Of a DNA stretch of 64,000 nucleotides, positions 1-64,000 are shown in pieces. Numbering within the stretch: position 1 is the stretch's first letter; the number at the start of each line of letters is the position of its first letter. Source of the stretch: Sphaerodactylus townsendi (taxonomy: Eukaryota); assembly GCF_021028975.2 (NCBI RefSeq), contig NC_059429.1, positions 100,750,001 through 100,814,000 on the forward strand, written 5' to 3'. The notes beneath the pieces are model-generated. The model searched no databases. It had not been told where the DNA came from and saw only the letters and a list, made by a program, of their open reading frames with translations. Both the position numbers and the translations under genes were made by a program.

Positions 1-292
1 AGCTACTATTGCATTAAGTACTGAGTAACTCCTGCATACAAGGGCAGATCATGACATGCTGAGGTCCTAAGCTATATCAAGTTTCAGAGGCCCCATAGCA
101 TTACCAAAAACGGTAATTTAGCAATTCATAGTAATTAAAAATTTATTTGGAGGTCCCTCATAACTTAAGGTCCTAAATGATAATTTGTTTAACTTGTGTA
201 CCAGCTCCAATTGCATGAGTAGCTCACACTTCTTCCTTCTTATATCAGACTAGTTTTTCATGTGTGTTGTGTGCGCCTTTCATCCTCTAGTC

Positions 293-440
293 CAGGGGTC
301 TGCAACCTGTGGCTCTCCAGATGTTCATGGACTACAATTCCCATCAGCCCCTGCCAGCATGGTCAATTGGCCATGCTGGCAGGGGTTGATGGGAATTGTA
401 GTCCATGGACATCTGGAGAGCCGCAGGTTGTAGACCCCTG
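293..440. mobile_element. Palindromic hAT MITE, 148 bp
   Basis: CAGGGG...CCCCTG termini; near-perfect hairpin; 8-bp TSD ctctagtc/ccctagtc. Confidence 0.9.
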
Positions 441-1602
441 CCCTAGTCACATGAATCCACGGTTCTCCAATGAGAAGTCTAATTTGTTCCAGCAGATGGC
501 AGCAAGCCCCATATTGATGGGTCAAAGTTTTATCTTTGGCTTGGAGATGTCTTATGAGAGCTGCAGCAACTGCCCTTGTCATGATAGCATCTATCAACAT
601 AGGCAGCCATACAATTTTGAGACTTATGGGGAGAGATGAAGGAGAAGAGCCCAGTTTGCTGCACTGTTTCAAATACAAAGTGACTGACAAGATACGCAAA
701 TACATGAGAGACAGCATTCTTCTTCTGCCTGCCAGAGTATTTCTGGCAGTGTTTGGATTCTAACAGCTGATTCAGAGTAGATCAAGCTGGTGCCACTATC
801 TCCAAGAAGCTGAGGTGCCCTGCCTAAAAAAGTAAGCCATCGCAAGGAGCTATTTGTTGTTTTGTAAAGTGTCATGTATAAGATGATGATGGTGATTAAT
901 TAATTAATTGGGATTGGTGTTTGGTGCATCAGCTATATCACCGGCAGCAGGCAAACGAAGAAGCTGCTTGATACCTTCTTTCAATTTCTGCAAAGCATAT
1001 TAATGCAAAAATTTGGAGGAAAATGTCTGATCTACGGTTTTTAGTTCTGGTATGGCACCTATGCCAGTGGGGAGAGCAAACAGAATGGTGGGCAGGTGCT
1101 GCACAGCTTCATGGTGCCGGACCAAGAAGTGGCTGCCTCCCCCAAAAGCCATGCTGATATAATGGAGGACAGCAGTGTGACTGGGGCTGAGCTAGGGGCA
1201 TTCCCAGAAGTGGAGTCAGATTCCACAGGGGTTTTGGCCTGGGAATGTCCCTCTCCCCAGCCGCAGACTTGCACCATGGGAAATCGTGGTGTAAGTCTGT
1301 TTTCTCTATGGGGCTATCTGGGTAGCAGGAGGGTTTTTGAATTTCCCTCCTCCCTGAAAGGCTCAAGAAACCATCCAGATGCACAAAATATATTTTCTAC
1401 ATGAAATAGTTGTTCTGTTGATATTCATGGATGGAAAACTCTCAAACAAGAAAGGAACATTGTTACTCACATGCTACATACTTCGTTGTTACTCACATGC
1501 CAGGCTACTTCTATTCAGATGCCCTCACCTATTGACCTTGCTACCTTTATTGTTACTCACAGGTATATATCCTCGACTTGCTTTCCTTTCCTATTATCAG
1601 AT

Positions 1603-1728
1603 CCTCTGAAGATGCCAGCCAAAATACAGCCAAAATGTCAGGAGAGAATGCTGCTAGAACACGGCCATACAGCCCGGAAACCACACAGCACCCCAGTGAT
1701 TCCGGCCGTGAAAGTCTTCGACAATACA
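1603..1728 (+). mobile_element. Penelope-like pLTR fragment with decayed hammerhead core
   Basis: cctCTGAAGAtgcc...aaaatgtcagg (GAAACGTC altered by CpG-type changes); homologous to 47148-47242. Confidence 0.7.
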
Positions 1729-2007
1729 AGAAAGTAACAGTGACACAAAACATTTATCTCAAAAACAGTGTGATTCCCTTTCAATATTTTGCAGAAAGCA
1801 ACAATATCAAGGTGTGATATTAAACAGGGATTAAGTAATTGATGTACTTGGCCTAATATAATTTTTTTTCAGGTAAATGCTTCTCATCTAACAGTAAAAC
1901 GTGCTACCGCCAATGGTGTATACCTGCTGGTTCAAATTTTATTCACAGTTTCATCACTTGATGACTGCAAAAGCCAATGATATATAAATAGGCCATTGCA
2001 TATTTAT

Positions 2008-2088
2008 AGTGCAATTCTAAGTAGAGTTACACCCTTGTGAGTTCATTGAAGTCAATAGGAAGAGGGTAACTGTTTTTAAGATTGCACT
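2008..2088. mobile_element. Short palindromic MITE-like repeat
   Basis: agtgcaattctaa...gttacacc / gggtaac...aagattgcact inverted arms; a similar element lies at 58138-58221. Confidence 0.55.
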
Positions 2089-3102
2089 GGAAGGCATTAT
2101 ATCATCGGATATAACAATTATATTTTCATATAATATCAAATGCAGAGATTTTAACTGAGTCAGTTGACCCATTCAGGTACAAAATATCAAGTGCAGAGTA
2201 ATTAAGCTCAGAGAAACCAAGTGATATGCATAACTCATGTGTATTGGCTGTGGTATGTTCACATAATTCTATTGGTGGTCATTTGAACAAATGTTTCAGA
2301 ACTCCTCCCATCTCATCCCCATCTATCTTTGGTATATAATTACAGTTACAGATATGGTCACACGATGCACTTTAGTATGGTTTGTGCTGTTCAATTAAAT
2401 CTAGGGCATTTTCAGTGAAGTTATGGAGATTGCCTGTTATTTCTTCTGGGCAATGTCACCAATAGGTACTGTAGTGCAAGACTGAAACAGATAATCAAGG
2501 GGAAGCATTCTGCTAGGTAGATCATTTGTTAAGGAGGGAGGGGTTATTTAACCCTGTTCCCCAAATTTATAGCTGTCCCACATTCATCTGACAGACTGCT
2601 AGAAACCTGCTGCCAAGATCTCCCATTGTGGAAGGAGGAAATTTCAGATCATATCCTTCATGGCATGATTTGGAATCCCCTCCCAGAAGTGAATCATGCT
2701 GTTGATGAGTCACAGTGTAAAGGAGACTGATTTTGATTGATACTGGCATTACCTGGAAGAAGACATGCGTTCCAAATGTAAATGACTAAACGTATCTGTG
2801 TATGTACATATTTTCACAAGGGGCAGCAACGTTTCTTTCAACATTTCTCTTGTCTGTAAGGGTACGTTTGCACACGAGGTTTAAATAATCCTGGCCTTTG
2901 TTTAATTTGGTCTATAATGGCTAAAGAGTACAATAATGGCTAAAGAGTACAATTAATGTAAAACAAATTCCTGCCAATGTCTATCGCATATTCACAAAAC
3001 TCACATAGCACAAACAGCAGGAGAGGCTCAAAGGTACTTGTAATATAACATATAAAAATGGCTTAAAACCCCTTGCAGCTAGAATGAATGTTTAATTTAA
3101 AA

Positions 3103-3233
3103 TAGGGGTGGCTGGCCTACGGTGCTTCCGATGTGAATGGACTACAATTCCCATCAGCCCCTGCCAGCATGGCCAATGGGCTGATGGGAATTGTAGTCCA
3201 TGAACGTCTGGAGCACCATAGATTGGCCACCCA
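3103..3233. mobile_element. hAT MITE, older subfamily
   Basis: Same internal ggactacaattcccatcagcccc palindrome; TSD atttaaaa on both sides. Confidence 0.8.
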
Positions 3234-3755
3234 ATTTAAAAGATGCTCTCTTTGCTTTTCTAATCTACATTCACAAGAAATGCATCCCAGACTTTAAAAG
3301 TGTCTAAAACTCCAGCTACCTGTCACATTTACCTGTTCCTTCCTTCAAGGAGCTCAGAATGGTGTACAAAGAAGACAAGATGTCATGTTATCTTCACAAC
3401 AGCCTGCAAAGTGGTTGCTGAATAACTGAGCACTGTGTTTTTGTTATACTTCCGTATGTCAAAATGGCTAGAAAGGTCTGTTGTGTGTAAAGAGCAAAAG
3501 GAGAAGTGTGTAGAAACAAAGAATCCCAAATCTTCTCGTGTATGTAAGTTTATGTCCCCAGTATGTTTGTTAATCCTAAAGATATCAGTGGCTTTTTTTT
3601 TTTGGTTTAATTTTCTTGAAATTTTGTGAACAAAAGGAGACTCTAACAAATGGGAGCATTTAAGCATACATTAGGTCTGGTATGCATAACACATAATAAA
3701 TGCTCATGTCATCTGTACATCTTTGCACACAGCAGAGCAGCTCTGAATGTTATTT

Positions 3756-3972
3756 AACTGGCTGTTGTGGGTTTTTTGGGCTGTGGTCTGGTAAGTTTTG
3801 GTCTTAATGTTTTACCCCATCTATGGTTGGCATCTGATGCATGTCATGAGATGCCACATGCCTCAAAAGATGCCAGCCATAGGTGCGGACAAAAACTACC
3901 AGACCACGGCCACAGAGCCCCCAAAACTCAACAGCCCGTTGATTCTGGCTGTGAAAACCTTTGACAGTACAT
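3756..3972. mobile_element. Inverted pair of Penelope-like pLTR fragments
   Basis: The left arm is the reverse complement of the right arm (gatgccagccatag...ccagaccacggccacagagccc...caacagcc); homologous to the copies at 1603 and 47148. Confidence 0.65.
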
Positions 3973-4158
3973 TATTTATTTTTCATCTACAGTTCCCCCC
4001 TTTCTCCTCATCATGAACCTAAAGTGGCTTATGTGTTTCTCTTTTAGTATCCAAGCTATCTTGTGGTTACGCATATATCATTGTGAGAGCAACCTAGTTC
4101 ACCACATAGAGAGGTGTAAGCATAAAAAGTGGTACACGTGGGGTACAGGCCTCACTGA

Positions 4159-4288
4159 GGCCCCTGTCACACATACAAAAAACCGCACTTTCAATTCCCT
4201 TTGCAGCAGTGCAAAATAGCAAAACTCATTTGCAAACAATTGTGAAAGTGGATTGAAAGTGCATTATTCTGCATGTGCAGTAGGGGCA
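4159..4288. mobile_element. PIF/Harbinger MITE (degenerate)
   Basis: ggcccc...gggg termini; internal gcaaacaattgtgaaagtggattgaaagtgcattattctgcatg shared with 9392 and 50262. Confidence 0.7.
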
Positions 4289-4409
4289 AGATATACGCGG
4301 TAGGAATAAACCACTTGAAACAGCAGGCAGAGGATCCTATTTCGGCATAGTTCCTTGTCTACGCATATACAAAATCAGTATCGCAGGCAAAATGACATCC
4401 TCCCCTGAT

Positions 4410-5290
4410 GCTCAACCAATACCTGCTTTGCAATTTTTTTCCTAATGCGGGCAAAACCAGTTCCCGCAGCGTGAACCAGTCCAGTGTATTCTCTGTCCCC
4501 TCATTCTCCCGCACGTGTGAATTAACTTCGCTCGCGGGTAACATGCGAGATTTCAACCCGAGGTTCTCTGGAGGAGCAGCCGGGGCGGGGCAGTGGATCT
4601 TCATTAAAGGGCGTGGATGACAACTAAACCGAAGCAAACTGTTTTTGCCACCCTTTCTGCAATGACGCCCATGAGAAACGCAGCGGAGGAAAGGGCGGAT
4701 CTCCTGAGACTTGTTGCATCGGCGAAGGGACGAGGATTGACCAACACCGCCTTGCCTAGAAGGCCAGCCCAGCCCTCGGCTCGGCTTCCCTCCCTTCTCG
4801 GGCCAGACCCGGGCGTGGCCTGCTTTCCGCCCTCCCCTCAGCCGGAGCCTGGCGAAGGCGGCCCCGCCGCGGTGTTTCCCTGCTCAGTGCCCGCCGCTCG
4901 CGCCTTTGCTGCCGGCTGCTGACTCTCGTCCTGCCCGCCGCCCGCCCGGATCCCTGAGGATGGTGCTGCCCGGGGAAGAGCGCGCCGCTGCCGGGGTGTA
5001 CCGGGCGCCCCCGGAGCTGGTGCGGGAGGCGCACGTGCCCTCCTTGGACAAGTACCGGGAGCTTTACCGCCGCTCGGTGGAGGAGCCGCAGGGTGAGTGC
5101 AGCAGGCAAGGCCCGGGTTGGCCGAGGCGGGCGGGCATGCAGGCACAGGCAGCCACGGGCAGGCCCACAGGCTGGGCTTCCTGGTTGAGAAGTGGAGGCG
5201 CGAGGCGGGCGGGAAGCAGTGCCGGCCGCTAACGAGGTTTCGCTTTGCACATGAAGCTCTGGGCCCGCTCGGTTCCTCATCCTTTTCTTT
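4410..5290 (+). promoter_or_regulatory. CpG-island promoter of ACSS2
   Basis: Sharp rise in GC and CpG around exon 1. CCAAT 4416-4420, E-box CACGTG 4512-4517, GC boxes GGGGCGGGG 4582-4590 and GGGCGTGGCC 4811-4820. No clear TATA box. Confidence 0.85.
4960..5092 (+). CDS. ACSS2: ACSS2 coding exon 1
   Basis: MVLPGEE...[21 protein letters not shown]; donor G|gtgagt at 5093. Confidence 0.92.
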
Positions 5291-8200
5291 GCCTCGCCAT
5301 GTGGTTTGCATGTCCTCCCCTGCCTCGCTGCATTCAGGCTGCCTGTCAGTTCCTCCGAGCCGCAGCAGCCCTCTGAATTGCACAAGGTTTTTTGTAGCCT
5401 GTTCTCACTGGCCACACTACATTTCTTTAGCCACACATGGACGTCCCTTGCTTCTGGCTGCCATGCTAGAACATCGGGATAACCTGCACGACGTGGATAC
5501 ATCTGTTCTAAGGTTATTTTACTGGGTTGTTTTAGGGACCCTGTGCAGAAGAGGCATCCTTGCCAGTGTCACTTTCTGTTGTATTCTTGTTTCTAAATTT
5601 TGTGCACAGAAACTTAGTTATAGACTTGATAGGTACCAACCTGCCATTGACTGCTAGATGAAGTCTGTAGGAATAAATGACCTGTCTAAATTCCAATTGA
5701 GAGTTGGACAACCCTACATGATAACAACCATCCCTGGTGTTCAGTTAGAACAGAGTTGTATTTGTTTATGTATGTACTTAATTTGTAGAGCACCTTTCTC
5801 CCCCGAGAGCTTCTGAAAGCAGCAGCAGCAATTTGGAGCTGCTACACTATGCACAGAAGTTTATACATCCCTATATTTTTGCTGCTGCTCCTTCAGACTT
5901 GGTGAATTCAGGAGACATTGCCCTAAACTTGTGCTGAGACTTATTATTATAGTATGTCATCACACTATTATTATAGTATATCATCACTCAACAAAAGAAA
6001 AAATATTTTTTCTTCTTCTTTCAGGTCTAATAATAGGGAAAATTCACCACAGAATAAATAAAGAGCTAGTACAGGAATACCTGAATACTTTAAATGAACT
6101 CAAATCTCCAGGGTTTGATGAACTACAACCCAGGGTATTAAAAGAACTGGCAGAAGTCATCTCAGAACCACTTGCAATAATCTTTGAGAACTCCAGGAGA
6201 ACAGGAGAAGTCCTAATAGACTGAGCTAATTTTGTCCCCATCTTCCTAAAGGGTAAAAAAAGAGGACCCAAACAACTACCGCCCAGTCACCCTGAAATCA
6301 ATACCAGGAAAGATTCTAGAGCAGATCATTGAGGAGATAGTCTGTGAGCACTTGGAAGGGAATAATGTGATCACTGAAAATCAACATGGGTTTCTCAAAA
6401 AAAGTAATGTCATACTAATCTTACCTCTTTTTTTGATAAAGTGACAAACTTGGTAGATGAAGGGAATGCTGTGGACATAGCATACCTTGATTTTAGTAAG
6501 GCCTTTGACAAGATGCCCCATGATATTCTTGCAAGTAAGATGGAAAGAGGTGGACTAGAAAAAGCAACTGTTAGTTGGATTTGTAATTGGTTGACTGGCC
6601 GAACACAAAGAGTGCTCATCAATGATTCATTTTCATCCTGGAGAGAAGTGAGTAGTGGAATGCCACAGGGTACTGTCCTGGGCTCAGTTCTATTCAATAT
6701 TTTTATCAATGTCTTGGATAATGAAATGTTAATCAAAATTTGCAGATGATACCAAATTAGGAGGGGTAGCTAATACCCTGGAGGACAGGGACAGGATTCA
6801 AAATGGTCTGGACATATTAGAGGACTGGACCAAAACTACCCTACCATGATTTTTTGGGATTTTTGGAGGATGCTTGAAATATAAGCCCTACTAGAATGAT
6901 TGCTCAGGGCCAGCAAGGTTATCTTCTATATCAACTATAGGCAAGTAGGCCAGCAAATGTGCCTGAATCATATTGTTTTAATTCTTGGACTGCCAGAGAG
7001 CTACCTGAGGTCATAGGCAGCCTCTCAAATGTTGTTTTGGAGCTGTCTGCATTTGGGTGTGAAACTATGGTAGGTAAGGTTTTGTGTCCAGAGGCAAATC
7101 TCTGGGAGAGAAGTAATGTTCCATATCGCTGTTGATGTACGTGATACTTGTGTACTTTCATTGACTCTAGATGCAATACTTAACTTCTGTAGCGTCTATA
7201 ATACCTGCACATGCACTGACATTGCAGTCAGTATAAAAGTGAGATACTTTATTTCTGAAAATACTACTGGAATAAGCTTGAAAGCAGTAGGACCAGTCTG
7301 CAGGATGGCTCTGACGCCATTTCAAGAGGATATGAAAATGTCAACTCAGACAGTGTCAGCTACAAATCTTTGTGTCCTTTTGTTTTGGTAGAAACCAGTA
7401 GCTGGTGTCTTCTTACAGCTGAATTAAAGGTGCTAGTTTAAAATTTACCTTTGAACAGTCTCCATGGATGAGTGAAGTGGAGGAGAGTTTGGTGGAGAGA
7501 AATTCTTGGTGTTTCTATGCAATCTTGCAAGCAAAAGTTGTCAGAATTCTTTAAAGCACAGCAAAAATATGGTCTTTTTCTCAATGGAAAACTGCAGTAA
7601 TTTATCTTATGCATTTGTTGGCAACAAGCAAAAAGGCATAGATTTGGTTGTCAAGGAGCCCCAAGTTTTGTGGTACTCTGAAAGAGATTAAGTACTACAG
7701 TATTGGTATAGTGAACAACAAGTGAACCAGTAGATAAGTTATATAATAAAAATTCTTGTAAATTTGTATGACTTGCAGTAGTTTGTATGACTTGGGAGCA
7801 TATAATTAACTCAATTCCCCTAATTCATTCTCTTCCTTAAATAAGACCCTTTCAGTTTTGTCTAATTTAGATCATATGCTATTAACTGTTGTCTGAAAGT
7901 TTTAATTTATTCTTTTACAGAATTCTGGGCTGAGATTGCCAAAGAATTTTACTGGAGAAGTCAACACACTGGACCATTTCTGCACTACAACTTTGATGTC
8001 ACGAAAGGAAAAATCTCCATTGAGTGGATGAAAGGGGCTACAACTAACATTTGCTACAATCTGTTGGACAGAAATGTGTATGAGAATAAACTTGGAGACA
8101 AAATAGCTTTTTACTGGTAATATTTTGCTTTTTATTATGCTGTCTCGTATAAGCCTTAGAAATGAAAAAAAATTCTTGTGCCATTGGTACATTTTGTGCT

Positions 8201-11200
8201 GATCCAGGGTATAGAGTCCTGAATGGTGAATAATAATGAGCACTTTATTGTTAGAGCTAATTTTCTGTTGAACTTGCTTGAGAAAGTAATTAAAGAAGGC
8301 ACACTTTTTTGGAAAAGGGGGGAATCTGCCTCAATTGCTTCTGAGTCATCAAATTCTGTCAGGTTCCCAGTTATAAGTCTTCAGTGCTGCTGCTTAAAGC
8401 GTCTGTAAAGCTTTCAAAGGCTTTATCAGTGGCTTGTATGTACTTCAAAAAGTCCTCTAGAAAACTTGCTAAAAGCAGTTGTCAGTTTCCTAAATAATAG
8501 GTGCCTCAGTAGAACACAAACACTAAAGTTCATTGGAAGGGCAGAGACAACTTTCATCATTGTGCTGTTAAAAATTCTGATTTCTTTCTTTCACCTTTCA
8601 GTGCAAAGTAATGGTCACCCAGTGAAGATTAGAGATCTGATCAGAACACAGGAAGCTTAAGGTGGGAGGCAGAATAGGGAATACTGTCTGTAGAGCAGGT
8701 TGCCACTGTAGAATGTCGTCATCTTCTTTAGCATTCATGATGCCTCCCTTTTGCAAGAAGACCAATAACTCTTTTTCAGATGAAGGTTATTGCTCTTTCC
8801 TTTCTTGCGCCAAGGAATAATATAATTTATTTCCTTTCCCTAACAGTTCTAGTTCCTTTTTCTTTGATTAGTACTTGTTTACTTTACAGAACAACCAGAA
8901 AATCAGGAAATGTGGCATGCAGTTCAATCCAATGTATATTTACCGGGAAGCAAGCCCCACTGACTTCATTAGAACTTAACTCTCAAGTAAATGTGTGTCT
9001 GTTACAGCTGTGGTCATGTACACGTCTTAGATGCAGGCTTTTACGAAGTACATCATGTATTTACTTTTTGTTTTATTTTTGGTTTAGTGGGTTTTTTAAA
9101 ATTGTTATTGAGATAAAAACAGTCCTCAAAATCTGTTAAAAGAAGCAAGTGGAATTTCAAATTTTCAACTTCTGAGCTATTTCAGTGATGGGTATTTATT
9201 AAATTCATTGGTATCCCATCTTCATCCACAGTGGGGACCCAAAGCAGATTACATAGTTCTCCTTTCCTCCATTTTATCCTCACAGCAATCCTGCAAGGTT
9301 GGTTAAGGGGATATAGTGTAACTGGCCCAAAGTCCCTCAGCAAGCTTCCATGGCACAAGTGAGGATTTGAACCTGGGTCTTGCGGATATTAGGCCCCTTC
9401 TGCACATGCAGGGTAATACACTTTCAATCCACTTTCACAATTGTTTGCAAGTGGATTTTGCTATTCCGCACAGTAAAAATCCAGCTGCAAAGTGCATTGG
9501 AAGTGGATTGAAAGTACATTATTCTGCATGTATGGAAGGGGCCTTAGTCTGACACAGTTAACTACTATACCACACTGACTCTCAGATTGACTTTGTCACG
9601 CTGCCCATTGCATGGCTGTAGCTGGTTGTGGTATGTTCTGCAGAAAGAGGCTCTGGCGAGTATCCTGGCATCAAGTGTAATTGAGATTTCTTTGGACTCC
9701 TGTAGAACATTATTATCTTGAGTTGTATCAGTTAATACTTGTTGTGGGGTTAGTTATTTTGATAGGCTTTGCATTGATAGTATTGATCCTTGTTAGCTAT
9801 CTTCAGCTATCTACTAGAACAGGGGTAGGGAACCTGCGGCTCTCCAGATGTTCAGGAACTACAATTCCCATCAGCCCCTACCAGCATGGCCAATTGGCCC
9901 TGCTGACAGAGGCTGATGGGAATTGTAGTTCCTGAACATCTGGAGAGCCGCAGGTTCCCTACCCCTGTACTAGAAGATGGGACATAATTTTTAAAAAAGC
10001 AATAATACTGGTAATTCTGTTTATCAAGTTGTGGGAAAAATTGAGGTGCGTGGGGTGTATATCACCATAAGCATCTGTGAAAGATGGGCAGCATAAAAAT
10101 GAAATACATTTCATAAGCATGATGAAACAGTTAGGAAGTGGCTGCAGGGTTGCTCACTCACTTCCCTCTTTCCTGAAATATACATTCAGGCTACAGTGCC
10201 TTAACTGTTACATCGGTAGCCATGTTGGTAGTTACGGTTATAACTAACGATTTAGGTTCTGCAGAATCTGGGATCTGAAACCAGCTTCAGAGTGGTTTTA
10301 GATTCTGGCTTAAATAGGGAAGCTCTAACATTTACTCTAACATTTTAATGTTTGTGGGGACAGAGGGTTAACAGTGGCTAGGCCTGGTAGCAGGAATTTA
10401 TATTTTCTGAGAGGATATTAAAAGGGTGTATGGAAGACAGTGTGCTATTTAGCCTGAATGTCTACCCCTTCTTCCGCATTAACTCTGCACCAGCCGTGTA
10501 TAAAAAGGTAGTCTAGAAAGATGAAATATAGTTTACTTCTAAACAGTGTCAGCAATATGCATCTGCTTGTTTCTTCTTAAAAATTAGGTTCAAGTAAGGA
10601 GAAATTGTTGAAGGCTATCGTGGTTGGAGTCAACTGACTGTTGTGGGTTTTTTGGGCTGTGTAGCCATGCTATAGTTATTTAGTTCCTAAAACTACCAGA
10701 TCAAGGCCACACAGCCCCCCCAAAAAACATAACAATCAGTAAGGAAATTAAAAAAAAATAGCAGTAGACTGTTAACTCTCACCCTCGTTTTCACCTGTAG
10801 ATTTCTATGGTGCCAGGTACTGGATTAAAAACTAAAATAAATGTTCCAGTTTCAAAAAGGTGTTGCTTTTATCTCTTCCTAGATACTAGCATGATCTTAC
10901 TAAACAAATATTGTTTAGTTTCTGGTTCAAAAGAACTTTATGCTGCTAAAGAGTAACTTGTCCAAGGCAACAGAACATACTTTGTTATGAATTAATTAGG
11001 TTACCAAAATACATAAACATTATTTGACTCTCTAAGGGCAGCATACTGCAAATGAGTTGTGGAAAGCAAAATGGACAGCAGATGGATGCACGTTTCAAAT
11101 GTGGAAATTTATTTCCACAGGGATTCTGGCTTGATCAGATAAACAGAAACGTGCAAAATGCATAACTGCATGCCTCTGAATATATTTTTCTTTAAAGAAT

Positions 11201-14200
11201 GCTCTGTATGGTAGCATGAGAGAAGTGCTTCTGGAATATTCCAAGGGTGCATCTATTCCAGCATCATCCTTACAGAAGCGGATGCATCTGAGAAGCCTGG
11301 AGGAATGAGTGGACACAGTACGCTCCTCTCGTTGCTATTCTAGAAATTGGCATTCATAGATTCCACTAGTGATGGATTGTGTATTAAAAGCATGTAACCC
11401 AGAAGGCGCCAAACACTTTAGGTATGTGTGTAAAAAACAAACAAAACCTCTATCTTCAATATTTGTTGTCCTGAACTGATTGCCAAACAATTTAATTGAG
11501 TTATAGTATTATATGAGAGTGATATTCTTCTGTTAAGTTTCCCTTACAGCCCAATCCAGAGCCACTGATGGTGGGATATAGTGCCACTGCAGTGCTGCCC
11601 TGCCATCTTTAAGAGAGCTTCTTGGTGGCGTGGGGAGGCAAAAAATTTTTTTTAAGCCTTTCTGCCACTGGGCTCTGTGGACTCAAAAGGGTGGCGTAAG
11701 TTCAAGCCCTGGGCACCATCATTCTGACAGGCAAAGGCTGGGTGGAAGATGACTAATGTTGACTTGCCCCTCCAGCCACACCTCTTGAATGCCCTTCTAT
11801 GCTGGTGGAGGGCCATGGCAGCTGAGGACTGTGGTAGCTGCCTGCTGATGGACTTGCCCCTCTGCTAGGCTGCGTGCCACGGGAAGGGCAAATCCAGTGT
11901 ACTTGCTCTAGCTTTCTCTTTCTGGTTGGTAGCACAATTAGGTTTATACTTCTTGCAAGATTTATTCCATAAATTACATTTCATCACCAGTGACGTCTGC
12001 CAAGACAGCAATTGAGTAAGAAGCCAGACAGAATAATATAATAAGCCCAGAAAGGTACATTGCTGAAATACCAATTAAGTTGGAGAATGAATTCAGTTAT
12101 TGGTATGTATTGTATGTTTGTGTAGAGTCTTTTATGTTTAAAAACAAAAAACTTAAAGCCATATTGGTAATGGAACATGAAATCACTCATTCATGCTGTG
12201 TTTGGGAAGTAACATTATGTATGAAGAAGAGTTGGATTTATATCCCCCCTTTCTCTCCTGTAAGGAGACTCAAAGGGGCTGACAATCTCCTTTCCATTCC
12301 CCTCCCCCCACAAACACCCTGTGAGGTAGGTGGGGCTGACAGAGCTCAGAAGAACTGTGACTAGCCCAAGGTCACCCAGCTGGCGTGTGTTCACAGGCTA
12401 ATATGAATTCCCCAGATAAGCCACAGCTCAAGAGGCAGAGTGGGGAATCAAACCCAGTTCCTGCCGATTAGAGTGCACCTGCTCTTAACCACTACGCCAC
12501 TGCTTCTCAAATGTTATATGAGTATAACATTTGAAGGAAAAGATTATTCGGCATCAATAAAATCTGTATCCTAATGCCAGCATCTTATTTGTGTGGCCAG
12601 CATGTTAAGAACTTGTGAGCTCTGTTGCACTTTCGACACATATTTGAAATAAAAAAAATTTATGGCAGGGCCAAGATGTTCAGTAAAAATTCCCCATTTC
12701 CTTATTTCTCTAGTTTATTCACTGAGTGTCCAGCATCTCCTGGAGCCAGCTTTGCCAGGAAAGGTAGGGGCTGGAAATCAATTTTTTAAAAAATAATAGA
12801 GTCTGAAATTTAAGGAGGTAACTGCAGAGGAACATCTTAAATTTTTGATGAGAAGTTAACTTATTTTTGACGAGCTGTCAATTTTGTATCCAGTCCATGC
12901 AGAATGTCTGTGTAAAGTCCCTTTCTAGTTAATGGGAAGTTTGTTCCACAGTGAAATAATTCTTTTAAAGCTGCTTGAAATGAATGGGTGTTGCACAAAA
13001 ATTCAACTTGCTCTTAAGATGTTGCAGAGGAATGCAACTCGCTCTCTTACTTCCTTGTGGGTTTATATAGGAGCAGTTCTCAGTGAATCATTTATAAGCA
13101 TGTTAGAAAAACGTGATATCTGTAGACATGTCTATGGATAAAATAAGATGGCCGGGGGAGGGGTGGTGGTGGCTGCTTTACATCCCTTAGTATTAACAGC
13201 CACATGTCTCTTGAGTTTATGTTACATTATTTATGTTATAATGGGCTATGTGATCAGTGCTCTTTCAGGTGTTCAGGATCTACTAATTTGTTGTGGTGTT
13301 GAGGTTCTTGGAAACCTTCAGGTGGGTTTAAGTTGGAGTTGGATAGCAGTTATCTTATTGGTTGGAGTTGATAGCAGTTATCTTATTGCTTTCAACCAGT
13401 TTCAGAAAATGTTGCTCACTTTAGTGTTACATTAGGATTGTGTTAGTCTTTTCAAAAGCTGGACTCTGAAAATGCCATCATGATTGATATGCAGGCATTG
13501 TGTACTACTAGAAGAAATCTATTTGTGGGGGGAGGGGACCCTGTCCAGATAACTTACTGTATTGAGGCTGTTCTGAGGCTATTAGTGGTTAGTGTCAGGG
13601 GTATGGCAGTGGTGTAAGATGCATTACAGTTTTACACTCAATTACTGGTTATGCCAGTGTTGGCTGTTAAGCAACTGTGACTACTTGTGCAATAATGTGG
13701 AAGACAGTTCTTTTAACCCTTAACAGTGTGTGCATGACTATATCCCTGTAAGAACTGTGCACCTCTGCTTAGGATTGTGCTTTTTCCTACTTAAGTCAGT
13801 ACAGTGGCAGGTACCACCTTGACTCTGGCTTTTTTGGGGGGAGACAGAGAGGTTTAAATGACTTGTTCTTGAAATCAGCAAGGGAGATACTTCTCTGATG
13901 TAATTGATGAATCTCTCTGCAGTTTATAATGTGGTAGAACATTACGTTTTGAAGGGTGTGTGGAGACAACCTTGCAGTGCATTAACTTTTATCTACTGAC
14001 ATGTCCCAAGAGGGTGGGACAGCATGTTTCAGATCCCTGGAAGCTAGCCCATAATGTTTCTCATCAGTCTGGTTTCTCTTTGCTTAAATGCCTCTCAAGT
14101 GTGATAAACTTTTCCAGAGTTTCAGGTAAGAAACAACATTAGTTTGTTGACACACAGCTCTACTTTTCATTCCTTATTCATTCAAGATTAACAGATTCTG

Positions 14201-17200
14201 GAATAGTATGGTGGCCGTGGTAACATTTGGGATTTCCCCTCTTGCCTTTCTTGAAGTATTGGGTCTGTAACCTTGGATATCTGGTGCCCAGTTGTACTTA
14301 TGGCTGCTTAGGGGGAAAGTATTCCTTCCATCCTATCATTGCTATTTAATTATTTTTCTTGGTGAATGGTATCTTGTCAATTGTAACCTCAGTAGTTAGC
14401 TTCTGGAATGGAGTGTGGAGATGCCCTTGAAAATGCTGGCCATTTCAGTTAGTGCAGTTAGTGCACTCTTTAAAAGGGTCAGAAGATAAGAATCCAAGCA
14501 GCTGTTTTAAAAACAGTAGTCTGTTAGCTTCCTGTTCCAATTCAGGATGGTAGTATTACCTTCCAAAGCTCTTAACAGCTTGGTTGTCACCTGCCTGATT
14601 GAGCATCACATGATCCTACTAGTTCTTTGAAGTCCTTTCTATATATGGCTTCAGGTGCTCTTGAATCATAGGTTGTACAATTTTGAATCAGTCACCATTT
14701 GTAGCTTGATATAGTCCAATCCTCCAGGTATTTATAAAGATTGCAAAACTGTATGTCATCTGTCTCTTGATTGCTAGATGCCTGCTGATATTTCAAACAG
14801 TAGTGCTGGATTTTATCAAAGAAAGTAGGGGTGTATGTGGTTATTAGAGCAAGAAACACTCAGGCTCATGTTGTTCCTCTTTCTCTCACATGTTGCACAA
14901 AAGTGTAAGACTTTTTTATTTAGGAAGTCTTCAAACTAACTGCCATTGGGTGTGATATTAACTGGGTAGAATCATAGAGTTGGAAGAGACCCCAAGGGCC
15001 ATCATCCAACTCCCTGCAATGCAGGAACACATAATCAGAGCACTCCTGACAGATGTTATGATTTTGTTTGTTGCATAGAAATTAGCATTTTGAAGGATTA
15101 AACTTTGGTTTAGAATCCCAGTTTTAAAAAACTTAACACCCCAATCCGGGGCTCTACCTATGAAGGGGGTGCAGGATTGCACCAGCAGATTTTGCCCTCC
15201 CTGGGCGTAGCGGGGGCATTTTGGAGGTTTGGCTGGGGGAGGGGGATGGAGCTGAGATTAGTCAACTTCTACCTGGCCTTGCCTGCTGGAATGCTGGTGC
15301 CAGGGGCTTGGGCTTAAGGGTGGTGTACGCCCATAGAGTCCAATGGAAGACCCTGTGGCTGCAGGTTGGCTTTTTCTATTTCTTGCCTCCCTGCACCGTT
15401 AAGAAACCCTCGTGGAGGCAGTGGGGTGTGCTGTGTCCTGCAACCAGGGGGTCTGGATTGAGCTGTCAATCTGTTAGGGTGCTAAATTCAGGCATTACAA
15501 ATTGCAGTTAGAATGAGAACTTGCTGATTTAGGAAGTCTTCAGTTTTTGGACAGCACATGAGGAGGGAAGTGCAGGCATTGAAAGATTTCTGGCTGATTG
15601 CCAGTGCTAACTAATTGTGGTTTGTGATGCTTGAATGCAGCCCAAATAATTTTGCTATAATGTATACTTTTTGTGAACTGTTTAGGTGCTGTCGTTGGCC
15701 ATATGTTTTTTCCCCAAGCCCTCATAACATATCCGAGTCAGTAGTTTGTTATGATGTTGATGATGCATGTCTAATCAATGTAGTAAGCCATTGCACATGA
15801 ATATCTGTGGTGCTGCTGCCATGAGAATTGGGTCTCTTGTGGCTGTTACTCTGCATGATATTGATGTAAAGAAAAACAGAATGTAACAATAACATTCCTG
15901 TATCACTGTTGCTTTGCCAAGGGAGAATAATTAGTAGAAGTAGTATAGGTGTCTCTATTAACTGTTGTGAAATCAGTTGTTTTAAATTAGTGTGGGTTTT
16001 TGGGGGGACTGTACATACAGGATTAGTCTTCTCATATTTATTGTTGCTATGTAGCTTCTTGATATGACAGTTGCAGAGTGTGGCAGTTTTTGTTGCTGAA
16101 AACATGTTTTTAAACTATACTTGGCTTGGAATGAACTGACTGTAAAACAAGTTGCCAAAACTTTTTCTTCTTCTGTTGGAGATACTGGTGACCCAGAACA
16201 TTTATTCAGAGCATACTTACATAGAAGCCATTGGCTTAATTAGTTGCTGCTGAAAGTTAAATTTTCCCTTGTTCATTTGCATACAATTGTGAGGACTAGT
16301 TCTGAAGCTTTGGCTGCACTTTTTTTTTTGTGTGTATGGGGGAAAGGTTAATATGGACTCAAGAGACCGTGTTTGTGTGGTGAACAGTCTTGGTTGAGCA
16401 CTTGGATAGGATTCAGTTGCAGCAGGGGTGTCCAAGTCTGGTGCTTCAGATGGACTACAATTCCCATCAGCCCCTGCTGGTATGGCCAATTGGCCATGCC
16501 AGCATGGGGCTGATGGGAATTATAGTCCATGAACATCTGAAGCGCCAGAGTTGGACACCCCAGATCTACAGGATCCAAGGTAATCGAAGTAAGTTCTCTT
16601 CTCCCCCCACTTCTACATCCCATTGGGTATTTCTATTTTGTTTCAAGGCACCATATTCATATACAAATGGCAATTTTACCCCAGATTAAAAAGTTCACTT
16701 GCTGCTTTTGTCCTTTTGTCCTTTTGTCATATATTTCATCTGCTTTTGGATCTACTGCTGTCTTATTTCCTTGCCTCTGTTTTCCAGTGTTCCCGATGTT
16801 CCATTTTTTCCATTAGAATAATTGATAAAGTCATCAGTATTTTTCATGCAGTACATTCAGACTGAGTGAGATGCTTTTTAAGACAAGGTTATGTCAGGAC
16901 CGAGTTTCATTTCCTGTAATCCCCTGTAAGTCTCATTTCTCTGAATCCCCTGGTTCCCGCCACAGCTAAGAATCGCCCACCAACACACCCTTTATATACT
17001 GGGACTGAGGGCAAGAACCCTCAGTTCCAGCACCCTGTAGTTAGGGCGACACAAATCAATAAAGTTCATTCCTTTTTTATAAAGTCGACTTTGGCTCATT
17101 CCGCACATGCAGAATAATGCAAGTTCAAACTGCTTTCAGTGCTCTTTGAAGCTGTGCGGAATGGCAAAATCCACTTGCAAACAGTTGTGAAAGTGGTTTG

Positions 17201-20200
17201 AAAACGCATTATTTTGCTTGTGCAGAAGAGGCCTTTGTTTGAGTGTGTTCAGCCTTACAGGTTATTCCTCAGTGAGGAATGAAGATATTTCTCAGGTTTT
17301 TTTTCAGTACTTCCCCAAATTTCCCAATTTTTTCATTTGACAAGTTGAAAAGTCTGAGGACTTTTTCATGGTATGATTTTTGAGTATGAAAAATAAACTT
17401 TCCAGTTTTTTCATTAGAAAAATGGAGGAAAGTCCGTCAGTGAAAAAATAGAGCCCTGTTTTCTCAGTGTGTTTTCCCCTGCAGGCTACTTCCATTTAAC
17501 TTTATATACTAATTTGTATTTTCAAAAAGACAAATACCAGCACAACTATTATGAGAAAGCCTGGATATTTTGAGAGGGAATGTATTGTCCAGCTCTGGTT
17601 GAAACAAATCATTTAGTATTAGCCAAACATTAAAATATAAATATAGCATTTAAAGTTCTTAATGCTAAGCTCTTCACAGATAATTTACAAACTCCTTTTC
17701 TGTGTTTACAAATACATTCTGCCCTCTGACTTTGGAGTGTGTAAGGCCATGCCTCTCTGGTTCAGCTTTCAGCTCTTATTAGTTCTGGGTGATGACACTC
17801 CTAAGAGATAAAATATTCTAAAAGTTGGAAGTTATTGTTAGTTTAGTGGAGCATGCCAAAGGCATTTGTAAAAGCTGCTCTGAACCTGGACATCTATTTG
17901 CTTTAAGAAGGTCATCCCTGACATAATAGATAGAAGTCCTGGTTTGAAGAAATTAAGATTTCTTTTTTCATTCCATAAGCAGACAAAGCCACAACATTTC
18001 AAATTTGAGTTTTCAAGAACAGTCTCTTGTGTTTTTCTTTGTGCATGTGTATATTCTAGAATGCCATGATGTTAATAATGCAAATACAGATGTCCTATGT
18101 ATTTTTTTGTTTGGGACGAATATATCTATATGACAGCAGGAACACTCATGTGTACACCTTGTGAGCATTATTTTGGCGAGAAGTACCATTCCATTGGTGG
18201 AAGCAAAGCTCCTTCCTCTTTGAGTGGGCTACTGAGGGCAACATATTAGAGCAACATATTAGACCTGTTGCATTAGTGCCAACTGTGTTTCTTGGTGTAG
18301 GTAAGCTGGACTCTCTGTGAAGTGTCAGGTGGAATCCATTTCTTATTAACTCTCTTACTACTCTATCCTAACGTGAGACAAATTACTCTCTTACTCTATC
18401 CTAACGTGAGACAAATAGATTGCTTTGGAGTATGAGGGACTGGGCAAGGCATTTGCTGCCATTTTGTTGCGTGACATGAATTAAACATGAATCTTAGTGC
18501 TTCAGCTGGAATATTGCCACTTAACTGATGATTGAGAATTTTCAAGATTTCACCGTGTGATTTCTAGCAGTCCTGTTAGCAAAGGACAATTGAATTATGC
18601 TTGCTTATCGTTAAGTGTCAGGGTAAGACATGTTGTATCTTGTTCATTTATTGTGTCACGGTCTGCAGCAGCTTGTTATAAATACTTCCATGAAAGATTC
18701 TTGGCTTGTGATAACTTGTGAATTCTTGCAGAAGGTTCAGTTACCTTGGATGGATCAGTTAATATGGCTACCATAATGAAAATGTCAGTTTTAGCTATAG
18801 CTCAAAAAACTTTTCCCCCATTTGCTGTTTAGGTTTCCTTTAAGAACATAAAAACAAAAAACATTTCCTTTAAGAACATAAATCTTTGCTGTTCTTACTG
18901 TATTTGTGTCTGTAGCATAAGGAAGGTTGAGAATCCTTCCTTTCATGTTCTTTACAGATTTTGTTTAAAACTTAGTGGAAATGATCTGCTGTCTCTGTTT
19001 TGAGTTCAGAGAACCGAAATGCCTTTTGAACAAAATGTTGAGGTGGCAGATGACTTCTAATTCATTAAAAACAACACCTTTTAAATGGGAAAAAAACCCT
19101 CCAAATGTCATAATGGGCAGTGGGTTTTTTTTTCATGCCACTGCCAAAATTAGAATTCAGTTTATATGTATTTTCCTGTAGACTGAGGTGGGTAACTGTG
19201 TAGTTTTATTTACTTAGAAATGAAAATCTACCAACTCTTTGGAATTACTGCCATTACATTGTTATACTAGCATCTTTAATCTTCCTTTTAAGATATGACA
19301 TGGTTGCTAATGCAGGTTTTATGTTTGCTTTGTTTTGTGCCTCTCAGGAATAATCTTAAATTGGTATACTGTAGGTGAGAAGGAAAAAAGTGCTTTGAAG
19401 CTTTTAAATGAACTAATTGTAGCATAAGTATGCTTAGCGAACACTTCAGTGTCCTTTTAAAGCTAGCAGAAGTGAACCTGTAGTCTTGATACAAGTTTTC
19501 TGAAAGGAAAGTTTAAATTTTCTCAGTTGTGTTGCTGTTAGTTCTTCTCAACCCAGGCAATGCATTGGAATTTAGTTCTCTTATTTTTAGTGGCTTTCTC
19601 TGTCCCATCTTATGCGTTCTTCTTCCCCATCTAATTTATGTCTTGCAAGAGCAACAATGTCATTCTTTATGACAGGTAGACATACAGTGTTTTAGGAGGA
19701 AGCATGCTAAGCATTCATTGATATATCATATAGCTGTTCAGCCCATAGCCTGCTCCTTCCATACTGACATCTTGTTGCATTCAAGTGCCATTTTCAGCCC
19801 TGGTCTACTGGAGCTGGGGCTTTCCTGGCTTCTTCAGTTCTCCCTATTTTATTTTCCCCTTACTATTCTAGAAACCTTATTGTGAATGGACCACCACCAG
19901 ATGACAGCATTTGAAAGTGTGGTTTGTCACGTTCAATGTTTGGTCTTCGACCCCTGGTGCTGCAAGTGATCTACCTTGATGGTGTCCCCAGCACTGATAC
20001 TCTGAAGGTTGAACATGGATTAATAGTTACTGAACATGGTTAATAGCTGCTGATGGACCTATTTTTCATAAATCTTTCTAATCTCCTTTTAAAGCTAACT
20101 AAATTAGTGAATAGAACTTAATCTTGTACCAGTGAATTCTGCAGGTTAATCACTCTTTGAGGAAATACTGTCCATCATGAAATTACTGCTTGTCCACTTC

Positions 20201-23200
20201 ATGGGTGCCCATGTGTTCTATGGAATAGAAGAGAAAGTTCTCTTCATCCATTTTCTTTTGTATTGTTGTATAACTTTCTACATGTCACCCCCATACACTT
20301 TAAGCACCCTTTAAAAAAAACAACTGAACAGCTCAGAGTCTTTAACAGTACCATTTTTGCAATGCTCTGGTATATTTCGAATTCATGGCACAGTTGAAGG
20401 ATAAAGGGATCTTGCTAATACAAAAGCTAGTAGCCTGGCTCTAGTCTAGTAAGTAGATGTGAAAGACCTCTGCCTGTGATTGTGGAGAGTTCCTGGCAGT
20501 CTTCATAGACAATAACAACCTTTGTGGACTAATGGTTTGATTCATGTTTACAAGAAAACCAGATAGGAAGCTATTTGTAAGCTTTACCCAATGTGTGCTG
20601 CCTTGTATGTTACATACCTTCCACATGGTTTAAGGTGCCAATTTATAACTTTCTTCCTAAATGTTAGTTTTCTCTTAGGTATAGGCAAGCTATGGGTAGC
20701 CAGCTGGTCCTGTCCTGTGGCTTATGTGAGTTTCAGCAGCAAATGTTTGCATTGGATTTGCTAAGGCGGTCTTTGAAGATTGTTGCTAAACCAGTGGAGC
20801 AACTTCTGTAGGCCATAGGTGAAAAAGATCCTGCAATCCGTTTTCAAAATCCTGAGAAACTGTACTTGATCTACTCTACAGTAATCTACCCTACAGTAAT
20901 CCTCATAACTTATTTACTCTGAAAATCTAGGATGAATTTCCTAAAGCACATCCATACAATGGAGGTTAATTTTCCCTCTCCACTGAGATGTTTAATGGTA
21001 TTTAAGGTAGTATCAGCCTTGTTCCATGATGGATATCATTTTAGAAACTTCCTTGTTTGTGGTGCGTGGGTTTTGGTCATTCTGTAATTCTTAGAGAAAT
21101 ATGAATGGTATTTACTATCTAGACTGTAAAATCACAAGTTGGCCCTGAAGCACTTTGAATGTATAATTAATCTCTTTTTGCCTCCTTTAGGGAAGGAAAT
21201 GAACCAGGGGATAACATGAAGATCACGTACAATGAGTTGCTGTGTAAAGTCTGTCAGTTTGCCAATGTTCTTCAGGAGCAAGGTAAAATGGGAGTCCACA
21301 AAATATCTTCCACATATGAACATCCCAGTGACCATGATGGCCTGCTTTTCTCCTCCCAGGCTTGGAGGTGGGGTGGTGGAAGTAGAGGGATCATTCATGA
21401 CCAAGGGCCGTGCTCCAAGGAAGTGCAGTTTGGGCAGCAGAGCCCATGCCTGCCCTCCCAGCTGGGAGTTGAAGAGGCTGGTGCGGCATTGTCCCCGACC
21501 TTATTTTGTGCTTCAGAGGTGTTTCAGGAGCTCTGGAGTTTTGTCAGAATAATTGTACTTTTTTTTGTGAACCCTTATGACTTAGCATCAGTATATACTG
21601 GATTTATGATGCTAGATTCCCACTTTAAATGTGTCAGCTAATGTGATACTATCTGGAAGATTCTTGGTTTTAGTAGATTTTTCGTTTTGTGCTTTTTAAA
21701 CACAATATACAAGCCGTATCCTACTGAGATTTGCTCTCTACTTTTGGACCTTTTAAACTCAAAAGCTAGTCTCGCCATATTGCTTTGAACTTTATGACAT
21801 TGTTCCTTAGCAAATATAGCAATTCTGGTCTGTTACGCTAGCTCAACAGTTGAAAACATTTTAAAATAGCGATGGGGAATAACTCAGCTTGGCAGCGAGA
21901 GGTAGGTTAGCGCAGGGATCTTTACAACAACTATACCAGAAAATGGCTTTGAAATGTTCTACAGAGAATGCCAGGAGACCAAAATGGAATTAAATATTTT
22001 TTATAGATTTTTGGTAAAAACATTCATACAGTAAGACAAAGAGACTAAGAGATATAAGTGAGGGGGGGAGGGGGATAGGTTTGGATGAAAGATTAGGAGG
22101 GGAGCAGCGGGGACTTATATATTACCTAGGTTCAGATAAGAGGTTCCTGAAGAAGGCAAGGATTCATATGACCAGCATGTGAATCCAAGTGAAGGACAAT
22201 ATTGTGACTCAAAACCAACTGGACACAAGAGAGGTTCAGTCTAGTAAAGAGCTGGAATGAGCCAGCGAGCTCGCTAGGCGCTAGCTAGCTAGCCAGCTAG
22301 CTCTAGAGCTCTAGAGAGAGAGAGTGCGAGCTTGGAACTTGGGGTAAACTGTACTTTTATACCCCATAGCGTAATCTGGGGCAGGAGCAAGGAGCTCTCT
22401 TCCTGAAATTTCTGGATTTCCATGCTGGGATTGCTGGGTTGAGCTGATTGATTTCTAAATATCGGGACAATAGGACCAATTGTCTTGTGATTAAATCAGG
22501 GGTAGCCTTAAATGGCTTGGGCAGAGTTTCTTTTATGAGTCTCTGTCCAGATATGTCATGTAGATTTGGCTGAGGCTTGAGTTGATCAGGGAAGGAGCAA
22601 TTGTAAAGGAGTTGGTTGCTAAAGGCAGTGAGATGCAATCCTTATGGCAAGGAGTTTCCTAGAGCCTTTGTATTGTATCAACCTTGGCAGGGTGTAGTAT
22701 TCAAAGATATGTCCATAAGGCTTCCAGTCTCTGCTGATTGGATTAACCCTTTCAGTGGTTTAATTTTGCTGACAGGCCTTTTTCACGCTTGGCCTGTTTC
22801 TGGTTTGGACACTCTGCTACACACAAATGGCTGCTGACATTTGCCAGTATATATATATATGAAGTAGAAATATATATAATGAACTAGAAAAATAATATTA
22901 AATCCATTATTCCATGAAGCGGGGTAGAAAGGGTAGGGCAACAGTTCCCCCCCTTGAAAACGACTGAGCGGAGCGATGGAGTTTTCACAATAAGGAAAAG
23001 AAGGATTCGGGAAGAGGGTTGCCTCAGTGGGTCTCCCTTCTTTATCAGAGCCCACCTCTCCTAGAAGCCTAAGTAACCATGGGGATGAATCCTTGCCTTC
23101 AGGAGTGAGTAAAGAACACATATCCTTATCATAGCATAACTAACTAAAATAATAATGGAGAACTTATCTAAATTCTTACAAATATGTATAAGGAAACTAA

Positions 23201-26200
23201 TAAAACAACAAGGGAAGGGAAAGAAAAAGGGAGTATAACAATATTAAATCAAGCAGTTAACTAACTTTTCAGGAGAATAAGAAAAAGAAAGGAAATTGAT
23301 AGGTGGAGAAAGCATTTAAACTGCAAGGTATACTTAATATTAATTAAAACCGGTTATATAAACACAAGGGAACAATAAACTTATGAAGGAGACATGCAGA
23401 AAGAAGGAAAACGGAAAATACATTCATGTATACAATTTGAAAAAGGCAATAATTATTTGACACAATACATAAACAAACCTACATTTTTATTAATCAGGAA
23501 CCAATGTGTAAATGGCAAAACTGTTGAGAAGAGAACTTGAATAATGTTCGTGTTTTTGGCTCTGGAGCCTGTTGCAACAGTCCAGCAAACGGTACAAGTG
23601 AGTTCGTGGCAAAAGTTCTGCGTAGGCACCCCCTTTGCTGATGAAAAAGTGAACGAGGCGACAGCGATCAGCTGGAACAGTTGCGTAGTTGCAAACACTT
23701 TGGTGGGAGGGGTGCAAAGACAGGTTCCATAAAGCGACATTTGTAAAGTCCAGCAACAGTGAGGGTCTATTGCAATGGAGCTTGCTTGCTTGCTTCGGTT
23801 CCCTAATGGCGACAACTGGCATCTGGGTTCCTGTAGCTTAGGACTAAAAACGGTTAAGGTAGGGGCAGAGGCCGTTAAGGGCATGCCTGAAAAGGGAACT
23901 CCGTTTGCGAAGCGTTCCGTAAATAGCAGTGCTGAATGGAGGCTGCTACGTTAATGGCATAGCCTTCTAGACAGTAGTAAAATAGATTAAAACTTGGAAT
24001 TTAACAAAAAAACCTTTGCGGTTGTGACACAGTTAAAAAATGGCCGAAACAAATACAATAATTTAGGCTAGCACCATAACTGAAAAAAAATTAAATTAGA
24101 TCAGGGCAGGGTGTAGGCCTTATGGGTAGAAGGGCAAACACATGTACGGTAAGTTGGCTACAAATAAACTGCATCGCTTAAATTCGTTGCAGGTCCTGTA
24201 GGCACCAAGAAGTCTGAGCCTGCCTTCTAACGTGGGCTGGCTTGTAAGAATTATGGGCATGCATTTCTAATGTGAAGGCTAAATCAAAATTTATCAACAA
24301 TGCATTGTGAATCAGTAATAATCATGAAAAAAACACATCAAATGTTTTGATAGAAGGAAAAATAAAAAGTAAAAGGCATTTCACTTTAGCCAAAAATAAA
24401 ACAAAAACAGAGCAAAAACAAATCCAAAGAGGTGGGGCTGGTAATCTGGAGCTTCTTGCTACAGTTGGGGAAAAAAGTTAATCCCTTTCACCCCCTTTAT
24501 CTGTGTAAGATCAGTTAATCAGGTGGATGAGTCTTGTAGTCTCTTATCACTTGAAGGTGTGGTTCAGTATTGGCTATGTCCCATTTCTAAAGCAGTTTGG
24601 AAACAGAGAGCTCGCCTTAGATTTCCCAAGAATAACTGCCTTTGAAACTGGAGGCTCTACTTTTGAGCTGTAGTCAGAGATTACAGAATTTAAAAGGTTC
24701 AAACATGTTTCCCAATTCTCTTTCTTTCCTTCAGCTGTAACAAGGATAATTAAAGTGCTCTTTCTTGGCACTAGATTTTTGTCAGACATTCTAGGTTCCT
24801 TGGAACAGCTATCTTATTCCTGTTTTGTTCTGTCACTGAGGCTTGCCTTTCCAGGGGCATCTGCAACCAACTGTACTCTATCTGGAGTCCTGAGTTCAGA
24901 ACTTTGCACATTCTCAGAGGCTATTATGACTTCTTTTGGTCTTTACTTTGAGGAAACTGAAGCAGCAAGCATCCTCTCATCTCCTTGAGAAGGAGGGGGA
25001 CTTGGGAGTGGCTCAGCTTTACTGGCTTCATTATTTTTCCTGTTGCTTTCTTCTTTAAATTTTATTTTAATTTCTGCACTTTGTAAATCAACTTTCATTT
25101 GAGCAGTTTCTGCCTTGTAGGTTTTTAACTCTGACTTAATTCTACCAAATTCACTCTGGGTTTGCATTTGGTCTTTGAGACAAGCTGTTACTTTTTCTCC
25201 AAGCTCCGATAGCTCTTGTTGAGCTGTTTAATTTCCAAATCTTGTTTCCTAATGCAGTGTTCCAAATGTTTAATCTTATTTTGCCTCCTAATGAGACTCT
25301 CCAGTTTCTCAATCTTGTGTTGCCAACTTTCCCATTCTCTCTTAGGGGAATCTGGGAGAACGTGTGTAGGTCTCTGGGTCTGGGTGGCAGGCTTCTCTAG
25401 CCCTTGGATTCCTATTCCTGCCTTTATTTCAACTCTCTGCCAGTGATCACTGGTGGTCTCTGGCTGGAGCCTTGTGGAACCTGCGCATCCCTAGCAAGAA
25501 TTACCTAATTCTTCGGAATGGGTGAGAGAGAGCACAGGTTTGGGCCCCTTCTGGGCCTGTTTCTCCAGGACATTAGGGAGAGAATTAAATCAAGATTTCT
25601 GTGGGCTGCTTGTCACATAGGGTCATGTCTGTATCTAGGTCCCTTAGCTTAGCCCAGATTTCTGCTCTTATGGCAGGGTTATGCCAAGGGGACTCCCTGG
25701 GTTCTAACACTTGCTGGGGAGCTGAGGAATCACTCTGTGACTCAGGCCTGTCCTGGAAATTATGTCCGAGGAAGCCCAAGAGTCCCTCGGGGTGAACGGA
25801 GGCAACTACTGCCGTTTGCATGTTCAATTGTTGTTTGAGGGCAGCTATTTCGTGGAGACAGGCGGCATGACTGACCTCTCGTTTCTGTGCCTTGTTCTCC
25901 AGGGCCATGAAACGTGCCGCATTGTGGGTATTATATAATTGCTCTTTGAGTCTTAGAAGTTCCTGGTCTCGGTCAGCAAGGAGCTGACATTTGCCAGTAT
26001 ATATATATATTGTATGAACTAGAAAAATCATATTAAATCTTTTATTCCATAAAGCAGGGTAGAAAGGGTAGGGCAACAGGTCCAGGTATTAAACTTAAAC
26101 ATTGTATATTTAATCTGATAAAACTCTAGATTTAACAGTGTTTGCCTCCTCACTGTTCGGGATTCTCACACGTTCATTAATTTCGAAAATGTATACTAAT

Positions 26201-29200
26201 ATTTATTAATTAATTAAATGTATAATTAATATTGATTAATTAATTATATTTTTATCTTGCCTTCCTGGCTAAAGCAAGGTTCAGAGTGGCTAACAGTGTG
26301 AAAACCATAAATAACCTATATCTAATTAAAATATTAAATTATTAATAAAGTTACATCACCTGATCATGGGTTCCAGATGTATGATTTCTGATTTATACCC
26401 AGCATGAGGAGCCACAGAACATTCACTTTCCTTTTTGGGTCTTACTCATTCTGTTAAAATAGAAGGACTTGGAACAGCACTGTTGGTTGGTAGAATGATG
26501 TTTCAGTCCTAGGTAGGCACTAAGACCCAAATGGAGCATTCTAAAACAAAGACGGTCCAGCATGTGGTGAATGGGTTTAACAATTTTGGAGTTTTTGTTT
26601 CTTTTGGTGAGACAAAGTATAGTTGATTAGTCTGAGAAACACCATCTCTCTTTTTTTTCCACAGGTGTGAAGAAAGGAGATAGAGTTTCTATCTACATGC
26701 CAATGATTATTGAACTGGTGATAGCTATGCTGGCTTGTGCCAGAATTGGAGCACTTCATTCCATTGTGGTAGGAATTTTTGGTGTCAGTTCTGCCATGAA
26801 CTGCCTATTGAAATGGACTGCAGCCGCAGTAGATAACTAGTGGAATAAAGCTGGTTACTTAATTTGATGTTTCTGATTTGTTTGTTTTTTGGTTTGGAAT
26901 CTTCCTTTTGACTGAGCCGATGCTAGTGTAACCATTTTATGTTTTCAGGGAGAACCTCAGCGGGCTGGGTAGTCTTTTTGGGGAATTTGTGCTCTCACTT
27001 CTTGGTGATGCTTTAGGCTTCCTCTCTAGTTTCAGTGATCTTTACTATAGAGACTAGGGGGAATTCCTACAACCATTTTTTTCCAGTTCCTTAGGGGTGG
27101 GAAATTTGGGCTTGAAATTTCTACCCTGGGCAGGTAAATTGTGGCAGTCAATCTTTCTGGGAACCTTGTATTTCATCACTAAAATTTGGATTGAGAAACG
27201 GCTGAAAAAATTCCAAGAGGCTTTAAGATTCCCCACAGCACAAATGTGAAAATTACTAGTTAGTCTGGAGTGCTAGTACTGAGAGTGTTCCTGTTTGCAA
27301 CTGTAATTAAAAATGGTTTCATTTCAGTGACTGAATTGAGTGATTGTGTTGTCTTGTCAGTTCGCAGGTTTTTCATCAGAATCTCTTTGTGAGAGGATTC
27401 TTGATTCTCACTGTTCTCTTCTCATTACTGCAGGTAAAAAGCCTCCTCTAAATCTAGTTATCAAAATACTTCAAGCTTTAGGATTAACAGTTAATGAGGA
27501 AAAAGACATTCAAGCAACTGGATTTTTTTTTAGGGGAAGAGGGAGAAGGGGATGATGGGTAGCATGTTTAAGCCTTGCTTTGCATCCAGGTTGGCTCTGA
27601 AAGCAGACTTCATTAACCCAACAGCCCTTTACCATGTAGTAGTACATAACAATATACAATTCAGACAATGCAACTTGTGGAACTCTAATGAAGAAACAAA
27701 GTCTTGCTTCTAGGTAGAAGTGAACCCTCACCAGTACTAGAAAAATTATATTCTTCAGAGATCCATGCGTTCAAGAAGAGGAAATGGATAATTAAAGGAT
27801 GGAACCTTTGCCCTCATTCCAAACCTGAAGCGCTGAGTTGCACTTCTCTCCCCAAACCTCCTGCTGACCTAGCTTCTCTACTGTTAAAGTACTATTCCTT
27901 GGAAGCTCTTGGTAGTTATTGATGATGTTGTATTAAAACAGTATCCTACTTTTTTATTCGGTGACTCCCTCAGATGTTTATTGCCAACATGTATTTGAAA
28001 TTGATTGTTTATTAGCCTTGCTTTTAACGCTGCTTTGGGGATGGTGATGTTAGACATTCCACTTCGGCTGCCATACTGAAATAATAATAATAAAAAGCCC
28101 CGCGGCATTTTTGTGATGTCTAGTAACTTGGCAGTTGCAACTGTGCCTTTTAGTTTCCTAAGAAAGTATTTTTTAAGAGCTTACATATTAGACCTTTGGC
28201 AGTTGCCCCATATTTTTATGTCCCAGTGATGACTCTGTTAAAGAACCAATTCATGGCAAAGGGCTGTTTGGGCCATGCAGATTTCTGGTTGCTCCCTAAA
28301 GAATATTCCAAGTATTGTTCACTTGAGCCCCTTCCATGGATGAAGTTTTACTGATTTCCTCAGAGGCATCTATTGATTGTCTTTATTTGCAAACTTTCCT
28401 TTAAGTTAATTTAATTGTTTATACTCTTTTTTCTTTTCTTTAAGTCCATATGGTTCCTTTTCTTTTAACTACCTTCAAGTTCTTGCAGGCTGCTCTGGAA
28501 AGCCAGTTTAATGATTTACTTTCCATTTTGTAGATGCCTTTTATAGAGGTGATAAGCTAATTAACCTGAAGCAGATAGCAGATGAAGCCTTGCAGAAATG
28601 TAAAGACAAGTAAGTCCATTGGAATGAAGTGGTTCCTGTTGGAAGCTTCTGCTTTTGTGTAGATGTAAATGTTGGCAGTTACGATCTTTAAAATGCCATA
28701 GCTCAGTGGTATGGATGGATATTTGGGAAAAAATTACAGAAATTCTATTAACCTTTTGCTCTTGTGAGAGGCTCTTTTGAAAGCACCTATAACTGCTTTA
28801 GGCAGTCGTTTTCATTTGATCAGTTAGCTGCTTATAAATCAGGAGGAGACGGTGTTCTAGCATAAAATACTGTTAATGGTTAATTGGAACAGAGAAGTAA
28901 ACATGCTCCCATATCAGTAAAAACTATATAGAGATAAAATGTGACTTAACATGGCTCAATTCAGACATCATCACAAACTAGGAGTGCCTGATGGCTGCCC
29001 AGCAATCCTGGGAACTTTGAGGGCAAGGCAAGAGGCAGATGCAGCATTGGGCTGTTTGCTGACATCACTGCTAGGTTTTTGCCTGGACATGATGTCAACA
29101 TATAGATGAATGTTATTTCTACCTCCCACTGTTTCTCCTGCAAGACTAGGAGGCAAGATTGGGGGTGGGGCTTAAACCTGAAGCAGGCATTGGCAAGCCT

Positions 29201-32200
29201 ACCTCAAACCATGGTTAAGGAAGCTTAACTTAGGCTGTTTCCGCACAGCCCAATACACTGTCCCTAGGGCGCTGTTTACACAGCTGTTATTGCTGCATTG
29301 CAGCAGTGCTGTGCTCGTGCCGCCCAAGTGGTGTGAAGACGCCGCTTTTGAACCTCGCTCAGGGAGCGAGGGTTTTCAAAAGCAGCGTCTTCCTGCCAGG
29401 GCGGTGCGACCCCCCAGGGGTCGGAGGGCAGTGTGGGCGTGTCTTTCCAGCCATGCAGAGCTGCGTAGGAAGGAAAGGTAAGTGCCTCGCAAACACCCTG
29501 GGCAGCTCTGTGCAGAGCCGCCCCTGCAGGCATCAGCAGCACTGGGACTGCCCGCACGGGACTGTGTGAGCAGTTTGTCAATGGATGCAACGTGCACAAT
29601 CACTGCAGAAATAAACGCGCTGCATCAACCGCTTATTATTATCAATATTCCAACAAACATTAAAGTGCAAAAACCAACTGTGCAATGATGACATACAACT
29701 CAATACGATATACCACATAAATCACAATAGCAGCTCTTTGGTGTCGTCTTCAACAGTTCTCTTAATTTCTCAGTCCATATACATACTAGGACGAAATCTC
29801 TCTCATGAAGACTATCAACCAATTTCAACGTGCTGCGTTCCCTGTATTCCGTCAACCTGACTTGTTGTACATCTGGTGAATAAGCGGACTGGTCTTGGCC
29901 AAGTCCGATCGACCCAATGTATACACAATTAACGGATCGCGCTATTGTAACCGTTTTCGATTCGATCTTCTTCAGATTATGATTTAAATTCGACAGTCTT
30001 GGTTGGGATAATCCAGGGGTAGGGAACCTGCGGCTCTCCAGATGTTCAGGAACTACAATTCCCATCAGCCCCTACCAGCATGGCCAATTGGCCATGCTGA
30101 CAGAGGCTGATGGGAATTGTAGTTCCTGAACATCTGGAGAGCCGCAGGTTCCCTACCCCTGGGATAATCCTTCAAGGTGATATAATCTGAAGAAGATCGA
30201 ATCGAAAACAGTTACAATAGCGCGATCCGTTAATTGTGTATACATTGGTCGATTGGACTTGGCCAAGACCAGTCCGCTTATCCACCAGACATACAACAAG
30301 TCAGGTTGAACGCAGCACGTTGAAATTGGTTGATAGTCTTCATGAGAGAGATTTCGTCCTAGTATGTATATGGACTGAGAAATTAAGAGAACTGTTGAAG
30401 ACGACACCAAAGAGCTGCTATTGTGATTTATGTGGTATATTGTATTGAGTTGTATGTCATCATTGCACAGTTGGTTTTTGCACTTTAATTCACTGTTTGC
30501 ACTTTAATGTTTGTTGGAATATTGATAATAATAAGCGATTGATGCAGCGCGTTTGTTTCTGCAGTGACTGTGTGAGCAGTCCCGATGCTCCACGACTTTA
30601 TTTAAGCAGGTGGGAGTCTGCTGCTCTGGCCATGCGGAAACGGCCTTAGTGTAATTTACAAACCAAATTTTGTGATTGGCTAGCAAACCAGAATTGGAAA
30701 CCATAGCATGGAGGGCTCTTTTTCGTGAGTTATAGTTTTAACCAAATATGGTTTACTGTCATGGCCTACTTGAAGAACCAAAGTTACAGCTGCTATGTGG
30801 AGGTCGCTGAACCTAGAGATAGGCATGCTGAACAGATGGAAAGTAGGAACAGACTTGTAAACTTAGGATGCCTGACTGTTCAGAAGAGTGAACTCCATGA
30901 TGTAGATTTTAAAAAATGATTAATGATGTAAGCCATGACTTTGTGTGATTTTGAAATGACCTACTGATGCCTGAGATAAATTTGCTGTAATGCAACTGGT
31001 AAACTGCCTCCACCCCCAACAACTTTGCTACCCAGACCTTTTTTATCATGTTGATTAACATACTTTTTTATACCATAAACACTCATTTCTTCACTCTAGA
31101 GAAAGATTTCCCAATGATTGCAGTAGAAGGGGAGCTACAGGCAGATCAGTGGACCATTTTGCCCAATACTTGGCAGGTGCCCCCAACCTTATATTCTGTT
31201 TTACACTGGTCTATGATTTTGGAAGAATCTGAATTCATACTGACAGAACTTAATTTCCACTTCCTGATTTGAGATCCCCCCCCCCCCTTGGATAAAAATG
31301 GCAAGCGGCTTATACATGTAGTCAGCTTGCAGAGTGGCTACAAAGGTCCCTGATGTCTTGAAATCCTGTATTTACCTTTAGGGAGGGTGTAGCAAAAATG
31401 TTTTCATAATTTTGAAAGTGGATGTTGGTCTCTGCAGATTGGGGCATTCACTCAGGTTAGGACCTCCAATGTTTGCAGCGAGACTCTGATATCCCTGCTG
31501 CTTTGTAATTGCTCTTATTCAGCTATGTATAGCAACGCACCCTGCATTGTCTGCTGAGTAAAGCTGGAAGGGCATTTATCAGTTGATTTGTAGAACCACA
31601 TGTTTTTTGTAGTAGATTTCGTCTTGGCTTAACACTGTGGTTTCTCTTATAGACTGAAGTTTTCTTGAACCGGAATATCCTCCTTCATTCATGTTTTTCT
31701 ACCTATGATTCAAGCTAATGATTTCACTTTTCTTCCCCTTGTAGGGATGCTCCTCTGCAAAGGTGCATTGTGGTCAAGCATTTAGGGAGGGAAGAACTGT
31801 TATCAGATGGGCCCAGCAGCAAATCCCCACCTCTTAAGAGACTCTGTCAAAGTGTACAGGTGGGTGGCTTTGTTTAATTTGTCCTAAAGATCTGTTTGAG
31901 ATTTAAATACACACTGCTTTTGAGAGAGGCTCTAAGTCTTCTTACTGTGGGGATTTCAGGTATCGTTATGGAGAACTTGATTGTCAAGTCGCAATTTAGT
32001 GTTTTGAAATGCAACTCTGTCTCACATAGCATTTGTATTGCATCTGTGTGTGATATGATTGTGTAACTCTCTGAAGCACCTGTTCATTAGTACCTGTAAA
32101 GTTACTGGTGACAGGAGCTGTCCAATTAATTTTGCTTTTGATTATTTTTCTCTTTCTAGGGTGAGAAATGTCAAAAGAGTGCTCATAAAAAGAAAGCAAA

Positions 32201-35200
32201 GCAGTAAACATGAACAAGGCTATTTTTCTCCTTCTGTGGCCTGCTATTTTCTTATGTTCCAAAACCTTATTTCAATTTTAATGTAATTTTTAATTCATCT
32301 ACAGCGTTTAATCATCATTTGTTTCATATCTGAACAGTCACTTATCAAAACAGGTGCAAAGCTAAAAGTTGGCACACTTTATTTTAAACATTTGTGTGCT
32401 ACCTTTCCCCTCAGATATGGTGTGCAGAGCAGCAAGCATCAAAACGTTAAAATATTTTAAACATTAAAGCAGCATTTAAGTTAAGGCATTTGTGGGTTGC
32501 CACCTGTGGGTTGCCATCAAACAACAGAGACACCCAAATCAGAAACCCTAAAGATTACTGGAGTAGACAGGTAGGTTCATATGGGAGAAGGTTCTTCTTC
32601 ATGTAAGTAGGCCCCAAGCCATGTAGGACTTTGAAGGTCTTTCCCACATCTTGAATTGATCCCGAAAGCAAATTAGAAGTCATTGTAGACTTCCAGTCAG
32701 TGTAGCTTCCAGACTGTCTTCAAGGGAAGCCACACATTCAGCATATGCAGTAATCTAATCTAGATGTTGGCAGGGCATACACTACAGGGAAAGACTTTTG
32801 TAGTGACACATACTCAAGATAGACTTGTTACCAGAAAGGTACTTTTCACATTTCTTCCTTGGAACTAGTGAACTGAAGTCTTATTTCATGAAAACAGGCA
32901 GTATTCAGACAGACAGCAAGCCACACCAACTGTATGATAACATGGAAGGGTATAGGAGTTCCTTTTCTAATCTGCTAGGATGTGGCAGTGCTTGCAGAAT
33001 GCAAACTACTTACACGTGTGTATTTATTCATTCCAGGGTGTTCTCTTCTTTCCACAAAAGAATAAAAGGAATTTATATGTGCAAAGGACAGGCATTTCCA
33101 GCCCAGCAGTGGTACCTTCCTGTACCATTATGTTTGCACGGATCTTCTGCTATTGTTTTAGAACTAGGAGCTCTAATGACCCTAGTTCTGATAAAAGAAG
33201 CAACTTTATTAGTGGAGCTGGAAAACTACTAGGTAGAAATCAATCTTGGCAGCAATACTCCACATTGCCAGCCAGGCTGTCTGGGTTGCTCCCAGTTGCT
33301 TATGCCCATTTTATCATAAATGTGATATGTCAATATTGTCAATATTGACTCCTATGTCAATATTGCCTCCTACAAAACACCCTTCTAGTTTCAGATCTGC
33401 TTTGTTAATACCCAGTGCTAACTGTTATCTCCTGTCATAGCTCCAGGGGAATGTGTGTGTTTTGGCAAGTTTCCATGAGCACAGAGGTCTCCAGAGCCTG
33501 GCTTCTGTGTTAGAGACTGTTCTGTAGGACAGTATATTCACAGCCTTGTCACAGCCAAGTGACCCTCTTTCCAGAGAATTTTCCATGCAGGTGTACCTTA
33601 ATGCCCACTGTGAGCAATTCTTGGGCCAAGAGTTGATCAACAACTTTGAGTTGTTGACTTTGATCTCATTCTCACTGAACAGGTAAACTGATAAACCTGG
33701 ATTGTAGCACGTCAGAAAAGGTTTACATGGTTGAATGCTTATCAGTACAAAAAGCATCAGCTTTCTCCATGACACTTCAGCTTTCTATGTATCACAAAAT
33801 TATTTTGTGAAGAAGCAATGTGTTGCGTAACCCCGCTTGCCTTGTGAAATGGTACAATCTGTACACAAGCATACTATCTCAGTAAGTACTCGGTTTTTGG
33901 TGTTGGCAAAACTCATAAGAGCCCTGCTGGACCAAACCAATGGACCAGATATTTAATAACTAGACTCCATCTAGTCCATCATCCCTTTCCACACACCGGC
34001 CAACCAGTTTCAATGCAGGGCCAACAAATAGCCCTTGGAGGCTGATACTTTCTCTTATTGTCTCAGAATATGGAGGGTCCCTTTATTCACTGTGACTAAT
34101 AGCTACTGATGGACCTCACTGTGACTAATAGCTACTGATGGACCTACACCGCCCAGAGCCCCTCGGGGATTGGGCGGTATAAAAATCCAAATAATAAATA
34201 AATAAATAAATATCTTTCATGAACTGGTCTTTCACCTTTTTACAGCCATCCATGCTGTTGACCATTACTTACTTGTTGAGTAAAGAAATATTACCTTTTT
34301 TCTGTCCATTACATTGAAATATCCCTTTACTAGCCTCATAGCAATTCCTTTTGTGGGTTCCAGCAACAATTTAGGAGCCCCTTTTCCTATGTCTTCATCC
34401 CATAGTACCTCTGTAACACTTTAAGCTCAGGTTATGCAGGTATTCACTGTGCCATTGTGAGCCAATTGAGGCTGGCAATTATCAGATGGCAGCACCTGTG
34501 TCATGCCCCCCTCCTCTCCCACATAATGCCAATCTTGTTAGTTAATTTATTTTATTTCTACCACACAGCTTTCCTGGTAAAGCTGGCCAAGAGTGGCTTC
34601 CACCAGTTGTACATATAAAATAAATATTACAGATATTTAATAACACAATTCAACCTACTATTATTAAACCCTAAATTATAAATGTTACACTTGTAAATGT
34701 TACATGAGTTTGTCTTTTTGGATGGAGCCACAGGAAAAAAGCTCCACATTGTTTGTGTAATGTGTGAAACGTTCCCACAGATGCGGTCACTTCTCTGACA
34801 CTTGTTTCCTGTCAGTTACGTTTAATTTGCTATTGCTCCCTTACTAGCTTCTTGTCTAGCAAGTCAAAAGGGGAGGGCTAAATATATTGTAGTAAATAAA
34901 TCAGTTGCCTTTTTGAATTCCTGTTGGTCCCTTCCTTTTTCACCCAAAGTCCCCATACTCGTTGCCCCATTAGACATGTTTGTAGTGTGGAAATTAAGAT
35001 GTTGGCAATATTTTTAAGTGGCAAGTCTTGATCCAATAGGCTTCTTACAGCTTATGGTACAGGATTTTTTCTTGGGGAAACAATAATTGTGTGAGGATGC
35101 TTTGTTCTTCTTTTCAGTCTCATTGGTATAACTGACAGAAACATTTCCAGAAGCCTTTCATTTGTCAAGGTGGGGTGTAGTGAGCAGCTAGAAGGAATAT

Positions 35201-37430
35201 CTCCCCTGTTTTCACTACTGCAGGGTGTAGTAACATGCTTATACCACCACTGAAAGCCTTGATGTAGTTTATAGAGTGTTAAAAGTTGTGCATGTTCATC
35301 TAGCAGCCTGCCCTACCCCAAAGGTAAGCTTCTTGTAGACTGAGTTAAGGCATTGATTTCTCTGGTCATAAAGTGCACAAATAAAGGAAGTGAGGTATGA
35401 AAATATTTGTAGCCTCCTTACCAGCAGGAGTAAGGAAACTTTCCTAACTGTCATGACAGGATGACTATCCAGGAGAAACCCAAGCCTGTGAAGCTAAATG
35501 GTGAAAAGTGAACAGAAGCTAGTTGGGAAGTATCCCCCCCCCTTCCTCTAGGCCACACAGCCTGCCAGTTATCATTGTCTCAATGGTTTCTGGATTCAGT
35601 CAAGATAAAGTTTGATAGCAAGGTGGGATATATATCGGAAAATATATATGGAAGGTTCATGTTTCTTGTTTAAGACAGTGCGTGATTAAGGAATTAGTGG
35701 TAAGTTGCATGGTAGAATGATGTTCTATCATGTAAAATGCACAACTAATATCTGTGCCAATAAGGGTTTTTGATTACTCATTAGCACCGCTACATGCGTT
35801 CCTTTGCTTTGCTTTAGTTCCCCACTGGTTATGCTTTTTCATTTTGCACAGTCATCTCCATTCAGAGACTAATAGGTTAATTCGGCAATATTCCTGTACT
35901 CTTGCTTAATCTCCAGGCTAGTGGCCCAACCATTGCTTTTGTGGATTTTGTATGCAGGAAGAAAATCCTGAAATAGAACCAGCCAAGAAGAAGAGCAAGG
36001 CATTCATTAGTTACAGCCTCTGGCTCAGACCCCACTTTGCTGTTCTCTGGCTTCCTAGAAGAAGAGCTTTTGCAACCGTACAATGCGCTCCCTGTTGGGC
36101 CCTTGCATCAGCATAGTTCAGTCCTATGCCAGCTTAGCATAAAATTGAGTGGGAGCCCTATGCAACTTCGCTGCTTCTCAAATCTTATATCCTCTTTGTG
36201 GATTTTTAACAGGAAAAAAAGGCTGAGAGCTCAAAGAAAGTCCATCCCAAGGTATTTACTGTGTAGCAGAAGCTTTATCTCAACATTCCTCTCCTCTGCT
36301 TTCCCCTTTCAGCACTCCTCTCTTAACCGTGCTCCCTCTTTCACTCTCTTCACAGCAATGTGTGGCCTTCTAACCACGTGTCCTGCAGTTGCATGCTAGT
36401 TGTAGACATCACTGTCCCAAAGGATGGAAGGGCATGGCAGGATACATGCCACTGCCCTGGGATTATTGCAGAGGGACAGTGACTTTGTTGTAGTACTAAC
36501 ATTTCTTTTTTAGAATATCCTGTTATCTGAAAAATGTAAATCAGATTTGAAATGCAGCTGTATAAGGTGTGTCTATGGAGGCATTTGTGTGCTGTCTCTT
36601 AATTAAGCTGGAGCTGCTTGAAATGGGAATGTATAATGCACAGCATGTGTATGCTGGACCTCTTGGGAGTTCTGTGCTTGGATCCATTTCTTCAGCCCAA
36701 GACAGTTCTCATGAGTCTATGAACAAGCATTCTGGTGCTTTCCTCCTGGCAGTTGAACCAACTCTGCTTCAGCTGGTGTCATACAAAAATGGCGGCGTCT
36801 AGTTGGCAACAGGGTGAAATGTGGCTCTAGGCCAGAGGTCTGCAACCTGCAGCTCTCCAGATGTTCATGGACTACAAATCCCATCAGCCCCTGCCAGCGT
36901 GGCCAATTGGCCATGCTGGCAGGGGCTGATAATTATGATCCCATGAACATCTGGAAAGCTTTTGATTCTGGAAGCTCTCGGCTTATGTATTAGTGCTTAG
37001 CTGGCAAAGCATTAATCCAATCAAAACAGTTGCTAGTGCTAAGCTTCTCTGAAGCAAAGTTAGATTGAGTCACCTTTCAACACACAATACTGACTTTTCC
37101 CATTGGTTCTTCAGTTCAAAGAGAGTTCTGTTGCTAATCCATGTTAAACCAATTGTAGATACCCTTTTTTTCAACTGTTTTTCCGAAAGTTTAATGCTAT
37201 GCCTGTTTGGAGAAAAGACAGTGATCTCTTTATAGCACTCAAATGTGGGCAACGCATGTATGCTGCCTCAATAGGAATGCACAAGGCATCTTGTCAGCAC
37301 AGATATGCATGGCATGGAGATTGCTTGCGACATTACTAGACCACACAAAGAGATACAGCTCCCACAAATAAGCAGATAAATCAGCTTAATTCTTGGCACA
37401 ATCTACCTTGGATTATGCAGTTCCTTTATA

Positions 37431-37461
<31 letters not shown>

Positions 37462-40400
37462 GGATCTCATTTGTATGGGAGCTTGTGCCCTAAAAAGTTT
37501 TGTTGTTGTTTAAGGTGTTACTGGACTTGAATTTTGTTCTGCTGCTATAGACTAACCCTGCTATCCACCTGAAACTATTCAAACGATTGTTTCCTTGGTA
37601 CATTAATGCATCCAATTCTCCCCCACCTAAAAAAGCTACACCCTTTATAAATGAGAATAAGAGGAAATGAGAAGACTTCATAGTGGAAGAAAAGGGATAA
37701 TGGTAATAAGAGAGTCAGTCACTACTACTGGTTCCCTAGCCTGGACTTCAGAGTCAGCCACCAGTATGGCCACCATGAATGCAAATTTCTGTTGCCCAGT
37801 TGTATGTGGCCCTCTCAGTGCAAGCACCACGCACATGCACATCTCATTGTACTTGCATTGCATAGTCATCTGTTCTAGGTCAGCAGGTTCTGCACCAAGT
37901 GGATATCAGTCTAGCTACAAATAGTGAGCGTCTGCTGTCTGCATCCCCACCTCCCTTGCTGAGGAACAGTCTTGCTACTTGTGCAGCTCACTGGAAAAAG
38001 GGTGTTGAACTATTGGTTAATGTCTATTTAAAGACCTTTAGTAACTGTAATATAGGAGTATGGTGCTATACAGGTTTTGAGTTCCATTATTGTTCAGCCT
38101 TAGGGAGTGGCTAATTGCAGGGGGAGGCGCTTTATAACCCATAGGTTTTATTGTTATGGGAGTGTAAAAAGATAGTGTCATACCTGTATGCTTTCAGGGA
38201 GGTGAATTGCTTCTTTCCAAAAGTTTACAGCTGTTGGTAATGAAGGCTGGGCCACAAAAGGATGGGGGAACCCCACAGAAACCTGCCTGCGGATATCCTG
38301 TTCCTGGTTGCAGGAGTCCTGCCACTGTTTGGAAATGATGGCATTTTAAATTTGACTCCTTGGGCTCGAACTTTCAAAGAAGATTTCTTAAATCCAGTGA
38401 TAATTGGGAGCAGGTATTTCTGCACTTGTCAAAAAGAGAAAAAGTTCATTTTGCAGTGCTAGCTGCTAGACGTTAATGCCCTTCACAGATAATATAATGA
38501 TTACCTTTTCAAGTTGAGAGTGAGATTAGGGAGAGGTGACTTGGTTTTGCCTTAGAATAGCAGACTTTTCAGTGTGTTTGTGATGTTTTACTCAGCCTCA
38601 TGTCCCCGTTTCATGACTTAATTGACACATACAGAAATGCTAAGTTGTAGGGTTGTATTTTGCTGCTGGAGCTGCCTTGCCATACGCCAGAATCCTCAGC
38701 TGCAGGCTCTGACTTCATACTCCATCTCTTATTGTTACTGTTTTCAGTTCATGCACGCTTCTGCCTCTCTCTCAGCTTGGGAATGCTTTTCCCTCGATGG
38801 GAGGGGAGAGATACATCAATAAAAATGATGGAGCCCCTGAAGAAGGGCAAGTAAAGAGCTGCAATCTCTGCTTGATCTTCTTCTGGTGTGTGTGAGAGTT
38901 TCAGGTTTAGAGAAGGGATCACAGCATGTCTAAACCAGGGGTCTGCAACCTGCGGCTCTCCAGATGTTCATGGACTACAACTCCCATCAGCCCCTGCCAG
39001 CATGGCCTGATGGGATTTGTAGTCCATGAACATCTGGAGAGCCGCAGGTTGCAGACCCCTGGTCTAAACTATCTTCAGGTGGGTAGCTAGATCTGCCGTA
39101 GAAGAGCAAGCTTCAAGATCAGTAGCATCTTAAAAACCAACATAATTTCCAAGGTTTGAGCTTTCCAGGATCAAAGCTCCAGTTGTCAGATGCAAGGGAG
39201 CACTGGCTCTTGAAAGCTCATACCCTGGACTCAAATCGTACTCTGAACTGTCATTTTAATGTGCCTTTATACTCAGTTCAGCTGAGTATTCAGAGGGAAA
39301 TACAGTACGCTCAGGTATAATGCCACTACAATCCTTCCATTTTGCACATTTTTATTTGGTAAGTATTTAGGGTGCATATATAATACAAAACTTCAAAGCA
39401 ACTTCATGGAGTTGCTAATTTGTACAGGGAAGAGGTGCTCAGCTTGTGTGTTGCCCTCCCATCATGGGAGAAACATGTTCTTTACCCCTTACCTAACTAT
39501 CGTTTTATACTGTTTCTGCCCTGGCTGTTAGTGGATCTTTTGCTTTGTTTTCAAAGACCCAGCTCCTCCCCCCCCCCCCCCCCCCCCGGGCGCCACACAC
39601 AGAATGTGTCTTTCTTTCTGGTTATATAATTGTTGAGCAGTAAGACAGAAGTGTCCCCTGCCATATTTTTTCTCTGCTTCACTACTCACTCTGCCCTCCT
39701 GTATCTTTATCTGAAGTACCCGAGCCCTTCGGGGGAGGGCGGTATACAAATCAAATAGTACAATACAATACCTTACTTGAAACAAGCCCTATTGAACAAA
39801 TGTCTCTTAATTTTCACTACTTTGTTCAGAATTAGGAAATTGGTGCCCATAGTGGTGAACACATCCTCCCATGTGCTGCATACAAGATATTCTTGTGTGT
39901 GTGTGTGTCTGGGATAGCTGGGGTTGCTGTCCTTGGGCAACTAGGCTAGAGTTAGGGATGGACTTGATGGTGGAGAACCCCCTTCCTAATACTGAGTATA
40001 AATTAATGTGGCTGGCTACCACCATCTCTTGCAGAATGTCACTGGGCTTTTGGAGAGGTGTTTTGCTGCAATGGTCTCTCAGTTCCTTGATAAGTGGACA
40101 TCTTATTAAGTGAATGCAGCTCCAATAGAAGCACTGCTTAGCGTGCATATTTAATACATTCAGTTGTTTGTGAATAAGTCTCCATGTTTGGAGCATTTGT
40201 TGCAAACTTAGATGTTGGAGTTCCTGGTATGCCTAAAAATGCTCTCAGGAGATAGCAGGTATACACCAGTGGCTAAGAATATGAGCTACAAATCAGGGAG
40301 TATCTGGCTCGAATTCACTAAGTGGCCTTACACAAGCACTTGCTCTTGTACAACAGATGGGGGTATGTGTTGAGTATAAGAGTGATAATACTGGCCTACC

Positions 40401-43400
40401 TTAGATGGTTGTTGCATGGATTATAGCATGATCTTGTATGAGAAATACTTCAGAATTTTAAAAAGAGTTGTATGAATGCTGAATATTAGAAATGCCATTT
40501 ATGTCAATAATGGACTTGATGGCCCTTGTGGTCTCTTCCAATTTATGATTCTATGTAGTTGCAATCTCAGCTGATGAGTTTTTGCTCACTATAGCGCATG
40601 TTGGCAGAAATGCACGTTGAGTCTCACTTGCATATTTCAGAATCATTTGATTCTTATATATGGCCTCAGTGAATGCACAGTGGAGGGAAAATGAAGTGGT
40701 GTGGATGATGCTGGTTTCAGTGAGAGGAGCTGAGCTGCTTTACTGAAAAATTATTTAAAAATCTTTAAAATGATGCAAGTTCATCAGGTTGGAGGTTCAT
40801 ATTGTTGTAGTCACACTTGAGTACCAGTTACACACATATAACTTCTCAAAAACTTGATCATATATTCTCAAGAAGAGCTCAGATGGATATCCCTTTATGT
40901 ACACTAGAACCACTAATGTAGTTTTAGAGCAATTGTTAAAGCATGGCACTGCTGCTTGGAATTTTAACTTTTAGTGTCTGCCATGGATTCATTATTTTGA
41001 CCTTGGGGAAGTTTGTGTCTCAGCTTCAGTTCCCCATCTGTATACAGAAGTGATAGAATCCTGCCTCCTTTGATGGAGAGCAAAGGCAAGGATTTTAAGG
41101 AATTGGATAATTTAAGTGTTCATAAATGATAAACAGTTGTAAACACAGCAAAAAATGTGCTTTCTCCTGAGGGTAGTTCCTCGCAAGTGTGGCTCAGGAA
41201 GGAGAACATTCTAAAGCGGCCCGAGTTACATCTAGAGGGTGGAAAAACTATGTTCAAGAATAAGAATAGTTGCTTAAAGACAACACTACTTGGGCTAGGA
41301 CAAAGAGTGTAACATTTTTGCAGCCCATAAAGGGGGAAGTTACTCTTGTAAATAAAAACGGGAACTGTAAAGCAGCACTCTGATTCAAAAGGCAAAACAA
41401 GTTTCAGATTCTTTCAGAGTACCTTCACTTGAGGTGTAAGAATTTCACTGTGATTCTCTCCCCCCCTCCCCAGTGAATTATCTTGTCTCTAAATATCATG
41501 ACTCTTACTATATGATTTTCTTCAGACTCCTTGGAATTCAGAAGTTGATGTTTGGTGGCACGAAGTTATGAAAAATGCTAGCAAGGAGTGTGAGCCTGTT
41601 TGGTGTGATGCAGAAGATGAATTGTTTATTCTCTACACTTCTGGATCAACAGGGAAACCAAAGGTAAAGTGCTTTATTCCGGGCAATTGCCAAAGTGGGC
41701 TGGTGGAGATTTGCAAGCATGTTTATTCAAATATTTATTGCCCTCTTCTTATCAGAAAGAGGACTCAGCATGGCTTTATCACACCACTTCTGACCTGTTC
41801 GCTATGTGTCCTCTTGCCATTTGAGGTTTTGCTGGGCTGGGGTGTCAGTGGAACCAGAAGCTTATGTTTACAAATGCTTCACTATAATGCGATGTGTGGT
41901 GAGGGTTGTATATTAGGTGAAATATAGCCCACAGACTTGTTCTGGAATGATTGTGTGCAGGCCGTATTCATTACACTGAACAGTTCTTAAGCTTTTGCTG
42001 CATGCTATATAGACAAGTCAGTTTATTGATATCTTGTGAAAATGGCTGAAGTGACCTAATCAATTTAATAGGGAATTGTCATCATGAAACAAAACGAAAT
42101 CATGCCGTACCTCCTTCTTAATAATTCAACTCTGACATGGTGAAGTTGAGAAAGAAGTATTTAAAGACGTGACCACTGAAAAACTTTGGTATAAAGCAGC
42201 TCTTGGTATAAAACATTATTTCAACATCCACATTTCTGCAGAGCTCCAGCATCATGAGTATTTAAAAGTGTGGTGTAGTGGTTAAGAGCAGGTGGATTCT
42301 AATCTGGATAATCTGGAGAGCCAGGTTGGATTCCCCTCTCCTCCACCTGAGTGGCAGAGGCTCAACTGGTGAACCAGATGTGTTTCTGCACTCCTACATT
42401 CCTGCTGAGTGACCTTGGGCTAATCACAGTTTTTCAGAACTCTCTCAACCCCACCTACCTCTCAAGGTGTCTGTTGGGGGAGAGGAAGGGAAAGGAGTTT
42501 GTCTCTACAGGACAGAAAGGGGGGTATAAATCCAAACTCCTACTCCTCCTCTTCTTCTAAAAGGGCCAGTTCACCTGAGTAGAAGGTGTATATGAGTACA
42601 TAATTATAAAACAGGAGATAGCCCTATGAAGAAGAATACTTGTGTAAAATTTGGGGATCTTTCATCAATCTCTAAGTGAAACAGTATTGAAATTCTCTCT
42701 ATTGGTATGCTTGTTTGTGGTTTCGAAATGAATCAGCTCAGAAGCTGTTGTACAGAAGACTCCAAGCACATGTCTTGTGGTATCCAATCAGTAATAGTCA
42801 CCAGTGTAGGTTTTCAGTGCTCTCCTTTCTAGTTAGCATTATTGAATTGTGTTGTATTAAGCTGTCAGCAAGGGTACCAAGAGTGCTATTGGCTTGACTT
42901 CCCAGCAAGCTGTTATCTGGGGTTTCATCTATCACCTCAACATCATGTTCAGTAACTTTAAACTGAAAGGAGAATCATTTGTAATGTTACTATTATTTAA
43001 TAACTATAAATATGTTACATGACCTTTGGAAAGGACCCCTGCCTCCTCACCTTTGTTATGAGACTGCAAGTGAACTTGGAATAATTAGAAGTTTGGATTT
43101 ATACCTAACTTTTCTCAGCCATGAGGAGTCTCAAAGCAGGTTACAGACTCCTCCTCTTTCTCTCCTCAAACAAGCATCTTGTGAGGTAGGTGGGGCTGAG
43201 AGAGTTCTGAGAGATCTGTCACTAACCCAAGGTCACCCAGCAGGCTTCATGTGGAGGAGCAGGGAAACACATCCATTTCACCAGCTTAGAATCTGCTCCT
43301 CATGTGGAGAAGTGGAAAATCAACCCTGGTTTTCCAGATTAAAACCCACCACTCTCAACCACCTCACCAGAAAAGTGTTACAGTGGTGGAGTTTTCCTAT

Positions 43401-46400
43401 AAAAACAATTTTTTCCCTGTACAAAACTGATCACATAAACTCACCTTTAGTGAGCCGTCATGTTAAAAGTAAACATTTTGTGCTTCAGAATACTATTTTG
43501 AAGTATTATTCTTGTAATAGGCAAAGCAGTCTGTGTTCTTTCTTAACAATTTTAATGAATATCTTGTGTTCCTTGTTTCAGGGAGTTGTACATACTATAG
43601 GTGGATATATGATTTTTACGGCTGCTACATTTAAATACGTATTTGATCACCATCCTGACGATATTTACTGGTGTACAGCTGACATTGGATGGATAACTGG
43701 TCATTCCTACCTCACGTATGGGCCTTTGGCAAATGGGGCAACCAGTGTCTTAGTAAGTTCTATGGTATAAGTTATAGATGTAAGGGAAAAGTGTGTCTGG
43801 GAATGCTGAATTCCTTGACAGAAGTTGAATTTGTATGTCATCTCAGGTGCTGATGTGTTTATATCAGTGTCTATAAACATTGTCATCAACGACTTCAGGT
43901 CAAGAAAACAATTTAGCAGTGTGGATATATAAAGTTCAGTGTGGTGCCAAAGCCATATCTTGGAACAGAGATTCATGCTGTCCAGAGCCAAGGAGATGGG
44001 TTCCATGTTGTGTGATAGCCTTAAAACTGAGTGCCATAATATTTCTCTTTTTCATTCTGCCATTCTTCTGGGAGAATTCGCCAGAGCAGATAAGCCAGCT
44101 TGTGCCAGATAGTGAGACTGGTTGCAGTTAACATTTGTGCTGGTCACTATTGTTTGGGCTACAGGACTGCATTTTGCACCACATGCTGGAAGAAGCAACA
44201 GTTGAAGTGGTTCTTGCTAACAGTTGTGTCTCCTGCTCAGTTTGAAGGGCTTCCCATTTACCCAGATGTTGGCCGTATGTGGAGCATCATTGACAAGTAC
44301 AAGGTGACCAAGTTCTACACAGCACCCACTGCCATCCGCCTCCTTATGAAGTATGGAGATGAACCTGTTAGGAAGTAAGCATGACTTCAGGAGAACAGGA
44401 CAGTGCATGTGTCCTGTATGAACATTTGAAGCTGCCTTATACCTAATCAGACTATTTTCCTATCTAGCTGAATATTGTCTAATCTGACTGGAGCAGGTAT
44501 CATAGGCTGTTGGATGGAAAAAGCTCTTCAACAACACCTACTGCCTGGGGTCCTCTAACTGGAGACGCCTGGGACTCAGCCTGGGACCTTCTGTGTGCAA
44601 AACCAGATGCTGTGTTACGGGGTTTTTCAACAGATAGCCCCTGAGCTAACCTGCAGAATAGCTCGTGCATGCCTTAGATCAGGGGTAGGGAACCTGCGGC
44701 TCTCCAGATGTTCAGGAACTACAATTCCCATCAGCCCCTACCAGCATGGCCAATTGGCCATGCTGACAGAGGCTGATGGGAATTGTAGTTCCTGAACATC
44801 TGGAGAGCCTCAGGTTCCCTACCCCTGCCTTAGATAGAAGATCCAGGAAAAGATTGCTCTGCTTATCTGATAGCTTCTTTTTGTTGCTTTCCCTAGTTTA
44901 TATTCTGTTTCTATGACAGAATGAAACTTGAAAGTTTGCCAGGGGAGGGTTGGGGGAGGAAGTACCTCAGGATATTTGTCACTGCTTAGCAGTAGCTCTC
45001 ATTAAAGAAAAGGTTGGTGACCTCTGTTCTATCACTTAACCCCAGATTATCCAGCATGCATTTAGAATTGGACCAAAGCAAACTGCCTCAGCCTTTATCC
45101 ACAGGCACTTAAGTTTTGGGAGAATACTTATTTTTAACCTTTTCATTTGTGTTTTGTAACAAACTGATGAAGTGGGGGAGGATAATATTTGACTGGAACT
45201 TAGTTTGAGTTCTACTATTGCAGGTGCTAGAAGATACCTGCCCAAATCTTCTCCAGATAACGGTTCTTGCAGTTAGTATCTCTTGGCATGCCTCTCTAAA
45301 TAACCTTTTCTGGATTTCTAGAACTGACATTCAAATCTAGTATCTAGTGAGTGTCCTCTGTGCTGCAATCTTCCTGGAATGTTCTTAGAACCTTCATGTA
45401 GAACCTCCCCCCCCGCCCTCCTTTTATTTTTAAACACGTGTGCTTCTTGTGGCAGGTACAGCAGGAAGTCTCTGAAAGTGTTAGGAACAGTTGGGGAACC
45501 CATAAACCCAGAAGCTTGGCTGTGGTACTACAAGGTTGTGGGAGAAGAGAGATGCCCTATAGTGGATACCTTCTGGCAGACAGAGACGGTGAGTTCTTAC
45601 GCTTGCTTGTTGATGTGAATAGTGGGATCCTCCTTGCTCTTTCCAAGCATTGAGATTTCATCGCCAAATATGCTGGAGTCTGCCTGTAGTATAAGAACTG
45701 TTGCTTGGAAATGCGCGGCTCAAAACATATCTCCCATCTCTTTGGTCTGACTTTTGCCAGTATGCTGGTAGGGGCACTGTGTACCGGCATCTGCTTTCCT
45801 GTTTTTCTGAGCCAAGCTCTCCTGTATAATTACTCTTCTACTTCATGGCCTTCATTTAGATATGTGAATCAGCATGTTGAGAACTAACCTTCTGCCCTAT
45901 TCAGACTGTAAAAACATTTAGGTGGTTCTTTTCTAAAGAAATTGATGTTTTCATGACCATTTTTGGTTTTTTTCCTCCAGGGTGGCCATGTGTTGACTCC
46001 TCTCCCTGCCGCCACACCAATGAAACCAGGATCTGCAGTGAGTATGGCTCTAGCTTGTTCTTTTTTGTTTGTGGCCATGCTTTTTCCTCTAGTGGTGACT
46101 TTGAAATTGTTTCTGGGCAGGGGGCACCACACCTGCATAGTGCTACTCTTAAGAACATACAGAAATACCCAGTGTGGGGTGACTGTATGTTGATAAGCTT
46201 TCCTCCCTGTTTGAATGCTGACCAGCAGCATTTACTGTTATCTTAACGTTACATACCCTTCTGTGGTGAATTCTTTAATATGGGCATATACACAAAGTTC
46301 AATATCTTACTCAGTTCTGGGCTAACTTCCTTTCCCAAGTCCAGCTTCTGTCTTCTTTTTTCTGGGATAAAGTGTGTACTTTTCCAATTCTTTAAAATTT

Positions 46401-49400
46401 TGCTGCGAATTTTCTTTGGCAGACATTCCCTTTCTTTGGGGTGGTTCCTGCTGTGCTGGATGAAGCTGGGGAAGAGCTGGAAGGAGAAGCAGAAGGCTAC
46501 CTGGTAAGAAGTTCTTATTGTTGCTAGCTGAACCCCATCATTGTTGAAAGTGTGTTATGAGCCACGGAGTATGATTCCCATTTTGCCAAAGCCTGTCCCA
46601 TAACACAATTCTTGTGATCTGTAGTGGCTTTTATCTGCCTGGTAGGGTGATCATGCTTTTCAGGAGGGGCTGCAGTTCAGCACTCTCAGGGTACTGAACT
46701 GGTCTCAGATTAGATCAGAGTTGCCTTGTTGGAGGAGAGAAGATTTGCAATATTGCATAAAGGGGCATGCAAGTAGTTTTCCAAAAGGAGGAAAGCATTG
46801 TCGAACATGTTGGCAGAATGGGCTGTGGCCCAGAGCAGAGTTATAGTGACTGAAAGGCAATGGGTTTTTTTGTTGTTTGAACACTGCGTAGTTTCTGAGA
46901 CTAGTTGCTGCAGTGCTGTTTATGAAAGCTGAAACAATTCTTTCCGTGTTTTATGGGTCATGGTTCTGTTACAGGGGGTACAAGTGTAGCGATGTGCTTC
47001 CTTTCAAGTCCTGAGCATTGAAATGTTTGAAATACCATTGTGCTTGGAACTGTGCTGTGCATTGCCTGCACCATGGCCAGGGGGTCACATGCCTGTTCTT
47101 CCTCCAACAAGAAGCTCAGGACATAGTGTGTAACAGGCTGTGATACACCTCTGAAGATGCCAGCCACAGATGCAGGCGAAACGTTAGGAACAAGATCCAC
47201 CAGACCACGGCCACACAGTCCGGAAAACCCACAACAACCAGCAAGCTCAGGATTATTGTGTAAAGTGGGTTAGCCTGAGAAACCCACTTCACACAAGTGT
47301 GCTATATACTTCAGTGAGGATTTGAGCACACTCTTCTCATCCCAAATCCACTTCTTTGTCCACTAATCCATAAAGCCAGTGGTTAGCGAGGAGATCCAGA
47401 AGCAGATGTTGTACATAGCCATGCAGAAAAATAGTTCGGAAGTGTTCTCCAATTAGAAAGAGGAAAAAAATTGCATCTCTAGGTATACTCTACCCTTCTT
47501 CACCTTTTAATAAAGTCTTTTCTCTAACCTCTCCTTTAGGTTTTTAAGCAACCCTGGCCTGGAATAATGCGCACAGTGTACAAAAACCACCAGCGGTTTG
47601 AGACCACTTACTTCAAGAAGTTTCCTGGTTACTACGTGACTGGAGACGGTAAGGCTCCAACACAACATCTTGGAGTCAGGTGTATTGATGTCCTAATGAG
47701 CTTGCTCTCCCCTAACATAGAAGGGGGAACCTTTACATCCACAAGATGCCTTGGCTACTTCTGGGTCAGGGCAGCTTCCTTACAGTGTCCAATTTATTGG
47801 TCTTTTTTCAGGCTGCAAGAGAGATAAAGATGGTTATTACTGGATCACTGGTCGAATTGATGATATGCTGAATGTTTCAGGTAAGAGCAAAGTCCTCCAG
47901 TATTTGCAAAAAGTTGGACCTACTTGAAAAACATCTTTAAAACATGGCAAAGTTCATAATATCGTGAACCTTTGTTGGGTATGAAATATTTCCTCCCTGA
48001 GTAGTTTGTCCCCCCCCCCAAAAAAAACCCCACCCCCAAACAAACAAAATCCTGCATTCAGTCATTGTTGAGAAGTATAAACTGCAGCAGATGGATAAAG
48101 AGAGTTCAAGAGCAGCACTTGGCACACCAGTATGCTAAATGGGGGCATGATTCAGCTGATGTTGAGCCACTGTGGATGAGATGAGAACCAGCATTGGCTT
48201 TGAGCTGTAAAAACAATTAGGACTCTGAGAAGTAAACTCTGAAGTCACTGAAAATTGTATCAGTGCTTCTAGTAGTAGGGAAGAAGTGAAAAGGTAAAAG
48301 AACAGCTTCATACTTATCTGCCTAGATTATCCTGAATATAAAACAGATCTAGATTAGAAATACAGGTTTCATTTTGTACAGTGATTGATAAAATTCATAT
48401 AATGCATTTTGTTGCCTAATGGGGAAATTGCCTTGCATTAGAGATATCTTCTGCAGGATGAGCTTTGAGCAGTCAGCCAAACACTTAAGTGTCTGAATAC
48501 TTCCTTATGCATTCAGGGACATATGCAAATAATATCTGTATTAGAATTGCTATCCCAGTACCTAAAGTAAAGGGCATTCAGTTTCACAAAAGGCACTTGC
48601 ATCAGCTATTTCCCCCTGTCTTTTTTGAAATGTCTTTTTTGAAATGTCCATATTAAGCAAAAATTCCATCAAAATATTTTCTTTTTTTGGTTGTAGTATC
48701 TCCATGACCATTTAGGAATGCTGACATCAGCCAGTGTTACCAATATTATCATAATCTGGGACTCAACTGCTTCTCACATTGTGCATTATCTTTTAATATT
48801 TGTGAACCATTGTGGTGTGGTGGTTGGCTATGTCTCAGTGGTAGAGCATTCAGAAAGTCCCGGGTTCAACCCCCAGCATCTCCAATAAAAAGATACAAGT
48901 AGGAAGTGGTATGAAAGATATTCTGGAATTCAGATTAGACAACATTGACTTTGACCAATATTCTGGCTTGATATAAGGCCCTTGATGTGCTTGTGTGTTG
49001 TGTTGGGTTAGGACTGGGGAGGCTTGTGTTCAAAACCTTATTCAACCTGGAGGATTTCTGGGTGATGCTGGATTGTCCACTCTTTCTTGGCCTATCCTAT
49101 CAAGTTGTTAGGATAAAATGGAGGAGAGGGAACACTGTATGCCAGTCTGTTTCTTAGGGGGAAGCATGGGAGAAGAATGTCACATAAATGATATAGAAGA
49201 TGCCTTGTCACTCAGGTCAGCTTATTTCTTCCTGCTTGCAGGACACTTGTTGAGCACTGCGGAAGTAGAATCAGCTCTGGTGGAACACTCGGCCGTTGCC
49301 GAGGCAGCTGTGGTGAGCCATCCGCATCCAGTGAAGGGAGAGTGCCTCTACTGCTTTGTGACTCTAAGGGACGGTCACGAGTTCACAAAGAATTTGATGG

Positions 49401-52183
49401 ATGAACTGAAGAAGCAAGGTGACCATGTCAGATTTTCCCATGTTGTTTGGCTGAAGGATCGCTTTACTGAGTGAAAGGCATACATCAGGCAGGGTCGAGT
49501 GAAGTCGTGTGGGTTTGAAAAGACTTTGATCGGGATCACATTTACAGCACAGTTTTCTTGATATTTTGTTAGCCTGTTCAGCAAATGGGAACCCCTGTGA
49601 TAACTCAGAAGAGAATCCCCTCAGGAAGAGACACCATGCAGCTCTGCTGTGATCTTTTGCAGTTCAACCCTGCCCTGTGGCAATTCACTTTCTCCCTTAT
49701 TCTTGCTGACAAGGCATTTTTCTGGCAAAAATTATGTGCCAGGTATGAAGGAAGATTTCTAAGAATGACCGGCAGCTGTTAGATACCTCAACAATGGTAG
49801 ATACAGTGGCTATAAACCACCTGACGAGACATTTTTCAAATAAAAGGGTCATGTTGACTCTTCCAGAAACTAAAATTAGCTTTGCTGGCCTTGTTGTTTC
49901 TCATGTGGTGCCTTCTGTGCCAGCTGGCAGCCATCAGTATGTCCGAGGGCTGGCTGATTGTCCCGTGAACAGGGCTTGGGTTCTTCAAAGGGGACATGTG
50001 CCCAGCAGCCTTCCAGCTCCCACTGCCAGTGTTGTTGCTGGGTAGAAGGTGAATGACAGTGGCTGGCCAGTCTCCAAGCTGGCCCTTGCTATTTCAGGCA
50101 TTTACTGAGCTTGTGCTGTTATGACAACAGTAAAAACTAAATGAACGATCTTTTAATAAGTAGAGGACGGCTTTCCTAGAGCTTCTTTGCCTTATGTGTG
50201 AGAAGTATGAATGTGCCTGTAAGCAGTAGTTACTCCCTGCAGTTCTTGGGTACATCTCTTGGGCCCCTTCCGCACATGCAGAATAATGTACTTTCAATGC
50301 ACTTTGCAGCTGTATTTCGCTGAGCGAAATAGCAAAATCCACTTGTAAACAATTGTGAAAGTGGATTGAAAGTGCATTATTTTGCCTGTGCGGAAGGGGC
50401 CTTGGTCTTTCATCATAGGCAGGATTTTGGAAGGCAGAATGAAAAGATATGATACTTTATTGCTGCTAAAGACACTTAGCATTTTTAGGACTCCAAAAAA
50501 GGCACAATATATCCAGCTGCTATGGGAGCTTGTGCTTAGAATAGCCAATTTTGAGGATATGTGCATATTTTATGCATTCTAGGGGATCTTGGGCTTCCTC
50601 AGTGAGAAACTCAATAGACATATTATCAGTGCAAAGCTAGAGCGTGTAGTGTGTGTGTGTGCGCTAGCTAAAGGAACTTTAGAACTCACCCTGATTTCTC
50701 TAGTGCACAGCTGCTCCATGGAAAGGTTAAGAAGTACCATTTAAGTCTTTTAGGAAATGAAACATTAAAAAACTCTGAAGAGTTATACTGTCAGGCTAGC
50801 ATCTAGGTTCAGGTATGCACTCTCAACCTGGCCTACTTCATTGGGTAGTTGTGAGGATAAAATGGAGAACTATATAAGGTGCTTTGGGTCACCTTTGTGG
50901 GGATTAGTGAGATATAAATGAAGTCAATAAATAAACCTTATTTCAACCCCAAATGAAAATATAAAGGAAGAGTTCACTTCATAACTTTCTAAATTTCGGT
51001 GTTGCAGACAAGTTTTCCAAAGCCTGCTTCTTTTGTGTAGCAATGGGACATCCATAGCCAAAGATGGAGAGTTCATTTCTTGCTTTGAAAAGCCCAGTTT
51101 TTTCATCCTCCACTCATGAGGGAATGTGTCCAACAGACTCTCCTAACTTGGTGGGACGTCAGTGCTTTGTGTGAATCCTGTTTGTTTCCTGCCAAGTCCG
51201 GGAGGCAAGTCTTAAACATACTTCCTGTCAGGGGGAGCTTTGAGTTCCTCAAATTTCTTGTCCTCTGAAATGTACTGAGCTGATTATGGCGTTGCAGCTA
51301 ACATCACTGTCTCCATTGCAGTTAGAGGAAAGATTGGACCTATCGCAACTCCAGACTATATTCAGAATGCTCCTGGTCTTCCTAAAACCCGTTCAGGTAT
51401 GGTTTTGATTTCTCTGTGGTATGCACACAGGAAGCACAGCTCCTGGCCCTTGTTTCATATTTTTCCTTTTGAAATAGGTAGAGGGAGGATTTGGCAAGTT
51501 CATAAAGTTGTCGATAAAGGCACCGTACCTCCCAGGTTAACCTAAGAGAGGTGTGCAAAGCCACACCTGGCCAAATCCTCCTGTTTTTGCTCTGGGGTTT
51601 GCTGAATTTATCATGCCTAACGATTAATTTTGAGTAGCAGGAAGGATTGCAAGCAGTCCATCAGGGAGCACGATAAATGCCGATATAGATTATCAGAAGG
51701 GAATTAGCCTGCAGGCACTCCAGGACTAGGGAGAACTTGCTTTTGATCAATTTCTTCTTCATACAGGTGTGTGATTCCTCCTTTAGCATACATGTACCTT
51801 GAATAGTTGACTGAAGTTTGTGGAGCTGCTAGGCGAGGAAGAATAGGCTAATAATTTCAGATTTGTCACAAACTTTTAATTCTTCACAGAGACCTTGTGA
51901 TGCTTTAATGTTCAGAATCACTGTGTGTGTCAGTGTGAATTGTGCTGAAGTGCCAATGTCCTAAAAAAGCCTATCAGGCTTTTGTTTTGTAAAACATTGC
52001 AGTTCTTTACTCTTAGCAAAAGAACAATTGATGCTGAGCTGCCGTTTCTTTGCAGGTAAAATTATGCGGCGGGTATTGAGGAAGATTGCCAAAAATGACC
52101 GGGAACTGGGTGATACCTCAACAGTGGCAGATCCAGCAGTCATAAACCACCTTTTCAACAATAGATGTGAAACAATACTGTAG
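4960..52183 (+). CDS. ACSS2: Acetyl-CoA synthetase 2, cytoplasmic/nuclear; complete spliced CDS, 686 aa (699 aa with cassette exon)
   Basis: join(4960-5092,7921-8116,21191-21282,26665-26768,27361-27433,28534-28609,31745-31859,[36213-36251],41526-41663,43582-43752,44241-44374,45456-45588,45981-46037,46423-46503,47540-47648,47812-47880,49242-49418,51322-51396,52056-52183). All introns are GT-AG with consistent phases; the constitutive exons sum to 2061 nt. Motifs: [52 protein letters not shown]. Adjacent to GSS, as in other amniotes. Confidence 0.97.
6030..6838 (+). mobile_element. CR1 LINE ORF2 (reverse transcriptase) fragment, decayed
   Basis: [54 protein letters not shown]; interrupted by stops and frameshifts. 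Confidence 0.95.
7921..8116 (+). CDS. ACSS2: ACSS2 exon 2
   Basis: ttttacag|(E)[11 protein letters not shown]...[17 protein letters not shown]...KIAFY(W)|gtaat; 196 nt. Confidence 0.96.
9193..9578 (-). mobile_element. tRNA-derived SINE interrupted by a Harbinger MITE
   Basis: On the - strand: ggtatagtagtta A-box, ggttcaaatcc B-box and AT-rich tail; split at TTA 9389-9391. Confidence 0.7.
9392..9543. mobile_element. PIF/Harbinger MITE
   Basis: TIRs ggccccttctgcacatgcag / ctgcatgtatggaaggggcc; 3-bp TSD TTA. Confidence 0.88.
9820..9967. mobile_element. Young hAT MITE, 148 bp
   Basis: TIR caggggtagggaacc; perfect TSD tactagaa; 1 nt different from the 30014 copy. Confidence 0.95.
10633..10740. 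mobile_element. Short inverted Penelope-like pLTR pair
   Basis: actgactgttgtggg...gggctgtgtagcc / ggccacacagccc...aacaatcagt. Confidence 0.55.
12223..12505 (-). mobile_element. Squamate tRNA-derived SINE (Squam3-like)
   Basis: Head gcagtggcgtagtggttaagagc; core gggtgaccttgggctagtcacag; tail gatataaatccaactcttcttc. Homologous to 42268-42558 and 43087-43370. Confidence 0.85.
14966..15055 (-). mobile_element. CR1 3' end fragment
   Basis: Reverse complement of the CR1 tail (tcttccaactctatgattcta). + strand copies at about 40511-40556 and 54175-54224. Confidence 0.75.
15137..15465. mobile_element. Non-autonomous DNA element with short TIRs
   Basis: caccccaatcc...ggattgagctg termini; GC-rich interior; flanks ttaa/tcaa. 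Confidence 0.5.
16423..16563. mobile_element. hAT MITE, related subfamily
   Basis: caggggtgtccaa...ttggacacccc termini; same internal palindrome. Confidence 0.8.
16892..17259 (+). mobile_element. Solo LTR (Gypsy-like) with nested Harbinger MITE
   Basis: TGTCAGG...CCTTACA termini; 5-bp TSD ggtta (16887-16891, 17260-17264); TATA-like tttatata; AATAAA at 17058-17063. Confidence 0.8.
17093..17233. mobile_element. PIF/Harbinger MITE inside the solo LTR
   Basis: ggctcattccgcacatgcag...gtgcagaagaggcc; TSD ttt. Confidence 0.8.
21191..21282 (+). CDS. ACSS2: ACSS2 exon 3
   Basis: ctttag|[30 protein letters not shown]|gtaaa; 92 nt. Confidence 0.96.
21831..26078 (-). mobile_element. Defective LTR retroelement / ERV, antisense in ACSS2 intron 3
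   Basis: TGTT...AACA termini; 4-bp TSD ggtc (21827-21830, 26079-26082). [14 protein letters not shown] (22955-22945) precedes a 1113-bp 3' LTR (22943-21831). 5' LTR remnant 26078-25983. Disrupted coiled-coil, gag-like frames at about 24570-25980. No RT or integrase motif seen. Confidence 0.85.
26665..26768 (+). CDS. ACSS2: ACSS2 exon 4
   Basis: ccacag|(G)[34 protein letters not shown]|gtagg; 104 nt. Confidence 0.96.
27361..27433 (+). CDS. ACSS2: ACSS2 exon 5
   Basis: gtcag|[24 protein letters not shown]|gtaaa; 73 nt. Confidence 0.96.
28534..28609 (+). CDS. ACSS2: ACSS2 exon 6
   Basis: ttgtag|(D)[24 protein letters not shown]|gtaagt; 76 nt. Confidence 0.95.
29575..30567. repeat. About 1-kb foldback insertion (arms 29600-29980 and 30182-30567)
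   Basis: Arms are reverse complements with few substitutions and two larger indels; flanked by the direct repeat gactgtgtgagcagt (29560-29574, 30566-30580). Confidence 0.93.
30014..30161. mobile_element. Young hAT MITE at the foldback axis
   Basis: TIR caggggtagggaacc; perfect TSD ggataatc. Confidence 0.95.
31745..31859 (+). CDS. ACSS2: ACSS2 exon 7
   Basis: cttgtag|[17 protein letters not shown]...[14 protein letters not shown]|gtggg; 115 nt; contains the SPPxKR motif. Confidence 0.94.
32560..32830 (-). mobile_element. L2 LINE fragment, decayed
   Basis: Reverse strand resembles the L2 RT C-terminal region (RLDYC...[10 protein letters not shown]). Confidence 0.55.
36213..36251 (+). CDS. 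ACSS2: ACSS2 alternative 39-nt cassette exon ([13 protein letters not shown])
   Basis: ttttaacag|39 nt|gtattt; phase 0-0, frame-preserving. Same length and position as, and similar sequence to, the 13-aa insert of the long mammalian ACSS2 isoform (GKLKEKSKRVQPQ, recalled). Confidence 0.8.
36833..36956. mobile_element. hAT MITE, right end truncated
   Basis: Matches the 293-440 family up to catctgga. Confidence 0.8.
37426..37460. repeat. (TA)n microsatellite
   Basis: Direct reading. Confidence 0.85.
38936..39061. mobile_element. hAT MITE with central deletion, 126 bp
   Basis: cagggg...cccctg termini; perfect TSD gtctaaac. Confidence 0.92.
39076..39236. mobile_element. Second Penelope-like family pLTR, inverted, with decayed hammerhead
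   Basis: ggtttgagctttc...gctcc...gtcag / aagggagc...GAAAGCTCatacc inverted halves with a CTGAC..GAAAGCT-type core. Confidence 0.55.
41526..41663 (+). CDS. ACSS2: ACSS2 exon 8 (AMP-binding P-loop)
   Basis: ttcag|[13 protein letters not shown]...[14 protein letters not shown]|gtaaa; 138 nt. Confidence 0.97.
42268..42558 (+). mobile_element. Squam3-like SINE
   Basis: tggtgtagtggttaagagc head; tail ggggtataaatccaaactcc...cttcttct. Confidence 0.85.
43087..43370 (-). mobile_element. Squam3-like SINE
   Basis: Reverse-complement homolog of 42268-42558. Confidence 0.8.
43582..43752 (+). CDS. ACSS2: ACSS2 exon 9
   Basis: tttcag|[10 protein letters not shown]...[28 protein letters not shown]|gtaagt; 171 nt. 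Confidence 0.97.
44241..44374 (+). CDS. ACSS2: ACSS2 exon 10
   Basis: ctcag|FEGLPIYPD...[21 protein letters not shown]|gtaagc; 134 nt. Confidence 0.97.
44680..44827. mobile_element. Young hAT MITE, 148 bp
   Basis: Perfect TSD ccttagat; 1 nt different from the 30014 copy. Confidence 0.95.
45456..45588 (+). CDS. ACSS2: ACSS2 exon 11
   Basis: ggcag|[21 protein letters not shown]...DTFWQTET|gtgagt; 133 nt. Confidence 0.97.
45981..46037 (+). CDS. ACSS2: ACSS2 exon 12
   Basis: ctccag|[19 protein letters not shown]|gtgagt; 57 nt. Confidence 0.97.
46423..46503 (+). CDS. ACSS2: ACSS2 exon 13
   Basis: ggcag|[27 protein letters not shown]|gtaag; 81 nt. Confidence 0.97.
47122..47242 (+). mobile_element. 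Penelope-like pLTR insertion
   Basis: 10-bp TSD aagctcagga (47112-47121, 47243-47252); contains a hammerhead motif. Confidence 0.8.
47148..47188 (+). ncRNA. Minimal type I hammerhead ribozyme motif
   Basis: CCT-CTGAAGA-T-GCC(loop)GGC-GAAA-CG-T-T-AGG: helix I CCT/AGG, helix II GCC/GGC, palindromic ACGT helix III, GUU cleavage triplet. Confidence 0.75.
47540..47648 (+). CDS. ACSS2: ACSS2 exon 14
   Basis: ctttag|[14 protein letters not shown]...FPGYYVTGD|gtaag; 109 nt. Confidence 0.97.
47812..47880 (+). CDS. ACSS2: ACSS2 exon 15
   Basis: tttcag|(G)[22 protein letters not shown]|gtaag; 69 nt. Confidence 0.97.
49242..49418 (+). CDS. ACSS2: ACSS2 exon 16
   Basis: ttgcag|(G)[15 protein letters not shown]...[14 protein letters not shown]...ELKKQ|gtgac; 177 nt. 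Confidence 0.97.
50262..50401. mobile_element. PIF/Harbinger MITE
   Basis: ggccccttccgcaca...tgtgcggaaggggcc; TSD ttg. Confidence 0.88.
51322..51396 (+). CDS. ACSS2: ACSS2 exon 17
   Basis: ttgcag|(V)[24 protein letters not shown]|gtatg; 75 nt. The last Ser (S644) is equivalent to the human AMPK site S659. Confidence 0.97.
52056..52183 (+). CDS. ACSS2: ACSS2 terminal coding exon
   Basis: ttgcag|(G)[11 protein letters not shown]...[10 protein letters not shown]; TAG at 52181-52183. K646 is equivalent to the catalytic, acetylated human K661. Confidence 0.97.
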
Positions 52184-53884
52184 CAGGGCCATCCTAGGGA
52201 AAACAGCAATAGAACAGGAAACTTGGTGAGAATATGAGCACTATCGCAGACAATGACTGTATATTCTTCCAGGAAGAGAAGTTGCCCCATGCTGAGCGGA
52301 ATGTAAGATGATGTAAATGAAGACAAGAAACTGGTGCTCCAAGACCCAGTCCTCATTTTGTGTTGTCGATCTAGCTGTTTGTGTCCCTGCAGAATTGTGT
52401 GCGTTATGTTGTAGACCAATGCGTCATATCTGAAATTCCATCCTGACTCATATTGTACAGAGCAACTAACATTTTAATCATCATAAACTTCTTTCATATC
52501 TTTTTTTAAAACCTACTTCAATGGGCAGAGTTTAGGAGGCTGAAGTAATCAGATGGAAAGATGGCCTTCCACCTGAGCTGTAGTTACCAGCCTTTAAAAA
52601 GCTTTGCAAGACCAACAGACTGGTGAAGAACCTTCATGCTGAGGCAGACTTATTGGAACAAAACTTTAGCAATCTAGCATTCACTTTAAACTAATAAAAC
52701 TCTGGCTGAATGTCATAGACTATGAAAATGTTTAGAGAATTGTAATGAAACTGTAAAATTGGGAAAAAAATTCTATTTGATTTTGGTATGGGGTTGCCTT
52801 GTTAGTGGCAGTAATCTTCCTCCCTAAAGGGTGCAGTGATATCTAGGTATTTGGGGGCTCATAGTATGTTTGTGTGTAGGTGAATTTTCTCACAGCAATT
52901 GTTCTTTACTGGTGGTGGATATTACTGCAAGAGGAAATGCCCACACAGAGGATGGTTCTCAAATTTGCTGTGGTACTTGGGGCAGTGCCAGAACCAGTGG
53001 AATCTGAAAGCAGCACCAATTCAGCAGCCATCTTCTCCTTGTGAGGCCCTCAGTTACATCGGGAAAAGCATGAACTGGGCCATTATGTGGATAATCACAG
53101 TGATTCTTATTAGTGATTATGACAGCTAGAAAGAACTACTGCAGTTTTTGTATGTCAAAGAACAAGGTGCTTGAGAAAGGAAAAAACATATCCTTTCTAA
53201 TATAGATGAATACAGCCGTAGTTGACAGCCCGCTAAAGGCATCATGAAGGTCAACAAGATTTGATCCTTATCAGATAATCAGTTCCTTAGTGTTGTGGCA
53301 CAGGAAAAAATGGTCAAATCAGATATCGGCAGAGATATGATGGAGATATGCAACTGTGGGAAAACACAAAACAAGCCCTTTGGTAAGTACGATAGCAAGA
53401 ATAATGTTCATGTTTTAACACTGTAATAGAACCATGGACATCAGCGACGGGTGTGGGGATATCCTTCCTCTATGATTTTGTATTGGAAAAAACCTTGTAT
53501 GTAAACTTCTACCAAAAGTTAGGTGTTAAATCTCAGCTATGATCACAGTGTTGTGCCATTGGAAAGTGTCTGCTTTACCCATGTAATACTTTGCAAATTG
53601 GAACTGCCTAAAAACAACACATCCTACAAACCATATCCTATGTTGCCCTGATCTTAGCTCATCTTATTTCTTACCTACTGTTTAGTATTCTAAATGCACT
53701 TGTCTGTGGTCTGCAACATCAGTGTATATATTTAATCCCCATATCCTACAGCATTAAAGCTAGGCCTGTGGCTGCTGTGTGCTGTTAATAGGAAACAAGT
53801 CCTTTACTTTTAATCTTGGTCTGATATGTATTTTTGTTTGGGAAATGGCTAGAATTCTGTTTTTAATTGAAATTAAAATCAAAG

Positions 53885-53890
53885 AATAAA
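53885..53890 (+). terminator. Probable main ACSS2 poly(A) signal
   Basis: AATAAA followed about 20 nt later by a (GT)n and T-rich downstream element. A proximal AATAAA lies at 52693-52698. Confidence 0.6.
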
Positions 53891-53908
53891 TCTATAAACC
53901 CTTGAAGG

Positions 53909-53934
53909 TTGTGTGTGTGTGTGTGTGTGTGTGT
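53909..53934. repeat. (GT)n microsatellite
   Basis: Direct reading. Confidence 0.85.
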
Positions 53935-54984
53935 TTTGTTTTTAGGGGAGCCCTATTAGGCTTTTGTTTTGTAAAACAAAAAATAGGTTGTATAATATAG
54001 ACCAGGATTTGCAGATTCTTTGGACACGAGTGTCCAATCTTATGCTGGTTTTGATGTCTATGTATAAGTGTAACAGATGAGGAAGCAAGGATTTCCTGGT
54101 AAGAATTTGTCCTTTCATAAGAAACTCTTGCTGGTCATAAGCAGTATTATCCTGCCTCCCAGTACAAGATTATTGGAGTTGGACTCGATGGCCCTTGTGG
54201 TCTCTTCCAATTCTATGATTCTGTGGAAAAATAGCAGTGTTGGATGGTTGACTGTATGGCATTATACCTTGCTTAGTCCATCCCCTCCCAAATTCCACCC
54301 TCCCCAAACTCCATTCCCAAATTTCCAGGACTTTCCGAAGCTGGAGTTGGCAACCCTTCAGAAAGGGTAGGATAAAAATGCAGATAATAAATTTGGTTGA
54401 AATTTTGACCCTAAATCTACACCACTCAGTTTAAAAATGTTCAGTAGAATTATAATCATGTATTCTAATTATTCCATTTCAATGTCTCATGGAGGAAACC
54501 TGAGAGATGAGTCTGGGCTTTGTCAGCTTCCAAGGTTTCAGATTTCTTTATCATGCTGTTCACTAGTTTTTAGATAGTTCTAATTTAATTGCACTCAGGT
54601 TACTGAGGTCATTTGATCATGCATATATATGTGCATATTTGGAAGAGAATGCAAATCATGTGTTGAACAAAGATGAGACTGGGAACTGGTCTAGAGTATT
54701 TGTGTTACAGGACTGGACTTAAAATGCTTCATGGATATAATAAGGTTTCACATCCAATATCAGCCGCCATTTAGAAGTGATTAAACTGTTTGTTGCAAAC
54801 TCATAGTGCTGGAACTTAAGAGCAAAAATATTGTTTTCTCCAGCAATGGTGAAAGGTACTGTTTTACTAGGTGTGCCTCCTCCCTGCTCTGTGGACAGGG
54901 CATATGTAAATTTCTTGCAAATGTTTCCACTATCCCAAGGAGGTGCTCCACCACACTGGTCCATGCCCTGTCCACTCCTTAGGT

Positions 54985-55416
54985 CAGGGGTAGGGAACTT
55001 TTAACACTCAAAGAGCCATTTGGACCCGTTTTCCATGGGAAAAGAAAACACTTGGAGCCGCAAATAATTTTTGACAATTAAAATAAAGATAACACTGTAT
55101 ATATTGGGGTATTTACCTTTTACTCCGCTCATTCTGAGAAGCGCATGGATGCGTCCGCCCTGCTGCCTGCAGGGTGGGCAAGGATGGGGCCAGTGGCTCG
55201 GCCTCGCCGGCCACTGGGAAAGCACCCGCCTTGCTCCAACGGGGCAGGTGAGAGGGGAAGCCCGCAGCGCGGCCCAGCCGGCTGCGAGCAGTTGGTGCGC
55301 CCGCCCTGCTGCCTGCAGGACAGGCAAGGATGGGGCCAGCGGCTCGGCTCATGGAGCCGCAGTGCAAGGGCAGAAGAGCCGCATGCGGCTCTCGAGCCGC
55401 AGGTTCCCTACCCCTG
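54985..55416. mobile_element. 432-bp non-autonomous hAT element sharing TIRs with the young MITE
   Basis: caggggtagggaac...gagccgcaggttccctacccctg; perfect TSD ccttaggt; CpG-rich interior. Confidence 0.9.
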
Positions 55417-55789
55417 CCTTAGGTGGATAAGCTTCCATAGTTCTCCCACCTTGCTTATTGAAAACACAAGCAAGGACTTCTGGGAAGATACAGCTTCTTG
55501 TTCAGTCTGAGTTGTTGTTAGCTCTTGGCTGCACTCATTGAAAGGGCTAATAGCTGGCTAAACAGTAGACTAGGTCTTACTTTGGACTCAACTTTTTTTT
55601 GTGAGAACTTTAGTTTGACAGGTGGGCTAGTTTGAGTTTATGTCGTTTTGACTGATAAAATCCAGGATCAGTGTTTACAAGCAAGCCATTTCAGTAGAAG
55701 AGGCTGCCTCTCTCCCCCCCCCCCCTTTCTTTTAAGCTTCCTACTTTTGGTTTCTTCTGTTTTAAATTTTCCTTTTGGACCTGCAGTAA

Positions 55790-57250
55790 AAAAATATTTT
55801 GAGTGTTGAAGGATTTCTTTCTACAAAAGATAGCTCTACCAAGAAATAAAGAGAAGCTTTGTTGGAACAATATTAAATGGATTTGAAGATTCTCAGATTT
55901 AAAACATTAAAGATGGAGTTATCCTCCATTGGGAAGGTATGCAGATTTTCCCTCACTTGGGGAGGTATGTGGACTTTCTCTCGGTTGAGAGAACCTATTG
56001 AGATGATTTATAAGCATCCTTTCGGTAAAACCCATCATTTGAGTTTTATTTAGTCTTTTGCAATGGAGTATGCTTACAGGGATTTTTGTAAGTTTGGTTA
56101 GAACTTTCCTCCGGTTGCCTAGCTGGAAACAGCTTCATACCAAAACTTTTTCTAAAGACCCCTTAAAATATCAGGGATTAAATAGATCCCAAATTTGTCA
56201 GCGTTATGGAACAATTACGTTGCTAGATACTTCTTTATAGAAATTACTAAAACATTAATAAAAATGCATGAGGATATATTGGTATGTTAAGAATATCCTG
56301 GTTTACTTTTTTATATATGAGAAGTATTTTTAAAAAAATAAAAATATGAAAAATTTGCTTATTTTTTTCATAAGTATTAGATTTGCAAAAAGGTAACAAT
56401 TTTGGACATTGATTTATACTTAGACTTCAAAAACACTAATGATCAATTTTTAACCAGGCCTTAAAATTAAAGCTGTAATAGTATAATGATCTTATAAGAA
56501 ACTTTTTCTTAACAGTTCATAATAATAAAAATACAAGAGTACTTGTTGAGGAAGTTTAAAAATTGGTTATTTTGATATGTGATGGATTTGTAAAAAGACA
56601 AAACATTTGGATACTAATTTACACTGAAACATTAAGAATTACCAAAGATTAATCTTTAGATGGGTCTTAAAATGAAGGTGATATGATAAAAGTATGTTTT
56701 TTAGGTGTCCTTCAGTTAAATTTATTAGAACAATACTAAGAACTAATTTTATATTTACTAACTGTTGAGAGTTCTGTTGCCTTTTCTTAAAAATCTGAGT
56801 GAACTCACATCTCACAGAATTGTAAAACAATATGAGAGAATACATATGGACAAAACTGACTAATTTTAGGAATACAAGATTCAAATAGAATCCAAAAGTA
56901 AAATGGGAATTTTATATTAATCATTTCTTTATGCATATCAATATAAAGCTAATAATTTGCTAATAAAACTGTGAAGTAGATGAACACAAATGAGTGTTTA
57001 ATATACGTAGTTTTTATTATATATAAATTATTACAAATAATTCTAAATGAAGTACTTAACATGAGTATGATAATATCTAGAAGTTGGTAAACTTATTTAT
57101 TAGGTCTCTTTTCTATTTTGAATGTAACTGATGTTTAACTAGCTATTCACGCAGATTATCTGATTGTTCCTACTGTATCGCCCCTTTTTTCCCTTCCCTT
57201 TTTTCTGTATTATTCCTGTCATATATGGAAAAATTAAAAAAAATATTTTT
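55790..57250 (+). mobile_element. Highly decayed A-rich L1-like ORF2 3' region
   Basis: Strong A-rich strand bias, broken coding-like stretches, and a pyrimidine-rich 3' end followed by an A-tail near 57230-57245. No clean motif. Confidence 0.4.
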
Positions 57251-57554
57251 TTTTAAAAATAGGCAAAAATATTTTAAACACCACTGGCCTTTGCCTCTCA
57301 CAGTGGTAGCAGAAGGGAGAACAATCCACCAAGACAGCAATTGAAGTTGAACCATAGCAAGGAGATGTGGGGGAGGGGGAGGCTTTGGAGGCAATTATCA
57401 TATTTTCTTTTGTGTGTGTGTATGTATGTGTATATATATATATGTGTATTCTACCTGGCACTAAGATAGTGATTTGAAAAGAAGCAGCCTAGAAATAAAG
57501 TTACTAGAAAAAAACCCCCAGAAACAAAAACAGTTCCAATAGGTATTGAACCCT

Positions 57555-57560
57555 TTTATT
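57555..57560 (-). terminator. Candidate GSS poly(A) signal
   Basis: AATAAA on the - strand followed by a GT/T-rich tract. Further AATAAA at 58036-58041 and 58048-58053. Confidence 0.45.
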
Positions 57561-57877
57561 AATGTTCCTTTGAGCCACTGGTGATTGTTTTTGGCATCAC
57601 GACTCTTCATTGGTCCTTAATTAAGCAGTATTAATGCCCAACCCTGTCCTCTCCAAAGGCATATATTGTCTATACATGGCATAGGGCTGACAGTATACCA
57701 TTGATTTTGTCAACAGCAGCTCCCTCACATCAGACTGCAAATTGTACAAATTAAAAAGCAGTTTATATGACTTAACAAGCTGTTATTCCAAAGTAACCTC
57801 TAGTACAGAGCAAACATTCATGGTCCTTCTCTTTAAAATTTCTAGAAATTTAGTATAAATCAACTGAGTTATTTCAA

Positions 57878-58014
57878 NNNNNNNNNNNNNNNNNNNNNNN
57901 NNNNNNNNNNNNNNNNNNNNNNNNNNNNNNNNNNNNNNNNNNNNNNNNNNNNNNNNNNNNNNNNNNNNNNNNNNNNNNNNNNNNNNNNNNNNNNNNNNNN
58001 NNNNNNNNNNNNNN
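57878..58014. other. Assembly gap (137 N)
   Basis: Run of n. Confidence 1.
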
Positions 58015-58817
58015 AAACAAAATAAAAAAGTTATGTTTATTCACTGATTTATTGATTTATCAAAATGGCATATAATAAATGACAGATATGCATTTTCAGC
58101 TAATACTTCCAATGTAAATTACAGCTAAGAGTCTATCAGAGCAATCCTATGCCGAGTCACTCCAGCCTAAGCCTACTGCAATGAAAGCTTAGACTGGAGT
58201 AACTCTCCATAGGATTAAACTATTAGACCCTCATTCAGCTACCGGCAGTGTATATTCCTATTGTCTGTGAAAGACGCCTTAAAGGGTAAGAAGCCTTTTA
58301 AGCCCTCTTTCTCCAAAGTGCATGTTTTTTTTCTTTCAAAATAATACCAAAATAGTAACTGCTCAGCTTTTTCATGCTCTTCACAGTGACAGAGACCCAG
58401 GTGTACTTGTTATTTAATCATCTCCAGGGGACATGACTGAAAAATATTTTTTAGATACACTGTAGTGACATGCGAGTTTTCAATAGGAATGTAAGAACAG
58501 GAAGCAGTATAATGTGAATTAATCCATTTTGTCCAAGAAAATCTCCACTGCCTCCACATAGGATATAAATTCAGAAGGTTAGTCATTGAGTCAAAGGAAC
58601 TCTTCTGTTAGAAGGCACTTGATGAAGGGGCATTTGTAGTAACAGTTTCTGCAATTTATCCAAGTAATATCTAATGAGAACATCAGCTTGTCGGTTCCAC
58701 GCTGGTACCTTTTTGCCTTGGGGTTACAACAGAGAGGAGGGCTTCTAGTGTAGATTTAATCATTAATCATTAATCAGGTCTCAGGTCAAGCACAACAAAG
58801 ATTCTGTTGTTGCTCCT

Positions 58818-58941
58818 TCATATCGCATAGGGAGTATCTAGAACAGCTACTCCGGCTGCTACGCCCCCATCAGCATGTTCTACAGTTTTGGTTCGCAAGA
58901 GATGCCCAACGTGTTTGTTCATTATGAAATCCTGACCTTGC
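58818..58941 (-). CDS. GSS: GSS terminal coding exon ([18 protein letters not shown]...DTPYAI*)
   Basis: 124 nt; ttgcag|; TGA at 58820-58818. Confidence 0.96.
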
Positions 58942-61900
58942 CTGCAAGAGGAGGGAAAAAAACAGTAAGAACACAATAAACCATTAAACCGGATAGCTCT
59001 ACTGAAATCATGCAGTAAGATGGGGCTTCCTTGCTCTTCATCTTCCCAGAGCTTCAAGAAGTGCAAAGTGAATGAGATGGTCATGTGGCTGAGAGAAGTC
59101 AAATCCAGATAAAGTGTCAGTGATGGTTGCTGGAAAAGCAACAGCTTTTAACAAATTCTACCATCAAGAATGTGCAACTTTTGACAAGAGACAAACCTGG
59201 GAAACTTGTTGGACCAAAAGGTGTCCATAACAGTGAAAAATGATGTTCCCCCAGCTGCGTCTAGTCCCGTGGTGGCAAACATCTGGAGTGCCATAGGTTC
59301 GCCACCACTGATCTAGTTGGTTCCCTGTTTCCAGATGCCTGATTTAACTGTCCTGGTACATGTTTCAGTCATCTCAGGCCTGAATTATTGTAACACACTG
59401 TACATGGGGCTGCCCTATAAGTCAGTCTGGAAGCTGCAGTGAGTGGAAAATGCAGCGTCCCATCTGTTATCAGGGCTAGCTGACAGGACCATAGCCCTCC
59501 TGTTCTCAGGCCCCTTCACTGGCTGATTAATTTCTAATTCGATGCAATCAGGTGTTGGTGTTCCCCTTTAAAGACCAGCATAACCTGACCCTGACACACT
59601 TGAAAGACTGCTGAGGGGAAATGGAGCTGCAGAATGGGAATATGCTGGGAGAGGAAACATCTATTATCAGTTACCCCACAATCTTCCAGAGAGCAGGCTT
59701 GGGCTTTTCCAGTGGCTGTCCCATGCCTCTAGACCAGCCCTGTGGGAGAGGTTAGTGAGGTTCTTACACACTTGGTAATACTGCATAACTATTAGATACA
59801 ATTAAAACTCAGAATGAAACCCTGAACAAAATTAACACTTGTGTTGCCCAGTAAACCATCTAAAATCTTCAAGTGAAAATATCTTGGTAAGCAATAACTG
59901 CGCCATCTACTGTTGACAAAAATCCTTCACAGAACATCAGCTTTTTGTCCCATGCTCACTCCTCATGCATTCAGTTTCAGGTCTCACCTCCACTTGATCA
60001 CAGCATCTACTCTGGACAGAGTTAAAACAGACAGCAGTAGCTAGAAGCTTGGTTAATGATATGAACATCTTAGCATATTAATAATATCCTGCCCCAAAAC
60101 TGTGGGTGATCTCAAAGATCTGATTATTGTGAAAGAACAGATCCCTCGGGAACGGATACCTTAAAACACATACTGACTGTTGTGGTATTACCCAGTGATG
60201 TAACCAATGATGAGCAAGAACCATTTCAGTCATAATAGTATGCGTGTATAAAGTGCTGTCAATTTGCAGCAAGGGGCTTTCAAGGCGAGTGAGAAGCCAT
60301 TGCCTTCCTAAGCAGAGTCTTCCTTGGAGGTCTCCCATCCAAGTACTGACCCTGCTTAGCTTTTGACAACTGACAAGACCAGGCCATATGCTGCCTTCCT
60401 TCCCAGGCACAGTACCAGAAAGTGGGTATTTCTTATTTATACAGAATTACACACTTGGAGACACATACTTCTAATATCTCTGTCACACACACACGAACTT
60501 TAACCCAGTGATATAAGTCAGATTATTAGTATGATTAAAAACTGGATTATTAAAAATCACTTTATAGAATACACAGCACAGTGCGTGAGCTACTTTTCTG
60601 ATGTGCAATGAAGGCCTGGTGATTTGAAATATACTCACATGATGAATGTGGTATAAGAGCAACTCCTAGATAAAACATCTACAATACACAGTCATTTACT
60701 GATTCAAGCTACTAAGAAGTTAATACTATATTCTCTATTGATGGAGAATATATCGAACTTAAACAGCATGCTTGTGAAAACTAATGCACTTTGAAATGTA
60801 GCACACACACATAAATATATATTTTTAAAAAAACCAAAGTGAAGGCTTTGGGTAAGCAAATAAAGATACTTTCTCACCGGATGTATACCCCGAAGATGCC
60901 CAATTCAGACACACATTCTGCTATTTTTAGTGGACTGTGAGCCCTCAGCAAATAATTCAGTGCAGGAAGAGGCTTTATCTTGTCCATGAGAATGTAAGAG
61001 GTTCTTTCAGGACTGTGTTTAATCTTCTCTAGAACTTTTTTGAGCTCAGCACCATAGAGATTGTTCCCTGACAACATAACAGCAGATAGAAGTTCAAATT
61101 ACCGCAAATTGAACAAATGGTCGATGCAGGTCTAACTGGTCCCTGGTCTACCTGCATTTAAAAGCAATGGGTAGACCTGGCTGCTGAAGGCCAAGTTGCC
61201 AGTTCCATCTTAACAGCTCTCCAAATGGCAGCAGGAAGTGGAACTACCTGGAGGAGGAGGAACAGTGGCTTCCTGCCTGCCAAAGGGGTGGCCAGGGCAC
61301 CTCCAGAGATGTGGCGCTCAGGGCACGTACCCTGGCTTGCCTCACCCTATATACACTAGTGAAAGCAGTCCTGAATATATGCTTACAATATGTCTTCTTA
61401 CATTTAGTAAGAAACCTATAACTAAGACTATTTTGACATTTCTTCACTTAGGCCAGGAAGAGGACAAATCTTTTCAACCTGAAGGTTTTTGCCCCCTTTG
61501 GAGGTTCTGAATCACTGACTAATGCTGTTTCTAGTACTGGCAGTTCAGTATCACTTCCTGCTTGCCCCTGTTTACATTTGCATGAGCCATCAATTCCAAT
61601 AGCCCTCTCTGCCATTCCACTGTCCTTCAGGGGCACTCAAACTGATTAACAAATTGCTTTTCTAAAGTATTGATCCATCAGCCCATGCTTCAGTCCAGCA
61701 AGCCAATATTCTTAATAAACTGCTAGGCAGCTTTAGGGCTGGGAGAAAAGCTCACATGGAGCAGATTTTAGTCCCTGGCTGCAATTTCCTAACTTCAGAG
61801 AGGTCACAAGCAGCAGTCTAGCACCCCTGCATTGTGCCTGTGCTAAGATCTCAGTCTCCCTAAATACCTTCCCAAGGTGTTGTAGGTCCCTATATTACTG

Positions 61901-63813
61901 TAAACTTTGGAAGCAAACTGGGAAAAAACCCAAAGCTGAAGGTCATGTAGTCTTTCCTTTTTTGCTTCATCAACAGAAATTACTTGTTACGAAGTGGGAT
62001 AAAATATCTGCCTTGAAAGATCTCTCCTTCCCCTTCCTTACGAGCAGAAGCAAGCAGATATCAAATGTGATGAAATAGGTAGGGGAACTCTAGTACTCAC
62101 ACCCCAACTTGCAAATAAATTGTTATAAAATAGCATCAGATTTCTGTAATCTTTTATCAGTTTAAATATTTGCAGCATGACATCAATATGGCTGGGGAAT
62201 GCTAATGAGATAGCCTGGTAGAGGCCTGTGGCTGACTGGAGATCATCTGGCCCATTCTGCTCCCACCAGGAATGGGAGGTTTCTGCAGGGAATGAGACAT
62301 GGAAGAGAGAGGGGGGAACTTCTTTGGTGTTTTTCTGAATCCTACCAGCACTGATGGGGATTGAAGGACATGAAACGAGCTGTGTTCCATTACTTCCTTC
62401 AGAAGGCTATGCCTGATGGAACCCACATTTAGTGGGGTGCAATGAAGGGTCCAGAGCATCCCCCAAAAGTTGTAGCTGTCCCTGTTCATACTAAATTTCA
62501 TTTGTGATATTCAATCATGTAGCATTTTTTTATACTCTGTCCAATTGCTTCTACAACTGAGATTATTCCTGTCTACTTCCATTCTTATAAAAAGAGGAAT
62601 GATCATCTGGATAAACCATAAGCATATCACAATAGAAGCTCCTATGTTCTGGTTAATAACACTCACTTCTTCAATTGGACCATTGCACTCATCTTCACAA
62701 AGAAAATCAATTACCTCCTCCCTCCCGCTGAGGTTTTAAAACAAACCGCTCTGGATCAGCTATGGCCATGGCAACCATCTTGTCACCTTCTTCATTCTGA
62801 GGAAAAATAAAAGACCCCTTGTTCTCAATACTATACACAGTAATAAGTTTATTGTCTTGGCCATAGGCCTTCACAATCTCCTCATACACAGCATCATAAA
62901 ATGAAAAGGTACACAATAAACACCCCATGTATACTGACTTAGCTGAAATAGACTAAATTAATACTATATAAATATCCCTATCAAGTAATACAACACAACA
63001 TCATTAAACCGTATTTAACCTGATTCTTTTTGCAGCATGAGCAAAAAGTGATTCTCAATTAGTAATATAATGGTGATCATCAGATAATAGACAGATCAGT
63101 TTCCCAGTGTTATTGGTGTCCCCTGCAATTGGAAGAAGTCCTTTAATATATTTGGATCTTATATTATCATAGAGAGGACACTCCAGATCATAGTGCAGAA
63201 TGTCCTCATCTGTGTCACTATCACAGATACATCTGTAGTTGGGTACTGGTACATTACTACATCGTGCACAATACACTGGCGTTGGTATGGCCTGGAGTCT
63301 CAAGTTGGTAAATGCCATTCTAAAGATATAAGTTGGCGAATTCTCTAAATATGGCGATCTAATATGGTCCTTCTCAAAAATATTTGAAGAAGGGGGCAAC
63401 TTTAGATTGATTGGTTCGATCTCTATCTACTGGTTTCCAACAACAAAATTCTATTTCACGATAAAGACAGTTTGCTAGACAAAACAATCCAATGTCGCAA
63501 TATACAGGAGACTATTTTAGGGACATAATTTATACTGTTTTCCTACTGTATTCGATCTTTGTAAACACACAGCACTGTAACAGGAATATACAGATGAACT
63601 AAGGAGAGGATTCCTTACCATTTCCAGAGAGTAGAGGCCAGTGAATGTTGCCCTTATTTGAGCCACTGCTTCAGGCTTATTAGGCAACAGCCTTTCCAGT
63701 GTTCCCGGTCGGCTCAACTCCTGTTGAACTTTTTTGGTTCCAGCAAGCTGTGTGGCAATATCAGGACACTTCACTGCTCTGGACCTTTCCAGCAACAACC
63801 GTGCTTCCCAGTT
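58818..63813 (-). CDS. GSS: Glutathione synthetase, last four coding exons (5' part lies beyond the window)
   Basis: complement(join(58818-58941,60878-61067,62715-62796,63619-63813)). Motifs [61 protein letters not shown]. Confidence 0.97.
59267..59310. mobile_element. 44-bp minimal hAT remnant
   Basis: ccgtggtggcaaac / gttcgccaccactg TIRs; TSD gtctagtc/atctagtt. Confidence 0.65.
59350..59760 (+). mobile_element. L2 LINE fragment
   Basis: Translates [33 protein letters not shown]...LHWL, matching the L2 RT C-terminus. Confidence 0.75.
60238..60390 (-). mobile_element. 5S rRNA-derived SINE (5S-Sauria-like)
   Basis: The - strand carries aagctaagcagggtc and agtacttggatgggagacc (5S internal promoter boxes), then a Sauria/BovB-like tail ttgacagcacttt. 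Confidence 0.7.
60878..61067 (-). CDS. GSS: GSS exon (GNNLYG...[10 protein letters not shown])
   Basis: 190 nt; gtcag| and |gtgaga. Confidence 0.96.
62715..62796 (-). CDS. GSS: GSS exon (NEEGDK...KPQREGG)
   Basis: 82 nt; cctcag| and |gtaatt. Confidence 0.96.
62990..63480 (-). mobile_element. Non-LTR retrotransposon ORF2 C-terminus with CCHC knuckle
   Basis: ORF 63399-63055: [26 protein letters not shown] (C-x-C...H...C.PxY..IR). Clade unresolved. Confidence 0.7.
63619..63813 (-). CDS. GSS: GSS exon (NWEARLL...GLYSLEM)
   Basis: 195 nt; acceptor ccctaag|, donor |gtaagg. Confidence 0.94.
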
Positions 63814-64000
63814 CTTAGGGCAAACAAAAGTAATTAACCTCAAACCAGTTTCCAATGTATGCATCTATTCTTTATTTAAGAGTTTTTAATCGGAACCATT
63901 ATGTATTTGATAACTGTACCATGACAGAGCAGAAACTAATAGTCACTACAAAATACTAAGTTCTTAATTACATATTGCAGAACACAAATTGCTCCAAAAG

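Follow-up and report, generated by a model that had tools for sequence, protein, structure and literature searches.

The closest described counterparts of the locus analyzed here are Penelope-like elements (PLEs), whose traits include inverted pseudo-LTRs (pLTRs) and short 3' extensions (PMC8969392). The general PLE scheme presented in PMC8557442 features an inverted, 5'-truncated copy with a 30–40-bp tail at one end, and a Penelope copy described in PMC3846280 combines an inverted pLTR with a 31-bp tail and a 9-bp target site duplication (TSD), head-to-head being given there as the most frequent inverted arrangement. In the anole element Poseidon, the tail lies between two reverse transcription start sites, and the same study detected no RNA reads that terminate at the hammerhead cleavage site (PMC11167929). 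Hammerhead motifs with an unpaired base before helix II reside in PLE pLTRs, where dual motifs on opposite strands can be 100–700 bp apart, and variants with a large helix III are described from fungal and protist PLEs (PMC4209133). Non-LTR retrozymes, by comparison, are defined by tandem units (PMC7229834, bioRxiv 10.64898/2026.07.22.740005).

We analyzed a 64-kb stretch of DNA (hereafter, the window) whose + strand carries the complete ACSS2 gene, with coding exons extending from 4960 to 52180 according to tblastn alignment of three reptile ACSS2 proteins. A 44-residue exon piece matches vertebrate cytoplasmic acetyl-CoA synthetases, and the full-length reptile proteins match at up to 100% identity, which points to a reptile, probably a lizard, as the host. 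Exon 6 (the sixth coding exon by protein alignment; 28534–28609, + strand, with AG/GT splice sites; tblastn with P0010, P0034 and P0013) and exon 7 (31746–31860, + strand; tblastn with reptile ACSS2 proteins) delimit intron 6 (28610–31745), which contains all three layers of a nested foldback of about 1 kb. Such a three-layer structure in this intron was the central claim of the original prediction, and our analysis confirms it, along with its placement about 1 kb from exons 6 and 7, for which the measured distances are 950 and 1165 bp, respectively.

The outer layer is a Harbinger-type MITE at 29233–30645, with TTA on either side (29230–29232 and 30646–30648, by inspection of the flanks) and imperfect terminal inverted repeats (TIRs); minus its insert, it measures 407 bp. 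Its left part spans 29233–29574, as delimited by the TIR pair and by the start and extent of other copies, and its right part, which includes the right TIR, spans 30581–30645. Non-autonomous PIF/Harbinger elements are defined by a 3-bp TWA TSD and short TIRs, both of which are present here, and we take the element to be a Harbinger by these TSD and TIR rules. It is a multi-copy element with a constant boundary: other copies, found in contigs from sequencing runs, begin at the same base (29233) within different flanks. Two of these copies, in run X5, align with the window as far as 29571 and 29574 and then diverge, which identifies the 15-mer found by repeat search at 29560–29574, the end of the left part of the element, and again at 30566–30580 as duplicated host (Harbinger) sequence. 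This 15-mer has only these two matches in the window at up to two mismatches, against 0.09 expected. The 15-bp direct repeat predicted around the insert is thus real, and represents a TSD that encloses the whole unit, with both arms.

Self-alignment resolved the unit within this TSD into a left arm (29602–29980, sense on the − strand), a CpG-rich candidate pLTR recovered together with its junction in runs X1, X2 and X4, and a right arm (30182–30565, sense on the + strand, that of ACSS2), which is an inverted, 5'-truncated copy. Across 365 aligned columns, the arms, each of about 385 bp, show 8 substitutions (2.2%); they are further distinguished by three indels, the right arm having a 19-nt insertion and deletions of 13 nt and 1 nt relative to the left one. 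The original spacer consisted of 33 bp on the left (29981–30013, ending in the left 8-bp TSD of the innermost element at 30006–30013) and 12 bp on the right (the last part of 30162–30181, following the right 8-bp TSD at 30162–30169), 45 bp altogether; it is now 201 bp long and mostly palindromic. Alignment of the arms therefore bears out the expectation of two inverted arms of about 380 bp around a spacer of about 45 bp. The further claim that the 15-bp repeat flanks both arms holds for the right arm and fails for the left one, where the repeat lies 27 nt further out. These 27 nt (29575–29601, − strand), absent from the right arm, form a one-sided 3' extension that is a candidate PLE tail. The proximal 7 nt of the extension match the TSD at 6 of 7 positions, and the right arm ends at precisely this similarity between element and target; discounting the microhomology, the extension is 20 nt long. 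A hairpin around it scored no better than in shuffled sequences (z −1.31).

The inner layer, delimited by repeat search and comparison of copies, is a palindromic hAT-type MITE of 148 bp (30014–30161) and the youngest of the three, with a single nucleotide different from each of two other copies in ACSS2. A hAT MITE is defined by an 8-bp TSD and TIRs; this element has the TIRs, and 8-bp TSDs flank 3 of 3 near-identical copies, so that, on these rules, we presume it to be a hAT derivative. Nesting and divergence agree on the predicted order of insertion, Harbinger, then foldback, then hAT: copies of the Harbinger-type element differ at 11–14 letters in 71–105, the arms at 2.2% of their columns, and the MITE at 1 letter in 148.

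The arms stand out from their surroundings in composition, with an observed/expected CpG ratio of 1.2 (left) and 1.0 (right) against 0.23 for the window, and the arm is the most CpG-rich of 636 stretches of 431 nt scanned. They are decaying neutrally: all eight substitutions are transitions, five fall at CpG sites and none is compensatory. At 29870–29871, where the ancestor had CG, the left arm now has CA and the right arm TG, showing that the two decayed independently after insertion. At these positions, six contigs from run X5 have G at 29871 and only one has T at 29870; six likewise have G at 29879 and four have A at 29878, to which X1 and X2 add partial contigs. Because four to six X5 contigs have these alternative letters in common, we assign the arm to a dispersed multi-copy family, contig depth in X5 not being equivalent to copy number. 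At the neutral rate of reptiles, the arms would, as a rough estimate, be a few million years old at most.

Each arm carries, at its inner end, a type I hammerhead motif that reads outward from the axis. The left one (29924–29981, − strand, C3 at 29975), detected with both a descriptor and a core pattern, is intact, with helices I, II and III of 6, 3 and 4 bp and a predicted cut 3' of 29930. The right one (30180–30239, + strand, hence ACSS2-sense, C3 at 30187), detected by core pattern and folding, has a helix III weakened by a G>A change at 30210 that shifts the energy of the hammerhead fold from −1.9 to +2.6 kcal/mol. The motif comprises helix I (6 bp), CUGAAGA, a single unpaired A, helix II (2–3 bp, opened by a G–C pair), GAAA and helix III (4 bp, with a loop of 15 nt), the cleavage site being marked by UA. 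Our type I descriptor, which was composed after the motif had been seen, had one match on both strands of the 64 kb, in the left arm; on shuffled arms, it matched in 0 of 20000 cases with helices of 6/3/4 bp and in 3 of 20000 with helices of 4/2/3 bp. The published PLE core pattern (CUGANGAH G..C GAAA), found in 59 of 50000 arm shuffles, matches the window three times against 0.06 expected. Two of these matches are the arms, and the third lies in a second, Poseidon-like stump at approximately 47134–47242, from which it follows that this genome hosts PLEs. In other copies of the arm, change is confined to loop II among the matches listed for 4 of 4 runs compared. The hammerhead fold is not the minimum-energy structure, lying 6.6 kcal/mol above it (−1.9 versus −8.5 kcal/mol; z −0.17), and a search of Rfam yielded no hammerhead family at E ≤ 5, only below-threshold miRNA-type matches on the MITE hairpin. 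The exact 23-nt hammerhead pattern had no match in viral contigs or in metagenomes; a looser pattern had one metagenome match, located within a bacterial coding frame and taken as chance.

Compared with the PLE hammerheads described in PMC4209133, the arm motifs are alike in type I topology, in the CUGAAGAA core, in the unpaired base that precedes helix II, in the G10.1–C11.1 pair, in a near-palindromic stretch in loop III (8/10) and in the presence of two motifs on opposite strands, whose cores are 212 bp apart now and were 56 bp apart before the MITE arrived. All parts of the minimal core of metazoan PLE hammerheads (CUGANGAH, G10.1–C11.1, GAAA, UH) are present. The metazoan minimal shape, with a long helix II and a helix III that is absent or limited to 1–3 bp, is not: helix II has 2–3 bp here against about 6 bp there, helix I has 6 bp, and helix III has 4 bp with a 15-nt loop. 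By the published definition, the arm motif therefore does not count as a minimal hammerhead. The combination of a 6-bp helix I, a 2–3-bp helix II and a 4-bp helix III with its 15-nt loop occurs in 0 of 44 alignment rows in one part of the PMC4209133 supplement, and among animal PLEs such a shape may represent a new variant. A start codon at helix II, present in anole Poseidon (PMC11167929), is missing here.

We conclude with good confidence that the middle layer is a 5'-truncated insertion produced by the machinery of a Penelope-like retroelement, which left two head-to-head, hammerhead-bearing 3' repeats within a TSD. The combination of an inverted pLTR, a one-sided tail, a TSD and a hammerhead is the described PLE signature, so the foldback was likely made in a single retrotransposition event. 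By its sequence features, the insert is likely a member of the PLEs: an inverted, 5'-truncated copy is arranged head-to-head, with both 3' ends outward; 15 bp of Harbinger sequence are duplicated around the whole unit; a type I hammerhead, as a sequence motif, lies in the terminal repeat; and the arms belong to a dispersed multi-copy family. The one-sided extension, a candidate tail of 27 nt, falls slightly short of the cited 30–40-nt range. EN+ PLEs (Adineta vaga Pen2a/Pen2, PMC3846280; PMC8557442; Poseidon, PMC11167929), whose parent elements encode a telomerase-like reverse transcriptase and a GIY-YIG endonuclease, resemble this copy in the head-to-head 5'-truncated arrangement, the one-sided extension, the TSD, the hammerhead and the dispersed family, whereas this copy contains neither an ORF nor a direct (tandem) pLTR, its tail has 27 nt against 30–40, and its TSD has 15 bp against 8–10 in the cited examples. 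Animal non-LTR retrozymes, as presented in the sources cited above, are similar in being non-coding units of a few hundred bp with a type I hammerhead and a link to PLE pLTRs, and are reported from reptiles, but their units are tandem and head-to-tail, whereas this copy is head-to-head and no tandem array of units was found at the locus. The insert may have originated from either an autonomous PLE or a non-coding derivative.

Under the Penelope-type reading, a GIY-YIG endonuclease would have cut the resident Harbinger-type MITE with a 15-nt stagger, and reverse transcription would have copied approximately 0.4 kb of the 3' end of the element, corresponding to the left arm and the 27-nt tail, before halting slightly past the hammerhead. 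Synthesis would then have turned back to produce the inverted copy, whose start lies 5 nt upstream of the core of the hammerhead and which presumably ended at the second target strand through a few bases of microhomology. Such an event would have been followed by the independent decay of the arms and then by insertion of the young hAT-type MITE into the 45-bp spacer, both of which we observed. Because the empty target is known from other copies of the Harbinger-type element, the TSD, the tail, the microhomology and the turn-around point can each be placed with single-base precision. Essentially, a seemingly exotic foldback becomes a readable record of Penelope-type integration.

Searches for coding sequence in the insert revealed no remnant of a reverse transcriptase or GIY-YIG domain, as expected of a 5'-truncated end or of a non-autonomous unit. 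Pfam returned nothing for five of six frame pieces and one sub-threshold match for the sixth; word-indexed protein searches with the arm frames identified no homologue at near or longer lengths, and a search of the protein Atlas with the arm gave no usable match. The single phmmer match among 1.84 billion proteins (P0121), a singleton hypothetical protein consisting of four 52-residue repeats, aligned at 33–36% over 33–36 residues with a score summed over the repeats, and was treated as chance. The one viral stretch kept of 12 (L002) had as its seed an exact 8-residue match located where an unrelated ORF of 467 residues ends, and the 103-codon open frame in the left arm and spacer (29703–30011, − strand) was equaled in length in 312 of 5000 shuffles.

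Among the rival origins, the one that survives best, although we consider it unlikely, holds that a hammerhead-bearing RNA of another source (viroid-like, a viral satellite or the 3' end of a different retroelement) entered the site in trans through target-primed reverse transcription of the LINE type, followed by a fold-back during synthesis of the second strand. The TSD lengths of LINE-type insertions include 15 bp, so the duplication would fit, but neither a poly(A) nor a 3' microsatellite was found at the insert, and the inversions created by twin priming at LINE insertions are not known to duplicate the same segment. An extraneous RNA would be in keeping with the top CpG rank of the arm among the 636 window stretches and with its real helix III, unlike most animal PLE motifs; the dispersed multi-copy family to which the arm belongs speaks against it, as do, for a virus in particular, the lack of a viral relative in our searches and the ease with which shuffles match the open frame. 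A bolder version of the Penelope-type reading, which we regard as equally doubtful, would have the arms represent an undescribed CpG-rich PLE family or a non-coding PLE parasite, possibly acquired horizontally, with a hammerhead that possesses a real helix III and could cut as a monomer. The head-to-head arrangement would then act as a built-in silencer, in which the antisense arm, transcribed first in either direction, masks the ribozyme, explaining survival in an intron, and the duplex, located in a housekeeping gene, would supply siRNAs directed at the family.

The + strand is predicted to fold with 463 bp paired at −820 kcal/mol, the arms contributing helices of 29, 42, 167, 18, 7, 35, 36 and 29 bp and the MITE one of 56 bp, the longest unbroken helix being that of 167 bp, and the anticipated, largely continuous duplex in the pre-mRNA is thus upheld at the level of predicted structure. 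The center of the insert also folds as single-stranded DNA (z −34), which denotes hairpin potential only. In ACSS2 pre-mRNA, the insert would be expected to form a duplex of some 460 bp that would mask the sense hammerhead, the antisense arm being transcribed first. Cleavage of the pre-mRNA by the right-arm hammerhead appears unlikely, given both the G>A change at 30210 that weakens helix III and the prior transcription of the complementary left arm. RNA editing by ADAR is established for inverted Alus and plausible for any intronic duplex of this kind; here, the predicted duplex would probably attract it as a by-product, with no selected function. The suggestion of an MDA5 substrate fared worse: MDA5 has a preference for dsRNA length, and an intronic RNA that is nuclear and short-lived, with a helix broken every 7–167 bp, is an unlikely ligand.

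Retention of the foldback had been deemed notable, long inverted repeats with short spacers being prone to loss, and the comparison at hand is with inverted Alu pairs that lie close together. The human genome is depleted of close inverted pairs, and hairpin instability in yeast is seen at spacers of up to about 100 bp (PMC3215922); like the pairs treated there, the present insert consists of two inverted arms of some 300–400 bp, lies in an intron and could form a hairpin or be a substrate for instability, but it stems from one insertion event, with arms about 98% alike, whereas most Alu pairs are 65–85% alike. Its retention is less notable than claimed and requires no selection: PLE insertions are born as inverted repeats, the spacer has since grown to 201 bp, decay is neutral with no compensatory change, and the introns of ACSS2 hold at least five other palindromic MITE hairpins. 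These observations also weigh on the proposal, very unlikely in our estimation, that the duplex, whatever its origin, is kept by selection as a regulator of ACSS2, through editing-dependent splicing or as a source of endo-siRNAs. A very stable predicted duplex about 1 kb from both exons and a left junction shared by 3 of 3 samples compared would suit such a role, and in Drosophila, siRNAs produced from Penelope copies that contain long inverted repeats mapped to these inverted regions (PMC3681739); still, none of the eight substitutions is compensatory, all are transitions and mostly at CpG, and the insert is young and one of several palindromic hairpins in the gene. As host biology, it is probably neutral clutter. 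A literature search covering open-licence papers turned up none that deals with the present locus or with the editing of inverted PLE repeats in reptiles. The locus offers a test for two questions: whether PLE hammerheads cleave in vivo, and whether intronic inverted repeats born from PLEs are edited or diced in vertebrates.

Two further accounts of the mirror-image arrangement are, in our view, highly improbable, and to the same degree. The original prediction implied a class II foldback-type DNA transposon or large MITE with the arms as its TIRs, which would readily yield two long, nearly identical inverted arms with a short spacer inside a direct repeat. In elements of this class, the TIRs are by definition symmetric and directly abut the TSD on either side, whereas the ends here are asymmetric, with 27 extra nt on the left and a right arm that joins the TSD by microhomology; moreover, a TSD of 15 bp is long for cut-and-paste elements, and the hammerhead at the inner end of each arm would be left unexplained. 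The other account posits that a single arm was inserted first and was duplicated in inverted orientation later, by a template switch during replication. Each of the three indels can be interpreted as a right-arm change, and the X5 contig that carries right-arm letters departs from the window close to the axis, as this account would allow, but one TSD encloses both arms, the Harbinger-type element is seamless outside it, and both arms have lost CpGs from a common ancestral state.

The insert can also be followed in contigs from sequencing runs. The arm is present in five sequencing runs, four of which were compared over 28660–30012, a range that covers the left junction and the left arm; X1, X2 and X4 are three samples of one study of the same organism (organism A), and X5 comes from a second study that may be the source of the assembly itself. 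Contigs from X1, X2 and X4 begin at 29523–29525, at an SbfI site, cross the left TSD and reach 29971, 29991 and 29952, respectively, passing the left junction without any difference in 3 of 3 runs; in X5, a left-arm contig covers 29724–29869 without a difference, and another contig has right-arm letters at five places (four substitutions and a 1-nt gap). That the mirror image is an artefact of assembly, long inverted repeats being a known source of mis-assembly and none of the contigs compared spanning the whole insert, is almost certainly wrong given the intact left junction and left-arm letters in all three organism-A runs, the right-arm letters in X5, and the eight transitions between the arms, which, as originally argued, speak against such an error, together with the three indels. 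The runs compared display no A>G excess and, as none is on record as RNA, have no bearing on editing. The X5 contig with right-arm letters retains the 13 nt missing from the right arm of the window and has 89 unlike letters past 29939.

Within the foldback of ACSS2 intron 6, a head-to-head pair of arms probably inserted as a Penelope-like element (PLE), one contig from the X5 sequencing run, aligned at 29840–29939, carries the private letters of the right arm, retains the 13 nt deleted from the right arm of the window, and continues toward the axis of the inverted repeat with 89 unlike letters. This right-arm-type contig may represent an allele differing near the foldback centre, or another copy. 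The right arm also contains a 19-nt insertion (30490–30508), of which 13 nt duplicate local sequence and 6 nt are additional, a pattern typical of replication slippage or repair within a repeat. In the hammerhead motif of the left arm, loop III (29933–29947) includes a near-palindrome of 10 nt, in which 8 of the 10 positions are self-complementary; by analogy with other PLE hammerheads, this stretch could permit a dimeric fold.

A second PLE stump, unrelated to the foldback arms, lies in an ACSS2 intron at 47134–47242 (+). Its hammerhead core, at 47151, has a long helix II and the palindromic AACGTT, and helix III is absent from the motif. Helix II opens with ATG, as described for anole Poseidon. 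The stump has an AC-rich end and is flanked on either side by degenerate direct repeats of ~25 nt.

The palindromic hAT-type MITE family represented in the foldback spacer is abundant in the window, with further copies at 9820–9967 and 44680–44827 and older ones near 288, 3116, 16454, 36832 and 38931. Three copies differ by 1–2 nt, and the family was therefore active very recently. For every copy in an intron, folding into a hairpin of up to ~70 bp is predicted. Other repeat families also occur in inverted orientation in the ACSS2 introns, at 72–83% identity (9391–9549, 17087–17234, 50262–50402, 12232–12500 versus 42270–42535 and 43143–43369). The last ACSS2 exon has a weaker second match (56–62%) at 49728–49844, upstream of the main match at 52052–52180; this second match may be a duplicate of the last exon or an alternative to it.

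Follow-up and report, generated by a model that had tools for sequence, protein, structure and literature searches.

The foldback in an intron of ACSS2 is, with a probability of roughly 0.87, a real and young insertion of an inverted pair of Penelope-type pLTRs, and it belongs to a family distinct from the Poseidon elements of the host. We read it as Penelope-like because it combines a Penelope-type tail, a complete predicted hammerhead, inverted geometry and a target duplication, in agreement with one of two hypotheses (a Penelope-like family) of an earlier sequence-only reading. ACSS2 runs on the + strand of the window (the whole stretch of 64,000 nucleotides analysed), and the foldback sits between its exons near 28530-28610 and near 31750. 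The host repeats point to a squamate. The insertion, two inverted arms with a spacer between them, covers 29575-30565 and is larger than first outlined (29600-30567). Its parts and surroundings are:

29233-30645, no strand assigned: host TIR element, split by the foldback, with TIR and TTA on both sides
29560-29574, + strand: left copy of the target duplication, 15 bp, 15/15 identical to 30566-30580
29575-29602, - strand: Penelope-type 3′ tail, complete only on the left arm
29578-29625, - strand: short ATG frame of 15 codons, entering the tail in the Poseidon frame and ending in TGA
29595-29981, - strand: left pLTR arm, read outward from the axis
29981-30181, no strand assigned: spacer, about 45 nt after subtraction of the MITE and one duplication
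30014-30161, no strand assigned: young palindromic MITE of 148 nt, with an 8-bp duplication (30006-30013 / 30162-30169)
30182-30567, + strand: right pLTR arm, stopping at the start of the tail, with 4/5 of the CpG transitions
30566-30580, + strand: right copy of the target duplication, 15 bp, 15/15 identical to 29560-29574

Three elements are nested here. The TIR element, which we take to be Harbinger/PIF-like, contains the foldback, and the MITE, presumably a hAT, lies in the foldback spacer; the duplications show that they arrived in this order. The arms align head-to-head over 368 columns with 8 substitutions and indels of 1, 13 and 19 nt, and the copy carries no RT or GIY-YIG ORF. The left junction of the insertion is identical (0 differences) in contigs of the SRA runs X1, X2 and X4. 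In run X5, flank contigs and an arm contig of 146 nt again show 0 differences, with no junction contig among the matches listed; one X5 contig joins across 29571-30601 and represents an empty-site paralogue of the TIR element. When empty, the target site in the TIR element forms a small hairpin (29557-29578, GGGACTG...CAGTCCC), of which 6/7 nt are in common with the start of the tail, a match that could have primed the right arm. Copies of the MITE at 30013-30162, 9820-9972 and 44680-44832 are near-identical (1/148 differences), which points to very recent MITE activity, and the depth of the MITE contig in X5 is very high (~10^6). Apart from noise, Rfam matched only miRNA models, on the MITE hairpin.

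The left arm runs past the point at which the right arm stops, and the additional sequence is a tail of 28-31 nt. Located exactly at the insertion end, it agrees without gaps with two Poseidon tails, at 20/31 positions with the one at 1694 and at 19/31 with the one at 3937. Besides the left-arm tail, the only sites scoring at least 20 among 127,938 window positions were Poseidon tails (1694, 3937, 10635). The short frame opens with an ATG at 29625 and agrees with the Poseidon frame through the tail, as judged by eye; the TGA that closes it may be a decayed CGA. Similar features are described for rotifer Penelope in the available part of PMC3846280, namely an inverted pLTR that falls 37 bp short of full length, a tail of 31 bp that may be present or not, an ORF whose first 12-22 codons lie within the pLTR plus tail, and target duplications of 8-10 bp. 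The 15-bp duplication seen here exceeds that range and, like the lack of an RT or GIY-YIG ORF, counts against the Penelope reading. Since no such ORF is present, the placement in a clade rests on the 31-nt tail.

The host Poseidon family (1604, 3756, 10635, 47148) shows no BLASTN similarity to the foldback along the pLTR, the core and tail alone being alike. The pair at 3756, rightly recognised from the sequence as inverted pLTRs, is of Poseidon type, and the tail scan revealed another such pair with a tail at 10560-10690 (- strand). A decayed inverted pair at 39076-39230, directly after a MITE copy, seems to represent a second PLE family, which we take to be Neptune-type.

Both arms start at a CTGAAGA core, as had been noticed from the sequence, and each carries a predicted ribozyme:

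29924-29981, - strand: predicted type I hammerhead of the left arm, with helices I of 6 bp, II of 3 bp plus an extra A, and III of 5 bp
30180-30239, + strand: predicted hammerhead of the right arm, with helix I of 7 bp, on the same strand as the ACSS2 pre-mRNA

The sequence-only reading, which allowed for a minimal helix III, had left helix I unpaired. Pairing AACGG with CCGTT instead gives a helix III of 5 bp closed by a 15-nt loop, a UUA site and a helix I that pairs over 6 bp on the left and 7 bp on the right. Cleavage is predicted after 29930 in the left hammerhead; in the right one, a single CpG transition breaks one helix III pair. Each arm starts with the 5′ strand of helix I, and the Poseidon pair at 3756 has the same arrangement. 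None of 5000 shuffled arms contained such a hammerhead, and when the core was fixed and the downstream sequence shuffled, 18/20000 equalled it. A descriptor (helix I of at least 3) that was written and tuned after the sequence had been seen matched both window strands at three places, the two arms and the Poseidon copy at 47151. Set against the Penelope reading are the results of folding and of the hammerhead-model search that had been proposed as a check: the fold lies at -3.7 kcal/mol, 5.7 above the MFE of -9.4, with helices II and III at an ensemble probability <0.01, and the Rfam search gave no hammerhead at E<=10. Together with the helix III pair lost from the right copy, these results also speak against a functional ribozyme.

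In the accessible portion of PMC4209133, PLE hammerheads are characterised by a G10.1-C11.1 pair and one additional base inserted between 9 and 10.1, by a helix II of 4-8 bp, and by a helix III that is large where the PLE comes from a fungus or protist and small or minimal in animals. The foldback hammerhead shares that pair and that additional base, which follows position 9, and its 3-bp helix II falls below that reported range, a further point against the Penelope reading. The two arms are predicted to pair as a long hairpin in the ACSS2 pre-mRNA, which would hide the right-arm ribozyme. Candidate splice-like sites also occur in the pLTR leader. Elsewhere, 120 viral-contig loci matching a hammerhead-like pattern showed no BLASTN similarity to the arm; about 105 of these 120 (L088-L207) have in common a conserved motif made up of a CTGAYGA core, GAAA and a long ACGG/CCGT stem, which may be a phage hammerhead and is unrelated to the arm.

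The count of about 18 CpGs in a left arm of about 380 bp and 40% GC proved accurate, with 18 CpGs in the 386 bp of 29595-29980, a GC content of 0.399 and an o/e of 1.25 (about 1.2-1.26); the right arm has 14 CpGs in 390 bp (o/e 0.99). The flanks had been described as CpG-poor, which is true of the distant ones (o/e 0.14 at 27000-29229 and 0.13 at 30651-33000) but not of the immediate flank, the TIR element, with an o/e of 0.57. Among 386-bp windows with GC<=0.45 outside the element, 0/2558 reach an o/e of 0.9 (maximum 0.78). The four named sites of CpG change (acggtt/acagtt, gatcgg/gattgg, atcgta/attgta and gatgta/gacata) are all real. Substitutions between the arms affect 5/36 CpG positions and 3/332 others (Fisher p=3e-4 over the 368 aligned columns), four of the five CpG-site changes sitting on the right arm, which supports the proposed CpG decay after insertion. 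This bias likely reflects methylation-driven decay, the methylation being presumed. With an arm divergence of 3/332 outside CpG, the insertion would date from roughly the last 0.5-13 My at the reptile rates we take to apply.

It had also been concluded that the sequence came from a context without CpG depletion, which does not follow. When the CpGs of five window arms of the host Poseidon pLTR are pooled, 9 CpGs are obtained in 129 columns, restoring an o/e of 0.99; because of this, the CpG richness of the arms is no demonstration of foreign origin. Likewise, many vertically transmitted TEs show codon and composition bias resembling supposed evidence of transfer, according to the available part of PMC9099904. 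Two oddities remain: the low GC of the arms, and an o/e of 0.97 in their RT-like part compared to 0.07 for the CR1 relic of the window itself. Two intronic or open-frame segments of the window may be mentioned separately. That at 23453-23950 is intronic and CpG-rich, its o/e reaching 0.78, and an open frame of 165 codons on its - strand has no Pfam match; the other, a 167-codon open frame with a coiled-coil-like stretch at 25585-26088 (- strand), also without a Pfam match, is possibly a TE ORF relic.

In the SRA index, which covers near-identical DNA only, the arm is present in 5 runs under 2 organism labels, and X1, X2, X4 and X5 also carry host repeats or flanks. No RNA run was among the matches listed for the arm; this index of near-identical DNA gives evidence neither of silence nor of absence elsewhere. 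Diverged copies occur as well: record 8 of X1 differs at 13 of 122 nt, and record 28 of X5 at 23 positions over 160 nt, with 7 gaps in addition. Such paralogues are 10-15% diverged, with common variants under both organism labels, and among the matches listed the variants at 29702, 29713, 29723 and 30488 are each common to 3-5 X5 contigs. Since diverged copies exist and several variants recur in this way, at least two subfamilies can be recognised from the contigs. Summed depth in X5 is 13-46 over the arms and 0-14 over unique flanks, a few-fold excess in a measure that is no copy number, and the family is apparently small and low-copy. No full-length relative was present among the contigs listed, BLASTN of the arm against the window matched only the other arm, and phage and plasmid BLASTN gave no match. 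One 21-mer match in a metagenome was due to chance, as the phage-like ORF in which it lies shows no other similarity.

The second hypothesis of the sequence-only reading, which finds partial support, was a decayed, invertebrate-type non-LTR RT fragment. Two stretches of the left arm bear on it:

29663-29845, + strand: possible decayed non-LTR RT relic in the N-terminal register (DYQPIS vs NYRPIS), antisense to the pLTR
29740-29796, + strand: competing, weaker post-YADD RT-like block, in the register read earlier, overlapping the other in a different frame

Direct searches found nothing real. CR1-type RTs were therefore fetched with the window's own CR1 as bait and used in frameshift-aware profile alignments, with 255 post-YADD segments drawn from 67/120, 69/86 and 119/120 of the fetched records. 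With a profile of 69 diverse segments, the arm was equalled by 2, 5 and 0 of 300 shuffles and by 1, 2 and 0 of 278 window tiles; with a 188-segment profile, the figures were 0, 1 and 0 of 400 shuffles, a partly circular result as some segments had been chosen using arm pieces. Nearly all of this post-YADD signal falls within 29740-29796. No significance was reached with a vertebrate-heavy CR1 profile (17, 15 and 6 of 150 shuffles), nor with the upstream and downstream RT pieces of the earlier reading taken alone (332, 169 and 35, and 130, 61 and 7, of 400). The N-terminal register surfaced through a decoy control. Here the RT start is aligned with an open frame of 81 codons (29615-29857) at a score of 54, compared to 45 for the post-YADD register first proposed; it was matched by 0/250 DNA shuffles, 3/1500 amino-acid shuffles and 0/250 of a six-frame null. 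A full ORF2 profile gave 0/250 shuffles at both settings on the + strand; the - strand was not significant.

Frameshift-aware alignment thus yields a signal that beats shuffles, but in two incompatible registers: overlapping in different frames, they cannot both hold in full, and motif-level matches can be chance. With HMMER, among 2168 window ORF pieces, those of the arm rank right behind four true CR1 pieces, with E values of 0.53 and 1.1, or 0.036 when a region profile is used, all short of the inclusion threshold. The best pairwise score of the arm to the fetched RTs is 56, and no close relative, invertebrate-type or other, was retrieved among the 255 post-YADD and 212 N-terminal segments. 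Mean scores were 33.9 for vertebrate-labelled segments (n=44) and 36.6 for the others (n=168), in a set without arthropod T1/Q-type CR1. Pfam gave no match at E<0.5 in six frames, a word-based protein search in one frame gave 104 candidates of which 0 were at E<=10, and an ESM Atlas search with the 81-aa open frame returned no usable match. In viral contigs, neither the window CR1 nor the arm frame had an RT relative, and one RT motif pattern had no match. A phmmer search of 1.84 billion proteins returned two matches, both repetitive unrelated proteins. On balance, we slightly favour the presence of a non-LTR RT relic in the leader. The window's own relic, a vertebrate-type CR1 ORF2 at 5817-6846 (+ strand), ends just past the FADD motif. 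The searches also brought up 80 eukaryotic CR1/L2-type LINE loci (L008-L087) within prokaryotic genome records, more than 20 of them in one MAG, which are likely host contamination.

As to origin, we lean towards a squamate PLE family that is long resident, low in copy number and inherited vertically, with a pLTR rich in CpG because young PLE promoters and pLTRs are; this is at least as likely as a recent transfer. The restored Poseidon value and the diverged paralogues with variants shared under both labels agree with such a history, as do the transfer-like bias of many vertical TEs (PMC9099904, as far as available) and the frequency of Penelope in Anolis given in the available part of PMC7561263. 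It accounts less well for an AT-rich arm (40% GC vs 54% in Poseidon), for the contrast in o/e between the RT-like part and the CR1 relic, and for a hammerhead unlike that of host Poseidon. A recent transfer from a host without CpG depletion (an arthropod, a nematode or other), followed by slight amplification, would fit an AT-rich arm with an o/e of 1.2-1.26, and we nevertheless regard it as rather unlikely. In its favour, the RT-like leader is heavily decayed and has kept its CpGs, so that the decay would have occurred outside a methylated genome; the portion of PMC4209133 at hand reports a long helix III in PLEs of fungi and protists and not in its vertebrate PLEs; and PMC6050309, in the part covered, links ectoparasites to the transfer of other retroelements into squamates. 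That study and 10.64898/2026.07.22.740005 make transfer into squamates plausible in general, the foldback family being absent from the parts covered. However, no donor taxon appeared among the SRA matches (near-identical DNA only) or the fetched RT segments, four of the runs with the arm also carry host repeats or flanks, no fetched RT segment is a close relative, and CpG content is not diagnostic.

Two further explanations dispense with a Penelope element. If, as the second hypothesis in its strict form would have it, a decayed CR1/L2-type RT fragment had been made into a foldback by repair or twin priming, the + strand signal above shuffles (2, 5 and 0 of 300; 0, 1 and 0 of 400, partly circular; 0/250) would be explained, and the resemblance of hammerhead and tail would be chance. 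This requires three independent coincidences in the right places (tail, hammerhead and arm start), and there is neither a LINE 3′ end nor a Pfam or significant HMMER match, while the two overlapping registers and the non-significant vertebrate-heavy profile weaken the signal itself; we consider it very improbable. A single capture of prey or parasite DNA at a break has only composition in its favour. It is opposed by the target duplication, the tail and the diverged paralogues with shared variants; since diverged copies occur in host reads, a small family is indicated, and a one-off capture is scarcely credible.

Returning to the insertion of an inverted Penelope-type pLTR pair, we propose that a Penelope/Poseidon-type retrotransposon produced it as follows. 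Going by the Poseidon biochemistry in the available part of PMC11167929, a PLE RT/GIY-YIG protein would have nicked the target. That source places the tail between two internal RT start sites and reports that insertion in vitro persists with hammerhead mutants. cDNA synthesis would have begun at the two sites bounding the tail, the far end of the tail giving the left arm and its start the right arm; both cDNAs would have stopped just 5′ of the hammerhead, leaving head-to-head arms round a spacer of about 45 nt. The arms have since lost CpGs, likely via host methylation. Since it lacks an ORF, the copy was truncated or mobilised in trans. The leader of about 300 nt between hammerhead and tail, about four times that of host Poseidon, may derive from an antisense decayed non-LTR RT, which we judge a little better than even.

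The Poseidon pLTRs of Anolis (PAc; PMC11167929, as far as available) share with the foldback the head-to-head arms starting from a type I hammerhead and the optional tail at one end. Within the window, Poseidon shares 20/31 tail positions and the frame through the tail. The foldback differs in the distance from hammerhead to tail (373 nt vs 90 nt), in helix III (minimal in Poseidon, 5 bp closed by a 15-nt loop here), in its 3-bp helix II, in having no ATG at stem II, in GC (40% vs 54%) and in its apparently few copies. Adineta vaga Penelope, in the accessible part of PMC3846280, also has a slightly shortened inverted pLTR, a tail of about 30 nt, ORF codons in the pLTR and a TSD, which is 8-10 bp against 15 bp here. 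Its pLTR-bearing elements capture unrelated DNA between the pLTRs or in the ORF, whereas the putative relic of the foldback is inside the pLTR. Fungal and protist PLE hammerheads (PMC4209133, portion at hand) have the same type I fold and multi-pair helix III; unlike them, the foldback is in a vertebrate host, with a short helix II and a fold that is predicted only. Non-LTR retrozymes, as covered in parts of PMC7229834 and 10.64898/2026.07.22.740005, are likewise pLTR-related, non-coding units of 200-400 nt with a type I hammerhead, but form head-to-tail tandems, in contrast to an inverted pair with tail and TSD at the present locus. To CR1-clade ORF2 the resemblance is limited to weak RT-like + strand motifs below inclusion, with pairwise scores <=56 and no 3′ end. 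Judged from sequence, the unusual points of the foldback are its long helix III and its long, possibly LINE-derived leader.

A more specific history is conceivable and in our view doubtful: a Penelope family not yet described, whose hammerhead with its long helix III could cut as a monomer, would have had its pLTR rebuilt around an antisense scrap of LINE RT in an invertebrate, moved into a squamate lineage and still been inserting a few million years ago. If so, the AT-rich, CpG-intact leader would be the passport of a former host. A donor, if found, would add a documented PLE transfer into squamates, of which we found none in the open-access literature. Should no donor turn up, the case would warn that a CpG-rich, AT-rich stretch of a reptile intron may simply represent a young Penelope end. 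The annotation of PLE terminal repeats is poor, and a second tail in the Poseidon register, next to a hammerhead of another kind and a leader four times as long, would test the sufficiency of hammerhead and tail as cis signals under the internal-initiation model.
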